A stretch of 64,000 bases of DNA. Source: Fimbriosthenelais zetlandica (lineage: Eukaryota). The DNA lies in NCBI GenBank assembly GCA_977030845.1, contig OZ365109.1, positions 53,010,001 through 53,074,000 of the forward strand, given 5' to 3'. The position numbers were made by a program, and so were the translations under genes. How positions within the stretch are numbered: position 1 is the stretch's first letter; every line of letters starts with the position of its first letter. Below are positions 1-64,000 of the stretch, piece after piece. The notes under the pieces were generated by a model. It did not search any database. It was not told the DNA's origin and saw only the letters and a list, made by a program, of their open reading frames with translations.

Positions 1-2926
1 CAGGCCTCTACTACTAAGGTCCATGGGGTTTCCATGGAAAATGCCCTCTGTTTCCCCTTACTCAGCACAAAAGAGCTACAATAGGTGGCACTAGATGCCT
101 ATAACCCCCCGGGGCACCAATTCAAATGTCGTCTACTAACCTCTGGGGGGCTATCCTGGCACCCGGCGAAAGATTTCCCGCGCTTTCTGCTGAAGCATGC
201 ATTAAAGGAGAATGGAAGGTGGTAGAACAGAGTCCCAACCTCCCTCCCGCCCTCTATCCATCCCATCCTTACCATCAACACGAGCAGAAACTTGCCCTCC
301 TGGCAGTGGAAGTGGTGCAAGGACGAAGCTTACTGCCTATTAAGCCATGGACATTTGTCAAATATGTCAGACCATCGTTGCCCATGTGTAAATTATGTAA
401 GCGGAAATGCACAAGATATACGTAAGATATGGTATTTAATAAGTGTGAAAACTTCTTGGGATTATTATCTCTAGAGTATTAAGTCATGGAATTTAAAATT
501 AATATGTCAAATGTATATCTGGTCATTCATTCAATGCAGTCCTAAAAGGATGCACTAAATTAAAAATCAAATAATAAATAAGAATGGATATTCACAGAAA
601 TTATATCTCAAGTCATCAGAAACCATTCTATCATGGATATTTTCCTAGCCTGCCATTTGTAGACTGATTGACCATCATGTAATGAGTTGAAATTTCATTT
701 TGCCCAGAGCGTGTGAGAAACATGTCATCAAACTAAATCATTTCAACTGCTGTCATCTTCAGTGTTTTATTGCATCAATCCATATCCGCTAATGCTCCAT
801 TCATTAGTGTTTTGTCAAACGGCCAAAGTCTTCCAATATGCAAATTTCCTATCTGTAATAACCATTGTTCCTGATCATAATTGGACCATCAAAAATGACG
901 AAAACACTGAGAGACAGAACAGGATGTTTTAGCGACTGACCATTAAAAGGAAATGACGACAAACAAAGGTTGCCTGACCGAGTTTCTCATTAACTTGACC
1001 TCCCCCTCTCATCTTGTGAAATTTGTCTTAATACCCCTGACGGATGAAGACGCATGACTAAGACATTCTGCCCGAGCCTTTCTTATTGATTGAAATTCCA
1101 GCTAAATTATACATAATCCCACTTGAGCCTCTTAGAAACATTTATGGGGATTGAGCATTTTTGGAGGAGAGTTCTCAGCAGTGATGGATGTGTTATTTGA
1201 AGCTGAATTGACTGCACTGTCACACTGCAACATCTAAAGCGCTTCATAAAACAAAATGAAACGACTTTTTCCCCTGTCTTTACATCATCTAAATGTCCCC
1301 GTGTATGGTTTTAAACGTCCGACTGTCGGACTTTAATAACTGGTCTATATCAGCGCAGGGCATGTTCATTAAAAATCTAGTTTATGTCAGTTGGTGACAA
1401 AGACAAATCGCTTATATTGATTCCAAAGCCAGTGGCTGACTCCCTCGTTTCCTCCTTCATCTACAGTATTCAATATATTAAAATATCACTACAAAATATG
1501 TGACCTTTTCAGTTAATACGTTTGGATATATATTTTTACACTTCTGCAGCATGATAATGTCAATGTACAGACAGAGTCAAAGGGTAGAATTATCCATTAT
1601 TTCACCTGCCTTATCTATTATAATGAGCACGAAGCGTTACATTGTACATCATGTAAATGACCTGTGCCAATCACAACCTCTCTGTCCATGTCTCTCACAC
1701 AACATTGTTGGTAATGAATTGCTGATAGGAACAGTCATAAAATCCAAATACTCATTAAGTATAAATTTATATTACCTTTGTTTGGAATGTATATAAGGAC
1801 TGTGGACACTTAGAGTCTAATTCACATATTTGGACATTTAGCAAAGTCTTGTTAGCCACCCGAAAAATCCAACCCAACTTGTCCCAATTTCGCAACCCAA
1901 TCTCAGGAAGCAATCAGAAATGTCACTCTTGCTCAAGCCTCAAATCCGGAGCCTTGCGTCGATTCACACATAAGTTATTGATGGCAAGAATTCACAAATG
2001 TAATCACAATTCATCCTGACAATTTGCTACCGTCACCGCTTGTCATTCCCGGAGGGCGACGTAATGCACGACCAGACGCCCAACTTGTCTATACAGACGC
2101 ACATACTTGCATGAATCTATTCACTGAGGGGTCTGAGGGGAAGAGCTCCGGCACGTCACTTCCAATTGACGGGCATAATTTCAGGGTCTCTGGTGGCCGA
2201 ATCTCGTAGAGAAATGAAGACAACTGTGTCAGATTGAATTATAAATGAAGGCTATTATTGCCTTCACACTTTTCTCGCCAAAACACGAAGTGTAACATTC
2301 ACCCACGGTGATAGTGTGACACTAAAGATAGGAGACTCTATTCAGATAAGGATATATAATTCCCAAATATATTTTCCTACATTCATGAAGCTAATACATG
2401 TATCTTCATGACTAAATGAAAATATTTTTTCTACAAGCCTAAATATGAATGTATACATTCGCCCTATGATAACCTTGTATCATAATATTTGGCCATTCAC
2501 ATATTTTATATACATGTAGGCCTACTTATACATACCCTTGACTATCATTGGCAACTATCATCCCAATGGTATCTATTGTTCATGGGCAGAAGCCATTTTT
2601 CTCAATAATTTGCTTCATTCCTCGGTTGTCAATGTAAAGCTGAATATATTTTATCTAACCGAAGCTTCACTTGTGCTATAGGCAGAGTCACAATTGGGCC
2701 CTTTATCATAAATCCGCTGATCTTTATTCAGAGGACATCCATTATACATTTCGGGCTTCGAGAAGCCAATTTTGGCCATTCCCTGAAGGCCAATGGCCCA
2801 GATGTTGGAGCGCCCAAGCAGAAAGCTCGCTTACCCCTTAGAACAATGACACTAGTTGAATGCCCCCCTTGAGAATAGTTCATCAGCCATTCAGTAATTT
2901 TTCTAGAAGATATGGAGTTCTGAAAA

Positions 2927-3099
2927 NNNNNNNNNNNNNNNNNNNNNNNNNNNNNNNNNNNNNNNNNNNNNNNNNNNNNNNNNNNNNNNNNNNNNNNNNN
3001 NNNNNNNNNNNNNNNNNNNNNNNNNNNNNNNNNNNNNNNNNNNNNNNNNNNNNNNNNNNNNNNNNNNNNNNNNNNNNNNNNNNNNNNNNNNNNNNNNNN
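2927..3099. other. Assembly gap (173 N)
   Basis: Run of N from 2927 to 3099. ORF-track entries crossing it are artefacts. Confidence 0.99.
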
Positions 3100-6000
3100 C
3101 TCATCCCATTCTTCTTTTCTTTTTCGTTGTTTCCCTCTGTTTTCCCTCTGTTGTCTCCCCCTGCTTCTCTCACACTCCTCGCTCCCAGCTTCCAATGCAT
3201 GCAAATCACACCAAGTGCCCAGGGGATTATCTTTCATATAATCATAACTATGAATGCTATGGATGTAAAAATGCTCGCCTATAAAAAGCCTAGCCCCATT
3301 TCTTGTATCAATCCCTGCGGGGAGACACTATGGGAATGTCCTTTGTCGCCTGCAGTGCTGATTTGTAGTGGCAGCAGATTGTCGCCATGGTGAGGAAATC
3401 GTCATAATCTCTATCGCCTTTAATGGCAACTAATTAGCATCGCTGATTGAGTGCAGATCAGTTGTTCGCCTAGGGCAGACATTGCGCTAGAAATAATGTG
3501 CGATACCATGCCATTCAGTGTACATTTAATACTACAGTCTACCTTCATAATACGTTTTGGCTACATTAACAGTAACACTCATGTCCAAAAGTATACCAAT
3601 GGAAGAATTACATATTTGGCTATTATTGTTGGAATTATTTTCGAAAAATACATTCATTCTGGCAATTCTATGACACATTTCCAACCATCGGATTATATTC
3701 GCAGGAAACAGGAAATAAGGTATAACGTATTGACATTCTGCATCAACATCGTTCACAAATTACACTGCCTTTCTGAGGATTTCTGACAATTGCTCCTGAA
3801 CGTCCTCAGTTATGACCTTACCCTGTCCTCATTTCAGTTGAGTACAGGCCAGACTGAGGTCGCCTCTTGCACCCGTTTGCCCCTTCTTGTTGAGCTTATC
3901 ATTCCAGCCCCATATACACCATTATAAGAGCTGACCTTAGCTAGGCCTCCCTCCCTCAACTTGATGCTCCCACTGATGACTGAAATGACAGGCAGTAGAG
4001 ACATGGATTGATAACTTTGTGTTATCTGTGTTGGTTCAGGTTGGTCGTGGCGGAGGGTTGAGGTTGGAAAAGGGGACAGCCTGGAGACAAGGAGCCTGCC
4101 GTTCCTTCAACTGCACGCTCTCCACCTGGAAAAGGTCGAATGGCATCAATATCTCTTCACCATGATCAATGAGACTCCACATTGAAGTAAGAGACAGATG
4201 ACAATAACCTGCACGACCCCTTCTACTGGTGCACTTATTATTGATGCTAACGTCACTTTACTTTAATGTCAAAAACATCTCTATAAAAGAAATCTCTCAT
4301 AGTGCGAGTACATTACTCTGTTGTCAAAAACGCACTGACTACAGACAATCTACACCATAATTATACCAGATAAATCTCATAATATTTCTGTACGTACATT
4401 GCTTATTACACATAATTTTCTTACAGATCTTTTATTTGGAATTTGAAATATTTTTGGGGGAATTTCAAACAATTTACATAATTGTAATGTATATATTATA
4501 TATATGCATAAATGCGCATGGACATATTTTCCCTATGGATGTATATTGTTTCAATTCCAAATAAAAAAGTGAATGATCAAGATCTAGTAGCTTGTTCTGG
4601 TAATTTCGATGAACATCTCTCTCCAGGTCATAATTAAGAATGGAGGAAGCTTGGCCCTAAAAAATCCTTTGGACTGTTAAGAAGTTTCTGCCAGTCTCTC
4701 CCACTTTTATTCATTTATTCAGGTCAACCTCATCCTGATGACCTAAATGATTGCTTCCTTGCCAAATTGCGATCTGTGGTAACTCTTTAATTGGAGATGA
4801 CTGAGTACTTCTCGGTGGGCATCTCTGGAAGAAAACTAATCATCTGATAGGTGTTTGAAATAACGATTGCCTATCGTAGTTTTTGCCAATTCATTTATCT
4901 ACTTTTTCTTGCCTTTTCAGCATCTGTGTGTGGTGGTACTCATTCCCTTTCCTGACATCCCATTGTTGTTTCTATTAATATGTAATTCAACATATCCAGT
5001 ACATTTATCTTGTTGAAATATATATCTTTATTGGCGATATGATCTGAACCTTAATGGTTGGTATTAACTGAGGCAATTAGATGACCCCAATCGCTTCATT
5101 CAGTGTGATTCTCTTACCTTCATGTATGTGGCTGCTTTCCAAAGGGATTCAGTTCCCTGTAGCGAGGAGATAAGTCAGGAATCGCCAACTAAAAATAGCA
5201 GGTACCCTTGCCGCAGGGTATACCCCGTCCACCACCGCCTAGCCCACTATTCTCCTCACTTGCGGGTATACCTGCAGGTACCCCCAGGTGCCCCATATGG
5301 AGTTTTGTCAGACTTTTCGATAAAGACGATATAAAACGCCACTCATAATGCTGCAGGGTACCCGGTCCTACCCGCTACAACTTCTTTAACTGAATATTGA
5401 ACAGATTAGAAAAAAATACGATGACCCCACCCGGGGCTACCCGCTGTTTTATGAATAGGCCAAACACCAGGTATCTTAGAGGGTACAGTTGCAGGTATAC
5501 CCGCTGTTTTATGAAGAGCATAGCCTGCGGGTCAACTAACAGGTACTGGGGTAGGTCTTGTGACAGTCACAGGTAGGCCTATTACCCGGAGAAACTCAAA
5601 GTGATAAAAGCTAGGCCCTCATGGGGCCCTTTAAGTTTAAAGGCTTGATGAATGTGTAGACTTGATTATTGTATTATCTTCCCATTGGAAGGCTAAGTTG
5701 AAGGCTATTATGTTTTTTTCCTCAAATATTTAATAAACCTAAGAGGAAGGCTAAGTTAAGGCTAAGGTATCAAAATGATCCCAGGAGGAATAGTAATACA
5801 CCATAAATTATAGTCCTGAAATTTGTATTTTTCCCGGCCGTTTTTTTTTTACTAAATTTAAGTCCTAACAGTAGGGGGTAGTCTGAGGCCCACTTTAATT
5901 TGTGAAAAAACGATTCATGGATGTCATTTACCTTCATTTAAGACACTGTTTTTCACACTTAGATAGGGGGTGGGGGTCTTGCTTAAAAAAAACCTTCGAA

Positions 6001-6883
6001 CTTTTGAGATGTCCCCTAAATGATCACAACTTCTCTTTTTCTTATTCCTTAAAAACAAGCCCAATTTCAAAGGCCTACTATTAGGCCTACATGTTTATGA
6101 ATACACATGTACATTCATGCATTTTCCAAGTAGTTCTAGGTAATTTGCTTATATTTATAATTATCGAAAGTATATTATTATAAAATGTTTCAGTTTCTTC
6201 GGGCGGTAGTTTTGTCATGCTGAAAAATAATATCTATATAGTGAGGCTTCGAAATTGTATGCCTATGAGTTTATATTAATAATTAAGCCTGACACTGTAA
6301 GTCGGCGAATAAATTGTGAAATCATTATATAGGCCTATATGTAAAATTAAAACGGGCTATGAATTATAATATAATAAATATAAATCACAGAGAATAGTTA
6401 GGATAATGAACAAAGTGTGTCAATACCCCTGCAGGCTTTCCTGAGCGCGGAGGCACCGGGCCCTGACCAAGGTGGAAGGTACACCGTGGTGTAGTGGGTC
6501 GGGTAAAACCAAACACTATACAAAAAACATATATTTACAAAATCTTAACCAACGCTTCCCCCCCCCCTGCCAAAAAAGCGGATAACGAATTTACCTACAT
6601 CATACAGATTCTAGACAATTATATTTTCATACTTTAACTGACATGTACAGGGATACTATGAGAAACCTAATAAGACACTGACAATTGTGAAAATCTAGGG
6701 GTGGGGAAGGCTAGATGACTTGGATAAGCCAAATGACATTCAATATCAGAAGGCAAAATATTATAAAGCACAAATTTACCAGATATTGAAGAAGAAAGTT
6801 AAAAATAGGAAGTCAGAACTCCTTAAGTATTGCGAGAATCCTGCGAGAAACTATACAAAATTACAGCTTAATTAAAAACGAAA

Positions 6884-7012
6884 ACAAGTTAGGGTTAATT
6901 GAAGCGTAGTATACTCTAGTCTCCTTTACGCAAATCAAGTAGACATCAACACAACCGCCCGCCCGCCCGCCCACCGCCATTGATGTCCAGACTATTGCCT
7001 TTAAGGGCGACG
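6884..7012. repeat. Possible Helentron-associated (HINE-like) short element with (GCCC)n core
   Basis: ACAAG-type start, (CGCC)n microsatellite at about 6955-6972, weak terminal hairpin TTGCCT-TTAA-GGGCGA. Similar motifs (TAGTATACT...ACAACCGCC...ATTGA) recur at about 26970-27020. Confidence 0.3.
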
Positions 7013-8747
7013 CTTTGTTGTCTGAGTTGTCTCTGGCTTCATTTGAAATAGCACAGGCATTATTTCATGCCTTTATTAATTCTTAAGCTGATAATAATAC
7101 TTTCTTTGATCCATCATTAAAAAAAGGATAACAATTTATTTGGTAACCGTGAACTTTTAACCTGTTATTAGTCTTGTTGGCCTAATTGTGTTGCATTGAA
7201 CTAGAGCCGAAAATGTATTTTAAATGTTTATGATATCCTATAAATGCAGTTATTGAACTCAAAAAGTTATATTTTTAATAATCCCACATGATGCTATCCA
7301 GCAGAATGGCTAAATTTAAAATTATAATATTGGTTTATGGCAAGATTTTGTGGGGTTGGGAGAGAGGGGATAGGATAACAGCTGAGAGACGCCATTGGTT
7401 GCATGAGACCTAAGGGTCTGCATTGATTTAAAAAGATAGATTAAAAATATTAATTACTACAAGGACTTTTAAAAGCCAACTTTCGTATGTATGTACATTT
7501 ATACATTGCGCCTGCTTTCCTCCCGAACCCCTCGCCATTCAAAGGGTAGTTATAACAAAGCTTAAAGCCCCCAGAGCCAAGTGTCGGGATTACCACCAGC
7601 ATGACATGTTTTTGAAGGTGGATATAAAAGTGCGTAATCCATATTTAATAATCGTTGCATAAACACAGAATGGCAAAAAAATGATGTAACAGACACCTAT
7701 ATATGGCAATTATAATTACGGAGACAATGATACCAGACTGGAAAATTCCCAAAACTGAGACAAATTTGCCCCGTGTAAATTGAAGAGCAGATACCCAGGA
7801 GTCGCAGTGCAGTTTATTTCACGAGGAGAAAATCATGACATAACATGTACACTCATATTAAATTCTACACACTTATTAGTACATAATATTTAGGCATTAA
7901 TACATAATAATGGAGATATATGGTGGGATGTAATATGGAATCCTTGATTGTATATGGGACATGATAAAGCCTCATTTTATATATATGCAATGCATGATGT
8001 GCGACACTGCACTATTTTTGCCACGATTTGTTTCACCGAGAATTCCATCTTGTCGATGCAAAAGTGAGGGCTTGCATATCCACATGGGCATCAATTCCGT
8101 CTCAGAACTAGGTACCACCAATCTGTATCAAACAAACAAATAAGAGAAACAATTCTATAATAAGTAAAAATGTCTTGGCACAAATACTGCCGTCATAAAT
8201 TTCCATCATGAACTCATAATTATACATCGTTTTCTGTTGATGTCTTATAGTAGAGGACATAGATTTCATTACATTATAACCATATTCGTAGACAGTTAAT
8301 TCAGGAGCGTTTTATTTCACACCTATGAGTGGAGAAAGCTTGACCACTCTTTAGGCTACAGATTTAAAACAAAATGTTCGTTAGGGTTTAACAAGTGTGG
8401 TAGCGTGACATAATTCACATAAACACCCCGTTTTTACACCTACAATTGTAAATTCTCCCTTATAGAAGTGTGACTGAAAGTGTGATCAATAGATTGACAT
8501 TAATACCCTTAAAATACTCGCAAGAAAAACTTACAACTCTTGCTCCTGTGCCTTTAGCACCCACACACTTGCCCCACAGACATATTATGGCCTATGCTGA
8601 ACGATAGAGTGCCTTCTTTGTTTCCTATTTAACAAACCAAAACCGAATATTACAATTTGATAGTTAAAAAACAACGATAATTACATTGTATGAATCCATA
8701 TTTGATCGAGACTAAATCAAATTTCTTTCCATATAATTCAAAGCAAC

Positions 8748-8823
8748 ATTTCTCGGGCTATACTCCCCGGCGTCCACATGTAGGGATTTCTCGGGCTATA
8801 CTCCCCGGCGTCCCCATGTAGGG
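8748..8823. repeat. 38-bp tandem repeat x2
   Basis: ATTTCTCGGGCTATACTCCCCGGCGTCC(A/C)CATGTAGGG at 8748-8785 and 8786-8823, one mismatch. Confidence 0.95.
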
Positions 8824-11800
8824 CCTATAGGCGGATTTTCTAACACCTCTTACAAAAAGCTCATACAATTACATTAAATACAGGTTGTCATATCAACCAA
8901 TATAATATACTATTAAATATGTGTATTTACCTTATAAAACTTCTTGGACTTGTACTTGAGTTGACTTTTGGCGACGATTCTGACTGAAAATGTCTATACG
9001 TACTACATGTAGACGTGTTGTCTCTTTGCTTGCCGGTTTCCATGTGAGGTTTTAAATATGGCTGCTATCGCGCGGCTGGGGTCACTTCCGGTTCAAGGGG
9101 GTTAGTACCCATAAACTCTACTTTCGTACGTTGCTGTATCCAGCTTTCCCGCGCTGGATATTACAGTTAAAATATACTTAGAGAAATGTAATAAAATTAT
9201 AAATACACCCAGGGAAACCAATAATTTATTATGCTTGAGCTTAGGCCGAAGTCAAAGAAATGGACCTAAAATCATGATTAGACCAATCAAGTTTTTAATA
9301 TATTTAAAAATTTGTTATTAATTGTAAACCACTTGGGTTATCAAATAGCCTATATATGGGCCAAACTAAATTTTATATTCGGAAAAAGCCCACGGCATTT
9401 TGTTACAAAAAATATCACTGATGGTTATGTTCTCACAATATTATCCTAGCCTAAATATAGGTGTTTGCTATTGGAATGAGTAGCGTTATGCCTACTATCG
9501 TCCAATGGAAATAGGCTACCTATAGGCCTATCACATTTTTCTAATCCTGATAAAAAACCAGTTTACATGCATCAAATAGCTTAATAGTGGACTTATTGAG
9601 GATTTTAATCGTCAGTTCGGAAGTCATGGGGAACTTTTTAAAAATCTAACAGTAGATTTCGCTGGGAGATACCCTAGTAATTAGGCCTAACATTTTGTCC
9701 TTAACTCATTTTTTTTTTGCAAACTGTGAACAATTTTAACTTCATTCATTTTTTTTGCATTGGACGATAACCTAGGTCTACGTCGGGGATAGTTCATGCC
9801 AGAGTATATTTGTATGCCTATTATAGGCCTACCCGGCATGGCAATATTTTGATGACCAAAAATAAGTATAGGCCTATACGCATGGTGCAAAAGGAGTGAG
9901 GGGGAACATGATGTAACATTTGTCGATAGTAATATAGCCTACCTCCAGGCATGCCTGCAACCGTACCTGCTACTATACCTGCTAATTTCTCTTTACATCT
10001 TTATAGGGGTCTGGGGTATACCTGCCACTATACCCGCTACTGTACCCGCTGTTTTGGAAAGATGTAGGAAAAAAAACATCTGGGTGTGGACGGTCCTACC
10101 CGCTATTATTAAGTTATGAGAAAAATATGTGATTTGGGTTTTGCAGGTACCCTTTAGTGTACCCGGGGTATGGTATTGAAGATTTTGGATTTTTTTTCGT
10201 ATTTAATTAAAAATGTTAGACGTGGAAAACAGCGGGTAGCCTGGGGGTATGGACGGGGCTATGGACGGGGTTATGGACGCTAACCTAGAAATAGCGGGTA
10301 GGGGACGCTGTTTCTCCCGTGAATACTAGTTGGCGATTGTTGACTATACTGGTAGCGAGACAACTGCATTTCTTCAAGACGTTCCATTATTCATTTTATA
10401 GGTCTACGGCTGGAGGTGTTTGAAGTTATTTGCATTCCATCTATTATCAAATAGGGTCAATAATATGTTTCTAAATATTTTTTTCTGGTTGCATCCGAGT
10501 TGACATCTTAATTGGTTCACTGTAACTGGCTATTCCTCTGATTAAAATGTTCAATTACGAATGATTCAGGAAAAGTGTCGATTCACAAGGTCGTCACATG
10601 TCGGAAGTATTTTGAAGTTAAATTTTAATATAGAAACTCAGCGAGGACCTGTTAAAAGGGGATGGAAACATTAGACTCATATTCAATGAAGAAGACATGT
10701 TCAGAACGATGCTTTAATTAAGATCCTTTTTATTTCGTTCATAGTACATGTGTTAGGTATCGCTCCAACATAATTAAATCCATTTCGACTGGTCTGAATT
10801 TCATTTCCTTGAGACAGACGATTAATAACCCAGTTGAGGAAAAATAAACTTTAGGAATTAAAATTTTTGAGCCGAATTTATCTTTTTAGTGCGAATTCAC
10901 TTTTGGGTTTTGAGTGTGTTAACGTACGATACAAAGTGAATACAAAAGTATGTTGTTCTACGTTCCTTTGGGATGGTGCTTAAAGCATAAAGTCGATGAT
11001 ATTGCAGGTTATATATGAATATGATATGGCACTGTCACATATAGCACTGCAATTCAGAATTTGCTTTACCAAGGGTGAAATTCCCTCGCAAAGGCAATTG
11101 CCATTGAGATGAGAAAAAAGGAAGTTTCAATTTAAAGTTCTGAGAAGTTGAGATCACATAGGACTGTATGTGGGACTCATTCTCGTACTTGTGCGCATCC
11201 CATTTGGCCCCTATTCCTGTCGGACTGGGGTGAGAGGAATGGCTTCGGTAATACTCTCCTTTTAACTACTTCAAGAGAATTAACTCATCTGCCCATTTGG
11301 ATAGAGAAATTTGCTCATCCAGTGAATTCCAATCAGTCTACTTCATTGTCTGATTGTAATATTAAATCAGAAGGAAGCCATGTTTCAATTCCGAGAGCCT
11401 TCTTAGACCTCTTTCCGTTTTCAGACCGCAGACCACAGACGCTCTTCAAAGGGAATTAAAGCCTGGTGGATTTATGTGGCAGCTTCTCGTCCCTGCTCCT
11501 CATTCCACCCACTTTAAAACTCTTCTCTATTACCATGCTCCTGTCCCCTCAAATTTGTTGGTGTCATTCTCTGAAGCACTTTCACAATTGCCACTGAGCG
11601 GACCAGCAGGATTTCTTTTGAAGCAAAAATGTCATACTGTGTTATGACGATTTGTATTTTATAATTGCATACCATACTGCTCGTATTTGTATAGCTTGTT
11701 TCAGTGGACTAAAACAGTTTAAATGACAAAGATCTATTGTCTGAACTGCAATCAGTTTGGTGTGATGAACCAGATTTTGCCTTGGGAGTTGAAAACTGCC

Positions 11801-14357
11801 ATTTTTCTAGATTTAATGTGTCCTGATATTTCCTTTTGTAAATAACGACCTTGATTTTTAAATTCAGTGTTTTAGCTCTTTCCAACTGAGCCAGTATTTC
11901 AATAACACCCAGAATAATGTTACTATGCAATGACATTAGCCGTAGAATTTCTTACTGATTTCACTCACTCACTATATTTTATTATGTTACATAGCTTTGC
12001 TACTATCCATTGGTTTATCCACGTTCCGCTCAATAAAGTACGGTTATCAGTAGAATGAGCCCTTTCATCCTGATTGCACTATGCCTATTGATAATCCAAA
12101 ATCAAATTAGAAGCCCATCCAAATGATGTCTGCCAGTCTGTGAGGCTGATTCAAGACCTTGATTAGATTGAGTATGAATCATTGTCTTGGGATAATCTTA
12201 TATGCTTTTGATCTTCGTCTTTTATCTAGACAGGTTGCTAGAACTCTGGTAGGGACATAGCCTAGCTGTTATGTTCCCAACCTTGGAAAGACAAACTTGA
12301 GAACAGTGATATATCGGATATATAACAAATAGGAAATTAGTTCTGAAGTCATGAAAATAGTCACATATTGCGAGAAATAAGGAAAAGCTCAGTGTCGTTT
12401 TGGTGTTTTTTTGCTCTCGAACCCATCCCAGCACGATGCCCCCTCTGTCGGCCGAGCCTTGTAAGCAATTCACCACCTGATTGTCTGCTTTGTGGACTGC
12501 CTATATGAGCTGTGTATGGAAATGAAGCATAAATGAAAGCATCCCTTTGTGCTGCGGTGGTATATTTCATCTGCCATTCACTAGTGTTTGTTTTCTCAAT
12601 GGAATTACGTGACACTGTACACCACCGCCTTGTTTCATTGTCATTCGTTCTTGCTGCTGACAAAAATGAGCAAAGTCTCTATTCTCTCTCATACGGACGA
12701 TTCATCCATGTCTCTACATAAATATTGCACTATAGTAGTGATTGCCATCCGTGGCAAAATGGTACAAACGTATTTTTCATCTATTGCACTAAGGATGTGA
12801 GTTAATACCTAATGAAATAAAAATTGGATCTTTGAAAATCTTCCAAGGAATCTGAATATGGACAATCTTTTAGTTCAGTAATGTCAACGCCATCAAGCCG
12901 GCAAGAAAATCTTGAGGCAATATAGTTGGGGAATGCCTCATTAATTCCCTGTGACAATTAGTTTGATTTCGATGCCTCCAATCCCTCCATTCTCTCCCTC
13001 GAGGGACAGGCGCATTAGTATTATAACTCACGATGTGGTAGTGTGACATTTTTTCCCCACACTTCCTTCTTCCCACCAACCTTGCCTCCACTTCCCAGTC
13101 ATTCAGTGAACATGGAGGGAATAGCTCTCATTCATTGACATACCAGCTTTCATGAGCATGACAGGAATATGACCTAGATTTTGGCACTCCCTTCCTCAAA
13201 AAGGTCACTTCCCTTCGGGGTTCTTCGAAATGACTTCCGGCATTGAAAATTTGATACAAAGAATTGAATTGAGATGCAACATTGTATAGCTCGGTTATAT
13301 TGACTCGTTTAGAAGACTACGTTCCTAGTTACAAGTGTTTTATTGCAATAGAAACTTGCTTATGTTGCAATAACCTAATCTCTACCAATTTTCCCCCCTT
13401 TTGATTGTAGTTAGTGAACCCAAACTGGTACCAAAATATCTAGATACAAAGGATGAATGGTCAGAAAACGCCTATTACAGGATGGTCTGGTAATTCTTTA
13501 AATAAGCCAAGTCTAGGAGTCTGGATGATACAATAGTGTATACATAATTATAGGTCCAGTGGAAATAGGTGTCCTGAGAGAGGGAATGTAGCATGTGCCA
13601 AGATAAGCAAACTGTATGACTTCAGTGATAGTATTAAAGCCAATCGTTCTAGCGAGGGTGAGTGTCCTACACACTCGTCCTTTAACAAGATTATACCAAC
13701 AATCAATGGCAGATGGGATTTAAATTCCACACACTTAGTTGTTTTTATTTGTTTAAAAAAGAGATGTAATGACTTTTAAATCTATCGCAATTACACCGGC
13801 TTCCTATCGCGTTTCCTATTACTGCATGTGGCCTTATCACACCCCGGCTCCCCTTACTACTCCCTATTTTGTGCAGTGGTAATATACTTGAAGGCCGCTT
13901 GGTGCGCTACCTACCGGCGCGGAAATAGAACTATCACATTGGTCTGGGCCGCTGTGAAAGATCTGACAAGCACATTTCAACTGCCTAAGTATTGACTGAA
14001 TCCCAGGCTGGGCGAGCGCAATTATCCGACTTGTTCCGAACCTGTCCCGAGGACCCCCGAATGCATTTGAGGGGTTGTTGTGGATGCTGACAGAAAGATT
14101 GCACATGACGACTGACAAGAGGATGACATATTGCACGACGTGTAGACGTCATAGTCAGCTCAGTCCTGACAATGTTGTCCAAACCTTTTGTTGGGGGTGT
14201 ATATTTGGTGTCTCCCGAAGATGTCAGGGTGGTGATTCAGGTTGTAGCTTAGCAGTGGTCCCGCTTCCAAAATTCATAAAAAAAATTAGAAAATCGCAGC
14301 CACTCTTAGTTAAGCATCAGAACTGTAGGCCTACCCTGTGTCCATTTATGCCATATC

Positions 14358-14632
14358 CACGGTGCCGAATCGAATTAGGGTACCGGCGCGGTACCCTAAT
14401 CAAAGATGGCGGAAGGTAGGCTCGATTCAAAAAGTTGTTCGCGTATTTCTCTTGCATCTGTCGGTTCTATTAAAAGATTTCTTGCACGTGAACAGATGAT
14501 AATACCACACATAGACTAGGTGCATTTGATAGACATAGATCCGTCGTATTTTCTTGTAATTTGCTTCGCAAACTTACGCCCTGATTAGGGTACCGTTTTC
14601 CAAAACACAACAACATCCGATTCGGCACCGTG
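14358..14632. mobile_element. 275-bp non-autonomous Transib/RAG-like element (MITE)
   Basis: Perfect 15-bp TIR CACGGTGCCGAATCG (14358-14372; reverse complement 14618-14632). Exact 5-bp TSD ATATC (14353-14357, 14633-14637). Second inverted block CGGTACCCTAATCA (14389-14402; reverse complement 14582-14595). CAC termini with a 5-bp TSD are the Transib/RAG transposon signature. Confidence 0.8.
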
Positions 14633-17600
14633 ATATCCTGAGAGAAAGAAAACCACCACTGTCGACTTCACCGTGATGGCCACTATTTATGGTGAACAGC
14701 ACAGGAAGTGACGTAGGCAAGTGCTGAGGGGATTCCCCAAAGGTCCTCAAAATCCCTCTATCCAACCGTGGCCATCTGAGCACGGTGGCGGCCCCCTATG
14801 TCGAAAAAACTCTGTTCCTAACCCCTCCCCCATTCTGATTGGCTAAGACAAGTTCACAACAAACATCATGTGAAGTCCTATGTTACAAGATGGCTGAACC
14901 CATAAATCAGTAATGTTTTCTACTGGCTATAAGTTTGTAGTGAAATCAAGAATCTATAAGGTCAGAACTTTTCTTTGGTCGAACTAGGCATATATATTAT
15001 AGATTAGCCTAGGTATGCCCACTGAAATCTTCGTGAAAGATTTTGGTCAGGGTTGTTGTCTGCGGAGGTCTGTATTTGAACAAGCATCTGAGTAAAATTG
15101 ATAAGTGGTATTAGTTACAGCCGAATCCCGCTTCTGTAATGGCACTGACCCCCGACTCAATATTGATCGTGTTCAATGTCCTCTCCATAACAACTAGGTT
15201 CAATCTAAAAGCAATAAGTGCCTGCTTAAAGGGTCGATCTCAATGTGGAATAGGAACCAGGTCTTCCATTATTGCTTTTATACCTTAAGCTCTTTTTTTC
15301 TCTGGATACTATTATTTCTGATCTTTTTATGGTTCTGAGTAGAATAAGTAACGACCAATTTGGGCTGGGTTTAAGTTGTTAGTATAGAGATCCATGATTT
15401 GATTGCTTTCTTGCCTTTTCGGTGGATGCATTAAATGATAAGGACTGTCATTCTATTAGCTCCAGTTGGTCATTTGTAGGTTTTTCAGAGGCCCCTCTAC
15501 ACTCCACAATGTAAATAAAGACAGCCTGGTGGCCCAGAGAACACGTCTAGATTACATTTGAAGTCTGGGCCTAGTGTCAAAGAGTACACGCCTTTACGGT
15601 GCCTTGTTAGAAGAGTTCTCTCGCACTCTTTTCCCTCTCCCTCCACTATGTCTTTCTAGATGTGGATGTATTGCTCGACGGAGGGAAAGGTGTGAGAGAA
15701 ACGGTGGACTCATTCAGGGGGTGCAAAAATTATATTGCATGTAATGTATAGAAGATGAAAGCCAAGCCATCCTGCTTCACCCCGCTTGCTTGAAATTAGG
15801 GCAGAATTTCTGTTCTAAATTATTGTGCAAGAAATTCTCTCTGGACTAAGGGCTCATTTCAGAGGTGTTCGAGCGAATTCTTAATTTGACTTCCACTCAA
15901 GTGTGACTTGTGAATTATGCTGGCCCTCAACTGTTCTAATCCTAACCACTCTGTCAAGCCCTCTTTAAGCCTTACCGTGTTTACCGTAGACAACCAAGGC
16001 GTTTGCCACAGGCTTTTCAACCACCTCTAATTGAATTGAGCTCAGGTAAGGTGGACTGTTGAACAGAACTCTAAGGTGGGCTAGTGGCGCAATTCAATTT
16101 GGCCCTGATTGATTCCAATGTGTGCTTTCAGAATACAGAGCCTTTCCCTAAGACTCACTTCAAGTATAGCTTACGGTCTCTTGTAGGGCTTTCACCTGCT
16201 CCTTATGCCAGGCTCTGATCATTGGTAGGGGACTACATATATATACTGATCCCTTGTATGGGGTTTAAGCAGGGCTACCAGTCCGATTGGGATTACATGT
16301 AATAAGTATAGCCCACGACTGGAATCAAAAGCTTCATAAGATTATCACTCATGGGTCAATAACCAAGGGCCTGTTTCAGAACAACCATTAGCAATGCCAA
16401 GTCTATGGGAAATTTTGACGCTGAAACGGACCTCAGGTCACCCATCCTGATGGGACTGGAATGAATCCTTCCCTATCATAGGCCTATGATCATCTGTAAA
16501 TTTGTAAAGAAAGAATAAATCCATTGTGTAAAAACAATAGATATCTAATATAGGACTGTTTTACCCCCTGACCTGGCCTTTGCTGTGATATTAAAGGAAA
16601 CATTCGATGAAACATAACTGATGGGTCAAGCATACAGTGGTATGGAATACTATCATTTCATGATTATTTTGATGAAATAAATACGTACTGTTTAGGAGTA
16701 ATCGCCGTTTCAAAATCTGACAAATAGCACTGGCAACTTTTGACCTTCCAATTCAACAAGGTGGCCATCTTGCCCGGAAGTGGGAGAACTATTCCTTTTA
16801 TATCCACGAGGTGGTAGTAGTGTGCCATATGGTATTCACCATGAAACTGTCCCTGTCATGCCCAGTCCAATGGGACACTACTGTCCTCTACAGTGAAAAG
16901 CATGTACAGTTGAAACTGTCTGAATTAATAAGTATGAGTGACATACTGTATATATGTAGCAGAAGATTCATTCTGTCGCCAATTAAGCACCTAGAATTGA
17001 AAAATCCTCCCAGTTCATGTGGGAAATGCAGTTGAAGATAACCAGGTTCACCTTTTTCCAGATTATTATGGGGCAGCCACCAATCAATATGTAATTAAGC
17101 TCGCTTCAATTGTTCAATACTTTTCACAGTTCATAACGTTATGGATGCCTCCTAATGATTTATACTGCCTTCAGAATGAAATAATATATTGTGGAGAATT
17201 TGGTTGTCGGTATTGAGTTAGATTTTATTCCTCTTCTTGTATTCATTTCAAACGAAGCGTTTTCTATTTCTGGTTAGAGCCCCAAGCTATATAGATCCTA
17301 TCTACATTTCTAAAATGACAGTCCCAAGTATTAAATTCAGTGGTGGAAGTTCCCAAGGAAAGAATGTTACTGTCTCATTGTTCTGAGACTGAATCAAGTC
17401 TGTGTCCGTGTAATTGCATATTTCTTTTTATTCTACTTGGATTATTCGATGAACAAGAGAAGTATTCGAGGTACAAATGTAATTAAATTTGTTCGTTGTC
17501 ATTCTTTTTACCCATATATCGTCATGTTGTATATCTGTGAATATTGATAGACTCGTGAACTAACGTTACTCCTGAAAAGGTTTAGTTTCGGATCTGTATG

Positions 17601-18954
17601 GCCACTTTCCACCTTGAACATTTTATCTATTCAATCTCTTGAACTTTCGATCCGAAGACGGAGGTGTTCATCACAGGTCCATAATTGTTTTATTACATAC
17701 TTGTAAAATTTCTCTTCACTTGAATACACTCATAAAATGCCCTGGTCTTGATCTATATGTCCTTTTCATATAGATCGCGATAACATTTTATTAAACCGGG
17801 AACTGATAACTTATTGGATATTTTCCAATCGAGCACTTCTCATATAGTTTTTTTAGTCGATGGGTCATGGGTAAATTCAACTGGATTTTTTGGGCCTTGC
17901 GTGTATTTTGTTGCCGTGATAATTGTGGCACATGTGCCTCACCACACATAATTATATGTAATACAGCCCACAAGTTTATGCAATACAGCACGCTATCCTT
18001 GCAGTTACACCGTGGTCTCGGGTCACCGGACTATCCAAGTGGCGTCTTGCAAAGTTTGATTGGGTAAATGTGTACATTTCAGTATACTTAAGGGCCCAGT
18101 GAACCATGCAACTCACACAGTGAACCTAGTGGCCGTCTGTGAACCCAATCTCTCGTGGCAGTGAATGAACTGAATGCCCCACAATGCCTCGTTTGAATGA
18201 CGATGTACGACCCTAGATCTGAATGCCAGTGACAAGTTAATATCCCCCCACCCAAGACGATCCCCCCGCCCACCCCCCACCTTGGACTATTCCCCCCTTG
18301 GAGAACTCCCCCTCCCACTAGGACAACCCCCTTGAATTGTATTGTAGCGCTGTAGAAATGCCAATGAAAATTGGGTTTAAAGTAAAACAAACATCTTTGT
18401 CCCCTTCTACGGCCTTTCCCTCCTCCTCCTCCTCCTCCTCCTCCTGGTCCTCACCCCATCTGTCCCTTTCCACGGCCTTCTTCCTGTTCCTCACCTCCAT
18501 TGTCCCCTTCCAAGCCTTCTCTTGTCTAGTCTGCCTTTCTGCGAGTTCTACTGAACTTCTGGCATAAGCAACCTGTAGAAATACACCTATATTTGCATAT
18601 TCTGAGGTCAAAAATTCTCTAAAAGTCAGAAAAATAGGTTAATTAGCCTGATTCATTCATGGTGCATTGTGCTGGTAGGTGACGACACGCAAGGCCAAGT
18701 TTCTCATTGTTTGTACAGAGCATGAGGGATTCATAGCCCTCAAGGTGATTTCTTATTTGAGTCATTTTCCCTAATTTTCTTTCATTAGCAGCCACCTATT
18801 TAGGTTACTATTCAATTTACTAGAAAAATATAACCCATTGAGGTTAAATGCATTTGTGTAGATAGTACCATCATCCAAAAAGTTTTTATAGGAAAGACCA
18901 CCCAAACCAAAACATACGAGTTCGTAATTTAAGTAGAACTCATCCGATCTAATG

Positions 18955-19006
18955 TAGGTTCCGCACAAATGATCACATAGATTCCGCACAAATGATCACA
19001 TAGGTT
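18955..19006. repeat. 23-bp tandem repeat x2 (also present at +1916)
   Basis: TAG(G/A)TTCCGCACAAATGATCACA twice, followed by TAGGTT. Confidence 0.9.
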
Positions 19007-19130
19007 AGCAGCATAATTATCACACAGAATTTTAAGTAGCTGAGACAATGGCAGGGGGCGTGATACCCCGAGGGTGCGGCATAGACAGCTCTACCCTACA
19101 TCCTTTCATGTATACATATATGGTCATGTA

Positions 19131-19300
19131 CAGTGGAACCTCACAAATAAAACTACTCGTGGGAGTAGTAAAATGACATAAAGACCACATTTAATGTGGT
19201 CTTTATTCCGAGGTGGTTTCAGTTTTGTATTTCGGCCAGGATCAGGAGTGTGTACTATAGAAATGTACATGTACATTTACATGTTTAATTTCTCCCACTG
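19131..19300. mobile_element. Tc1/mariner-type MITE remnant (also present at +1916)
   Basis: TA-CAGTGGAACCTC start, internal hairpins (ACTACTC-GTGG-GAGTAGT; ATAAAGACCACAT-TTA-ATGTGGTCTTTAT at 19178-19206) and a short CCACTG right end. Confidence 0.4.
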
Positions 19301-20319
19301 TTCGTCAGGGTACAATTGTGCACAGAATAATAAATATAGTTAATGTGAAATATATTATATATAATTAAAAGAGTATAGGTAACCCGAACAAAATTATTTG
19401 TTCATATTAAAATGTTTTATTAGTTTCAAATCAAATCAATAGGCTACTATATGTGCTGTGTTTTCATTAGATGTGTTTAAAGTCGGACATGGCCATTCAG
19501 CGCTACGCTATTTTTGTGAGTGAAATTGAGAAAAGTACACCTTTATGCGTATTGTCCCTTCAAGATTTCTTCCAGTTGGACAGTCTGAAATAGGAATTTC
19601 CTCTAGTATTTGCTGTCATTACATTTATTTTTTTAAATGTTATTAGAAATATAAGTATATAAGTATATTTTTTTTATTAAAATTAAACAGATACATGCCT
19701 CTGTTCAGAGTATTATCAGTACTGTTTTTAACATATTTACAATTATAACACATTCAATATTTATGTATGTGTACATCAGTTATTAGATTGTTATATCTAG
19801 ATTTCCATAATTAATATAACAATTTTCTTTCTTGTATTTGTATCACCATTCTTCCCTCACATATGCCCTTGTCAATCACCCCCCTCTTAGAAACAATAAA
19901 GGCTCTAGCCTGGTGCGAGCCAGTCTGGAGATAAGACTTACTCATTCATTCCTCCTCTTCATCATACAATTACCTTAATATTTCGGACACATACATAAGA
20001 CAATAACAGCACCTCTCTTCATAACAAGATAAACCGCGCACCATTTTGCATTGTTAATACATTAATATGAAAGAAATTACAAATAAAATACCAGCTCACA
20101 GTTTGTCTGAATATGCATTACATCCTTAAATTTCACCAGTAACAACTATTATATAAAGTGAGTCAATTTAACTAGTTATGCCTAGTATATTTTCCATAAA
20201 AAATTATTGTTCTGACAGTAGTATTTAACTCTTTTTTTAAATTGTCACATGTTGGTAAGTCCCTTAATTCTTCCCTTAAGTTATTCCATATACAAACTCC
20301 TGTACACAACGTTGTATTT

Positions 20320-22237
20320 CTTCTACGGCCTTTCCCTCCTCCTCCTCCTCCTCCTCCTCCTGGTCCTCACCCCATCTGTCCCTTTCCACGGCCTTCTTCC
20401 TGTTCCTCACCTCCATTGTCCCCTTCCAAGCCTTCTCTTGTCTAGTCTGCCTTTCTGCGAGTTCTACTGAACTTCTGGCATAAGCAACCTGTAGAAATAC
20501 ACCTATATTTGCATATTCTGAGGTCAAAAATTCTCTAAAAGTCAGAAAAATAGGTTAATTAGCCTGATTCATTCATGGTGCATTGTGCTGGTAGGTGACG
20601 ACACGCAAGGCCAAGTTTCTCATTGTTTGTACAGAGCATGAGGGATTCATAGCCCTCAAGGTGATTTCTTATTTGAGTCATTTTCCCTAATTTTCTTTCA
20701 TTAGCAGCCACCTATTTAGGTTACTATTCAATTTACTAGAAAAATATAACCCATTGAGGTTAAATGCATTTGTGTAGATAGTACCATCATCCAAAAAGTT
20801 TTTATAGGAAAGACCACCCAAACCAAAACATACGAGTTCGTAATTTAAGTAGAACTCATCCGATCTAATGTAGGTTCCGCACAAATGATCACATAGGTTC
20901 CGCACAAATGATCACATAGGTTAGCAGCATAATTATCACACAGAATTTTAAGTAGCTGAGACAATGGCAGGGGGCGTGATACCCCGAGGGTGCGGCATAG
21001 ACAGCTCTACCCTACATCCTTTCATGTATACATATATGGTCATGTACAGTGGAACCTCACAAATAAAACTACTCGTGGGAGTAGTAAAATGACATAAAGA
21101 CCACATTTAATGTGGTCTTTATTCCGAGGTGGTTTCAGTTTTGTATTTCGGCCAGGATCAGGAGTGTGTACTATAGAAATGTACATGTACATTTACATGT
21201 TTAATTTCTCCCACTGTTCGTCAGGGTACAATTGTGCACAGAATAATAAATATAGTTAATGTGAAATATATTATATATAATTAAAAGAGTATAGGTAACC
21301 CGAACAAAATTATTTGTTCATATTAAAATGTTTTATTAGTTTCAAATCAAATCAATAGGCTACTATATGTGCTGTGTTTTCATTAGATGTGTTTAAAGTC
21401 GGACATGGCCATTCAGCGCTACGCTATTTTTGTGAGTGAAATTGAGAAAAGTACACCTTTATGCGTATTGTCCCTTCAAGATTTCTTCCAGTTGGACAGT
21501 CTGAAATAGGAATTTCCTCTAGTATTTGCTGTCATTACATTTATTTTTTTAAATGTTATTAGAAATATAAGTATATAAGTATATTTTTTTTATTAAAATT
21601 AAACAGATACATGCCTCTGTTCAGAGTATTATCAGTACTGTTTTTAACATATTTACAATTATAACACATTCAATATTTATGTATGTGTACATCAGTTATT
21701 AGATTGTTATATCTAGATTTCCATAATTAATATAACAATTTTCTTTCTTGTATTTGTATCACCATTCTTCCCTCACATATGCCCTTGTCAATCACCCCCC
21801 TCTTAGAAACAATAAAGGCTCTAGCCTGGTGCGAGCCAGTCTGGAGATAAGACTTACTCATTCATTCCTCCTCTTCATCATACAATTACCTTAATATTTC
21901 GGACACATACATAAGACAATAACAGCACCTCTCTTCATAACAAGATAAACCGCGCACCATTTTGCATTGTTAATACATTAATATGAAAGAAATTACAAAT
22001 AAAATACCAGCTCACAGTTTGTCTGAATATGCATTACATCCTTAAATTTCACCAGTAACAACTATTATATAAAGTGAGTCAATTTAACTAGTTATGCCTA
22101 GTATATTTTCCATAAAAAATTATTGTTCTGACAGTAGTATTTAACTCTTTTTTTAAATTGTCACATATTGGTAAGTCCCTTAATTCTTCCCTTAAGTTAT
22201 TCCATATACAAACTCCTGTACACAACGTTGTATTTCT
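20320..22237. repeat. Tandem duplication, copy 2
   Basis: Near-identical to 18404-20321, with 2-bp (CT) microhomology at the junction 20320-20321. Confidence 0.97.
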
Positions 22238-22605
22238 ATATTTACTTGTTTTAAATTTTTGGAATGCTCGTGATCTGTTCGATACGAATCTGCAACTAAT
22301 TGAAAATCCATTTTTGCTTTAGACTCCTTTAGTGACAACACGTCACATATATATATACACATGATTCACATATTGTGGCATCCGTGACATACCAGTGACC
22401 CCCCATTATAATACTCTCTGCCTCTGATCTGCCTATTTTCGGCAGGGTTGAAAGTCCCAGTGGCAAATCCATGGTCAAAGCGCAAAGCCAAAATTATAAA
22501 TAATTATTTATAATTATGAATAATTATTTATATTTATAAATAATTATATGTGTCCGGTATATAATTATACATACCCCGTTCCATTCATTGAGCACTATTT
22601 GTCTG

Positions 22606-23667
22606 TTAAGGGTACCTGGTATTTCCCCTCGCCCACATTATATCAAACGGCCAGTTCCGATCACATGTTTTTGGAGACAATTGTTTTAGCTCCCTCGTTT
22701 CAAAAATGCGTGTAAAACCTCGTTTCTCAAGAAATTCCATCATATTCCATGTCAAGTTCCTCTCTTTCGTCACCTCCAATGTTCTGCTGCAGTGTTTCCT
22801 GAGATGACCAAATTCCATGAAAATATTTGGAATTTCAATAGCGTCAAAAAAGTGGCTGGCTTTCGCCAGGGCTAAACTTTCCGCTCCCTCAATGTCTATC
22901 TTCACGATAGCTTTAGTAATATTCCTGGCTCGTAGTAAAGGCACCAAGTCATCCATGTAGATGCTATCCACGGAGATACAGGCATTATTCACACAAGCCT
23001 CTTTCCCACCCAAAATATTGGTCGCTCCTAGATTTGGGTAGACAATCCTCAAGAAAGCTTCCTCTCGTTTGTTGGACAAAGCGTTGATAACTAAACTAAT
23101 ATTCTCCTCAAATTTGTTGAGTTTGATAGCCTTGTGGAATCGAAGAAAGTTGTTTGGAAGGGGCTCGATTGAAATGACTTTTCGACCCATGGCTGCAGCT
23201 GTTAAGGAGAAAGTGCCGATGTTTGCCCCAATATCAATAACACTGAGGTCCCTATCTCTGTATAGGGCTCTCTTAAATTGTGACACAATTTTAGGCTCCC
23301 AGACACCTCGTGCCTTAATCGTACCAGATACTCGGACATCTTGTTTAGTATTATGGATACATATTTGGAATGAGGGATGCATCTTAAATGGTAAACACAT
23401 CCCATTGTCAATACTTGGTTTTGTCAAATCAAGCATTGTGAAATAATTGTTATCTGAGTCATTCACGGTTGCAATCTTTAGGTGTGGCCTGGATACGGGA
23501 ATATATGTCCAATGTAGCTGCCCAGCTGAATCCACTTGCAGTCTGAAGAGTTTGATAAATCCTTGATATATGGGAGTTTCTAAGGTATAGAATAGAAAAC
23601 CCAAACCCATCATCATTATAAGTCCTGCGAAATAGTTCGACTTTATATTTGACATGTTGAGGGACAT
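22606..23667 (-). CDS. FkbM-family (Methyltransf_21 / TIGR01444-like) SAM-dependent methyltransferase, predicted type II membrane protein, 353 aa, single coding exon
   Basis: ATG at 23667, TAA at 22606-22608. Motifs VIDIGANIGTFSL (SAM-binding motif I), ISIEPL, VKIDIEGAE and IFMEF. Hydrophobic segment YFAGLIMMMGLGFLFYTL at about aa 12-29. Sequons NDS, NIS, NIT and NLT lie after the TM segment. An in-frame stop lies upstream of the ATG. Confidence 0.93.
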   Translation of the reverse strand: MSLNMSNIKSNYFAGLIMMMGLGFLFYTLETPIYQGFIKLFRLQVDSAGQLHWTYIPVSRPHLKIATVNDSDNNYFTMLDLTKPSIDNGMCLPFKMHPSFQICIHNTKQDVRVSGTIKARGVWEPKIVSQFKRALYRDRDLSVIDIGANIGTFSLTAAAMGRKVISIEPLPNNFLRFHKAIKLNKFEENISLVINALSNKREEAFLRIVYPNLGATNILGGKEACVNNACISVDSIYMDDLVPLLRARNITKAIVKIDIEGAESLALAKASHFFDAIEIPNIFMEFGHLRKHCSRTLEVTKERNLTWNMMEFLEKRGFTRIFETRELKQLSPKTCDRNWPFDIMWARGNTRYP

Positions 23668-23884
23668 CCTTGTGAAGTTGTTGGTTCTTTAAAATACACT
23701 TCCCTGATGCCAGTCACTCCTTAGCCTATTTGCCTATGAACGTAAATTTGGTTTTCTGCAGTTGGGGGTTAGAACATAGAATGGCTTACTTCCTCCTCAT
23801 TGTTATTCGTTCGGAACTGAACCAGAACGACTCCTTGGAACAACTTTCAGCGAATGAGCATGCAGTAAATATATATATGCCCCC

Positions 23885-23906
23885 GGCCACTTCCGGCCAC
23901 TTCCTT
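23885..23906 (-). promoter_or_regulatory. Tandem ETS/GABP-type sites upstream of the methyltransferase
   Basis: Minus strand reads AAGGAAGTGGCCGGAAGTGGCC, two GGAAGTG cores about 220 bp upstream of the ATG. Confidence 0.4.
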
Positions 23907-26900
23907 TTTAGTTCGTGACCCAGTATCCCCAGACTTCCTAATATTGGCAAAAAGGGTGTATGTTATTCAGATTAAGATCAATCTACTTGTGGTCACTTGC
24001 AAATCGTTCTCGATTGTGTAAAAACAGCGATTTTACGAGAGTATTTTTTCCAACCGTCTCAGCCACTCAGCGTGACTTTACCAAACTAGCTGTGTCCTGC
24101 CCCCTTCACGGTCCGAATGGGACTGATAGCCTAGATAAAAAACGGGAGAGACACCCCATCTATTTTTCATAGCCTATTCTGGACATTAGGCCTACACGTT
24201 ACTATGGAGCACACCCACATCCGACATTCGTAAATAAAAACGCGCAATAATAAAGTTTAATTTAATTTTAGAATAATAATAGAATAATTAGTAATAAATA
24301 TTAAATATAGGTAACTAACTTCAAGTAATACATGACATATTTTGTGTGTGTATATTTTTTCATGGACATGCTGCTTGGGGAGGAGTGAAGTGACCACAGC
24401 ACACCAGTCACCTAGAAACCTGGTGAACTGGAAATACTCATGTGGCCACATACCTCCAACCCTCTTGCCCCCTCTACACTCCCTCCCACATATATACGCC
24501 CATATGGCGAGCCATATAGGTATCTATATATTAAAATATTCGTGATGATATATAGACAAACTTGTACACCATCGTATATAATAATAATAAGAAACAAAAC
24601 TCTTTTATAATTTATAATTTATTAATCTCTGCATACACATGACCAGTCCCTGACAAAGTCAGATTTCTATCATAATCAGATATGAAAAAGAGCTGTCCTT
24701 GAAAACCAAGGAATCGTTTTCAAGCACTGATTTTCTCCATTTCCCTCCGGAGCCATTTCCAGCATTTGATACCTCGATTTTGATTGCATTAATATCAGTT
24801 TGCACATATTTAATGGAATTCATGTATAAGATATTTTTTTAACTACTGTACCATCAAGAACCTCAAACTTATCAAATGCTAAATTCATGATTTCCAACAG
24901 TTACTGAATTCGGCTTTGTCACAGGGTGGGTATAAAGCTCTCCTGACAGATGAGCCTTTACAACTTCAAAACTAATGTTCAGAGGAAACTTGTTCAAATT
25001 TTCGACACAAACTCCCCAAACATAGGAGAATATTTCCCAAGGGATGGATCCGCAATTTTTGAAGATAGTCGGGATGTATCCTACCCTGTCTCCTCTCTGG
25101 TGCCTCCGATGCGTCCTATTGTTGGGGTGACGCAAAATGTGCAATGTTTACCTGACAGGTGAGGCCTGTAATGCATCCATGTCAATGGAGCTGCGGGCGG
25201 ACTGCGCTTTTGCATGAGCGTCAGTCATCCCTTCTTGCAGTCATCAATATTTTCCCTAGATGAGTTCCGAAAATCACAGTAAACTTTTCATTCAAATATA
25301 ATTAATCATAGGCTAAATCTAACATGATCCTACACATATACCAAATTAAAGCCGATGGGAAAACTGTTTTAAAATAATAGTATAATAATGTTCTCAAGGA
25401 CGTAGGTGGAGGATGGCGTGAAATTGGGGTTTCGGGGGCATTTGTCTGTATGACAAATAGTTGTCATGATACAGCGAAGGAAAATGAACTTATTTTCTGC
25501 AATCAATGAACTCTTTCTGGTCCTGCTGCGTGACCTCGACATTTAGGATAGCCTTTTTTAGCCTTTTGGTATAGCCCTGACCCCTTATCAAAAGGGTATA
25601 GACATCGGTCGACTATTTCACTACTCCTGGTATAGGGTAGTTAATTCTTCCCCTGTGCTTTTGTTCGAAAGACAAAATATAATTTCTGTTTTCATAATCC
25701 TCTGCCCCCGCTACGCGCTAGGAATTCTGCAGGGACATTTGAACAAGTTCAGCTTAACAGGATATTCAGTTTAAGCGAGTTCAGCTTAAGTGGGACACAG
25801 TGTATAAGAAAGCTGTTTCCCTAGTTAAAAGATTTAAGCGTTAACTTGTAATTGTTGGTAATAGGCATGGGATGCCAAAAGGTATGTTTGGTATAGAGAC
25901 TTTGGGGTGGTTTTTTGCCCATCAAAGTGGTATACACCTCGGTCTACATTCTGATTACGGGGCGGCACACCCCCGTGCATTTACTGAGCGAGAGCCCCCC
26001 TAATCCCCCCTCCCCCCGGGGGGTTGAAATCTGTGGTGGCCGGGAGTAGGGCATTCGTTGATTTGATGTGGAATGACCCATGTCATGGCTTTTTATCAAA
26101 GCTATGCTTTGGACTAAATAATCATGCCATTGTAAATCTAATATATATAGTGTACCTCTCTCTATATACAAGTTCTCCTCAACCGTGATGTTAAAGAGTT
26201 AAAGTGGATGAAAACTAAATGTCCTGTATAGCTAGGGACATTAATTGACTAATTGAATGTATTATAATTCGATTTTTTCTACATTGACCTCTTTTCCCTT
26301 AATAATAATATATCATTGCATAAAAAGTTCTTAGATAATTATCTGAATACAGATTCTCCGGAAAGTCCGTCAACTTATGTAAATTTCTGCTAGTATTATT
26401 GCTCCTCTCCCGCGGCGAGGCAAAAGATAGGTTTAGCGTCAGCACAACAGGGCAAAAAATGATGCGGCGACGTGGGTTTTAAAAATGGTGTTAAATATCT
26501 TTCAATCCTTATATTAATCGATCATATTTGAATATTATAAAGTTAATCAGAATCCTAGGCCTTAACAAAAAATTGTGTGCTTAGTGTCACTGTGCACATT
26601 ACTTTAAACCTATGTTAAACTTCAACTTTTCACCTTACAGGTAAGTCTCAATAAACTGACATATTATAATTTTTCCCCTGATACAAATAACGGAAACGAT
26701 CAAATGGATCTTTTTTCTTGACATGTTCAATAATAATTGTCTAATCAAAGGATTGCAAAGAATTACAACTACATGTATTTGGAAAATAAAATCTTATTCC
26801 AAAAACGCGTAACCGCACCACTTTCGTCCAAGGGTGGTGACGCTTTTTTGACCTCGATACACTGGCCCTATAAAATCAGGTCTGGTCAAGATCGGGGTTG

Positions 26901-27749
26901 TAGATACATTGCAAGTTCCCGGGGCGGAACCACAGGCGACCATCCCCATTTTAACTGCATCTCTATATAGATAGTATACTATCTAAAGAGATCTCAAGCT
27001 TTGTGGACAACCGCCATTGACTTAGATAAAATATCCCAGATTCATTTTAGAGCATAACTATTAAGTCATCCCATTATAATAATATCTACAAATACTACTC
27101 CATATTAATTGAAAATGTTCTTGGGAATGTGTGTATTGGTCAGTATACTTATATCTTTCAATATGCATCATTGTATGTAGCCTACCCCCGCCCCTTTCCA
27201 TCAATCATGAATGGGTGAAAAATATAAATGTAGATTTATAAACTTAGGCATACATTCACTGTTACAGAGGTTTAAATACGCTTATTTTACGCCATTCACT
27301 TTGATTATTTGATTCTATGGTTCTTCATCAATTCGTACCCGTCTACCTGACATGCACCCGAATCATCATTACACTGTTTGCACATGACATTATTTTTCTC
27401 TGTGGTGAATTCTTTTTTGCAAAAAATGTCATATGTTTTGTAAGTCTTCATCAAGTCTAGAAAAATATAGTGTAACGTTAGTCATTAAATAGAACCGACT
27501 GTGTCACCTCTCGCGTTCCCGCATGCGGGTGTACGTGATTTTACCATGCACTGATTCACTTTGTTGCATGGGTTGAATGTACGGTAATTTTTTACTTGGC
27601 TGATTCCTAATTTGAACAGGCGCGGTTTAAATCTTGCTGAAGCAGCATGCTAAACGTAATTCTGTGACCCGTCACACAGAACGGATGATCCGCGCGGGAA
27701 ACGTCCCACATTCATACAGGGAATGGAAATTGGCATTCAACTTAATTTT

Positions 27750-28420
27750 AGTCAAGATAGAGGAAGGAATTTGCTACACTTTGGTGAAAAAATCTGTTCA
27801 AAATTCCAAGTAGAAGTGAAGATGCATGCAGCCTTCCAAAGTTGGCAAGGCAGAAATTTGGGAGAAGCGCTGATTACCCTGAGTATAGCAATTTCTCACC
27901 AGAAATATTAGTTTTATACCGATAACCCCCAATATTCCAGAAATTATATAATGACACAATTCTTTGATTATTTTCTTAATCTATATCCGATTTTTATGAA
28001 GTAAATTTTATTTAGGAGATAGGATCAAGCTTTATAAAAGCATATATACTTTGATAAATGATTCCCCATAAAGCCGTTGCCATGGAATCGGAAAATTCGA
28101 ATGATATCTATTTTGCCCAAATACAAGTTGCCATGGTAACTAAAAAACAATGATTAAAAATTAATTTTTTGACCAAAATAATATTTTCATTGTATCAAGG
28201 GTAAACAATTATGAAATGTGTATTTTGACCATTTTTGAACTTTAAATTTTATTTTTTAATTTTTTTTGCCCAAATATTAGACTAAAAAGGATCGAATTTT
28301 CATTATATTTTCTGAAATTCTCGTATATTCGAACCGACGTAACTTCTTCCATATGTTAGGCATTAATATAATAGTTACATGGATGGATTCAGTGAAAGAA
28401 GTTTAAAACAGTGATACCCC
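27750..28420 (+). repeat. Diverged DNA-transposon-type repeat, inverted homologue of 34600-35270
   Basis: Collinear shared blocks with the reverse complement of 34600-35270, e.g. GGAATTTGCTA.A.TTTGGTGAAAA, CAGAAATATTA, ATCCGATTT...AAGTAAATTTTA, GTTGCCATGGTAAC.AAAA, TTGCC...AAATATTA, TGGATTCAGTGAA. Boundaries approximate. Confidence 0.7.
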
Positions 28421-30571
28421 ACATTTGAATCAAAGAATACAAATTAATATTCATCTGAAGTGTCAAATAATGGTCAAAATGGCTATTTTAAAGGTTGGCT
28501 CACTGCCTGAGAACTCTAGCACTGTCACTTCCATAGGGATTGGCATTTAAGAGTTATGAATTCATAGACCTATCGCACTAAAAATAATTATTAGGGCTAA
28601 ATAAATAATCCATATACCCAATTTATTTATGATGATTTATCAACAGGTTCTATATGGAGTATATAATATATAGTATCGGTTGAAATTGATACCCCTAGGA
28701 AGGAGTCAAAAGTTTGACCTAACCCACACGGTGATAGGTTTGACATGATGCATTGGAATGACCGTATCTGTACACATGGAAGGACAATTATCATTGATGA
28801 ATCCTTCTCAATAATAAATGGCTTAAGTGAACTGTGCTAACAGTTTGATTTTATCATGAAATTATGGGGTAGAAAATAACCCCATTAACTATGAGGGACA
28901 ATTATCAAATGGGTTGATATAGGCCTACAATGTGTCATTGAAGAAGCATGCTGCATTATGATAGTCTGCTACAGCATAGTGTCTGTGGTGTGCATAATTT
29001 GCCACAAACCCACAGGGATTAGTGCACTAAGGGCTCTAACCCCCGTGCATGGTTCCCTCAAGCCTGTCGCAAGTCATACATAAAGTATATTTTTCCCCAT
29101 AATGTAGGCTACATTTTTTATGTTCGCTCTATGATATCCCTTCCAAAATATCAGTCATGGGAACGTACTTTTATTCATGATTGATAATCAACTGAACTGA
29201 ACTGAACCAATAAGCTGGCAGCTTATAAGAGGGCAGGAAATTAAGTCCGAGTTGTATTACCCAGGGCAGCGGATGCAATTTCATTAAAGGAAAATTATGG
29301 TGAATCTAAAATAATGTGCCAAAGATAAAGTGATATAAATAGCAGATAATTCAAGATGTTTTCATGAAAAAAATCTGCAGAATATGAATAGCGTCACAAA
29401 AATAATTAATATCAAAACTAGCTCCTCCCTACCAAACCAGGTGGCTGCCATTGGTGATGTCACATGATTCCATTAGAGCCTACTGCTCATGCGCAAAGGA
29501 AGTAAAGTAAAGTAATTTTGGGTTTAGTTCCCGCCAATAGTTTTAGATGACGACACAGTGTCCCAGTTCGGCCATGAATTTTCATACAATCATACAGTGG
29601 TGTACATATTATTATTCTTAGATGAGTCACTTCTGGACGTACTCAATAAAGAGGCCGTTGCAGGATCTTTAAATGGGTATCAATTATACACAGTACTTTT
29701 TCCCATGAAGCTACATGCAGTGTATCTATATACATGTATATATATATATCACCTTATCCTCGGCCCATCATGTTAAATTTCACAAATTTTCCTTTTTTTT
29801 TAATCATCTGCCTTCATTATATCAAGGACCAATATTAATCCCATGAACAACTACATATAATATCAGGGATAACGTGTATACTGTATAATTATGGACTGCT
29901 GATCTAGGTTTCTTTCAACAGCCATTGCATATTTGACCTGCAGACACATTATCTAAAGACACTGATCCGTGACACATGGCAGTCTTTACACATTTCCTCT
30001 CTTACTCCTCAGACGTTTAGGAGACATGACTGTTGGCAATAAAGGGGTGATTCCACCTCAGATCACCCCAAAAAACGCATTTTTAAACCCCACCCCATTT
30101 GATTTCCATGAAATTTGGTGTAGGGGTATTTCATAGCCAGAAAAGCCTAAATCGCAAATTTCAGCTTGATCGGACTAGCGGTTTTTGAGATATCGCGATT
30201 TACTTTTTTCGCTTTTTCACGAAAATGGGCAGGTCGACCAAATTTAAAATTGGCTTTTCTCAGCAACCACTGGTCCAATTTCAAAAAACAAGGTATTTCT
30301 GGAAAGGGGAAATCACAAGGAATCCAAATCTGGCATTAGTCTTTGCATTTTTGTATTTTAAAGGCCAATGACCTTTTGACCTATATTTTGACCTTGAAAT
30401 TCACATTAAAGAACACGCCCGATTTCAATGACACAAATAAAAAAAATGTAGCCCCATGTGTCAACTACAACATATAAAAAAACTGGAGGGGTTTTCTTTT
30501 TCATAATTGAGAAAATCAGGATAGTATAAAGCACTACCTTTCAATCCATGGTAACTTCTGTGTAAGATTAA

Positions 30572-31503
30572 AGTGTGACTCGTGGGGCTATATATGACTA
30601 TGCATAAATATGTTCCAAATAGTGTTTAAATAATGAAAAGTCGTTTCAAATATTTTTTTCGTAATTCGAAATTTGTATAAATCCTGCGTTTTTGGAGCTA
30701 TTTTGACACCTGTCTGAAAACGGGTCGTTGAGACAGTAGGTGGCGTGGTCAGTAGCGCATGACGTCACAAATCTGCAACCCACCCACACTGATCTCTGAA
30801 CGCCCGCTTTGAGCCTCGCTCTGAGGCATCTGTGTTTGTAAACACCCGAGCGCCGACGTGGGAGAGAGCATGCACCTTTCCACTGCGAGAGAACATGCAT
30901 GACACTTGGCGGCTCTGTAGCCGATGGGGAAGTCAACAAAGTGTTGATTTGTGGGGGCGGGGGTCAAGTGAAGGCAATATATTTTTTAGTACTTAAGTTA
31001 ATAACGCCTATTAGTATTATAGGCCTCATTTAGGCGTGCCCTAGCCGTGCTCCCGGCGCCTGCTGCCCGGTACACCCCTTCAGCTCCTGGTCACTGCTCC
31101 CCACTATCATGCACACAATTTGACAGGGGACGTTTTTAGTTAATCAGTCCTAACTTGATTAAAAAAGTTAAGGACAATCTCATCTATAAAGTGTTTGGAA
31201 CAATATACCCTATACCCTATACCACTGGCTACCTCGGAACTGCCCTATTTGTAAAGTAGGAATCATCAGAAGCCATTTTCTCTCAACTAGCAATGCAGAT
31301 TTGTGACGTCACACTCCCCTGGCTCTACAGCGCTTTTAAATCCGGCGGTTTTTGTGGGAACTACATATTTTACACTTTGTAGGGCAAATAACTCATAAAA
31401 AAATTAGTGATTAAACGTTGCCTTAACATTTTATGATACCTTTACTCAACATGAATTGGTAAAAGTAAAAAAATGCTATTTTAAAATAGCCACGAGTCAC
31501 ACT
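30572..31503. mobile_element. Kolobok-like MITE (932 bp) nested in the left arm of the Sola2-like element
   Basis: TTAA TSD (30568-30571, 31504-31507) and perfect 14-bp TIR AGTGTGACTCGTGG / CCACGAGTCACACT (RR...YY termini). Internal inverted TGACGTCACAAATCTGCA motifs at about 30760 and about 31295. The right host arm retains the empty site AAGATTAAGCCT. Confidence 0.88.
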
Positions 31504-31583
31504 TTAAGCCTATGTTTGCACTGCAGTAAAGCTAGTTCTCAGACAGTGGAAGGAAATACTAGTAGCTTCAATTTCAGTGTCAC

Positions 31584-31970
31584 GGCTCTACAAATAATTG
31601 ACTTATGCAGGCACAGTGCCTTACTAGGGCACCAGACAGGCACATTTAATTCCGCACAGCTGTAAGCCATGTAGGCATATATTTTTCACCTTGATAGACG
31701 CCTCTGTTCCCATTTACAACTGAGGCAGCTTTCTCTAAAGAGTCATGGCTCTACAAATAATTAACTTAAGCAGGCACAGTGCCTTACTAAGGCACCAGAC
31801 AGGCACATCTAATTCCACACAGCTGTAAGCCATGTAGGCACATATTTTTCTCCTTGATAGACGCCTCTGTTCCCATTTACAACTGAGGTAGCTTTCTCTA
31901 AAGAGTCATGGCTCTACAAATAATTAACTTAAGCCTTACTAGGGCACCAGCCAGACACATCTAATTCCGC
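31584..31970 (+). repeat. 163-bp tandem subrepeat (about 2.3 copies) within the Sola2-like arm
   Basis: GGCTCTACAAATAATT starts at 31584, 31747 and 31910, with inverted copies at about 32605-32860. Confidence 0.92.
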
Positions 31971-34599
31971 ATTTTAAAGGCTAATGACCTTTTGACCTAT
32001 ATTTTGCCCTTGAAATTGACATTAAAGAACATCCCGACCTCAATGACACGATTACAAAAAATGTAGCCCTATGTGTCAACTACAACATATAAAGAAACTG
32101 GAGGGGTTTTCTTTTTCATTTAGATTTTTTCTACATCACACAAATTGATGTAGAAGTCGACATACCTTACTATTTTCTTCAGACATATCTAAGATCCATT
32201 CATTGTACACTGCCTGTATGTACATTTATATACACAGTATACAAGTTGATGTACTACTCAAAGAAATATTGTCAATCACAAGTACAAAAAGTCATTGAAA
32301 ACTTCACAACTGTCTCATTTTCAAACAGGGTCAATATTGTTATTTACTCCTTGTCCACAGGCAAATTCAAGTGGTGGTTAGAGATTCTGGCCAGGTCATT
32401 TAGAGAAATGCTGTACAGTTTCTTGTTGAAGATGATTTCAAGAATGGAGTGCTTATCACACAGTGTACATCTGAATCAGGAATCCAACAATGATCATCTT
32501 TGGATGGCCAATAGAAGGTCTTGGCTGATCTATGAGGGTGCATGAACTTTATCCTATAGTCACCAAACAGATTCTGAGACCAGACCAATCCATGGGAGGT
32601 TAGAAACAGAGGCGTCTATCAAGGTGAAAAATATGTGCCTACATGGCCTAGTGCCTTAGTAAGGCACTGTGCCTGCATAAGTCAATTATTTGTAAAGCCA
32701 TGACTCTTTAGAGAAAGCTGCCTCAGTTGTAAATGAGGCGTCTACCAATGTGACAAGTATGTGCCTACATGGCTTACAGCTGTGCGGAATTAAATGTGCC
32801 TGTCTGGTGCCCTAGTAAGGCACTGTGCCTGCATAAGTCAATTATTTGTAGAGCCGTGACACTGAAATTGAAGCTACTAGTATTTCCTTCCACTGTCTGA
32901 GAACTAGCTTTACTGCAGTGCAAATATAGGCTTAATCTTGCACAGAAGTTACCATGGATTGAAAGGTAGTGCTTTATACTATCCTGATTTTCTCAATTAT
33001 GAAAAAGAAAACCCCTCCAGTTTTTTTATATGTTGTAGTTGACACATAGGGCTACATTTTTTTTATTTGTGTCATTGAAATCGGGCGTGTTCTTTAATGT
33101 GAATTTCAAGGTCAAAATATAGGTCAAAAGGTCATTGGCCTTTAAAACGCAAAAATGCAAAGACTAATGTCAGATTTGGATTCCTTGTGATTTCCCCTTT
33201 CCAGAAATACCTTGTTTTTTGAAATTGGACCAGTGGTTGCTGAGAAAAGCCAATTTTAAATTTGGTCGACCTGCCCATTTTCGTGAAAAAGCGAAAAAAG
33301 TAAATCGCGATATCTCGGAAACCGCTAGTCCGATCAAGCTGAAATTTGAGATTTAGGCTTTTCTGGCTATGACTAACCTACAAACCAAATTGCAAAGTCT
33401 GACAAAGTAGGGTTTAACTGACTGGGTGAACTGAGGTGGACTCACCCAAAGACAGCATTCCACTATTTACAGCCCCAATTTCTATCCCCATACCAGTGTT
33501 ATTAGCAGCTTGACCTCCCTCGGTGCCCCTGGAAAGGGTGCAGACCATATACATCGTGACTGTATAGTACATACAATTCATTCATGTTCCTCACCCGAAC
33601 TATCATCACTTTAATGAAGAGGAACGCAGTCTTTGTCAAACGCGAGTTAAAATAATAGTTTATCCATCTAATGACATCAGTTATTTTCAGAGATACTTTT
33701 CATAATTATATAATCAACTATATATTAGTTCAGTTAGTGCATGTATTTACTCTAATTACGAAATCTATTGTGGCTTCTTTCCTGGTTTGACATGTGTACA
33801 TCTCAGTTTTATGTATAACTGAATTATTTGCTGTAAGATAAAGGACTGAACATTCAGTTTTCCGGCTAGCCGAGTCATGTTTATTTAACTTCTTGATATA
33901 TATTTTTTTAATTCTTTTATTTAACCTGTTGGTAAGTGAAGGGGGTGAAGTGGGTAAGTGAAAACCGACCGACTATAACTATATTATGTAGACAGAATAT
34001 CTATATCACAACTATATAAAACGCTGTCCATAACACACTATATAGGCTCACACAAAACATAACACTGGATTAACATATCTAACACAGTTTTTAACATAAT
34101 TATGGAATGGTATTGCTCTCCCATTACAAATATATCAAATGAGTTTTTTAGTAGCATATCCCGTACAGAGTCAATTTTATGGTAAACAAAACACTTCCCA
34201 TATTCAAGTATCCTAAATGAAAACCTCTAGCTGTTCCTAAGAAATTATCCATGTTGACTCAGTTTAAGATTCAAGTTAGTCTTCACTAATACAATTTGAA
34301 TACTACTTAGGTAGGACCTATAGATCTAAAAGATTTTTTTTTTTTTACAATGGTTAGCTACTTGTGGGAATATGCTCACAGTTCCTTGCTGGTTAGAAGG
34401 AAAGTTAGATGCATGCAACCTTCTTTGCTTATTGCACTGACTGGTGTGCACAAAGTAGCCAGCCATAACCCTTTCGGGACGGCCAAAAATTTAGTGCATC
34501 CCCTGAGAGGACGAGGGTTACTGCCATAGGGTCCAAAAAGGGGATTTTTCTGAGTTTTTAGACACCATGAGTGCCCCCAAAAGCTTTCACAACATTTTA

Positions 34600-35270
34600 A
34601 TACCAGCTGTTTTATTGTTCAACCAGATTCACTGAATCCAACTATCTAACAATTATTTCAGTGCCATACATCTGTGAAAAGCTACTAGCATAAGATTTAA
34701 AACAATATTTTCAAAACTTTGGCCCCTTTTATGATAATATTTAGGGCAAGAAAATGAGAAAATATTTCTAAAAATCCCCTCAAAAACCCCTAAATATCTC
34801 AGACATAAAATGTTCCCCCGAATTAAATAACATTTTTTTCTTGGCAGAAAAATTATTTTATAACTGGAAATTTTGGTTACCATGGCAACAAAATTTTCTG
34901 AAAAAATGAGGTCCCTGACTTTGGTTGTTACCATGGAAACGGTCTTCAAAAGAAATTCTAAAATACCAGTAAATACCTCAAGCCAAGAATTTGACTTACC
35001 AACTAAAATTTACTTTGCATAAATCGGATCAGAATTTAGGAAATAGTGAACAAAATACTTAATATTAGTTTTCCTATAACTTTTTTCTTCCAAATGTAGA
35101 GTCATTTTTTCTATATAAATATTGGGCTTTCGGGAAATTAATATTTCTGAAAAACAATGGACATTACCGAATTCGAAAGTCAATATCTCGGCTTTCAGTT
35201 GGAATATTGAAACAAAATTTTCACCAAAATATAGCAAATTCCCCATTCTAAATCGGTCAAAAATAGCTCA
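34600..35270 (-). repeat. Diverged DNA-transposon-type repeat, inverted homologue of 27750-28420
   Basis: See partner. Contains GTTACCATGGCAAC (34876-34889) and GTTACCATGGAAAC (34927-34940). Confidence 0.7.
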
Positions 35271-36049
35271 CAATGCATTAATGCATTGTCCGTCCACTGC
35301 ACGGGAGTGCCTTGAGGCATTGCTCGCCGCGAAAGCACACAGCTTCTTTGCCCGTAATGCATTATGCCGGTGTATACAGAAGTGCTACGATACAGACCTG
35401 TATATATAAAGACAGGGAACATTGTCAACAGGGACTTTTAAAGGTGCACCCAAAAGCTATACTCTCTACTTGTATAGATCTAGTTAATTAATTTAGTTTA
35501 TTATTTAGTTATTGAACACACCAAAGAAAATGTGTTTCACGCTTTCCTACAACATATTTATGTAAGGATAATCCCGTGTTTAAATCAATTTGATGTCTGC
35601 AACAACTTGCCTGATGTTTAGGACCACATGAATTTAATTATATATTTCTTTAAGGCGGAAGACCGGCTATAGGGCCGAAATTCAGTAGATAAAAATAATT
35701 TCAACTTTCAAATATTTTTTCGAAGTTGTACATTACTTGATCATCCTTTTTACATCGGGGAATGGATGGGTGGTGGCGGGGGGGGGGGGGGGGCAGTGAT
35801 TAAACTACATACATGTTGAAATGTATTTGCACATCGATCCATCCTTTTAAAACTTAGTACCCATAAACAACTTTTACACCATTTATGCACCATTTAAGGT
35901 GGTAGCAAGGACCCTGTTTGTGCTAAGTGGAATCAATAAAGAGCGCCCAGCTAAGCTCCTTCTCTTTCTCCATCACTGTTATAACACTTTGAATATTCCC
36001 AGCTGCCGCCCTCAACACAGCGCAGACAAACACCCCAATGGATGACCCC

Positions 36050-37110
36050 AGACCACAACTCCCTCTTGTAGCATAATCCCAAACTGACTGCCTGTCAATT
36101 TCAGCTATTAGGTCTCAATAGCCGCTCCATTATTCCATTACCTTGCCCCTTGCTGACTGGATTAGCGCTGCTTGTCCTTTCCCTGCTACATATTATCGGT
36201 GCAGATTTGTTCAAGGTGGGGCCACCAGCTCATAGGGCTGGTCTCAGTCAGTTGGGTGGACTGGTCATTTTCAAGGCTGACTAGCTGGAGGTGGACACAA
36301 ATCATAGACATCACTAAGCTGTCAACACAGGCAGTGCTTGGTGCGTGGCTAGCTGTAGTTGGTGAAGGGAGGTAGATGATGGTGAACTACTGGTAGCCTA
36401 TCAATGTAAGACGCCCATCGTTTATCCACAATATCCATGAAACATTCTAACCAACAGAGAACATCTCTTTGGGATAAAAAAAAATAAATGTAACTGGTTA
36501 GGCTGACTGAGGTTTAGGGGTGATAAAGTATGCTTAGAAATGTCTAAAAGGTGCACAGTTGTAAATATCCGATTCTAAGTTTTCCCCATGCATGGTGGTG
36601 GCATAGTTTTATGCATTGATACATATTGATCATATAAATAATGATATACAATATCTAATTCTAAATAGTTCAATTATTTGTGCATCAGCTGAACATTAGA
36701 ATGAACGTTCATGGATTTTGACCATCACGTACAAAGGACAAAGCCTTTAATTCGCTTTCATTCTTCCTCAATCATTAAATTTGTCCCTGTGATTTTTACT
36801 TAAAGTTTTTCCAATACCCACTATCCCTTCTCATCATGTCTTCCTGCTGTCTCATAAACTCCAGCATTCGGAACATCGTAAATCGTTCAAGACCCAAACT
36901 TGTCTTCAACATTATCCACCACTCCTCCTCCACCATGTCGTATTCGTGTCTGTCCACTGATAATGAAACAAACCCAGTTTACCGGCGGCCATTGGATGTG
37001 TTTTTCTAGATCTTTACTACTCTGAAAATGATAGCCCTGCTTTCTGACCAGTCAATGATAAGCCGTCTACATTGGTCAGCAATGATCCCACGGGATCCTA
37101 GGCTTCTTAG
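36050..37110 (-). mobile_element. Degraded L2/CR1-clade LINE endonuclease relic
   Basis: Minus-strand fragments in the expected order: SLLTNVDGL (cf. ILLxNVRSL), GQTRIRHGGGGVVDNV (cf. RxDRxxxGGGVxxYV), QSVWDYATRG (cf. QxVxxPTRG). Interrupted by stops and frameshifts. Confidence 0.4.
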
Positions 37111-38751
37111 CCTCTAGCTGACAAGACCTTACCCCATCTATTGTCTCCAGGCCTGGAGGAAGCCCCCTGGACTGTCCTCAGGGCTTTTCTTATCTCCCAA
37201 CCCTCCATCAGCCACTGTTTATTCTTTCCCCTACTTTGCCCGCCAATTATTCCCGCCTCTTCATCCAGCATCTACCGTTGCTGTGGTTGGTATATTATGT
37301 GTGTTTGTTGGTGGGAGCGGGGTATGTACGTTCATACGCCACTGGGACTGTACCCTGGTAGTGACAGGGAATGAATCTGGTGAGGTTTTGACTTTATGTT
37401 TATTGATACTTTCCTTTTGTCCGAGTAGTTGCCGTGTATCTGGAATATTGATTAAACAACGGAAATATACTTGAAATTAATTTTTATTCAGTTTCAGTGC
37501 TCAGTATAGTATATATATCGGGACATGATCAGATATTTGCCTTAATTGATTTACCATAAATTATTTTGATCATATACATTTGTATTTCGACTTATAACCA
37601 TTCATATAAACTTTCTAGATTCCATTTTTCTCTAATTAAAATTATCAGATTCCATAATTATCCAACAACGGTCTTTCACTTTGTCAGAGTTTATAACCAT
37701 TAGATCCAGTTTCCCTATACTACTAACATTGGACTAGGGTTAATTACATTGAGATTCCACTCATTCCCCTATACTACTTACACTCAATTAAAAAAACCCC
37801 ACTTACCCTTTATGGTAAGTTTCTCTAACCATGGTAATTAATTCAATCAGAGAAATGGCTTCGTTCTGATTTTACGATTGCTTGAGCTTAAACAAACAGA
37901 TATGAAGACGGACGGCAACAAAATCGGGTTAGGCGGCAACCAGACAAAACCTTCCATGGTTTAGCTGCTTTATTGTTCTGGATTTTCCCCTTTTATTGAA
38001 TACGAATGCAATTGGCAGTAAGCCTACATTTTGATCCCCATCAAGTGAGAAATTGAACTCCTGAATATCGTCCAAGATCAAACTTTTGGTTCAGGTTTTG
38101 TTGGGGGAGACTAGGCCGACATTTTAGCTTTATGTATACAATGGCTCGTGTATGCTGTTAATTTATTGACGCGATAATTGATGCCTTCATGTGTACATAT
38201 GCTTTATGTCTTTTCCCTTTCATGATTCATGGACACGTTTATAAAAATCCATTAGGCAATGGATGTTTACCTATATTATAAGGGAACATATCAAAATCTT
38301 TGAACTGGCTTTAAACTTTCGAGATTCATTAGTATGTTAATATTTGCCTGTATATATTAAGTGGATACGTCGACACAACTGGCCCTAATTAAATAGCCCT
38401 GATAGTCAGATGTGAGCTATATGAAGATTCATCATACCACACGAGTTGACTTTTCCCCTTACTCCACTTTGTCATGACCACCTATACCTTAATACAGGCT
38501 TTACAAACACCAGGACCACCAGCACTGATTGATATGTATCCACCCCGAATATTTGATCAGCAGATATCAACAGCTTCTGGCCAAACATAAGACATGTTTT
38601 GCAGACACATATTATGGACTGCAACTCACCAACATACACCCAATCCATCAAATTCATATTGGAGTGGCGAGCTATAGAATGGACCACTGACTGGTTATTC
38701 ATTCCACGCCACCTGTGGGACTTGAGAGATTCAAGAGGGCAAGACACTGAC

Positions 38752-38822
38752 GTTTCCTAGCAACCGTGCATGCGCACACGCGAGGCCAGTCTCAGCCCGC
38801 GCGTGAAGGCTACTTTGATTGG
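38752..38822. promoter_or_regulatory. Promoter-like motif cluster (RFX X-box, NRF1-like, CCAAT)
   Basis: GTTTCCTAGCAAC (38752-38764), GTGCATGCGCAC (38766-38777) and GATTGG (38817-38822) within a CpG-rich patch. Confidence 0.4.
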
Positions 38823-41225
38823 AAATAAAGTCTTGCTTTCCACTCACGCCTCTCACAACAAACCTCATCCCGCTGACTATGTTAATAAGAGCCACATGTT
38901 TCACTGAAGTCACCATAAATACATGTATATACGAGTGGTGTGCTCAGCTATACTTTCCCTTACTGAAAATCATCAATTGCATACATGTCCATTTCATGTA
39001 TGATAATTGTATTTTATCCATCATTGGATTTGAAATTTAGACTAATGCAGCACAAAAGTCTGATCCAACCTTAGTTTTGTTGACAATTTCTCAGGGATAT
39101 GAAAAGCTATATTATGAATATATATTCGTAGGTAGTCTGTGGAATGAGGGAGGGCTTAGGAATGGAGGTTTTTGCCATTTTTATCCACAGGGTGCGCCTC
39201 CGAGCTTAGTGGGGATTGTTCAATAGAGGGATTTTGGGGACCTTTGGCGAATGGCCTCAGCACTTGCCTAGTCCAATCCTGTCCAGTTTTCCTTTGAATG
39301 GCGACCCACAGTAAAGTCTATAGCAGTGGGTTTCTCTCATCGGATATTACACAATATGGCTACCAAATTTTAACAGGTTGTAGTTCTGATTTCATTCTAC
39401 ATGAACTACATCATTCTACATGATGCAAGTTTGATTAAACAGATATGGAATATGAATGGCTTGACTCAATATCTTTGAAAAATAGCTTTGCATTACAGGT
39501 GATTAATGGTACCTTAATGCATTGTGAATGGAATGATTTCATGGCTGGTGATATAAGCTTTAGACACGCAAGTATTTCTCTCTCCATGAATATATTATGT
39601 ATGTATACATATATATACCAGACATGAAACTTGGTGCAAAGTAACCAAAGGAACCTGTATCGAGCTCATACTTCAAAATTTATGACGCATGGTACGCTAC
39701 CACTGCTGTTTGAACAAACTTTTATTAGGTTTTTCAATGTGAAAGTTCTACTCTCAAGAACTATTGCCTCAATAAATTAACCATTCATTGATGATGGAAT
39801 TTATGATCGTTCTTGAGCCTAATGTAAGTTTCTCAATGCCTATATCATTGAATCCGGCATTAGGTTTACATGAAGGGTTTATATTATTCCAAGTTGTTGG
39901 CAGCTATTGGCCTGGAAGAAGGGGCTCATTTGTTTGTGGTGATCGAAGCACTAGAGATTCTGAAAGGGAATCCTCACAGGAGAAAGGCCCAGATGTAGTG
40001 GAATCCTTATTTGGGAACCCCTAAAAGCTGAACATAAAAAGACGCTTGGAAATGTGGATCCGCCCAGTTTCTCAGCTTGATCCGGGCTCAGCCCCGTGCT
40101 AGCTGTATTTAATGGGAACTAAGAGTGTCCCTAATAGCTCCCTTGTCAGCCTATATATCCTCCAAGACCGGTCCCTTAACACTCCCTCTCCTACATACAA
40201 GGGAACGGGTCACTCCAACAGTCAAGTGGTAGGAAAGTCAAATTGGACTCTTTTAGCTTTCCATTGATGCGGGGATAGGTTTCTATAGGTGCCGGGATAG
40301 GATCGATAAGGTGGACACAAGAAGTGTTTTACTTGTCTAATGTGTGCCCAACTCTGGGGTTATCTAGACAAAGCCATGGTGAACTAGCCCTTTACCTTTG
40401 CTTCAGACTCCTTTCACTCAGACCTTGCTTCTCGGGTCTCTTCCTTACTGACCTGTGACAATTCGAAAGGAACCAGAGGTCCTTCGATGTCCCCCCTTCC
40501 AAAAGACCGGACAGTGGAAAAAATCACCACTGATATTTGATTTTCAGGCATTTGTGTGAGCCCTGAATTGCATTCATTTGTCGCATTGGAATCTAAAAAG
40601 GATATATATACAGTCTCATAAGATGGATGGGTAATATAATATTTATTAGATGCTGACTATGTAAATCCTGATATGACTGCCATGATACTCGAAAGATTCA
40701 TTAGAAAAGATTTTTCTTTCCCCACTCTTTCCCCTCCATTTGGAGTAGCTTTGTCCTGCATTGCAGCAAAGAATTCCCACTTCATATAATGCCAATGGAT
40801 ATCCTGAACTATTACCTTTACTTCTCAGTGGCAGAGTTGGCTTTATATTTTACTTTAGATAAAAAATCTTTAGACAGTCGCAATTCTAAACCAAATCACT
40901 GAACAAACTTTAGTTGACAAAGTCAAAACTTTCTAGACTTAACTTTCCTGTTATCACATCATTCAAAGCAAAACTATCAAATCACCATAAACGATGGAAA
41001 ACAATTTTTCATTTTCATTTCTGATAAAAGAGATTCTGTCAAGGACCTAATTTTGGGATGTTTGCCCTTGACTAAACGATCTACTGCAGTCATGTTTAGT
41101 AGGCTCTGTCTATGTGATTCTTTTTCACACTACTCGGGGACACTAGCGCCATGAACGTGGCAGGATGTATTACCAGGGTTGTCAAGGTCAGGGTGAGGCT
41201 GTCCATGATGTCACATGACTTCCGG

Positions 41226-41339
41226 TCAGTCAGATCGAGGCGTGAAAACAATTTTCACAGCACTGTCGGGGGTCATCACTGTCTTCAGCACAGGTTCAGG
41301 CAGAGGCAGTGCGGAGGAGATCTTAAAGTTCTGTATAAC
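41226..41339 (-). CDS. CYP10: CYP10 coding exon 11 (VIQNFKIS...VFTPRSD*)
   Basis: Acceptor TTCACTTGTAG|GTT, TGA at 41226-41228, typical mitochondrial-CYP C-terminus. Confidence 0.93.
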   Translation of the reverse strand, partial: VIQNFKISSALPLPEPVLKTVMTPDSAVKIVFTPRSD

Positions 41340-44300
41340 CTACAAGTGAAAAATATAAAAAGACAAAAGTTTATCAAAAGAAATGCTTGTTATTTCACAT
41401 CAAGAGGAGTTATATCTATAGAGATATAAACATTCTTTTTCATAATGATATCAGTTAACATTTACATGCTAAATTATGTGCTGTGAAGCTTGAAATACAT
41501 GTAAAATGTTTTGAAACACAACTTTCAGACGAGACACGTCTGGGGCCAGTTGTGAAGTAAGGTAACACTGTACGTGCATGTTTTGTCTGCTGGTGATGAT
41601 GTAAACAGGGCCATAGAAATCTATCACGTGCATGCATGTTGTGCAGGCCTTATTTTCTGATTTTGCCAATGTGCATTTGCTGCATGAGGCAAGCATCATG
41701 GCGACCGGAAAAAGCGCATGACTTGAGCTTCAATCGAAGTCTCGGGCACGTGATCACTGGCGAGATTTCCAGCAAAGATGGCGCCATGAGCCATGGAGTC
41801 AGAGTAAATGGGCGCTTGTGACTAATATATGGTATTATCATGGCAATATGAAATGCACTTTATGACCTGTAGGCCAGGGCAATGATCAGCCATTATTATG
41901 GCATTTTTGTGAGATGGATTTTGGCTACTTGTCCATATTCTTGGCAACCTCAGTCAATGTTCAGTCTTGTCCAAAGATTGGTAAATCATACACATCCTCT
42001 GCCCAAATCACTTTAAGAAATATCAGTAGTGGCCTATCATTCAGAGTTGATGTATAAAGATCTGCATGTAAAATATACACAGTGGCGTTCATAGAAATCA
42101 AATGATGCAGTCTTTTAACAGCAACTGGTTACATAGGCCTATATGTACTTGGCATCTTTTGAAGAATGTTTGAGGAAGTATTAAAAGTGAATGATATATG
42201 AGATGCTCTGATGTGAAACATACCTTTGTTAGAGCGATATATATTTCCTGCTCTGCAATCCGCCTTCCTGCAACACATTAGTTAATGTGATTAAATACAT
42301 GAGGTTTTTACATGGCGTTTGCATATCAGTATTAGTCGGGATGCCATCCAATACATTATAAGTACATTCTTTAGGTTTCTTTTGGACCAAATCCAAGTGA
42401 AATAATCGTCAGAATAGAGAAATTGTGAGATACCTAAACACATCCTTGCCCCATGACCCCAGGGTAAGTTAGTGAATGCCTTCAGGTTCTCGTCTGTCTG
42501 CCCACGCAGCCATCTTTCCGGACGGAATTCCTCAGGGTCGTGAAATAGTTCCGGGTCATGACCCATGCCGTAAAGGTTGGCTTGGACATGGGTCTGAAAG
42601 CACAAGAAAACGATGATACATATTTCATTATTTTCTTTCTTTTTCTCTTCAATATGGAAAGGCATGTTGTTCTTCCTCTAAATGTATAAACCAAATGCTG
42701 TACGAAGAACATAGAAATATCTTATATGCAGAATACAATATTAGAAAGTCCTTTGTACAAGGCCTGGGCATTTTAAAATGAAATTATTTAATGGTTCGCA
42801 GGTATTTCCGCATCAGAAATCAATGAAGCTTTAAAAAATGACTGAAAGCAATTACACCGTCAGACCTAATGACCCAAACCCATGGGGGGAAATAAATGAA
42901 AAAAATTAAAATAATTACGTTACAAAACTGAAAATCATTTTCAAAAATGAAAAAGCCAGTCCGAGAAAAAAAAACTGGAGGCAGCTGGCATCAATGATTG
43001 AAAAATGAAAAATCGAATGTTATGCAACTCTTCCAAAGATGACAGCATTTAGGAACCAATAATGAGAAGCAACATTTGGTAGACACTACCCGGGCGTCTC
43101 TACTTGAAGCGTGGTAAGTGAAGAGAGTCAGGCAGAGTTCCCACACCCATAGAATGGGGAATTACAAGGTGACAATTGCCATTTTCCACGGGTCAAGGAA
43201 GCTGCACTTGAGAAATCAGAATTCCGATAGAGAGCGCTGGGTGTTGATCCCACTTGTAGCCCTCATCATGGGCTTATAATGGAGTTTTATTAGAAGCCCA
43301 GGCGCTCACTCCCTCCTGTGATTTTTGGAATAGAGATGCCTTTCTGGTGAAAAAGATATTCCAAGCGCTTTACATGTCTCCTATGTATGGATTTTGTATA
43401 GCACTAGGATTGTGGGATTGAAGGCAAAATCCATAAAAGCTGAGATAGGACTATCGTTTTACTGTGCATGGCCGAAGAGGAGGATCTATCATATAGCCCA
43501 TTGTGATACTGCTCTATTGTTTACACAATTGTTTTTGGTAATTGCTGCCATTGCAGGCAACTTTTATGTCGGAAAATACATACTTCTGGAGATCAAAACA
43601 TCAGACCACGCATGTGAATGATAAGTTACTTTCTGAGAATATTGATTTGTAACATTGTTTTCAAAGGACACACCAACTAAACTGAGTATTTTCCAGAGGA
43701 ACTGATCATAAAACCAGTGATACTGACTATCTAGACTCATTACCTATTATTATACAGTCCCATTCACAGTTACCTGCTTTGCATTGACTTCTTAATTCAA
43801 AGAGTATTTAACGATTTTGTGCCTCATTTCTTACCCCTGCAGGAACATGGTATCCGCCAATCTCAAGATCCCGAGCGATGATTCGACTAGTGGCAAATGT
43901 TATCGGGTACAGTCTGAAAAAAGTAGAGTATGTAAATGTCTCTGGAGTAAAATAATTGCCATAAAATCGTATACAAATCTACAGTCCCTTCACTATGCGC
44001 AGGTCCATTCCCTCATTGCCTAACGAACTGTCTTTGAATTTACATTTTATATATCTAAGGGCACATGTTGGTTGTGCAATGGGGTTCTGTTCTCCCACGT
44101 GTGGTCTTCTATATATACATAGCCTATCACTCTAACGTTGCTCCCATTGCACAATTAACGAATTGGCGATTCAAAGGGCAACTGTTGGTTGTGCAATGAG
44201 GGATATACATCTTGCACGTATCATGAGGTCTCGTATATAGTCTTGGTCCACATCTCCCTCTAACCCTGCCCTGCTCCAGTAAGTGGATCAGGGGACATGG

Positions 44301-47300
44301 TGTATGTGGAATCAGTCGTAGCTGAGTGGGCGAGGCAGGATTCACTGGCTGAATGCTGGTGTAATCATCCTTTATCTATTGGTCTCCTACCCTGAGACCC
44401 AGAAAAAGATTCTAGGATTTATGTCCATCTTCTAGTAACGGCAAACCCGGCCCCTTTTGTAACCTGGGCCCATTGACCGTGGGATAAGGATTTATATACC
44501 ATCTACTGGCTACTCCTCATGAATCAATCTGATTATATACTCGAAAGCAAAGGAATTTTACAGAAAGCTGTACGATATACTACCCTATTACCGGGTATTG
44601 GTAATATATTCCATGGGGTATTTCAGGGTTGTCAAATTAAAGCCAATGCATTTTTATTTAGACAAGTTACTGCTCCATGCAGGACATGTCCAAATACCTG
44701 AAGTATGATCCATTGGGCAATGACGTTCTTATCTGCAAATAGATTCTACATTCTCAGATCCATTCTCATTCATCCATTTTATCATTCATCAAAACATTCC
44801 AAGGCAAATGGATGTCAATGATAACATCTTGTGAAAAGGTAACATTCAAGTGGACATGCTGGGGGACTTTATACCGTCTGAATGATCCCACTGGTACGAT
44901 TCATGCCAATGCGCCATTTAGCCATTGAAAGGACAATTACGTTAGCTGTCCACATGGAACATGCAAATCCAATAGATGCAGTCTTTTTGTGCTAATCTAA
45001 GGGACTGCAAGGAAACAAAAGTCTTGGCAAATGATCCTAGTGTAAGACCACAATCTAATCTGCTCTTTCCCGATGATAAAAGGTCTTAGCATGCAATGAA
45101 AAATACACATAGGATGAAATACACACTTCTACCAATCAGCCACGCCTGAAAACAAAATAATCACTTTCTACCCACGTCCATTACACCCATAATTAATCGC
45201 GGTTTCTTAAAATCTAATTCCAGCTTTCATTTCTTTCAATAATTAAATTCTCGATCAAAGTGGCAACTAATTAGTGCTGGCCGCCCAGGACGAGGCGGTG
45301 AAGCGAGTGTGGGCGTGCCAACATGACACCGTTTGCTTAAGAGGGATGAAGATGAACGTGCGCTGTATATAGGGAGGTTTTTAAAAGCTGTCTACCTGAA
45401 GGTTTCTTTAAGGACCGCCTTGAGGTAGGGCAGATGGGAAAGCTTGTCCGAGGTTAGGCTGGCTCGCCCGGGTAAAACTTCACTTATTTCCCGGTGGAGC
45501 ATGGCCTGGGCTGCTGGAGTGCGACAAAGGCAGAGCAAAGCCCACAGAGTGGCATTGCATGTCTGAGAAAATAGAAGCATGACATGCAAAACAAATGTTT
45601 GAACTTGTATGTCCTTGACATTTACTATTATGTCTATTAAAGCTTTTTACCTTAAAATTAAAATTGATAATGATATATATTCCATCTTGGGAATAAATAC
45701 TAGTCATTGTCAAGCAATAAAAAAGTGAATAGACTAAAGGGAATTAAATAGAATTAATTGCAATATAAGCCTAAATGTTTATATTTTTAGGTAAAAAATA
45801 CTGCGATTTTGTCAAGAAAACAGTGACAAGGACTTGAATCAGAGTCGACCAACTTGATTTACTCACGGTCTCCACGCCTCCTGTCATCATGTCTATGGCA
45901 TGAGAATTAACTTCTTCCGGTGTCAGTGATTCCTGGGTCAAAAGGTAGGTCAACAGTGCTTCATATTCGCCTTCGGGCACTCCCCGAGCAGCTGTTTTTC
46001 TCAGGGATTCCGCTCTCTGTGGAATAACAATTTATCGGATGATTGGTTAACTGTTTCATCATCGGCTTGGGTTAATATTGAAGGATATAAGTAGGCCTAA
46101 GTTCTGGGAGGTTTTTTTTTCAGTGAAAACACTAACCAAATGTTTACTGATTTTGGCGCTGATTTGTTTGGAACACATGAGTTCCATGATTGGAGAGAAT
46201 ATATAAGAGAGAAAATACTGCTTAAGAATTATGGGCAATTCCTAGTACAATGATGTGGCTATACATAAGCCATGAACCTAGACTATATTATTCTGGTAGC
46301 ATCCGTCATAATAATGGTTAGTCAGTAGGTAGACCATTCCCTGACAGGGTCAGGGATGATGCCTGGCAGCCAGAGTTTCCTGGGGATTGCAGACCAGGAG
46401 TCCGTTTGAATATTAACAATGTCAAGTCTGGATGTTTTTTTGATTTCCAATGGTCTCTGCAGGTCGTTGTACAACAATCATGCTTTGGTCTCATGGCATC
46501 CTGCAACCATGAGACCAAAGCAATGTAAAGTATGACCCTATCTGACAGGGTATTTTTTTTAAAGCGTGCGTCAAGTGAAATTTTTGCTGGTTTCGGTAGT
46601 TCTCCAAAATGTCTGGATATAAATATTGAGCTTCTCTAGAACTATAGAACATGACCGCCAGCAGCTCACGTATACGAGTCATTAGCGTCCCTCCCTGCTG
46701 GCGGCTCTAAACACTATAGCTTACTGCTCTCTGGTCCAGCAGGTCACACTAAACTTTCTCTTGCCAACACGCACGTACATATGTACGTAATTTAAGTTTC
46801 TCTCCACCTAATTTTGTAATGGTAACTTCCAATGAGATTTAAAGCCTTATCCTAGTCGACCATATAAAGATTTTATAATGTGTAAATCACTATAAAGTGA
46901 TTCGGCCCCAAATGACCTCCATGCCCCTCATTGAAGATAATGCTACCATCGGTATATAACTGATTTTCAGTAGAGAAAGAGATAGTTGTGAAGATCAATT
47001 CAGTATATAGAATTAATGCCAAGTGTCGTGTCCTGGTGCTCATTGTACAATATTAGATCTAGGCAGATTGTGCAATGAATCCCTCGAATCCCTATAATTG
47101 ACATATTCAAATTGACATGACACTATTCAAATTGTTATTCATTTAAGTTTACAACAGTTACAATTTGATGTGGAGGACAGTTGAATGTCCATGAATGGAT
47201 CTTTATAATCCCCGCCCCCACCATTATCGTCAACCTGGTTCTCAGGCGCCCAATGGAAAATAATGGATAACTCTGTTGGATGGATTCAGCCTCCCCATGC

Positions 47301-50300
47301 AGCTAGCCTTGGTTCATGACAGGTTAGCTTAGGGTCGGAGTTAAATGCTATGCTTATCTTACTAATTGCTCAAGGGAGCTGCTCCCAGAATTGGCCCACT
47401 CTAATGGCGGTCTGAATCCCCGGTACCTATTAACTGGCCTAACTCCCAGTGGTCTGACACCAATTAATGAAGAGAACATGGTAAGGGCGTATGTAAAGCT
47501 AACATGGTAAGGGCGTATGTAGTGTTTAATGATTGAACTCCTTCGACCTCACTCTAACCTCCCCTCCTTGGAACATACAACTGCCCTATATCATTTAGAA
47601 GTGTTCTGGCTGGCTCTGTGTGCTCCACTACTTACTGTTACATACTTGCGAAAAGCAGTGTTTTAACAATATTACAGGTACCACATTACATAGCAATATT
47701 AACAGTTATTAATTATCGTTGAAAGTATTAAAGACTTATAGGCTGTACTCCACTGGGCCAATTTTCTTGCGACACACAAGTTGTGGCCCTTGTCGCACTA
47801 GGAAAATCGCACTAGTAGAGGATAGTTATTAAACTGCATTGAATTTCCATTGACCATCAGATATGTCATATTGCAGACAGACAGCTAGTATTCTGTCAAC
47901 ATTTTAAGTTGGCGAGGTGGTAGGCCCGATAATCTGTCACCATTTTAAGTTGGCGAGATTGTATAGTAAGGCCTAATATTCTGTCACCAGAGCTCTATGT
48001 TCAATCATGTAATGAGTCATGGCCTGAAAGCCTGTAAAATAGACAGTCTATGGGTTGTCCCCAGTACCAATGACATTATCCTACCAAAAGTCCCTCTATA
48101 GAGGTAAAGTGAATGGGCATTAGGTGTCGGTCAATGCACTCAATATAATACATGCCTGCTCCAATATGATATTATGGAGATATAAACGCCAGAACACATC
48201 ATGAATCATTTTTATCCCCCACATGGCTATAGAGTTACTGATTTGATCTAGACCAAACTATTGTATTCATCAGCCCTCGTAGATATAAAAGATTGGGCTA
48301 GTGTAGCATACATTTTCTATATGTTTATGGACTGGGACATCAAGACTTCCAGGGCTGTCTGGTATATCTTCTTACCAGGACCTGTTTGTTCTAAACCGTC
48401 AACAAAAGGCGTCTTTTTTGCTAGACTCTGCTGGTAAACAAGGGTCAACCATACGATTTCCATGGAGTACTAATACTTTAATCAATCACGTAGGGAAAAA
48501 ATGGACATTTTTTATTGAGCTGTTGAAAAGGAACCGTCAACTAGGATGAAATATGGCTGAGCTATAACGCCAGTCACACCATTAGGGTGCAATTCCTTGG
48601 TTATAACATTACAGTCAAATCCATTGGGGTTCTCAATTTATCACTTTAAATTATTCGGGTGTAATTGACCCACATTGGGACCAGCCAGGCCAACGTTCGC
48701 CTTGAAATGACAACTAATTGCACTGAAACACCTGCCATAATGGTGGTGAATTATTGGACATGGATTCAATTTTCGGCTGAGGGTTGAGAGATGGAGTAAC
48801 AATTTTATAGAAAATTTATCATGACAGGATTGGCATACATATGCTTATTTTCCAGATCGAATTTGTTTTAGACTTATTCCAAGTGCCTTCTACACCTAAT
48901 AGGCAATTTAATTGTTCATGAGGGATAGCTAAAAGATTATGTTGTGAATTATAAATTATCAATCAATTACCACTTCTCACATAGTGGGTCAATATTTGAA
49001 AAATCCGCTCCTTCACCGGTAGTGGGCGAGAGCAAATGACTATGCACTCCAATCTTATATTATATCTGTTATCTGTTATATTATTACTAATGCATCACAT
49101 GCCTGATGAGCTTGCTTTACCTATAGCCTGTGAACAGGAGTCCCGACGCTCGAATACCCCAGTAATTCCCCACTCCACACGTCTGCACAGCCACTCCAAC
49201 AAAATACCCTTAATTGTTGCTAACAAAACATTATTGCTACAAGGTTAGAACTATCACACTCATATTTACAGTGTCATCTGCATGGAAAACAAGTTATAGA
49301 TTCGGAAATGAAAATGGTTTCCTTTTCTATAGGCAGGTTTGCATGTAAGGATTCTCTCCTGGTTTAGAAATTCAGATTGCGCATAATAGATAGCCAAGTG
49401 TACACACATTTAGGACTTCGATCCTATCCCATCCCAGTATAGTAATATAGTAATTTGTAATGAAGCCTCGTAATGCCCATTTCAACATGTTCAATACCTC
49501 TCATGACGTATTTCCCTATGGGGCCCGAAAGTAGTGACGTCATGATCAGAGTTGGGTGGGGGGAAACCCCTGGCACTGTGACCCAACGTGGAATCATTTA
49601 ATTCGAACAAACTAAGTTCCTGATTCTGAAAGTGATGAAAATGGACACTTACTGAAGTTCTAAGTTTAATATATATTTTAGTAGGTCCACTTCCGGGTGG
49701 TAACTACTCTGCTACATTTGCTCACAATTGTTTCTGGAGAAAGTAGTTGTAGGCCTTATAGGCCTTGGTGTCTGGAAGATTGCACAAAAGTATTGGATAA
49801 AAAATCCCCGTTCGTAATCATCAATATTACAAGTTGATTACATTATATAACGGTGTGCTTCTAAAATGAGTCTCAGCAAAGTCTATCTAAAGTCCGGCAT
49901 ATCGTCTAGGATTATCACATTATCGTAGCTTTCATAAGTGATTGTCTAGATGCTCAACATTGGTTTTTATCCAGCGTCAAACATTTATAAACTGATCACT
50001 GCTTGTGCAATCAGTCCCATTCATCATCTAGACAGACCGTTTATCAAGGATTGCTGTGACTTCTTGTCCTTTACACAAGGCGAGATGGAATTTGTCACGC
50101 AAGGGGACAATTAAGTATTTTATACTAATCTTGTTCCCAGTCTTTGGCTATGATAAGGGAGGCCTTACATAAAATAAATTATGAATTGCAACTTCCATAA
50201 TTTCTCCCAGTTTGTAGGCCTATAGCCCTATCCTAATGTATATTCCACATTGCCTATCTTCTTAATTCATATCCATTAATTTCCTCTTCTATTTTTCGGT

Positions 50301-53300
50301 CTGTTCTCTATTGTCTCAGCATATCTTTCCCCCCTTTCCCTATTTCTCCCCCTATTGTCAACTCATACTCCCAGTGCTATACATTTATGTCTACCTTCAG
50401 TGACATCTCTATCTCTATCGCCATCTCTATCTCTATCTCCCTTTCTTTATTCTACTCTCTCTGTCTATCTGCCCCATATCTACCCCCTTACATTCTGTCT
50501 CTTTATATGGCCTCTATCCATTACTACCCCCCCTCGCTTTCTTCTATTCTCCCCCTTTCTCTATCTGCCCTATGTCCGTATGTCCCTCACTTTATTCTAT
50601 CCCTCCCACTCACGCTGAGTGACTCCCACCACTTCTCACCTTGTCTACAAACTTCTGGCCTATACGGAGCACCTCGTCAGCGTGATGCCTGTAGCGGCGC
50701 CAGGTGGCGGTAGGGTAGATCTTGTACACTGGCACGTTGTACATCAGTGGTTGCATGAGACTGAAGAACCCGATCAGATGATGGAGATAGAGCTTGGTGT
50801 CTGGGTCCGAGGGTTCAGCCAGACAGCCAATCCTATCCTCAAACAGCACCATCCCAATGGCTGCAAAACAAGAAATTCACACTTGAAAATCATTTGAAAC
50901 CATCCACAATTTGCCCAAATTCCAATCACAAAATTATGACCAATTTTTATGGACATATGCAATGCATAACTTGTGCAACTAATGTTCACGAAGGGTAAAA
51001 ATGATGATGACAAGATTAGATTAGGGTATAATGACCTATTATTGAGATAATCATTTACCCCTCTACTTCTCATTCTGAAATCACTGGAGTATAATTGTAC
51101 TCTCCGACTGACTTGTAATGGTCTTGTAATAAGGCCTTAATTCCTTTTGGGAATTGAGTATTTCTTTTATTCATGGGATTATTTTTTAAGAACAATACTA
51201 GAATAATTTAAGGCTGTACGGTTTCCTAGGATATTGCCCTCGTCTTCATTCTGTACTTCATCTGAATTTCAATGAATCCCTGTGTATTACATTTGAGGCG
51301 TTAATAGTGTGTATAATTATACATGTATGCATGCCCAAGTGACAGTATGTCCCAAGTCGCCATATGTCCAAATGACAATAAGAATATTTCCTATTTTCAC
51401 TTTTTGAAAGTAAAAGACTATATGACAAAATATCATGTTATTGATCTCTTTTTCAGGACTAATGCAGGCTTAAAAAGAGATCCAAACATGTCCATATAAT
51501 ATATATATATAACAATATCCTGCCTAAGTATGCAACCAACATTGCCTTTTGGAGAAATGAATGAACATGACCTACATAACAAGAGATCATGTTGTTGGTC
51601 ATTTTCCTCATGAATAATTATGGAACTAATCATGTACACTTGGCCTTTATTTATTACATCAAAATCTCTGAAATTGTTCCTAGTTAAGCACCCCATCAGT
51701 AGGCTCCTACCTCCTACCAGTTTCCCTCATCTTCCTCCCACTCCGCTATAAATCTACCACCTGCACACTCTTCCCTTTATTTATGAGCAGCTCGGGTCGG
51801 AGTGGCGAGTGTCCCTTTCGTCATTATTTGTCATGATGACATAAAAACGTCACATTCTATTGGCATGTCCCTCTACGGGGCAATGTCAAAATACCTTCCT
51901 TTGATTTATCTTTGGATTCCATCTAGAGTAATTTAAGGAAGGAAATGCACTTCTTGTACTTGAGGAGAGCAGAATCAATAGATTCATATTCGGCTCTCCA
52001 TGGTCGGAAGCCGTTTCCTCCCAGCATAAATTTGCATGTTTAAGTGCTGCGCTAAATGTTCATTATGAGTGTCATTATTGGATGCCCGGTACAAATTACT
52101 AACACAGATGACACCATCATTCATTAAAAGTTTAGCTATCATATTACATAACAAGGTTCCCTTCCTTGATGGGTTAAAACTGACTAAATTGCTTGTTTCA
52201 TGAAATTAGTTTTAATTTCAAATGAATGGCATTTCTATTCTGGAGATGATATCCATAATACAATACAAACTCTCACTGACTAAAACTGTCTTATTTTATG
52301 AAATTGAAATTAGTTTTAACTTTATTTCAACTATATTTAAACTATCTTTGATATAATACAAACACTATGTGTTGTATCCACAGGTATTCTCTTCCTCAAG
52401 TATTGTAGGCTAATCCATGTCTTCTTTTTAGAACAGAACACTTTCTAATGACCATAGAACTTTTTCAGAGTGGACTACTCGTAAATTATTATGAATCACT
52501 GAGACCATCCGGTCTGTCTAACTCTATAATGGTGGAGACTTTGGCAACATTCTATTTTCTGACATTGTTTTCAATGAAACTCGTGACCACATTGTCCATC
52601 GCGTGTCTCAACAAGACTCCAGACAAATCTAATTGTCAGAACCTGTTGCACTCATTGTGAACAAAATGAAATAAAATCTTTGAATCGCCCACCCTCTCCT
52701 CCCCCTCTCTCCACCTTCACCGTTCCCCTCCACCCACATCCCGACCATCCATCATTGGGACTGGATACTGGTGTCATGGAGGCACTCCGGCCCCTTCCTT
52801 CTCTCTGGAGTAACATTTATTCGAATCTCAATGCTCAACTCCTATAAAGAGAGCCATAAGTTTCTATTCTCTCGACAAGAGGGCAACATATATTCGAATC
52901 AAGTAGGAATGAGGGTGCAGTAATGTCGGGATAGGGACTTGAACCTATACTCTCTTAAAAAAGTCAAATGGATGCATAATTTGTACTGATGCGCCCAGTT
53001 GATCATTAATGGATGAAGAATGCAGAAAATAAGTGGGAATACTTGATTGCCCTTGTTCCTGCCAAGTGACATCATCCTGACCGTACATCTGTGTGTAAGC
53101 AGCTATTCCTTATTATTGCTAACTAGGTTTGGATATGTTAACATTTTGTGGGATTGGAATTTCCCTCAATGCCCAATCAAGCAACTCGATTTTCTAAATC
53201 TTAGTTTTTCGAGTAGCAGACAATTCTCATTCATAATACTCACACTCTAGTGCCCACCGAAAAAACTGCAGTTCTATACTCGGCACGGTGCCATCATCCT

Positions 53301-56300
53301 GTCTCAGGTCATGGAGATGACGTATGAAGTCGTCAGCGACGTCATTCATGGCGTCACAGTAACCTTGGACTTCCTTCGGCCTTAACATCTTCTTGCTCAG
53401 CACTGTTCGATGCCTGTGCCATTCTTCTCCTTGTCTGAAACGAATATTGGTTTTTATAATATGGAAAATGATATAATTATATATATCAAAGTGGAGAAAA
53501 TGTAAGAGCATTTCTAAGGTATTGAAATCGTGTATACATGTAGGCCTAGGTATTGAAAACATGCCATAGTTGGCAGTCTAAAGCAGTAACAACGTCCATC
53601 TTGTAGCGAGAAAGTGTTCTTGATATTGACACGAGAGACGCTGCTGCTGCATGCTACACATCCAGTTGACTAACTGTAATGATGGGGAGATAAATCATCT
53701 TAATTCAATTATGACACGAGACGTTCCTAACAAGGGACATGTTCATTGTCTGCCTTCCTGAATATATCCACAGATGCCTCAATGGTGATCAGCCCCTGCT
53801 TTGTGAGAGACTGTCTGTTTTTATTCTTCTTTAGATTATATCTGTTCGAGTTTCTCTGAATATGTTCATCGACAGGGTCTGTATCCTTGGATAGAGCCAT
53901 AACATAAATTTGTGAGATGCTAAAAAGTGAGTGGACTGGAAGAACAAAGGGTCGCTGATAATAAGGAAAAGAAGTGGGGAAGTACGATGAACTAGCAGTG
54001 AATAGGGCATGAAAAAGTTGGTATTACTATAGGAAAAAGATAATATCAATACATAAGGGATGTGGATTATAAGGGATTTGGAATAATAGGAATAATACAA
54101 TATTAAACAATTTCCTCTGCTTCGAGGAAATATTTTTATAATTTCCTTATAAAATTTGAGACGGAATCTCATTCAGTACCTTGAATGTGTCAATAGAAAA
54201 AGGCAATTTCTTTTCCTTAAAACACTCACGAGCTGACCGTTCCCAAGCTAAGTTTTCTTGTCCGCCTGTAGTGGGCCAGAGGTTCCATCTCTATTCTGTT
54301 GGGGAACTTGCCGTCCACCCTCATGACCTTTGAGTACTCCTGTGGGTCAGAGACAATGACTGCAGTACGATTGGCAATCCTCTCCTTATAGACTGGTCCA
54401 TATTCCTTGGCCCTTGTCTGCATGGCCTAATAATATGGGATTGAAATGAAGAGTTTGGGATAAAGCAAAATGATATTGTACAACCACGAGATCTCTATTT
54501 GCTGGTCGATTCAGAATAACATAAAACATAATCATTATATCTCTTTCAATTGGATTTTCTAGGTTAAAAAATTAACATACCAACAATTCTCTGCTTAATA
54601 AATCACTAATAAATTTTATTCCGGAAAAATTCCACAGAAAATATTCAAACTAAATAATATTAATTAATGTAGCGCTCGACGTACCTTAAACATTTTCTCA
54701 AAGCGGAAGCCATCTTTCTTTATATAATCCCAGAGAGTTCCGAAGAGTATATTTCCTGCTGGACCGGGCATCGATTCAAACGGTCTCACTAAATCCTTCT
54801 GGTCACTAAAATGGTGTTGAGAACGCTCGGATCTCTGCGAAAGAGGGCAATAGTATTGGACAACAGTATTGGCTTGTTCCCACCCTTTCTTGTCCTCAAA
54901 CTCCTCTTCCCAACAGATCAATTTTTCCCTTCCCTTCTTTACATTCGTGTCTCGCTCCCTCAGAGCCTCCTAGATTAATCTATGATTTCCGATATCAAAA
55001 ATATTTAAAAAAAATTCAATTCTGAAAGGACAATTTCTCCTTTGAATATTTGACAGAAGCATAATTCTGTGACTGATGAACTTGAACGGTTGGAAAGCTA
55101 TGATTTGGATTATAAAAAATATATAGATCTTCTTATCCAGGAAGGGGACGGAGGTCATAAAATTGGCAAGCTCTGATGATGTGAGGAAAACGTTAATTAA
55201 CATTCAGAGCAACGATCCGTCTTTGAACGTGAATGGTCCTATAGTCGGTGCGACAACATCGACTTGGTATTTTCCATCCTGCGTATATATTCAAGAACAG
55301 GAGAACTGGTTTCTTTAATACGAGTTTCTTTTGCTCGGAAATTCCGGTATTGACGCTTTACTGTATATATATATATACGCTCGTATGTGAAACTTCGTAT
55401 GTAAAACACAAACTGGTCATTTTATATAGCCATGGAGAATTCTGACTGGTATACACTACTGTATTCTGGCTAAAACCACACTATAGGTGGATCAATATCT
55501 GTGATATATCAGTCCATGGAAAGAGATGACATGAGGCGAGAAATGCATCGGCAAAATGTTCCATTAATCATTGCCTAGGGAAAATGATACTCTCCTGAGC
55601 TAGGTTAAAATAACCTATGAATGTATTGAATAAATAAGTCTTATTTATCTTAAAACAAAGATATCAAAGGAACAGGATAAGCTAGGCAATTTATGTCGCG
55701 ATGTTAGAAGGGACAAAAAATGTTAGAATAAGAAGTTGAAAGAAATTTTGCAACTAGATGTAATATAGGGCCTACCTTACGAATTGTTAATAACTGTATT
55801 AATCTTAAATATCCTTTACCACAACCCCCTCACTCCTCTTCCCCGTCTCTCCCATTGCAATCACGAAAGCAATCATGAAAAGAGCCGCGATGATGGACTG
55901 TCATGCATGGATTCTTATGGAACCCAGATTTGAACTATTTGACCTATTGTCCAAGGACCTTTTGATAAGTTAAAGTTAAAATTGAAATATAAAGATGAAA
56001 GTCGTAAGGATTGCATTGCTTTAAGCCTAAGCCTAAGTTACGAACTGTTAATGGTATTATATTAAATGGCCCTTGTCCAAGTCCCCTTCCCTCATTCCGT
56101 ATCCTTCAAAGAACCGTGATTCGAAGTCTCATTCATGGCTTCCCTTAGAGACCAGTGTTGACACATTTTCCCACAAAATCCACCCTTCATGGCCATCAGA
56201 TTAAACTATCCTTTCCAACAACAATCTCCTCTCCCATTTGTTCAGTGCGTGCCGCATGAAATCTACTCCCTCAACAATTTCCTGAGGAACAAATTTTATG

Positions 56301-56528
56301 AGACAAATAACAGGATAGCAGCTCTGTATTATGACTTTAAATTGTTTCCTTCGACAAAAAGCCATTGTGACAAGGCAGCATGTCAAGTTTTTTCCCTGTG
56401 ACTCGGCCTACCTCTGTTATTTGCGACCCGGTTGACAGCGAGGCATGCGATGGAGCTGACAGTGATTGGCTTGTTGTAGTGAGACATCTGAGATGGCAGA
56501 GACTTGCCGGGCTGAGAATTCGAGACAT
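41226..56528 (-). CDS. CYP10: Mitochondrial-clan cytochrome P450, CYP10 family, 11 coding exons, 529 aa: join(56412-56528,54685-54834,54230-54426,53244-53434,50640-50860,45867-46016,45396-45562,43835-43913,42434-42593,42224-42267,41226-41339)
   Basis: All introns are GT-AG and phases (0,0,2,1,0,0,2,0,1,0) join into one open frame. N-terminal Arg/Ser/Thr-rich mitochondrial presequence. Motifs PGP, WHRHR, GGVET (I-helix), KETFR (ExxR), PERW and heme WGHGARMCLG. Segments GTLWDYIKKDG, SQGEEW, QPLMYN, LYPITFATSR, GTHVQANLYGM and WGHGARMCLGRRIAEQE closely match my recollection of Lymnaea stagnalis CYP10. Confidence 0.93.
42224..42267 (-). CDS. CYP10: CYP10 coding exon 10 (44-nt mini-exon, GRRIAEQEIYIALTK); absent from the ORF track
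   Basis: Acceptor GTGTTGCAG|GA, donor AAG|GTATGT. Confidence 0.95.
42434..42593 (-). CDS. CYP10: CYP10 coding exon 9 (THVQANLYGM...PERW...WGHGARMCL)
   Basis: Acceptor TGCTTTCAG|ACC, donor G|GTATCT, phase 1. Confidence 0.96.
43835..43913 (-). CDS. CYP10: CYP10 coding exon 8 (LYPITFATSR...YHVPAG); absent from the ORF track
   Basis: Acceptor CTTTTTTCAG|A, donor GGG|GTAAGA, 79 nt. Confidence 0.95.
45396..45562 (-). CDS. CYP10: CYP10 coding exon 7 (TCNATLW...LKETFR, K-helix)
   Basis: Acceptor TTTTCTCAG|ACA, donor AG|GTAGAC, phase 2. Confidence 0.95.
45867..46016 (-). CDS. CYP10: CYP10 coding exon 6 (RAESL...DMMTGGVET, I-helix)
   Basis: Acceptor TTATTCCACAG|AGA, donor ACC|GTGAGT. Confidence 0.93.
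46481..46522. repeat. Perfect 16-bp-stem inverted repeat (hairpin) in CYP10 intron 5
   Basis: TGCTTTGGTCTCATGG - CATCCTGCAA - CCATGAGACCAAAGCA. Confidence 0.9.
47475..47521. repeat. 21-bp direct repeat x2
   Basis: AACATGGTAAGGGCGTATGTA at 47475 and 47501. Confidence 0.9.
47890..47988. repeat. Degenerate 41-47-bp tandem repeat
   Basis: A(T/A)TCTGTCA(A/C)CATTTTAAGTTGGCGAG at 47890 and 47931, partial copy at 47978. Confidence 0.8.
50330..50612. repeat. CT-rich low-complexity tract ((CTAT/CT)n-like) in CYP10 intron 5
   Basis: Pyrimidine-skewed repetitive sequence. It explains the overlapping Ser/Leu/Pro-rich spurious ORFs. Confidence 0.8.
50640..50860 (-). CDS. CYP10: CYP10 coding exon 5 (SIGMVLFEDRIGCL...KFVDK)
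   Basis: Acceptor TTGTTTTGCAG|CC, donor AAG|GTGAGA. Confidence 0.95.
53244..53434 (-). CDS. CYP10: CYP10 coding exon 4 (QGEEWHRHR...RWALE)
   Basis: Acceptor TTCGTTTCAG|A, donor T|GTGAGT, phase 1. Confidence 0.95.
54230..54426 (-). CDS. CYP10: CYP10 coding exon 3 (AMQTRAKEYG...LGTVS)
   Basis: Acceptor ATTATTAG|GCC, donor TC|GTGAGT, phase 2. Confidence 0.93.
54685..54834 (-). CDS. CYP10: CYP10 coding exon 2 (RSERS...PGPAG...EKMFK)
   Basis: Acceptor CCCTCTTTCGCAG|AGA, donor AAG|GTACGT. An alternative in-frame acceptor at about 54969 cannot be excluded. Confidence 0.85.
56412..56528 (-). CDS. CYP10: CYP10 coding exon 1 (mitochondrial presequence, MSRILSPAS...SQITE)
   Basis: ATG at 56528, preceded by acceptor TTTTCTACTTCAG|ACC; donor GAG|GTAGGC, phase 0. 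Confidence 0.8.
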
Positions 56529-57779
56529 GGTCTGAAGTAGAAAATCATTCTATTTAATGTCACCGGTTCAGTGATGTGAACTCTATTGTCATGATATGTT
56601 TCCTCTATGGAAAAGGCGTATCATTTTTTCAAGACTTCCCTCATTTAAGATCTCCCAAGGTGCTGTGCTATGAGGAATGTTGATTATAATTGGAAGTTTA
56701 ATGAATTTCTGAATCATAGGAGGTGGAGAATGCATTGAAAAAATTTAAAGTGTCACATATGAAATGATCCATTTGATATACTACTTGCTGGCAGACCCAG
56801 TCTTAATTGGCCATTTTCACATACTACTCACACTATAGTATACTTTCTGAAGATATAGAAAAGTGGGTCTTCCTGCATTTCTTTTAGCACTTGATAATTA
56901 GCAATATAAATGTATAGACCATACATGTTATGTGAGACAAGACTATACAACATACCGTTTGTCGCTCGCTTTCTGCTGGTGTAGCCAAGCCTGTATACCG
57001 TGATGTATCCGTGACTGTCTGTAGCTCTGACACAAGTGTCCATTAATTCCCCACACCACTGCCTTATTCTGACCTGTGCTCGCCAAACTGTCATATATAA
57101 GGATTGTCCACCAAGGGGTGCCAGGCTTTGACGTTGGAAAAACCCAAGCCAAAAGAAGATTAGATATGTTTCTATAGATCCCAATTACCCCCCACAAGCC
57201 AGCCGGGCTCCCTGCCATGATCGGGATGACCTAGCACCTGGCGAGCCCCTACAGAGTCATATAATAGTTTAGATTAAAAACAGGGCAACCATGGTAACAG
57301 ATCATACTCAAATACAACTTACTCACAACACACCGGGGCCTCATATTGCATATCAATTGAGAAGAGAGAACCCATTATTTTGTGTGTATTTCTCAGAACT
57401 CTCTTCTATCTCGAGCCTTGACTTTCGGTTAAAATTGATCATTCTTTTGCTCAAATTAATTATAAACACATCGCAAATTAAAAGTAATTATATAATCTCA
57501 ATTAACCAGTTATTTTCCATGGATTGCAAAGGTAGAAAACAAAATATAAATATGCCTCACTTGCAAATGTAGTCAACGATTTAAAGAAATGAATATATCA
57601 TTAATACCTATTCATCATTCCGTGTGTCAGTATTAGAACCACGAGAGGCTTGCTTAGAAGTGAAATATGCTAATGAATCATTGAATATGGCAAGTGGTGA
57701 GGCGGTGAATGAGGTTAGACTGAGGGTTAGACTGGGCCAAGACGCCAATGAGAATCCATCAAACAACCTGTCACAAAAT

Positions 57780-57860
57780 AGTATAGAGCTGCCTTTACAG
57801 CGATCCAAAACGCTGATTGATTGGATGCTCAGATTACGTCATATGATTACCTCAGTGTCT
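57780..57860 (-). promoter_or_regulatory. Candidate CYP10 proximal promoter (CCAAT box and CRE-like site)
   Basis: CCAAT on the minus strand (57820-57824) and TGACGTAA (57834-57841), lying upstream of a candidate non-coding exon with donor TAG|GTATTA at 57608. The acceptor 3 nt before the ATG implies a 5' UTR intron. Confidence 0.3.
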
Positions 57861-60800
57861 CGTCAGTAATAAATCCATTGATTGCACATTCCTCCTTAAC
57901 TACACAACCTTCACCCCCGAATGGAACGATAACTTAATACTTAGACAAGCCATAAAAAATCAATGAACAAACTCAAACTTCTGCTGAGTCACTTAATTCC
58001 CATCCGATTCTCTCTCTTCTAACTTGGTTATCAAAGGCCAGCCATATCTCCCATGGCCTATAATGAGAGGCATGTAAAAGAACCATTGCTGCGAACGTTT
58101 CGCGAAATGTACGCCCTATGGCCGGAAGCTTGTTTCCACTTCGTCACAATAATTATTACGCTGGCCTTTGCTACTATAAGTTGGGGGCACTCTATCTGAA
58201 CCAAAGTCCAGTATGCACGAGGTGGCATACAAATTGTTTGAATGTTAGCTTAGTAACCACTCACTATATATCATCTCTTTTAGATTTTCACTTTCTCAAA
58301 GTTGGTCTATAGGGCTAACTCTAATATTTGGCCTGGTCTTAGAATATATACTCTTGATAGACAGTAAAACGATTCTTGAAATGGACCACATTGTATTCGT
58401 CATAGCACCAAAAGTGTGATCCACTAATGTTCTGGCTTCGTGCAGCCAACTGTAGAGACCCCTTAAATTTTTTCATATAAAATATTCAAGTCATCCAAGA
58501 CAACCACTTGTAATTTTGTTTAAGAGATCATTATCCAAGGGAAAAGGGATTTTCAAAATGGCTGCCATTGTTTTTAAGCAGTAAACTTCTCTCGCGGCTG
58601 CCGTATGCGATGTTGTAATTATTAATCATTTTGAGATTGGGGACTTGTTCCGGCCTTGAGAATCAATTATCCACAGCAATTGAGGTAAATGATTATTGTC
58701 AAAATCATCTGTAATGAGACTGTATTTGAAAATGGCGAATGGTTATCTGTTAAGTTCTTCTCTCTTCCTCCCATTGTCAAATGGAAGTGGTGGACAGGAA
58801 ATTAAACCGACAAATGTTGGATTCCTCAATCAGTAGAAACGGAGGAGTTTGTTTAGCAAAGTGTAGGGCATTTGTCAAGGGACAGCTCTTTTGAGAGGAA
58901 CATATGAACAATCAATCAAACATTCTAGGGAGCAAAGGCCAGTGGTTGGATAAATGGTTTTAAGCTTGCAACCAGGAAAAAAAATATTGTCTAACCTAGA
59001 GAGCTGTAAAAGCAATTTAGTCCAAGTGTGTGATGAGATCTGAATAGGAATTTAACCACAAAAGTAATGGCCATCCATTTATCATTCTCTCCAGTGATTA
59101 TTTTCCATTGCATCTTACTCAGAAAGTTTCTTTGAACCTCTGTGGTTAATCGAGCGGAGAAGCTACAAAAGTAACTTGTGGTTAACTGGGCAAGTTGCAG
59201 AGCATTTCACAAGAGTAAAAGATTTGATGTTTTCTACTATTTTTCATGCTCTTGAAAGTGGGTGAATTATGACAGACGTCTCTGTCGGAAGGTGCTTCCT
59301 TCACCGGGCAGACGATCTAGAGAAGCCAATCTAGCCACCCTTGGGACCGCACGGGATTCACAAACCGTGCGAAGAACCGCCTTTAATAGGCGATAAATTC
59401 CTTAAAGTGAGAATGAAGTTAATAGAAAATGATGGCTGGGTGTAAGGGCTGGGAGAGGCAATCATGCAGCAGGCGTTATCACCTTGGTAACAGAGCTAGA
59501 CCCAGGAGGAGGTAGCCCTACAGGAGAAGATGGGTATCAGGAAACTGGCAGCACAAAGGCTGGTTCCTCCTGCCAGCCAGTCTGACACTATCAGTAGCAT
59601 CTGGAGGAGAGTTATAGAGGGATTAGGCAGACAACTAACACTACTCAAATACGTCAGTCAACGCCCCAACAATCACTGGTCCTATCTTGATACACACCTG
59701 TTACAGTGCCTGTCATAAACCTGTCATTTTGACACTACCCTCTCTAACTCTCTTATATACATATATGTTAAAACATGGATATACATACCCTGTCATATAT
59801 TTGTATTCAGGGGAACAAGGGGGCTTTTAGTCAAATCCCTACCAGTTGATCTTCCTCGCCTGATGTATGTATATGTGTACTATCCCACACTTCACTAACG
59901 CTTACTCCTACCAAACCATATTTTTGTACATTTATTAGCCCTGCTAGCTTGGCCACCGGACCTAATTGTCTGGAACATGTTACTGTCTTATTCTGTCTAA
60001 TTCAGTGAGTCCATTGAAATAGACTATAGGTCCATTATTCATCCTTTTAACTTATTCTTACCTGCTGATTTCATATTTCCATGAACCACAACGGATTGAC
60101 CTTGTTTGACATGGCATTGTACTGAGGGATCAGATGCGTGCCGCCCTCAATGTGGGGTGGTACGCCAGTATCTCACATCTTATATTGGAATTATTTTTTG
60201 ATCATTTCTCTGCTCACTTGTAGTAAACAATTCTTCTAAATCACCAATTTTACATACACAGTATCCCCTGACCCGCTAACCCTTACCTGTCATCTGTGTC
60301 ACTCACTATCAAAGTGAGTCGACTCCAAGACTCAAACAGAATTTAATGAGGGTAATATACACCGTCCTAGATGTAATTTCATCCAAAAAAACGTGTATAT
60401 AGCATGTACTTGGACACTCTAATGATGTTGAGGAGGCTGATTAATTGTTAGTTTTTCAACTTTCAAGCTGGATTTTGAAACGTTAGACACACTTGAACAC
60501 ACGTTACTCAGCCTATTGAGTTTGTGAATGATTCTAAGATATATTACAATGCCAAGAGCCTATGTCGTCTATGGGTAAGTATTGTGTCTACTAAGAATCT
60601 TTGTTTGAGTCAGGAGATACGAGGCGATCAATTGCTCGTGCTTGTATACCGATCCCATCTAAAAATATAAATTTGATTTTACTTCCAGTCTGTACATTCA
60701 TCCTGCAGAACCCCAGGTTAAAAGCCAGAATATTGATGGAGAATTCAGTAACTTTTATCACCTCTTGGCCTGCTTTTACTTGCCTATAGTTTCCTTCATA

Positions 60801-63800
60801 CTCTCCGTTCTTGGGATTTAGCTGTTACATGAAGAATCTATACTGGTGACAGGACATGGCATCTATATTATCCCCTGACCAAAACCAGGTCAAGCCCTTG
60901 TGATCTATACCACGTAAATACATGTCTCCACTCATCTATCTACTCCTCACTGTCTCTATCCCTCAGCTGCTTACCAATACCTCCAATCACCCCCTAAACC
61001 CTCCCCGTACTCAACCATATTCCCATACCCGCCTGTCCTCTGCTTATATTCTCACCCGAGTCCCTGACCACCACATCCATTTTGCATCCATTTAAGGATT
61101 CCCCTTTGAGCTTTAATTCTCTGACATCTATCGGTGGGATCTACTGGCCTGCTCCTGGAATTGACTCAGGAGTTGTGTCCAACTGGATGTTCCCTCCACT
61201 TTGCCAGAAGATTGGAAGCTTGGCTATATGCCCTCAGTGTAGGACACATCATTGTAAGTGTCTACAATCTCGCTCATAACTTTGTCAAAAACCTTATATA
61301 CAAAATGATATATAAATGATGTTTTATTTCGTTTTTCCATCATATTTCTTGGAAATTGATTTGCTTCGATATTTTATACTGGCTTTTCCGAAACGTGCCT
61401 AAATCATTGATGAAACTGTCTCGCTGATATATCACTCAATTCAGGATCGGGACGCCGGAGGAGCTCCCAGCGCGTTACTCCTGCCCCCTACCAGGCCCCA
61501 GTGTCAACTCTAGGGCTTTCGCCACCACCTGTGTGGCTGTATCCTTCCCTATCAGCCCCCTGCCCCCACCCCATACCGGACCTACTAACGTAATAACCAT
61601 TAGGTGGAAAGCAATTAATTAGCAGAACATCCGGTCGGTGTCGCCTGTAACTGATTGCCGTCACGGGGGGAGCTGACTTTGGTGTCAGATTTAGAAAAAA
61701 TGTAATAGTTTTCAATTTCCTCATCAACGGACCTAGGGGAAGAGGAGACCTATATATGAAAATTGAGCCAGTGATACCTACATCTCTTCAGAGGAAAGTT
61801 TTTCTCACAGCCGTGGACCGAGATTAGAATAAATCAGTTCCCGGTGTGTGCTGTCTCCCATATTATACCTCTCAGTATTACATAGTGTCTTCATCAAACA
61901 TAAGTACAGTCTGTAAAATTTGCATGTAGGTGGACTGGATCGACCAATTTTCTGCTGGAGAGATGGCCGCACTATAGGGGACAAGGCATGGAGGCTTGGC
62001 CAATTGAAGTGCAAGGGACAAGACACAATAATTATGTTGTGGAAACTGGACCAATCTGTAGGGGACAAGACCCAGTCTGATGGGAAACTGGGCAAAACAG
62101 CAGGGGACAAGCCTCTTGATGCTGCCCCCTGATATGTCTCTGAAATCACCAATTTATAGCCTCTATGGAACTGTTTTGTCTCTGTAATTATAGTTAACCT
62201 CATGCAAGTCATATCCATTCATATATGGTAGCCCTATAACTGATTTTGATTAATCGTGGAAACGTTAGTGTCCTATGAAAAATGATATTTACAGTCAATT
62301 ACCTTGACACTAGCGACGTTTCGCGGTGACCTTGCAGTTCTGCCCGCAGCCAAAAAAAACATGCATGCATTTCAGTCGCCACAGATGCAAATGAATCCTG
62401 GGTAGAGCTGGATAGGAAGTAAGTTTTGGAAATGGATAATTTTGAGGCGAGCCCTGAGAGAGTCAAGAGAATGGATGTTATGATGATGAAACCCCCATGG
62501 AATGTTGCATAGGGCTGTAGCATGACAAGAGCCTATTGTAGCAGATGGACACCTTGCTTATCCATTAGCACCAGCACGCTATGTTCCATATAGCCAGGCA
62601 GCAAAACCCTCATTTACCCCACTCCTGAGAGGGTCCAGAGCTCAGGGCTGGGGTGGAGTGGTGCGAGTGATAACACAACATGAAGCTTTTACCTTGAGTT
62701 AGGGCAGAAATATAGCTCGGGTTCAGAATTAATGAATAGGGCAGCCAAAGGAGTATAGGGATCTTCTGTTGAGAAGGTATCTTACGGTCATTTGTTACCG
62801 ATTTTGCTGCTAACTCCTTTTGTGATTCAAATGTAGCCTACTTGCTTAATCAAATAATGTAGTATATTGTTAGTCAGCAACAAGTATTCATTGGCTGGAG
62901 TAGGAATTTTAGTGTTAAGTATTAGATGAAGGTCTCCAGGTCTTGTTCCCTGCAGATTGAGTCCAGTCGCCTGCAGATTGAGACCAAAGCCCCTCAGATA
63001 GACTGTTGATGGATAGAGAGCCTCTGGAGACCAAATCGTTGGGTGTGACACACCATCTTGACCGGTTTCTACTGCCATGTTTTGGTGTCGACTCTCACAG
63101 TGTTTCTGTTAGGTGAAAAGTAATTAATCTGTTCCAACACCGTGTCAGAGACACCTTTATTGTGTATAATACTCTTGATGTTAAACTTGTGCAGCGAACC
63201 TGATATAAAACTTTAATTACTCGAGATCTTCTGATAGGATACCTGTCTACCTGTCTGTATTGAGTCACTCCACTGGAGTTGATATCCCTAAAACATTCCT
63301 CCAAGAAAATGGGGACCTTGAGCCACTCGTGGTTGATGTGATAGAGTGGATGGAATAGAATGCAGCAAGTGCCGTATCTGCAATAGAATAGACAGCAGGG
63401 CTAGCCATAACAAAAGTCGCATTCGAAGTCGTCTTCGTTATGACTGACACCTGACAATCTGTAAATCTGCAGATATACTTATTTCGTGATAGCTAAACGT
63501 TTATGTCTTGAGGGAAGACACCGGGCAGACGAAAAAATTAGCACAAACTTGAGAAAAGGACGCGCTGTCGCCTGTAGCCCATGAATATTAAAATGGCTAG
63601 GGCATGCTAATTCAACATGGCTGCTTGTCAGTAAATAGAGCAAGGAGAATGGGCTGCAATGCGAATGTCTGTATTTCCAGAGCTGTAACGATTGCAGGCC
63701 TCCAGACTTGTAGGAAAAATGCCCGAAAAAAACATTGCACTTTGCTTAATTATTCCTTCCACACATTATGGATTAAGTTAACTTTCCAACAGCGCGAATA

Positions 63801-64000
63801 TAATGATTTGACTACTGCTGTCATGCGAGAGGAAGCTTTTAAATATTTGCACATGATAAGCAATCACATTAAGTTGGAATCAATGTATTGTATTGTCCTT
63901 AATTGTGAAAGTCTATAGTGGTTGTCAGATTTTCACTTGATTGAAGATTGAACATACAAGACCAAAAATTGAAAAGTTTTGTGTAGAAAATGTAAAACTT

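What the first reader, a model, noticed from the sequence alone, without database searches (positions are those of the whole stretch)
14353..14637. Miniature Transib/RAG-like element with RSS-like, asymmetric bipartite ends
Seen: both ends begin CACGGTG, one base from the V(D)J heptamer CACAGTG, and are flanked by a 5-bp TSD (ATATC). Each end is bipartite: a 15-bp terminal block, then a spacer of different length (16 bp left, 22 bp right; 24 vs 30 bp from the heptamer), then a shared 14-bp block CGGTACCCTAATCA. The left spacer also forms a perfect 12-bp hairpin (14374-14400). Established: CAC termini with 5-bp TSDs define Transib and RAG(-like) transposons, and ProtoRAG/RAG ends have a heptamer plus a second element at asymmetric spacing. 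RAG-like transposons are reported in some protostomes. Inference: this may be a non-autonomous derivative of a Transib or RAG-like family, recently mobile because TIRs and TSD are intact, possibly with its own spacer rule.
Basis: partly seen in the sequence, partly recalled or inferred. Interest (0 to 1): 0.72.

Follow-up and report, generated by a model that had tools for sequence, protein, structure and literature searches.

The report
Small CAC-ended jumping gene, five-base duplication
This is a real 275-base non-coding cut-and-paste transposon whose ends and five-base target duplication best fit the Transib family, an ordinary kind of element, and neither a link to RAG-like transposons nor a spacer rule could be shown from this one copy.

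Summary
At 14358-14632 lies a 275-bp element with perfect 15-bp terminal inverted repeats starting CACGGTG (17 of 18 over 18 bp). It is flanked by an exact 5-bp duplication, ATATC, and a 14-bp inner block sits 16 bp (left) and 22 bp (right) inside the terminal block. It is the only such CAC/5-bp pair in the 64-kb window; composition-matched random sequences gave none.

The element is non-coding and matches no Rfam family. It is best read as a miniature cut-and-paste transposon moved by a transposase encoded elsewhere.

CAC ends plus a 5-bp duplication point to Transib. That is a structural guess (about 0.5), because no second copy, parent element, close relative or sequencing run could be reached.

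The RAG-like reading is not supported. The ends match the published protostome RAG-like end consensus at only 6 of 17 positions, and the target is AT-rich rather than GC-rich.

The left "spacer" is really a third, inverted copy of the inner block. The asymmetry may therefore be a local duplication rather than a rule. Asymmetric bipartite Transib ends were already described in 2005.

Rivals are the hAT5 lineage (also 5-bp duplications) and CACTA-type elements.

The scan had already flagged six similar CAC/5-bp elements elsewhere in this genome. For the one that was followed up, no transposase could be reached.

The parts
14353..14357 (.). Left copy of the 5-bp target-site duplication, ATATC
   Evidence: Identical to 14633-14637 and directly next to the element end. 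Only a length of 5 gives identical flanks.
14358..14632 (+). The whole 275-bp non-autonomous element (MITE)
   Evidence: It is the only CAC...GTG inverted pair with a 5-bp duplication in the window, with 0 in 30 random controls. It has no second copy in the window, no Rfam or tRNA hit, and no ORF that lies within the element.
14358..14375 (+). Left terminal inverted repeat: 15 bp perfect, 18 bp with one mismatch, heptamer CACGGTG
   Evidence: the repeat finder I1 and an exact 15-mer match.
14615..14632 (-). Right terminal inverted repeat
   Evidence: the repeat finder I1 and an exact 15-mer match on the minus strand.
14372..14385 (-). Third, inverted copy (12 of 14) of the subterminal block; it forms the left 'spacer' and one arm of the hairpin
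   Evidence: Pattern search with 2 mismatches, inverted repeat I3, DNA fold.
14389..14402 (+). Left subterminal 14-bp block, a candidate second transposase-binding site, starting at position 32 from the end
   Evidence: Exact inverted match to 14582-14595. Three matches found against 0.29 expected by chance.
14582..14595 (-). Right subterminal 14-bp block, starting at position 38 from the end
14403..14581 (.). Internal non-coding filler, 179 bp
   Evidence: No repeat, RNA family or similarity within the window.
14633..14637 (.). Right copy of the target-site duplication, ATATC; also the start of the older host repeat
   Evidence: The paralogous repeat copy at 39355-39141 carries ATATCC once.
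14630..14835 (+). Older dispersed repeat, 72% identical to 39355-39141 on the minus strand, at or into whose left edge the element inserted
   Evidence: blastn, nhmmer E = 1.8e-21, MAFFT alignment.

Best explanation
A 275-bp non-autonomous cut-and-paste DNA transposon (MITE) inserted at a single ATATC site, at or just inside the edge of an older repeat.

It encodes nothing. It would be moved in trans by a DDE transposase that recognises the 15-18-bp terminal repeat and probably the 14-bp subterminal block. That block is present once at the right end and as an inverted pair at the left end. Staggered cuts 5 bp apart in the target produced the duplication.

By its structure (CAC...GTG ends, a heptamer one base from the RSS heptamer, an exact 5-bp duplication) the most likely mobiliser is a Transib-superfamily, RAG1-core-like transposase. 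That enzyme would excise by nicking and hairpin formation on the flanking DNA.

Shown: the anatomy, that it is not chance, and the 5-bp duplication. Inferred: the superfamily, the binding role of the inner block, and the mechanism.

The 16/22-bp asymmetry is most simply a palindromic duplication of the inner block at the left end. I do not take it as a demonstrated spacer rule.

Confidence that it is a MITE with a 5-bp duplication is about 0.9. Confidence that it is Transib-type is about 0.5, and that is the figure given below.
For: - Anatomy at exact coordinates.
- Unique in the window, with 0 in 30 random controls.
- Only a 5-bp flanking repeat is identical; the chance of that is about 1 in 1000.
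- Joining the two flanks with one ATATC (the pre-insertion sequence) aligns without a break to a paralogous repeat copy that carries ATATCC once.
- In 2005 Transib was described as the only superfamily with 5-bp duplications, with invariant CAC ends and bipartite ends. Several of its families have 12/23-like asymmetric ends (PMC1131882).
- Repbase classifies non-autonomous elements by exactly these terminal and duplication features (PMC4455052).
- Six other CAC/5-bp elements were noted elsewhere in this genome (unchecked notes).
Against: - No transposase, second copy or relative was reached.
- The target is AT-rich: ATATC, and 13 of 35 GC around the site. Transib and RAG favour GC-rich sites (PMC1131882, PMC10629977).
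- There is no A-rich nonamer at the left end. The right end has only AAAA at positions 34-37.
- No autonomous Transib has been noted in 685 scanned windows of this genome, while CACTA-type elements are common there.
- Duplication length and end sequence vary even within Transib, so structure alone does not settle the family (bioRxiv 10.64898/2026.08.26.747230).
Confidence: 0.5

Rival explanations
1. A MITE of the hAT5 lineage: hAT transposons that make 5-bp rather than 8-bp duplications, mobilised by a hAT transposase that binds short terminal repeats plus subterminal repeats.
For: - hAT5 families with 5-bp duplications exist in a lineage of animal hAT families (PMC12730594).
- hAT elements favour AT-rich targets (PMC1131882), and this site is AT-rich.
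- Short terminal repeats with repeated subterminal motifs are typical of hAT (general knowledge).
- The end CACGG fits the hAT pattern YARNG at 4 of 5 positions.
Against: The third base is C. In the 22 hAT families compared in PMC1131882 (Fig. S7 legend) it is always G, and that paper uses this to tell hAT ends from RSS/Transib ends. I could not inspect hAT5 ends themselves.
Confidence: 0.15
2. A MITE of the CMC group (CACTA/EnSpm, Mirage, Chapaev), whose transposase and accessory protein bind subterminal motifs in direct and inverted orientation, as in maize En/Spm.
For: - The terminus is CAC.
- A 12-14-bp subterminal motif occurs in both orientations, including an inverted pair.
- Thirteen earlier notes describe CACTA/EnSpm elements in this genome, some apparently intact (unchecked).
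Against: - CMC duplications are 2-4 bp. Here 2-, 3- and 4-bp flanks differ and only 5 bp matches.
- The end is CACGG, not CACTA.
Confidence: 0.12
3. One reading: a derivative of a RAG-like (RAG1L-RAG2L) transposon whose bipartite, asymmetric ends obey a family-specific spacer rule.
For: - CAC ends and a 5-bp duplication.
- The formal layout (heptamer, conserved adjacent 8 bp, unequal spacer, second block) parallels the heptamer-TR2-asymmetric spacer-nonamer ends of acorn-worm RAGL-A (PMC10629977) and the 27/31-bp ProtoRAG ends (PMC8289069).
- RAG-like transposons exist in molluscs and nemerteans (PMC7204232).
Against: - Only 6 of 17 positions match the protostome RAG-like end consensus, with no AAA at positions 8-10.
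- No CACGG-type end appears in that paper's supplements.
- The second block is not AT-rich, and the duplication is AT-rich rather than GC-rich.
- The asymmetry is 6 bp, seen in a single copy, and explained by an inverted copy of the block.
Confidence: 0.06
4. A member of an undescribed or unclassified inverted-repeat transposon family that happens to combine CAC ends with a 5-bp duplication.
For: - End sequence and duplication length are evolutionarily labile.
- Nothing ties this element to any transposase.
Against: Less economical than assignment to a known superfamily with exactly this signature.
Confidence: 0.1
5. A chance inverted repeat and not a mobile element.
For: Only one copy is available.
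Against: - 15 of 15 terminal bases plus 14 of 14 inner bases match, with an exact 5-bp flank.
- 0 in 30 random controls.
- The 14-bp block occurs 3 times against 0.29 expected.
Confidence: 0.02

Closest known systems
Non-autonomous Transib elements (for example the TransibN families of mosquitoes and flies; Kapitonov and Jurka 2005, PMC1131882)
   Same: - CAC...GTG termini with a heptamer like that of the RSS.
- An exact 5-bp duplication.
- Short and non-coding.
- Bipartite ends with a second conserved block about 23-30 bp inside. In some published families the two ends have unequal spacers.
   Different: - The second block here is a mixed-composition 14-mer, not an A-rich nonamer.
- The spacers are 24 and 30 bp from the heptamer, not 12 and 23.
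- The target is AT-rich.
- No transposase link was shown.
Protostome RAG-like transposons and their non-autonomous derivatives (Martin et al. 2020, PMC7204232); acorn-worm RAGL-A ends (PMC10629977)
   Same: CAC start, a 5-bp duplication, about 15 bp of conserved terminal sequence, and the idea of a conserved stretch next to the heptamer.
   Different: - Only 6 of 17 positions match the consensus.
- No A-rich region at positions 8-10.
- The duplication is AT-rich rather than GC-rich.
hAT5 elements (Kapitonov and Jurka 2007, cited in PMC12730594)
   Same: A 5-bp duplication, short terminal repeats, subterminal repeats and an AT-rich target.
   Different: The third terminal base is C rather than the G or purine of hAT ends.
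CACTA/EnSpm (CMC) non-autonomous elements
   Same: A CAC terminus, and a 12-14-bp subterminal motif in direct and inverted orientation.
   Different: A 5-bp rather than 2-4-bp duplication, and CACGG rather than CACTA.

Membership tests
MITE (structural class) | Short, non-coding, with terminal inverted repeats and a flanking target-site duplication | tested here: met
   275 bp, 15-18-bp terminal repeats, ATATC duplication, no ORF that lies within the element and no RNA family.
MITE (structural class) | Many copies in the genome | not testable with these tools
   One copy in 64 kb.
Transib superfamily | 5-bp target-site duplication | tested here: met
   ATATC on both sides. Flanks of 2, 3, 4 and 6 bp do not match. 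Controls.
Transib superfamily | Termini 5'-CAC...GTG-3' with an RSS-like heptamer | tested here: met
   CACGGTG at both ends. That is 6 of 7 to CACAGTG and 5 of 7 to the Transib consensus CACAATG.
Transib superfamily | A 38-bp end with an A-rich nonamer after a spacer of about 23 bp | tested here: inconclusive
   The right end has AAAA at positions 34-37. The left end has no A-rich stretch at either the 12- or the 23-bp spacing. Instead a 14-bp mixed block starts at position 32 (left) and 38 (right) (against PMC1131882).
Transib superfamily | [quoted passage not shown] | tested here: not met
   The duplication is 1 of 5 GC and the 35-bp site is 13 of 35 GC, equal to the local background of 0.42. 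This is one event, so it carries little weight.
Transib superfamily | An autonomous partner with the same ends encoding a RAG1-core-like DDE transposase | not testable with these tools
   No transposase among the ORFs of 95 aa or more that were scanned: 13 of the 25 listed, and only FkbM and P450 matched a Pfam family. No other part of the genome was reachable.
Transib superfamily | Repbase rule for non-autonomous elements: the same duplication length and terminal positions 1-11 alignable, with at most 1 mismatch, to a classified family | not testable with these tools
   The rule is quoted from PMC4455052. No Repbase or Dfam library was available.
RAG-like (RAGL) transposons of protostomes | An end matching CACTWMCAAACKTYKBB, including AAA at positions 8-10 | tested here: not met
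   6 of 17 positions match, and positions 8-10 are CCG. No CACGG-type end in the paper's supplements.
RAG-like (RAGL) transposons of protostomes | A convergent RAG1L-RAG2L gene pair in the autonomous element | not testable with these tools
   No autonomous element was reachable.
CMC (CACTA/Mirage/Chapaev) | Target-site duplication of 2-4 bp | tested here: not met
   Next to the CAC/GTG ends the 2-, 3- and 4-bp flanks differ (TC/AT, ATC/ATA, TATC/ATAT). Only 5 bp matches. The range is quoted.
hAT5 lineage of hAT | 5-bp target-site duplication | tested here: met
   The definition is from PMC12730594.
hAT5 lineage of hAT | hAT-type terminus with G (a purine) at position 3 | tested here: not met
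   Position 3 is C. The criterion comes from the PMC1131882 Fig. S7 legend. Ends of hAT5 itself could not be inspected.

The most novel reading that the evidence does not exclude
The element belongs to a spiralian Transib/RAG-like family whose transposase needs a bipartite end (heptamer, adjacent conserved 8 bp, second 14-bp block) with different spacing at the two ends. That would be a spacer rule that arose independently of 12/23, with a palindromic double site marking the left end.
Probability: 0.05. Interest if true: 0.55.

Novelty: new member of a known kind. Interest (0 to 1): 0.18.

Why it matters
As it stands, it matters little. It is one more small non-coding transposon in an invertebrate genome. 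The features that made it look special (an RSS-like heptamer, a 5-bp duplication, bipartite and unequal ends) were described for Transib elements in 2005.

It would become interesting only if genome-wide copies showed that the two spacer lengths are fixed, and if the parent element proved to encode a RAG1-like transposase, with or without a RAG2-like partner. That would add a spiralian example to the debate on when asymmetric recombination signals arose.

A practical lesson for the scan: "CAC plus 5 bp" is not exclusive to Transib/RAG, because hAT5 also makes 5-bp duplications. Single copies of this kind should therefore be pooled genome-wide rather than followed up one at a time.

Tried and rejected
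**Looking for other copies or the parent element (all blank)**
- Window search for the 15-bp end with up to 3 mismatches, plus blastn of the element against the window: no second copy.
- Sequencing runs: none was listed, so no read laying was possible.
- Metagenome contigs: the strict end-plus-block pattern gave 0. The 18-mer end gave 48 single hits, all on contigs of 48-73% GC (mostly about 60% or more, bacterial-looking), with no partner end and no inner block; these are chance matches.
- Viral contigs: 0 for the end and 0 for the palindrome.
- Prokaryotic genome contigs: 0.
- Earlier findings searched by sequence and by relatives: nothing.

**Identifying the species or an orthologous empty site**
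- The nearby single-exon FkbM methyltransferase gene is not on record with either of two start codons.
- Its best homologues are only 34-40% identical (Patella, Lineus, Gigantopelta), so no close genome was available.

**Looking for a transposase in the window**
- Of the 25 ORFs of 95 aa or more, 13 were scanned against Pfam. Only FkbM and cytochrome P450 fragments matched.

**Literature**
- No held paper pairs CACGGTG with Transib.
- The two HzTransib papers that would show its ends are not held. My recollection that HzTransib ends begin CACGGTG is therefore unverified and is not used as evidence.

**Readings rejected**
- Solo LTR: the ends are CA...TG, not TG...CA.
- Tc1/mariner: no TA duplication.
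- A 3-bp duplication extended by chance: the flanks next to the ends differ at 3 bp.

Full report
**What is there**

- A 275-bp element (14358-14632) begins and ends with the same 15 bases in inverted orientation, starting CACGGTG. The repeat reaches 18 bp with one mismatch.
- It is flanked on both sides by ATATC.
- An exact 14-bp block lies inside each end: 14389-14402 on the plus strand and 14582-14595 on the minus strand.
- The stretch between the terminal block and the inner block is 16 bp on the left and 22 bp on the right.
- A pattern search shows that the left stretch is itself an inverted 12/14 copy of the inner block (14372-14385). That copy creates the perfect 12-bp hairpin, which folds as DNA at -11.9 kcal/mol with z = -5. 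The right end has no such structure.

**Is it more than chance?**

Yes.
- The 15-mer occurs only at these two places in the window, even allowing three mismatches.
- The inner block occurs three times against 0.29 expected.
- My scan for any CAC...GTG inverted pair (at least 12 of 13 matching) with an identical 5-bp flank finds this pair alone, and none in 30 composition-matched random sequences.
- With the ends fixed at CAC/GTG, the flanking 2-, 3-, 4- and 6-mers differ and only the 5-mer is identical. The duplication length is therefore well defined for this copy.

**Surroundings**

- The element lies in non-coding DNA, about 8 kb from a single-exon FkbM-type methyltransferase gene.
- Its right flank belongs to an old dispersed repeat. 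The stretch 14630-14835 matches 39355-39141 on the minus strand at 72% identity (nhmmer E = 1.8e-21).
- Joining the two flanks with a single ATATC reconstructs the pre-insertion sequence. This aligns to the second copy without a break across the junction, and that copy carries ATATCC once. This fits an insertion with a 5-bp duplication.
- It is only suggestive, because the left flank alone does not align significantly (anchored test p about 0.05).

**What it is**

- It has no ORF that lies within it, no tRNA and no Rfam family. It is a miniature non-autonomous cut-and-paste transposon.
- Age is only loosely bounded. There is at most one mismatch in 37 paired positions (duplication, terminal repeat, inner block). 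By my own estimate, that implies less than roughly 4-6% neutral divergence since insertion, assuming the arms were identical at that time. This fits "fairly young" but does not show recent movement.

**Which family?**

For Transib:
- Transib was defined by 5-bp duplications, invariant CAC ends and a bipartite 38-bp end: heptamer CACAATG, a spacer of about 23 bp, then an A-rich nonamer.
- Several Transib families already have 12/23-like unequal ends (PMC1131882).
- Repbase classifies non-autonomous elements on exactly such terminal and duplication features (PMC4455052).
- On that basis the element is Transib-type.

Reasons for caution:
- The target is AT-rich (1 of 5 GC in the duplication, 13 of 35 around the site). 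Transib, RAG and RAG-like elements favour GC-rich sites.
- The second block is not an A-rich nonamer.
- The hAT5 lineage also makes 5-bp duplications (PMC12730594). hAT ends, however, carry G rather than C at position 3 (PMC1131882 Fig. S7 legend).
- End sequence and duplication length vary even within Transib, so structure should not override transposase homology (bioRxiv 10.64898/2026.08.26.747230).

CACTA-type elements are common in this genome according to earlier notes, and they share the CAC end and two-way subterminal motifs. Their 2-4-bp duplication is not met here.

**RAG-like?**

- The protostome RAG-like end consensus is CACTWMCAAACKTYKBB, with a conserved AAA at positions 8-10 (PMC7204232). 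This element matches 6 of 17 positions and has CCG at 8-10.
- No CACGG-type end appears in that paper's supplementary files.
- The layout (heptamer, conserved adjacent 8 bp, unequal spacer, second block) does formally parallel acorn-worm RAGL-A ends (PMC10629977) and the 27/31-bp ProtoRAG ends (PMC8289069). That is a resemblance of architecture, not of sequence.
- As an aside, CACGGTG is among the heptamers that work best for vertebrate RAG. Followed by CC, as here, it falls among the poorly recombining combinations (PMC9723617).

**The spacer asymmetry**

- One copy cannot show a rule.
- The left spacer is an inverted copy of the inner block. The simplest account is therefore a palindromic duplication, or a double binding site, at the left end.
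- Indels between the arms of long imperfect inverted repeats are commonplace.

**What could not be done**

- No second copy, parent element, sequencing run, close relative or orthologous site could be reached.
- The window holds no transposase among the ORFs scanned against Pfam.
- Earlier notes list six other CAC/5-bp elements in this genome and no autonomous Transib. The one that was followed up met the same dead end.

**Verdict**

- The RAG-like origin and the private spacer rule are not supported by what could be tested.
- It is an ordinary new member of a known kind.

Noticed in passing
window 30109-33394: A foldback-like structure. The outer inverted arms are 463 nt at 97% identity (30109-30571 and 32932-33394). 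Nested inverted arms of 201 nt at 97% (31504-31704 and 32735-32935) and several shorter ones lie inside.
   Followed up: no
window 14630-14835 and 39141-39355 (minus strand): Two copies of an old dispersed repeat, 72% identical. The MITE sits at or just inside the left edge of the first copy.
   Followed up: partly
window 42291-42665 and 53227-53562 (minus strand): Exon-like ORFs matching cytochrome P450 (Pfam E = 3.5e-16, and a weaker 2.5e-4). A multi-exon P450 gene probably spans this part of the window.
   Followed up: no
window 10045-10236; 34539-34780; 27959-28438: Other small candidates with an 11-bp exact inverted end and a flanking repeat (TA, CAAAA and ACA respectively), from a generic scan. 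Unchecked; some may be chance.
   Followed up: no
window 2927-3099: A run of 173 N. The two overlapping 'ORFs' at 2728-3237 (-) and 2860-3393 (+) read through it and are artefacts.
   Followed up: no

What the first reader, a model, noticed from the sequence alone, without database searches (positions are those of the whole stretch)
22606..23667. Intronless, membrane-anchored FkbM-family methyltransferase: candidate Golgi glycan O-methyltransferase
Seen: a complete FkbM motif set behind a short N-tail and one TM helix, four N-glycosylation sequons in the predicted luminal part, and no coding introns in a locus whose neighbour gene has ten. Established: the FkbM family includes O-methyltransferases such as FkbM (FK520) and the rhizobial fucose 2-O-methyltransferase NoeI. 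O-methylated glycans occur in molluscs, annelids, planarians and nematodes, and to my knowledge the animal enzymes remain poorly defined. Inference: the type II topology is that of Golgi glycan-modifying enzymes, so this is a plausible glycan (or secreted-metabolite) O-methyltransferase. The lack of introns suggests retroposition or an old horizontal transfer.
Basis: partly seen in the sequence, partly recalled or inferred. Interest (0 to 1): 0.7.

Follow-up and report, generated by a model that had tools for sequence, protein, structure and literature searches.

The report
Membrane-anchored FkbM methyltransferase gene, spiralian family
This is an intact single-exon animal gene for a membrane-anchored, bacterial-type (FkbM) methyltransferase; it belongs to a large uncharacterised family in molluscs, annelids and their relatives that is a concrete but untested candidate for the unknown enzymes that O-methylate invertebrate glycans.

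Summary
Window 22606-23667 (minus strand) is one uninterrupted 353-codon ORF. It scores above the curated cut-offs of PF05050 and TIGR01444. It has a 12-residue N-tail, one hydrophobic anchor (residues 13-29), a poorly ordered stem and a well-modelled class I methyltransferase domain (pLDDT 89). Every residue shared by bacterial FkbM enzymes is kept.

It is not a lone retrocopy. The same genome holds at least 16 uninterrupted paralogues, some in tandem. dN/dS among them is 0.13-0.31. The window copy sits in a seven-member expansion specific to this genome.

The wider clade (molluscs, annelids, a nemertean; probably rotifers) branches apart from the 20 bacterial and 2 other eukaryotic relatives sampled. 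It gained the N-terminal anchor and conserved cysteines that those bacterial proteins lack.

The closest characterised structural relatives are mostly sugar O-methyltransferases. A homologue of the proposed Golgi SAM transporter is present. Reviews from 2019 and 2023 state that animal glycan methyltransferases are unidentified.

The glycan substrate, Golgi location and expression remain untested, because no sequencing runs were listed. The four sequons are no more than chance gives. The scan's first stage noted another copy of this family elsewhere in this genome.

Verdict: a new member of a known kind and a useful candidate.

The parts
22606..23667 (-). Complete single-exon coding sequence, 353 aa plus stop
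   Evidence: Its ends match those of the full-length paralogues.
23632..23667 (-). Short N-terminal tail (aa 1-12), predicted to be cytosolic
   Evidence: Paralogues carry 2-6 K/R here. The window copy has only K9.
23581..23631 (-). Hydrophobic signal-anchor segment (aa 13-29)
   Evidence: Kyte-Doolittle 17-mer score 1.91. Modelled as a helix over residues 10-28. Found in 89 of 123 animal-clade representatives and in 0 of 20 bacterial ones.
23410..23580 (-). Stem region (aa 30-86), poorly conserved and modelled with lower confidence
   Evidence: pLDDT 60-81 per 10-residue block. Gappy and variable in the paralogue alignment.
22609..23409 (-). Globular luminal domain (aa 87-353). It comprises an animal-specific hairpin carrying C91 and C103, followed by the class I SAM-methyltransferase core.
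   Evidence: pLDDT mostly 90-98. Fold matches span residues 87-350. C91 and C103 are conserved in the animal clade and absent from bacterial relatives.
22714..23235 (-). Pfam PF05050 (Methyltransf_21, FkbM) match, aa 145-318
   Evidence: TIGR01444 matches aa 143-272.
23215..23241 (-). SAM-binding motif I, VIDIGANIG (aa 143-151). E168-P169 follows at the end of the next strand.
   Evidence: D145, G147, G151 and E168 are invariant in 31 sequences. They are identical in bacterial FkbM relatives.
22879..22902 (-). Family hallmark K-x-D-x-E-G-x-E (aa 256-263, KIDIEGAE)
   Evidence: D258 is invariant. K256, E260, G261 and E263 are at least 90% conserved. The motif is shared with all 20 bacterial comparators.
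22915..22923 (-). The only conserved N-glycosylation sequon (N249-I-T)
   Evidence: Present in 7 of 12 paralogues, namely all seven of the window copy's own sub-clade.

Best explanation
The gene encodes an active S-adenosylmethionine-dependent methyltransferase of the FkbM family. A short tail and a single N-terminal signal anchor insert it into the secretory pathway, so that a flexible stem and the catalytic domain face the lumen. This is the layout of Golgi glycan-modifying enzymes.

In this reading, an MFS_5 (SAMT-1/MFSD5-type) transporter imports SAM into the lumen, and the enzyme transfers a methyl group to a hydroxyl of a sugar on a glycoprotein, glycolipid or secreted polysaccharide.

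The window copy is one of at least 16 intronless paralogues. They arose by DNA-level tandem and dispersed duplication within an old spiralian family. The copies probably differ in acceptor specificity.

**Shown:** family membership, intact cofactor and hallmark residues, the conserved anchor, purifying selection in the family, and presence of the transporter homologue.

**Inferred:** catalytic activity, orientation, Golgi residence and the sugar acceptor.
For: **Family and fold**
- HMM scores lie above the curated cut-offs.
- The AF2 model has pLDDT 89 and a class I methyltransferase fold.
- E124, D145-x-G-A-N-x-G151, E168-P169, N212, D239, K256-x-D-x-E-G-x-E263 and E285 are identical to bacterial FkbM relatives.

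**Nearest characterised relatives (Swiss-Prot fold hits, E 1e-10 to 3e-8)**
- They are SdnD, FkbM, Beauveria methyltransferase 1, AglP (named there a hexuronic acid methyltransferase) and NoeI (named there a 2-O-methyltransferase).
- From my own knowledge, four of these five act on sugars.
- Bacterial relatives often carry glycosyltransferase domains or also match the RfbT model.

**Secretory-pathway features**
- 89 of 123 animal-clade representatives have an N-terminal anchor. Its median start is residue 10, and 2.9 K/R against 0.5 D/E precede it. None of 20 bacterial relatives has one.
- The conserved cysteines are specific to the animal clade.

**Evidence that the gene is functional**
- dN/dS is 0.13-0.31 among paralogues. 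The window copy stayed intact at dS above 1.
- The family is transcribed elsewhere. Complete ORFs occur in a transcriptome, and an FkbM-domain gene is listed among the Vibrio-responsive factors of a clam (PMC9125321).

**Pathway context**
- MFS_5 homologues are present in this genome. The C. elegans orthologue has been proposed as the Golgi SAM transporter needed for methylated glycans (bioRxiv 10.1101/2021.07.06.451061).
- Methylated N-glycans are documented in molluscs, planarians and nematodes (PMC6935376).
- The C. elegans N-glycan methyltransferases are reported as unidentified (PMC6422873, PMC7614267).
- The Methyltransf_21 family is expanded in Alvinella, alongside carbohydrate sulfotransferases and glycosyltransferases (PMC12403961).
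Against: - There is no expression evidence for this copy. No sequencing run was listed.
- No tool here tests localisation, orientation or acceptor.
- The window copy's anchor is only moderately hydrophobic and has a single K before it. A cleaved signal peptide, giving a secreted enzyme, is therefore possible.
- The sequon count is not above chance.
- The neighbourhoods of three paralogue clusters hold tubulin, a GPCR and an NHL-repeat gene, not glycosylation genes.
- No nematode or planarian member was seen among the best hits, although those animals also methylate glycans. The searches list only the top hits, so this is weak evidence either way.
- FkbM itself methylates a macrolide, not a sugar.
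Confidence: 0.5

Rival explanations
1. It is the same active luminal or secreted FkbM methyltransferase, but its acceptor is not a glycan. The acceptor would be a secreted small metabolite, a lipid or a protein side chain.
For: The founding enzyme FkbM methylates a macrolide hydroxyl and is the second-best Swiss-Prot fold hit. The family is very large and diverse, with 122,817 representatives at E <= 0.001. No glycosylation genes lie next to the paralogue clusters examined.
Against: By my reading of their names and functions, most of the nearest characterised relatives act on sugars. Bacterial relatives are repeatedly fused to glycosyltransferases or match RfbT. The type II layout is that of glycan-modifying enzymes. 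A known but orphan activity, glycan O-methylation, exists in these phyla (PMC6935376).
Confidence: 0.22
2. It is a non-catalytic relative of Drosophila Star: a type II membrane protein that uses the methyltransferase-like luminal domain to escort cargo out of the ER.
For: Star (P42519) is found by fold search (E 3.4e-7, its residues 279-578 aligned). PANTHER names the Methyltransf_21 animal family 'Protein Star' (PMC12403961).
Against: All cofactor-binding and hallmark residues are intact and identical to bacterial enzymes. Star aligns at only 10% identity and ranks below six proteins, five of them named enzymes. Star's matched domain begins near its residue 279, whereas this protein has a 12-residue tail. 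I could not fetch Star's sequence to check its motifs.
Confidence: 0.05
3. It is an intact-looking but silent copy: a recently inactivated or never-expressed duplicate in a fast-turning-over gene family.
For: No RNA evidence could be obtained. The family is expanding, and some PF05050 loci in this genome contain stops. The window copy has the weakest anchor and the fewest tail charges of its sub-clade.
Against: The 353-codon frame is intact in DNA whose mean open frame is 16 codons. All 16 motif positions scored are retained, although dS is above 1 and dN about 0.33 against the nearest paralogues, giving dN/dS 0.19-0.31.
Confidence: 0.1
4. It is bacterial contamination or a recent horizontal transfer.
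For: The coding sequence is intronless and the family is mainly bacterial.
Against: The gene lies inside a chromosome-scale contig at position 53 Mb. Its GC content (0.38) matches its surroundings. It groups with 38 other spiralian sequences on a branch with SH-aLRT 98, apart from the bacteria. It carries animal-specific anchor and cysteine features.
Confidence: 0.02

Closest known systems
Bacterial, archaeal and fungal FkbM-family O-methyltransferases (FkbM, NoeI, AglP, SdnD, Beauveria MT1; Pfam PF05050, TIGR01444)
   Same: They share the same HMM family above the cut-offs, the same fold and identical cofactor and hallmark residues. Most of them methylate sugar hydroxyls or carboxyls.
   Different: They are soluble cytoplasmic enzymes of about 240-290 aa with no anchor. 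The window protein adds a signal anchor, a stem of about 55 residues, and an N-terminal hairpin and loops with conserved cysteines. Identity is only 13-16% in the fold alignments and 26-38% in the best local BLASTP alignments to the nearest bacterial relatives.
Uncharacterised 'Methyltransferase FkbM domain-containing proteins' of molluscs, annelids, nemerteans and probably rotifers (Patella, Gigantopelta, Mytilus, scallops, Capitella, Paralvinella, Lineus)
   Same: They share the same clade (SH-aLRT 98), the same layout and an intronless coding sequence wherever this could be seen.
   Different: Identity is only 24-40%. The window copy belongs to a seven-member expansion private to this genome. 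Its nearest outside relatives are two unnamed ENA proteins.
Drosophila Star (P42519) and vertebrate METTL24 (Q5JXM2)
   Same: They are animal proteins of the secretory pathway with an FkbM-like fold. Star is type II (plus my own knowledge).
   Different: They are much more distant: E 3.4e-7 and 8.6e-6, TM-score by query 0.39 and 0.32, identity 10-13%. Star has a long N-terminal region and is known as a cargo escort, not as an enzyme. METTL24 has no known function.
Plant Golgi polysaccharide methyltransferases (DUF579 GXM/AGM)
   Same: The proposed logic is the same: a luminal SAM-dependent O-methylation of glycans, supplied by MFS_5 transporters (PMC6508755, bioRxiv 10.1101/2021.07.06.451061).
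   Different: They belong to an unrelated protein family. The analogy is one of function only.

Membership tests
FkbM family methyltransferase (PF05050 / TIGR01444) | HMM score above the curated cut-off over nearly the whole model | tested here: met
   PF05050 scores 41.2 bits against 22.7, over profile positions 1-171 of 173. TIGR01444 scores 70.8 bits against 37.7.
FkbM family methyltransferase (PF05050 / TIGR01444) | Class I (Rossmann-like) SAM-methyltransferase fold | tested here: met
   The AF2 model has pLDDT 89. VIA-align gives Z 11-13 to many SAM methyltransferases, including 2py6, deposited as 'Methyltransferase FkbM' (Z 11.7, rmsd 3.1, 167 residues aligned).
FkbM family methyltransferase (PF05050 / TIGR01444) | Motif I D-x-G-A-x-x-G, an acidic residue after strand 2, and the K-x-D-x-E-G-x-E hallmark | tested here: met
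   D145, G147, A148, G151, E168, K256, D258, E260, G261 and E263 are all present and identical to 20 bacterial relatives.
FkbM family methyltransferase (PF05050 / TIGR01444) | SAM-dependent methyl transfer | not testable with these tools
   This needs a biochemical assay.
Golgi type II glycan-modifying enzyme (architectural class) | Short cytosolic tail, single N-terminal signal anchor, stem, C-terminal luminal catalytic domain | tested here: met
   Tail 12 aa, anchor residues 13-29, low-confidence stem residues 30-86, globular domain residues 87-353. The layout is conserved in the clade. Orientation is inferred from the positive-inside pattern of the relatives. It is weak in this copy.
Golgi type II glycan-modifying enzyme (architectural class) | Golgi residence | not testable with these tools
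   This needs tagged localisation.
Golgi type II glycan-modifying enzyme (architectural class) | Luminal donor supply: a Golgi SAM transporter of the MFS_5/SAMT-1 type in the genome | tested here: met
   PF05631 loci lie on C25 (243 bits) and C19. The C25 protein is 61% identical to the Capitella, Owenia and Lingula 'molybdate-anion transporter'. This is a necessary condition, not a discriminating one, because the family is widespread in animals.
Golgi type II glycan-modifying enzyme (architectural class) | Glycan acceptor | not testable with these tools
   There are only indirect hints.
Drosophila Star-type cargo escort | Long N-terminal cytoplasmic region before the anchor, and a closer relationship to Star than to the enzymes | tested here: not met
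   The tail is 12 aa here, whereas Star's matched domain starts near its residue 279. Star ranks eighth, at 10% identity.
Processed retrogene | Poly(A) remnant and target-site duplications, and an intron-bearing parent gene | tested here: not met
   There is no A-tract after the 3' end and no flanking direct repeat. All 16 closest paralogues are equally uninterrupted. An ancient event would have lost these marks, so this excludes only a recent one.

The most novel reading that the evidence does not exclude
The spiralian clade of anchored, intronless FkbM proteins is the long-sought set of Golgi glycan O-methyltransferases. These would make the 3-O-methyl-mannose, 3-/4-O-methyl-galactose, methyl-GalNAc and methyl-fucose of mollusc and other spiralian glycans. 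The genome-specific expansions, such as the seven-member group that holds the window gene, would diversify acceptor specificity, perhaps under pressure from lectins that target methylated glycans.
Probability: 0.4. Interest if true: 0.75.

Novelty: new member of a known kind. Interest (0 to 1): 0.5.

Why it matters
O-methylated sugars are a signature of mollusc, planarian and nematode glycans, and defence lectins target them. Yet reviews from 2019 and 2023 state that the responsible animal methyltransferases are unknown (PMC6422873, PMC7614267). None of the ten literature searches here found one named.

This family offers concrete, clonable candidates. Each is a single exon of about 1 kb with a removable anchor, so the question can be tested directly by expression and glycan assays.

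If the candidates are confirmed, three things follow:
- Glycan methylation in animals gets a gene family.
- Methylation-free invertebrate expression hosts and glycan-antigen studies become possible.
- Such a result would show how a bacterial-type enzyme was fitted with an anchor and disulfides for work in the secretory pathway.

If it is not confirmed, this remains an ordinary, if expanded, uncharacterised methyltransferase family.

Tried and rejected
**Led nowhere**
- Expression: two searches for public sequencing runs listed none.
- Intron status of named orthologues: the Patella and Lineus proteins are not on record in the contig index. Two ENA homologues were found as uninterrupted ORFs, but without DNA.
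- Genomic context: 40 kb around each of three paralogue clusters holds beta-tubulin, a rhodopsin-type GPCR, an NHL-repeat ORF and low-complexity ORFs. There are no glycosyltransferases.
- Solved structures: sequence and profile searches of the PDB gave only generic motif I matches. Fold searches gave a flat list of class I methyltransferases that does not discriminate substrate.

**Considered and rejected**
- Sequon enrichment as evidence of a luminal location: rejected, because it is not above chance.
- Recent retroposition and contamination: both rejected.

**Organism identity**
- Mitochondrial COX1 was located, but TGA codons break it into pieces too short to search usefully.
- The MFS_5 protein's best named hits are Capitella, Owenia and Lingula, all at 61%.

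**Other limits**
- Wohlschlager et al. 2014 (PMC4103367) is not held in the library.
- I could not fetch the Star or METTL24 sequences to compare their motifs.

Full report
**1. The observation**

The region 22606-23667 on the minus strand is a single ORF of 353 codons with an ATG start and in-frame stops upstream. Stop to stop it is 360 codons. The mean open frame in the window is 16 codons, and the next longest real one is under 200.

Pfam PF05050 (Methyltransf_21, FkbM) matches residues 145-318 over 171 of 173 profile positions. E is 2.4e-10 and the score is 41.2 bits against a cut-off of 22.7. NCBIfam TIGR01444 matches at E 1.6e-19, 70.8 bits against 37.7.

The N-terminus is a 12-residue tail followed by a hydrophobic stretch, F13-L29. 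There are six cysteines. Sequons lie at N4, N69, N189, N249 and N304. GC content (0.38) matches the surroundings.

**2. Structure and residues**

An AlphaFold2 model built on 31 family sequences has mean pLDDT 89 and pTM 0.83. Its parts are:

| Residues | Feature |
|---|---|
| 10-28 | helix |
| about 30-86 | lower-confidence stem |
| 87-353 | compact domain |

Fold searches place that domain firmly among class I SAM-methyltransferases.

Against Swiss-Prot models, the best hits (E 1.8e-10 to 3e-8) were:
- SdnD
- FkbM
- Beauveria methyltransferase 1
- the archaeal hexuronic acid methyltransferase AglP
- the uncharacterised putative methyltransferase Jann_4284
- the Nod-factor 2-O-methyltransferase NoeI

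Drosophila Star follows at 3.4e-7 (10% identity), and human METTL24 at 8.6e-6.

In a 31-sequence alignment, E124, D145, G147, G151, E168, N212 and D258 are invariant. N195, D239, D240, K256, E260, G261, E263, E285 and W339 are at least 90% conserved. A column-by-column comparison shows that the window protein has the same residues as 20 bacterial FkbM relatives at motif I (D-x-G-A-N-x-G), at E168-P169 and at the K-x-D-x-E-G-x-E hallmark. C91, C103 and the other cysteines occur only in the animal sequences. Nothing suggests a dead enzyme.

**3. The family in this genome**

A six-frame search of the window's own assembly (447 Mb, 79 contigs; the window lies at C1:53.01-53.07 Mb) found 17 matches, none interrupted by stops. 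They include tandem arrays on C38, three copies at 6.448-6.454 Mb and two at 6.925-6.928 Mb.

Every one of the 12 full-length paralogous ORFs extracted is a single ORF of about 345-513 aa. All but the long-tailed L009 copy (513 aa) begin with a short basic tail and a hydrophobic segment. A Pfam-based search finds at least 20 loci, among them a few broken or multi-exon ones.

Nei-Gojobori dN/dS among paralogues is 0.13-0.31. The window copy is 52-54% identical in protein to its nearest relatives, with dS of 1.2-1.8. It is therefore an old duplicate that has stayed intact.

No poly(A) remnant or flanking repeat is present. The scan's first stage also noted another intronless anchored FkbM gene elsewhere in this genome. 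That agrees with the family picture.

**4. The family elsewhere**

The word-indexed searches found relatives at 24-40% identity in:
- gastropods (Patella, Gigantopelta, Bulinus);
- bivalves (Mytilus and four scallops);
- annelids (Capitella, Paralvinella);
- the nemertean Lineus;
- many unnamed assemblies.

There is a sharp drop from at least 167 bits for this group to at most 117 bits for everything else.

The exhaustive profile search counts 1,145 cluster representatives at E <= 1e-30 and 41,373 at E <= 1e-10.

Structure and feature searches add a large cluster whose commonest phylum is Rotifera (TM 0.71) and one from Streptophyta.

A maximum-likelihood tree of 63 sequences puts all 39 spiralian rows on one side of a branch (SH-aLRT 98), away from 20 bacterial and 2 other eukaryotic rows. 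It places the window protein in a group of seven paralogues private to this genome (99). Other paralogues from the same genome group with annelid proteins.

Of 123 single-domain-size representatives of the animal clade, 89 have an N-terminal hydrophobic 17-mer. It starts at median residue 10 and is preceded by 2.9 K/R against 0.5 D/E. None of the 20 bacterial proteins has one.

Homologues in two ENA assemblies are likewise uninterrupted ORFs. The intronless coding sequence and the anchor are therefore features of the clade, not of this copy.

**5. What it most likely does**

The protein has everything an active FkbM-type enzyme needs. It also has the layout of a type II secretory-pathway enzyme.

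- The nearest characterised relatives mostly methylate sugars. This rests on the names and on my own knowledge of SdnD and the Beauveria enzyme.
- Bacterial relatives are often fused to glycosyltransferase domains or also match the RfbT model.
- The donor must reach the lumen. The genome has two MFS_5 loci. The C. elegans orthologue of this family has been proposed as the Golgi SAM transporter required for methylated glycans (bioRxiv 10.1101/2021.07.06.451061).
- N-glycan methylation is documented in molluscs, planarians and nematodes (PMC6935376).
- The enzymes are explicitly described as unidentified (PMC6422873 in 2019, PMC7614267 in 2023).
- None of ten literature searches found a named animal glycan O-methyltransferase.
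- The Alvinella genome paper lists the Methyltransf_21 family (PANTHER 'Protein Star') among expanded families, together with carbohydrate sulfotransferases and glycosyltransferases (PMC12403961).

I therefore favour a luminal glycan O-methyltransferase, at about 0.5. Activity in the secretory pathway is more secure than the nature of the acceptor.

**6. Weak points**

- Expression of this copy is unknown, because no runs were listed.
- The four luminal sequons are what chance gives (shuffle mean 2.3, P = 0.19). Only N249 is conserved, and only within the sub-clade.
- The window copy's anchor is the least hydrophobic but one of its group and has a single lysine before it. Cleavage and secretion cannot be excluded.
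- No glycosylation genes flank the paralogue clusters examined.
- The origin of the clade, whether ancient transfer or ancient retrogene, cannot be decided from an unrooted tree with limited sampling.

**7. Comparison and novelty**

The protein is a member of the FkbM family by every testable criterion. It is not a Star-type protein by architecture, and it is closer to the enzymes than to Star.

Members of this animal clade are already in public databases as 'Methyltransferase FkbM domain-containing protein', without function. The gene is thus a new member of a known kind. Its value is as a well-defined candidate for an open question in glycobiology.

The organism is a spiralian. The best named matches of its MFS_5 protein are annelids and a brachiopod at 61%. 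I could not name it.

Noticed in passing
window 42291-42665 and 53227-53562, minus strand: These are exons of a cytochrome P450 gene. The first holds the haem-binding region (E 3.5e-16); the second is an N-terminal exon. The gene ends about 18 kb upstream of the methyltransferase gene on the same strand, so the methyltransferase gene is not nested in it.
   Followed up: partly
window 18404-18703 and 20320-20619: A 300-nt direct repeat at 100% identity, 1916 nt apart. Each copy overlaps an ORF with a glutamate run. It could be a recent local duplication, a mobile element or an assembly artefact.
   Followed up: no
window 23756-23785, minus strand: A pyrimidine-rich tract ending in CAG lies about 90 nt upstream of the start codon. 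It could be the acceptor of a 5'-UTR intron. There is no RNA evidence to test this.
   Followed up: no
   Followed up: no
G000:C25:13853554-13854372 (L026 1546-2682, +): An MFS_5 (SAMT-1/MFSD5-type) transporter is encoded largely in one 378-codon ORF, and a second, multi-exon copy lies on C19. The nearly intronless copy may itself be a retrogene.
   Followed up: partly
G000:C1:12983737, C10:47244414 and C10:47248990; C10:26352162, C1:66141304, C11:48495766, C19:33114638: These are further PF05050 matches. Some have several in-frame stops and some cover only the C-terminal half of the model in short ORFs. They are either pseudogenes or exons of intron-bearing FkbM-domain genes, possibly Star- or METTL24-like.
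   Followed up: no
P0152 cluster (51 members, mostly JGI/IMG metagenome contigs of 2-7 kb): These proteins of up to 989 aa carry up to three tandem copies of the animal-type FkbM domain. They gave the best score of the exhaustive search (739 bits). Their source organism is unknown.
   Followed up: no
G000:C79 (L025): The mitochondrial contig. nad2 is followed directly by cox1 on one strand. Read with the bacterial code, cox1 has 10 TGA codons, as expected for an invertebrate mitochondrial code.
   Followed up: partly
G000:C38:6446609-6448028 (L014 6609-8028, +): Beta-tubulin exons lie immediately beside the three-copy tandem array of methyltransferase paralogues.
   Followed up: no
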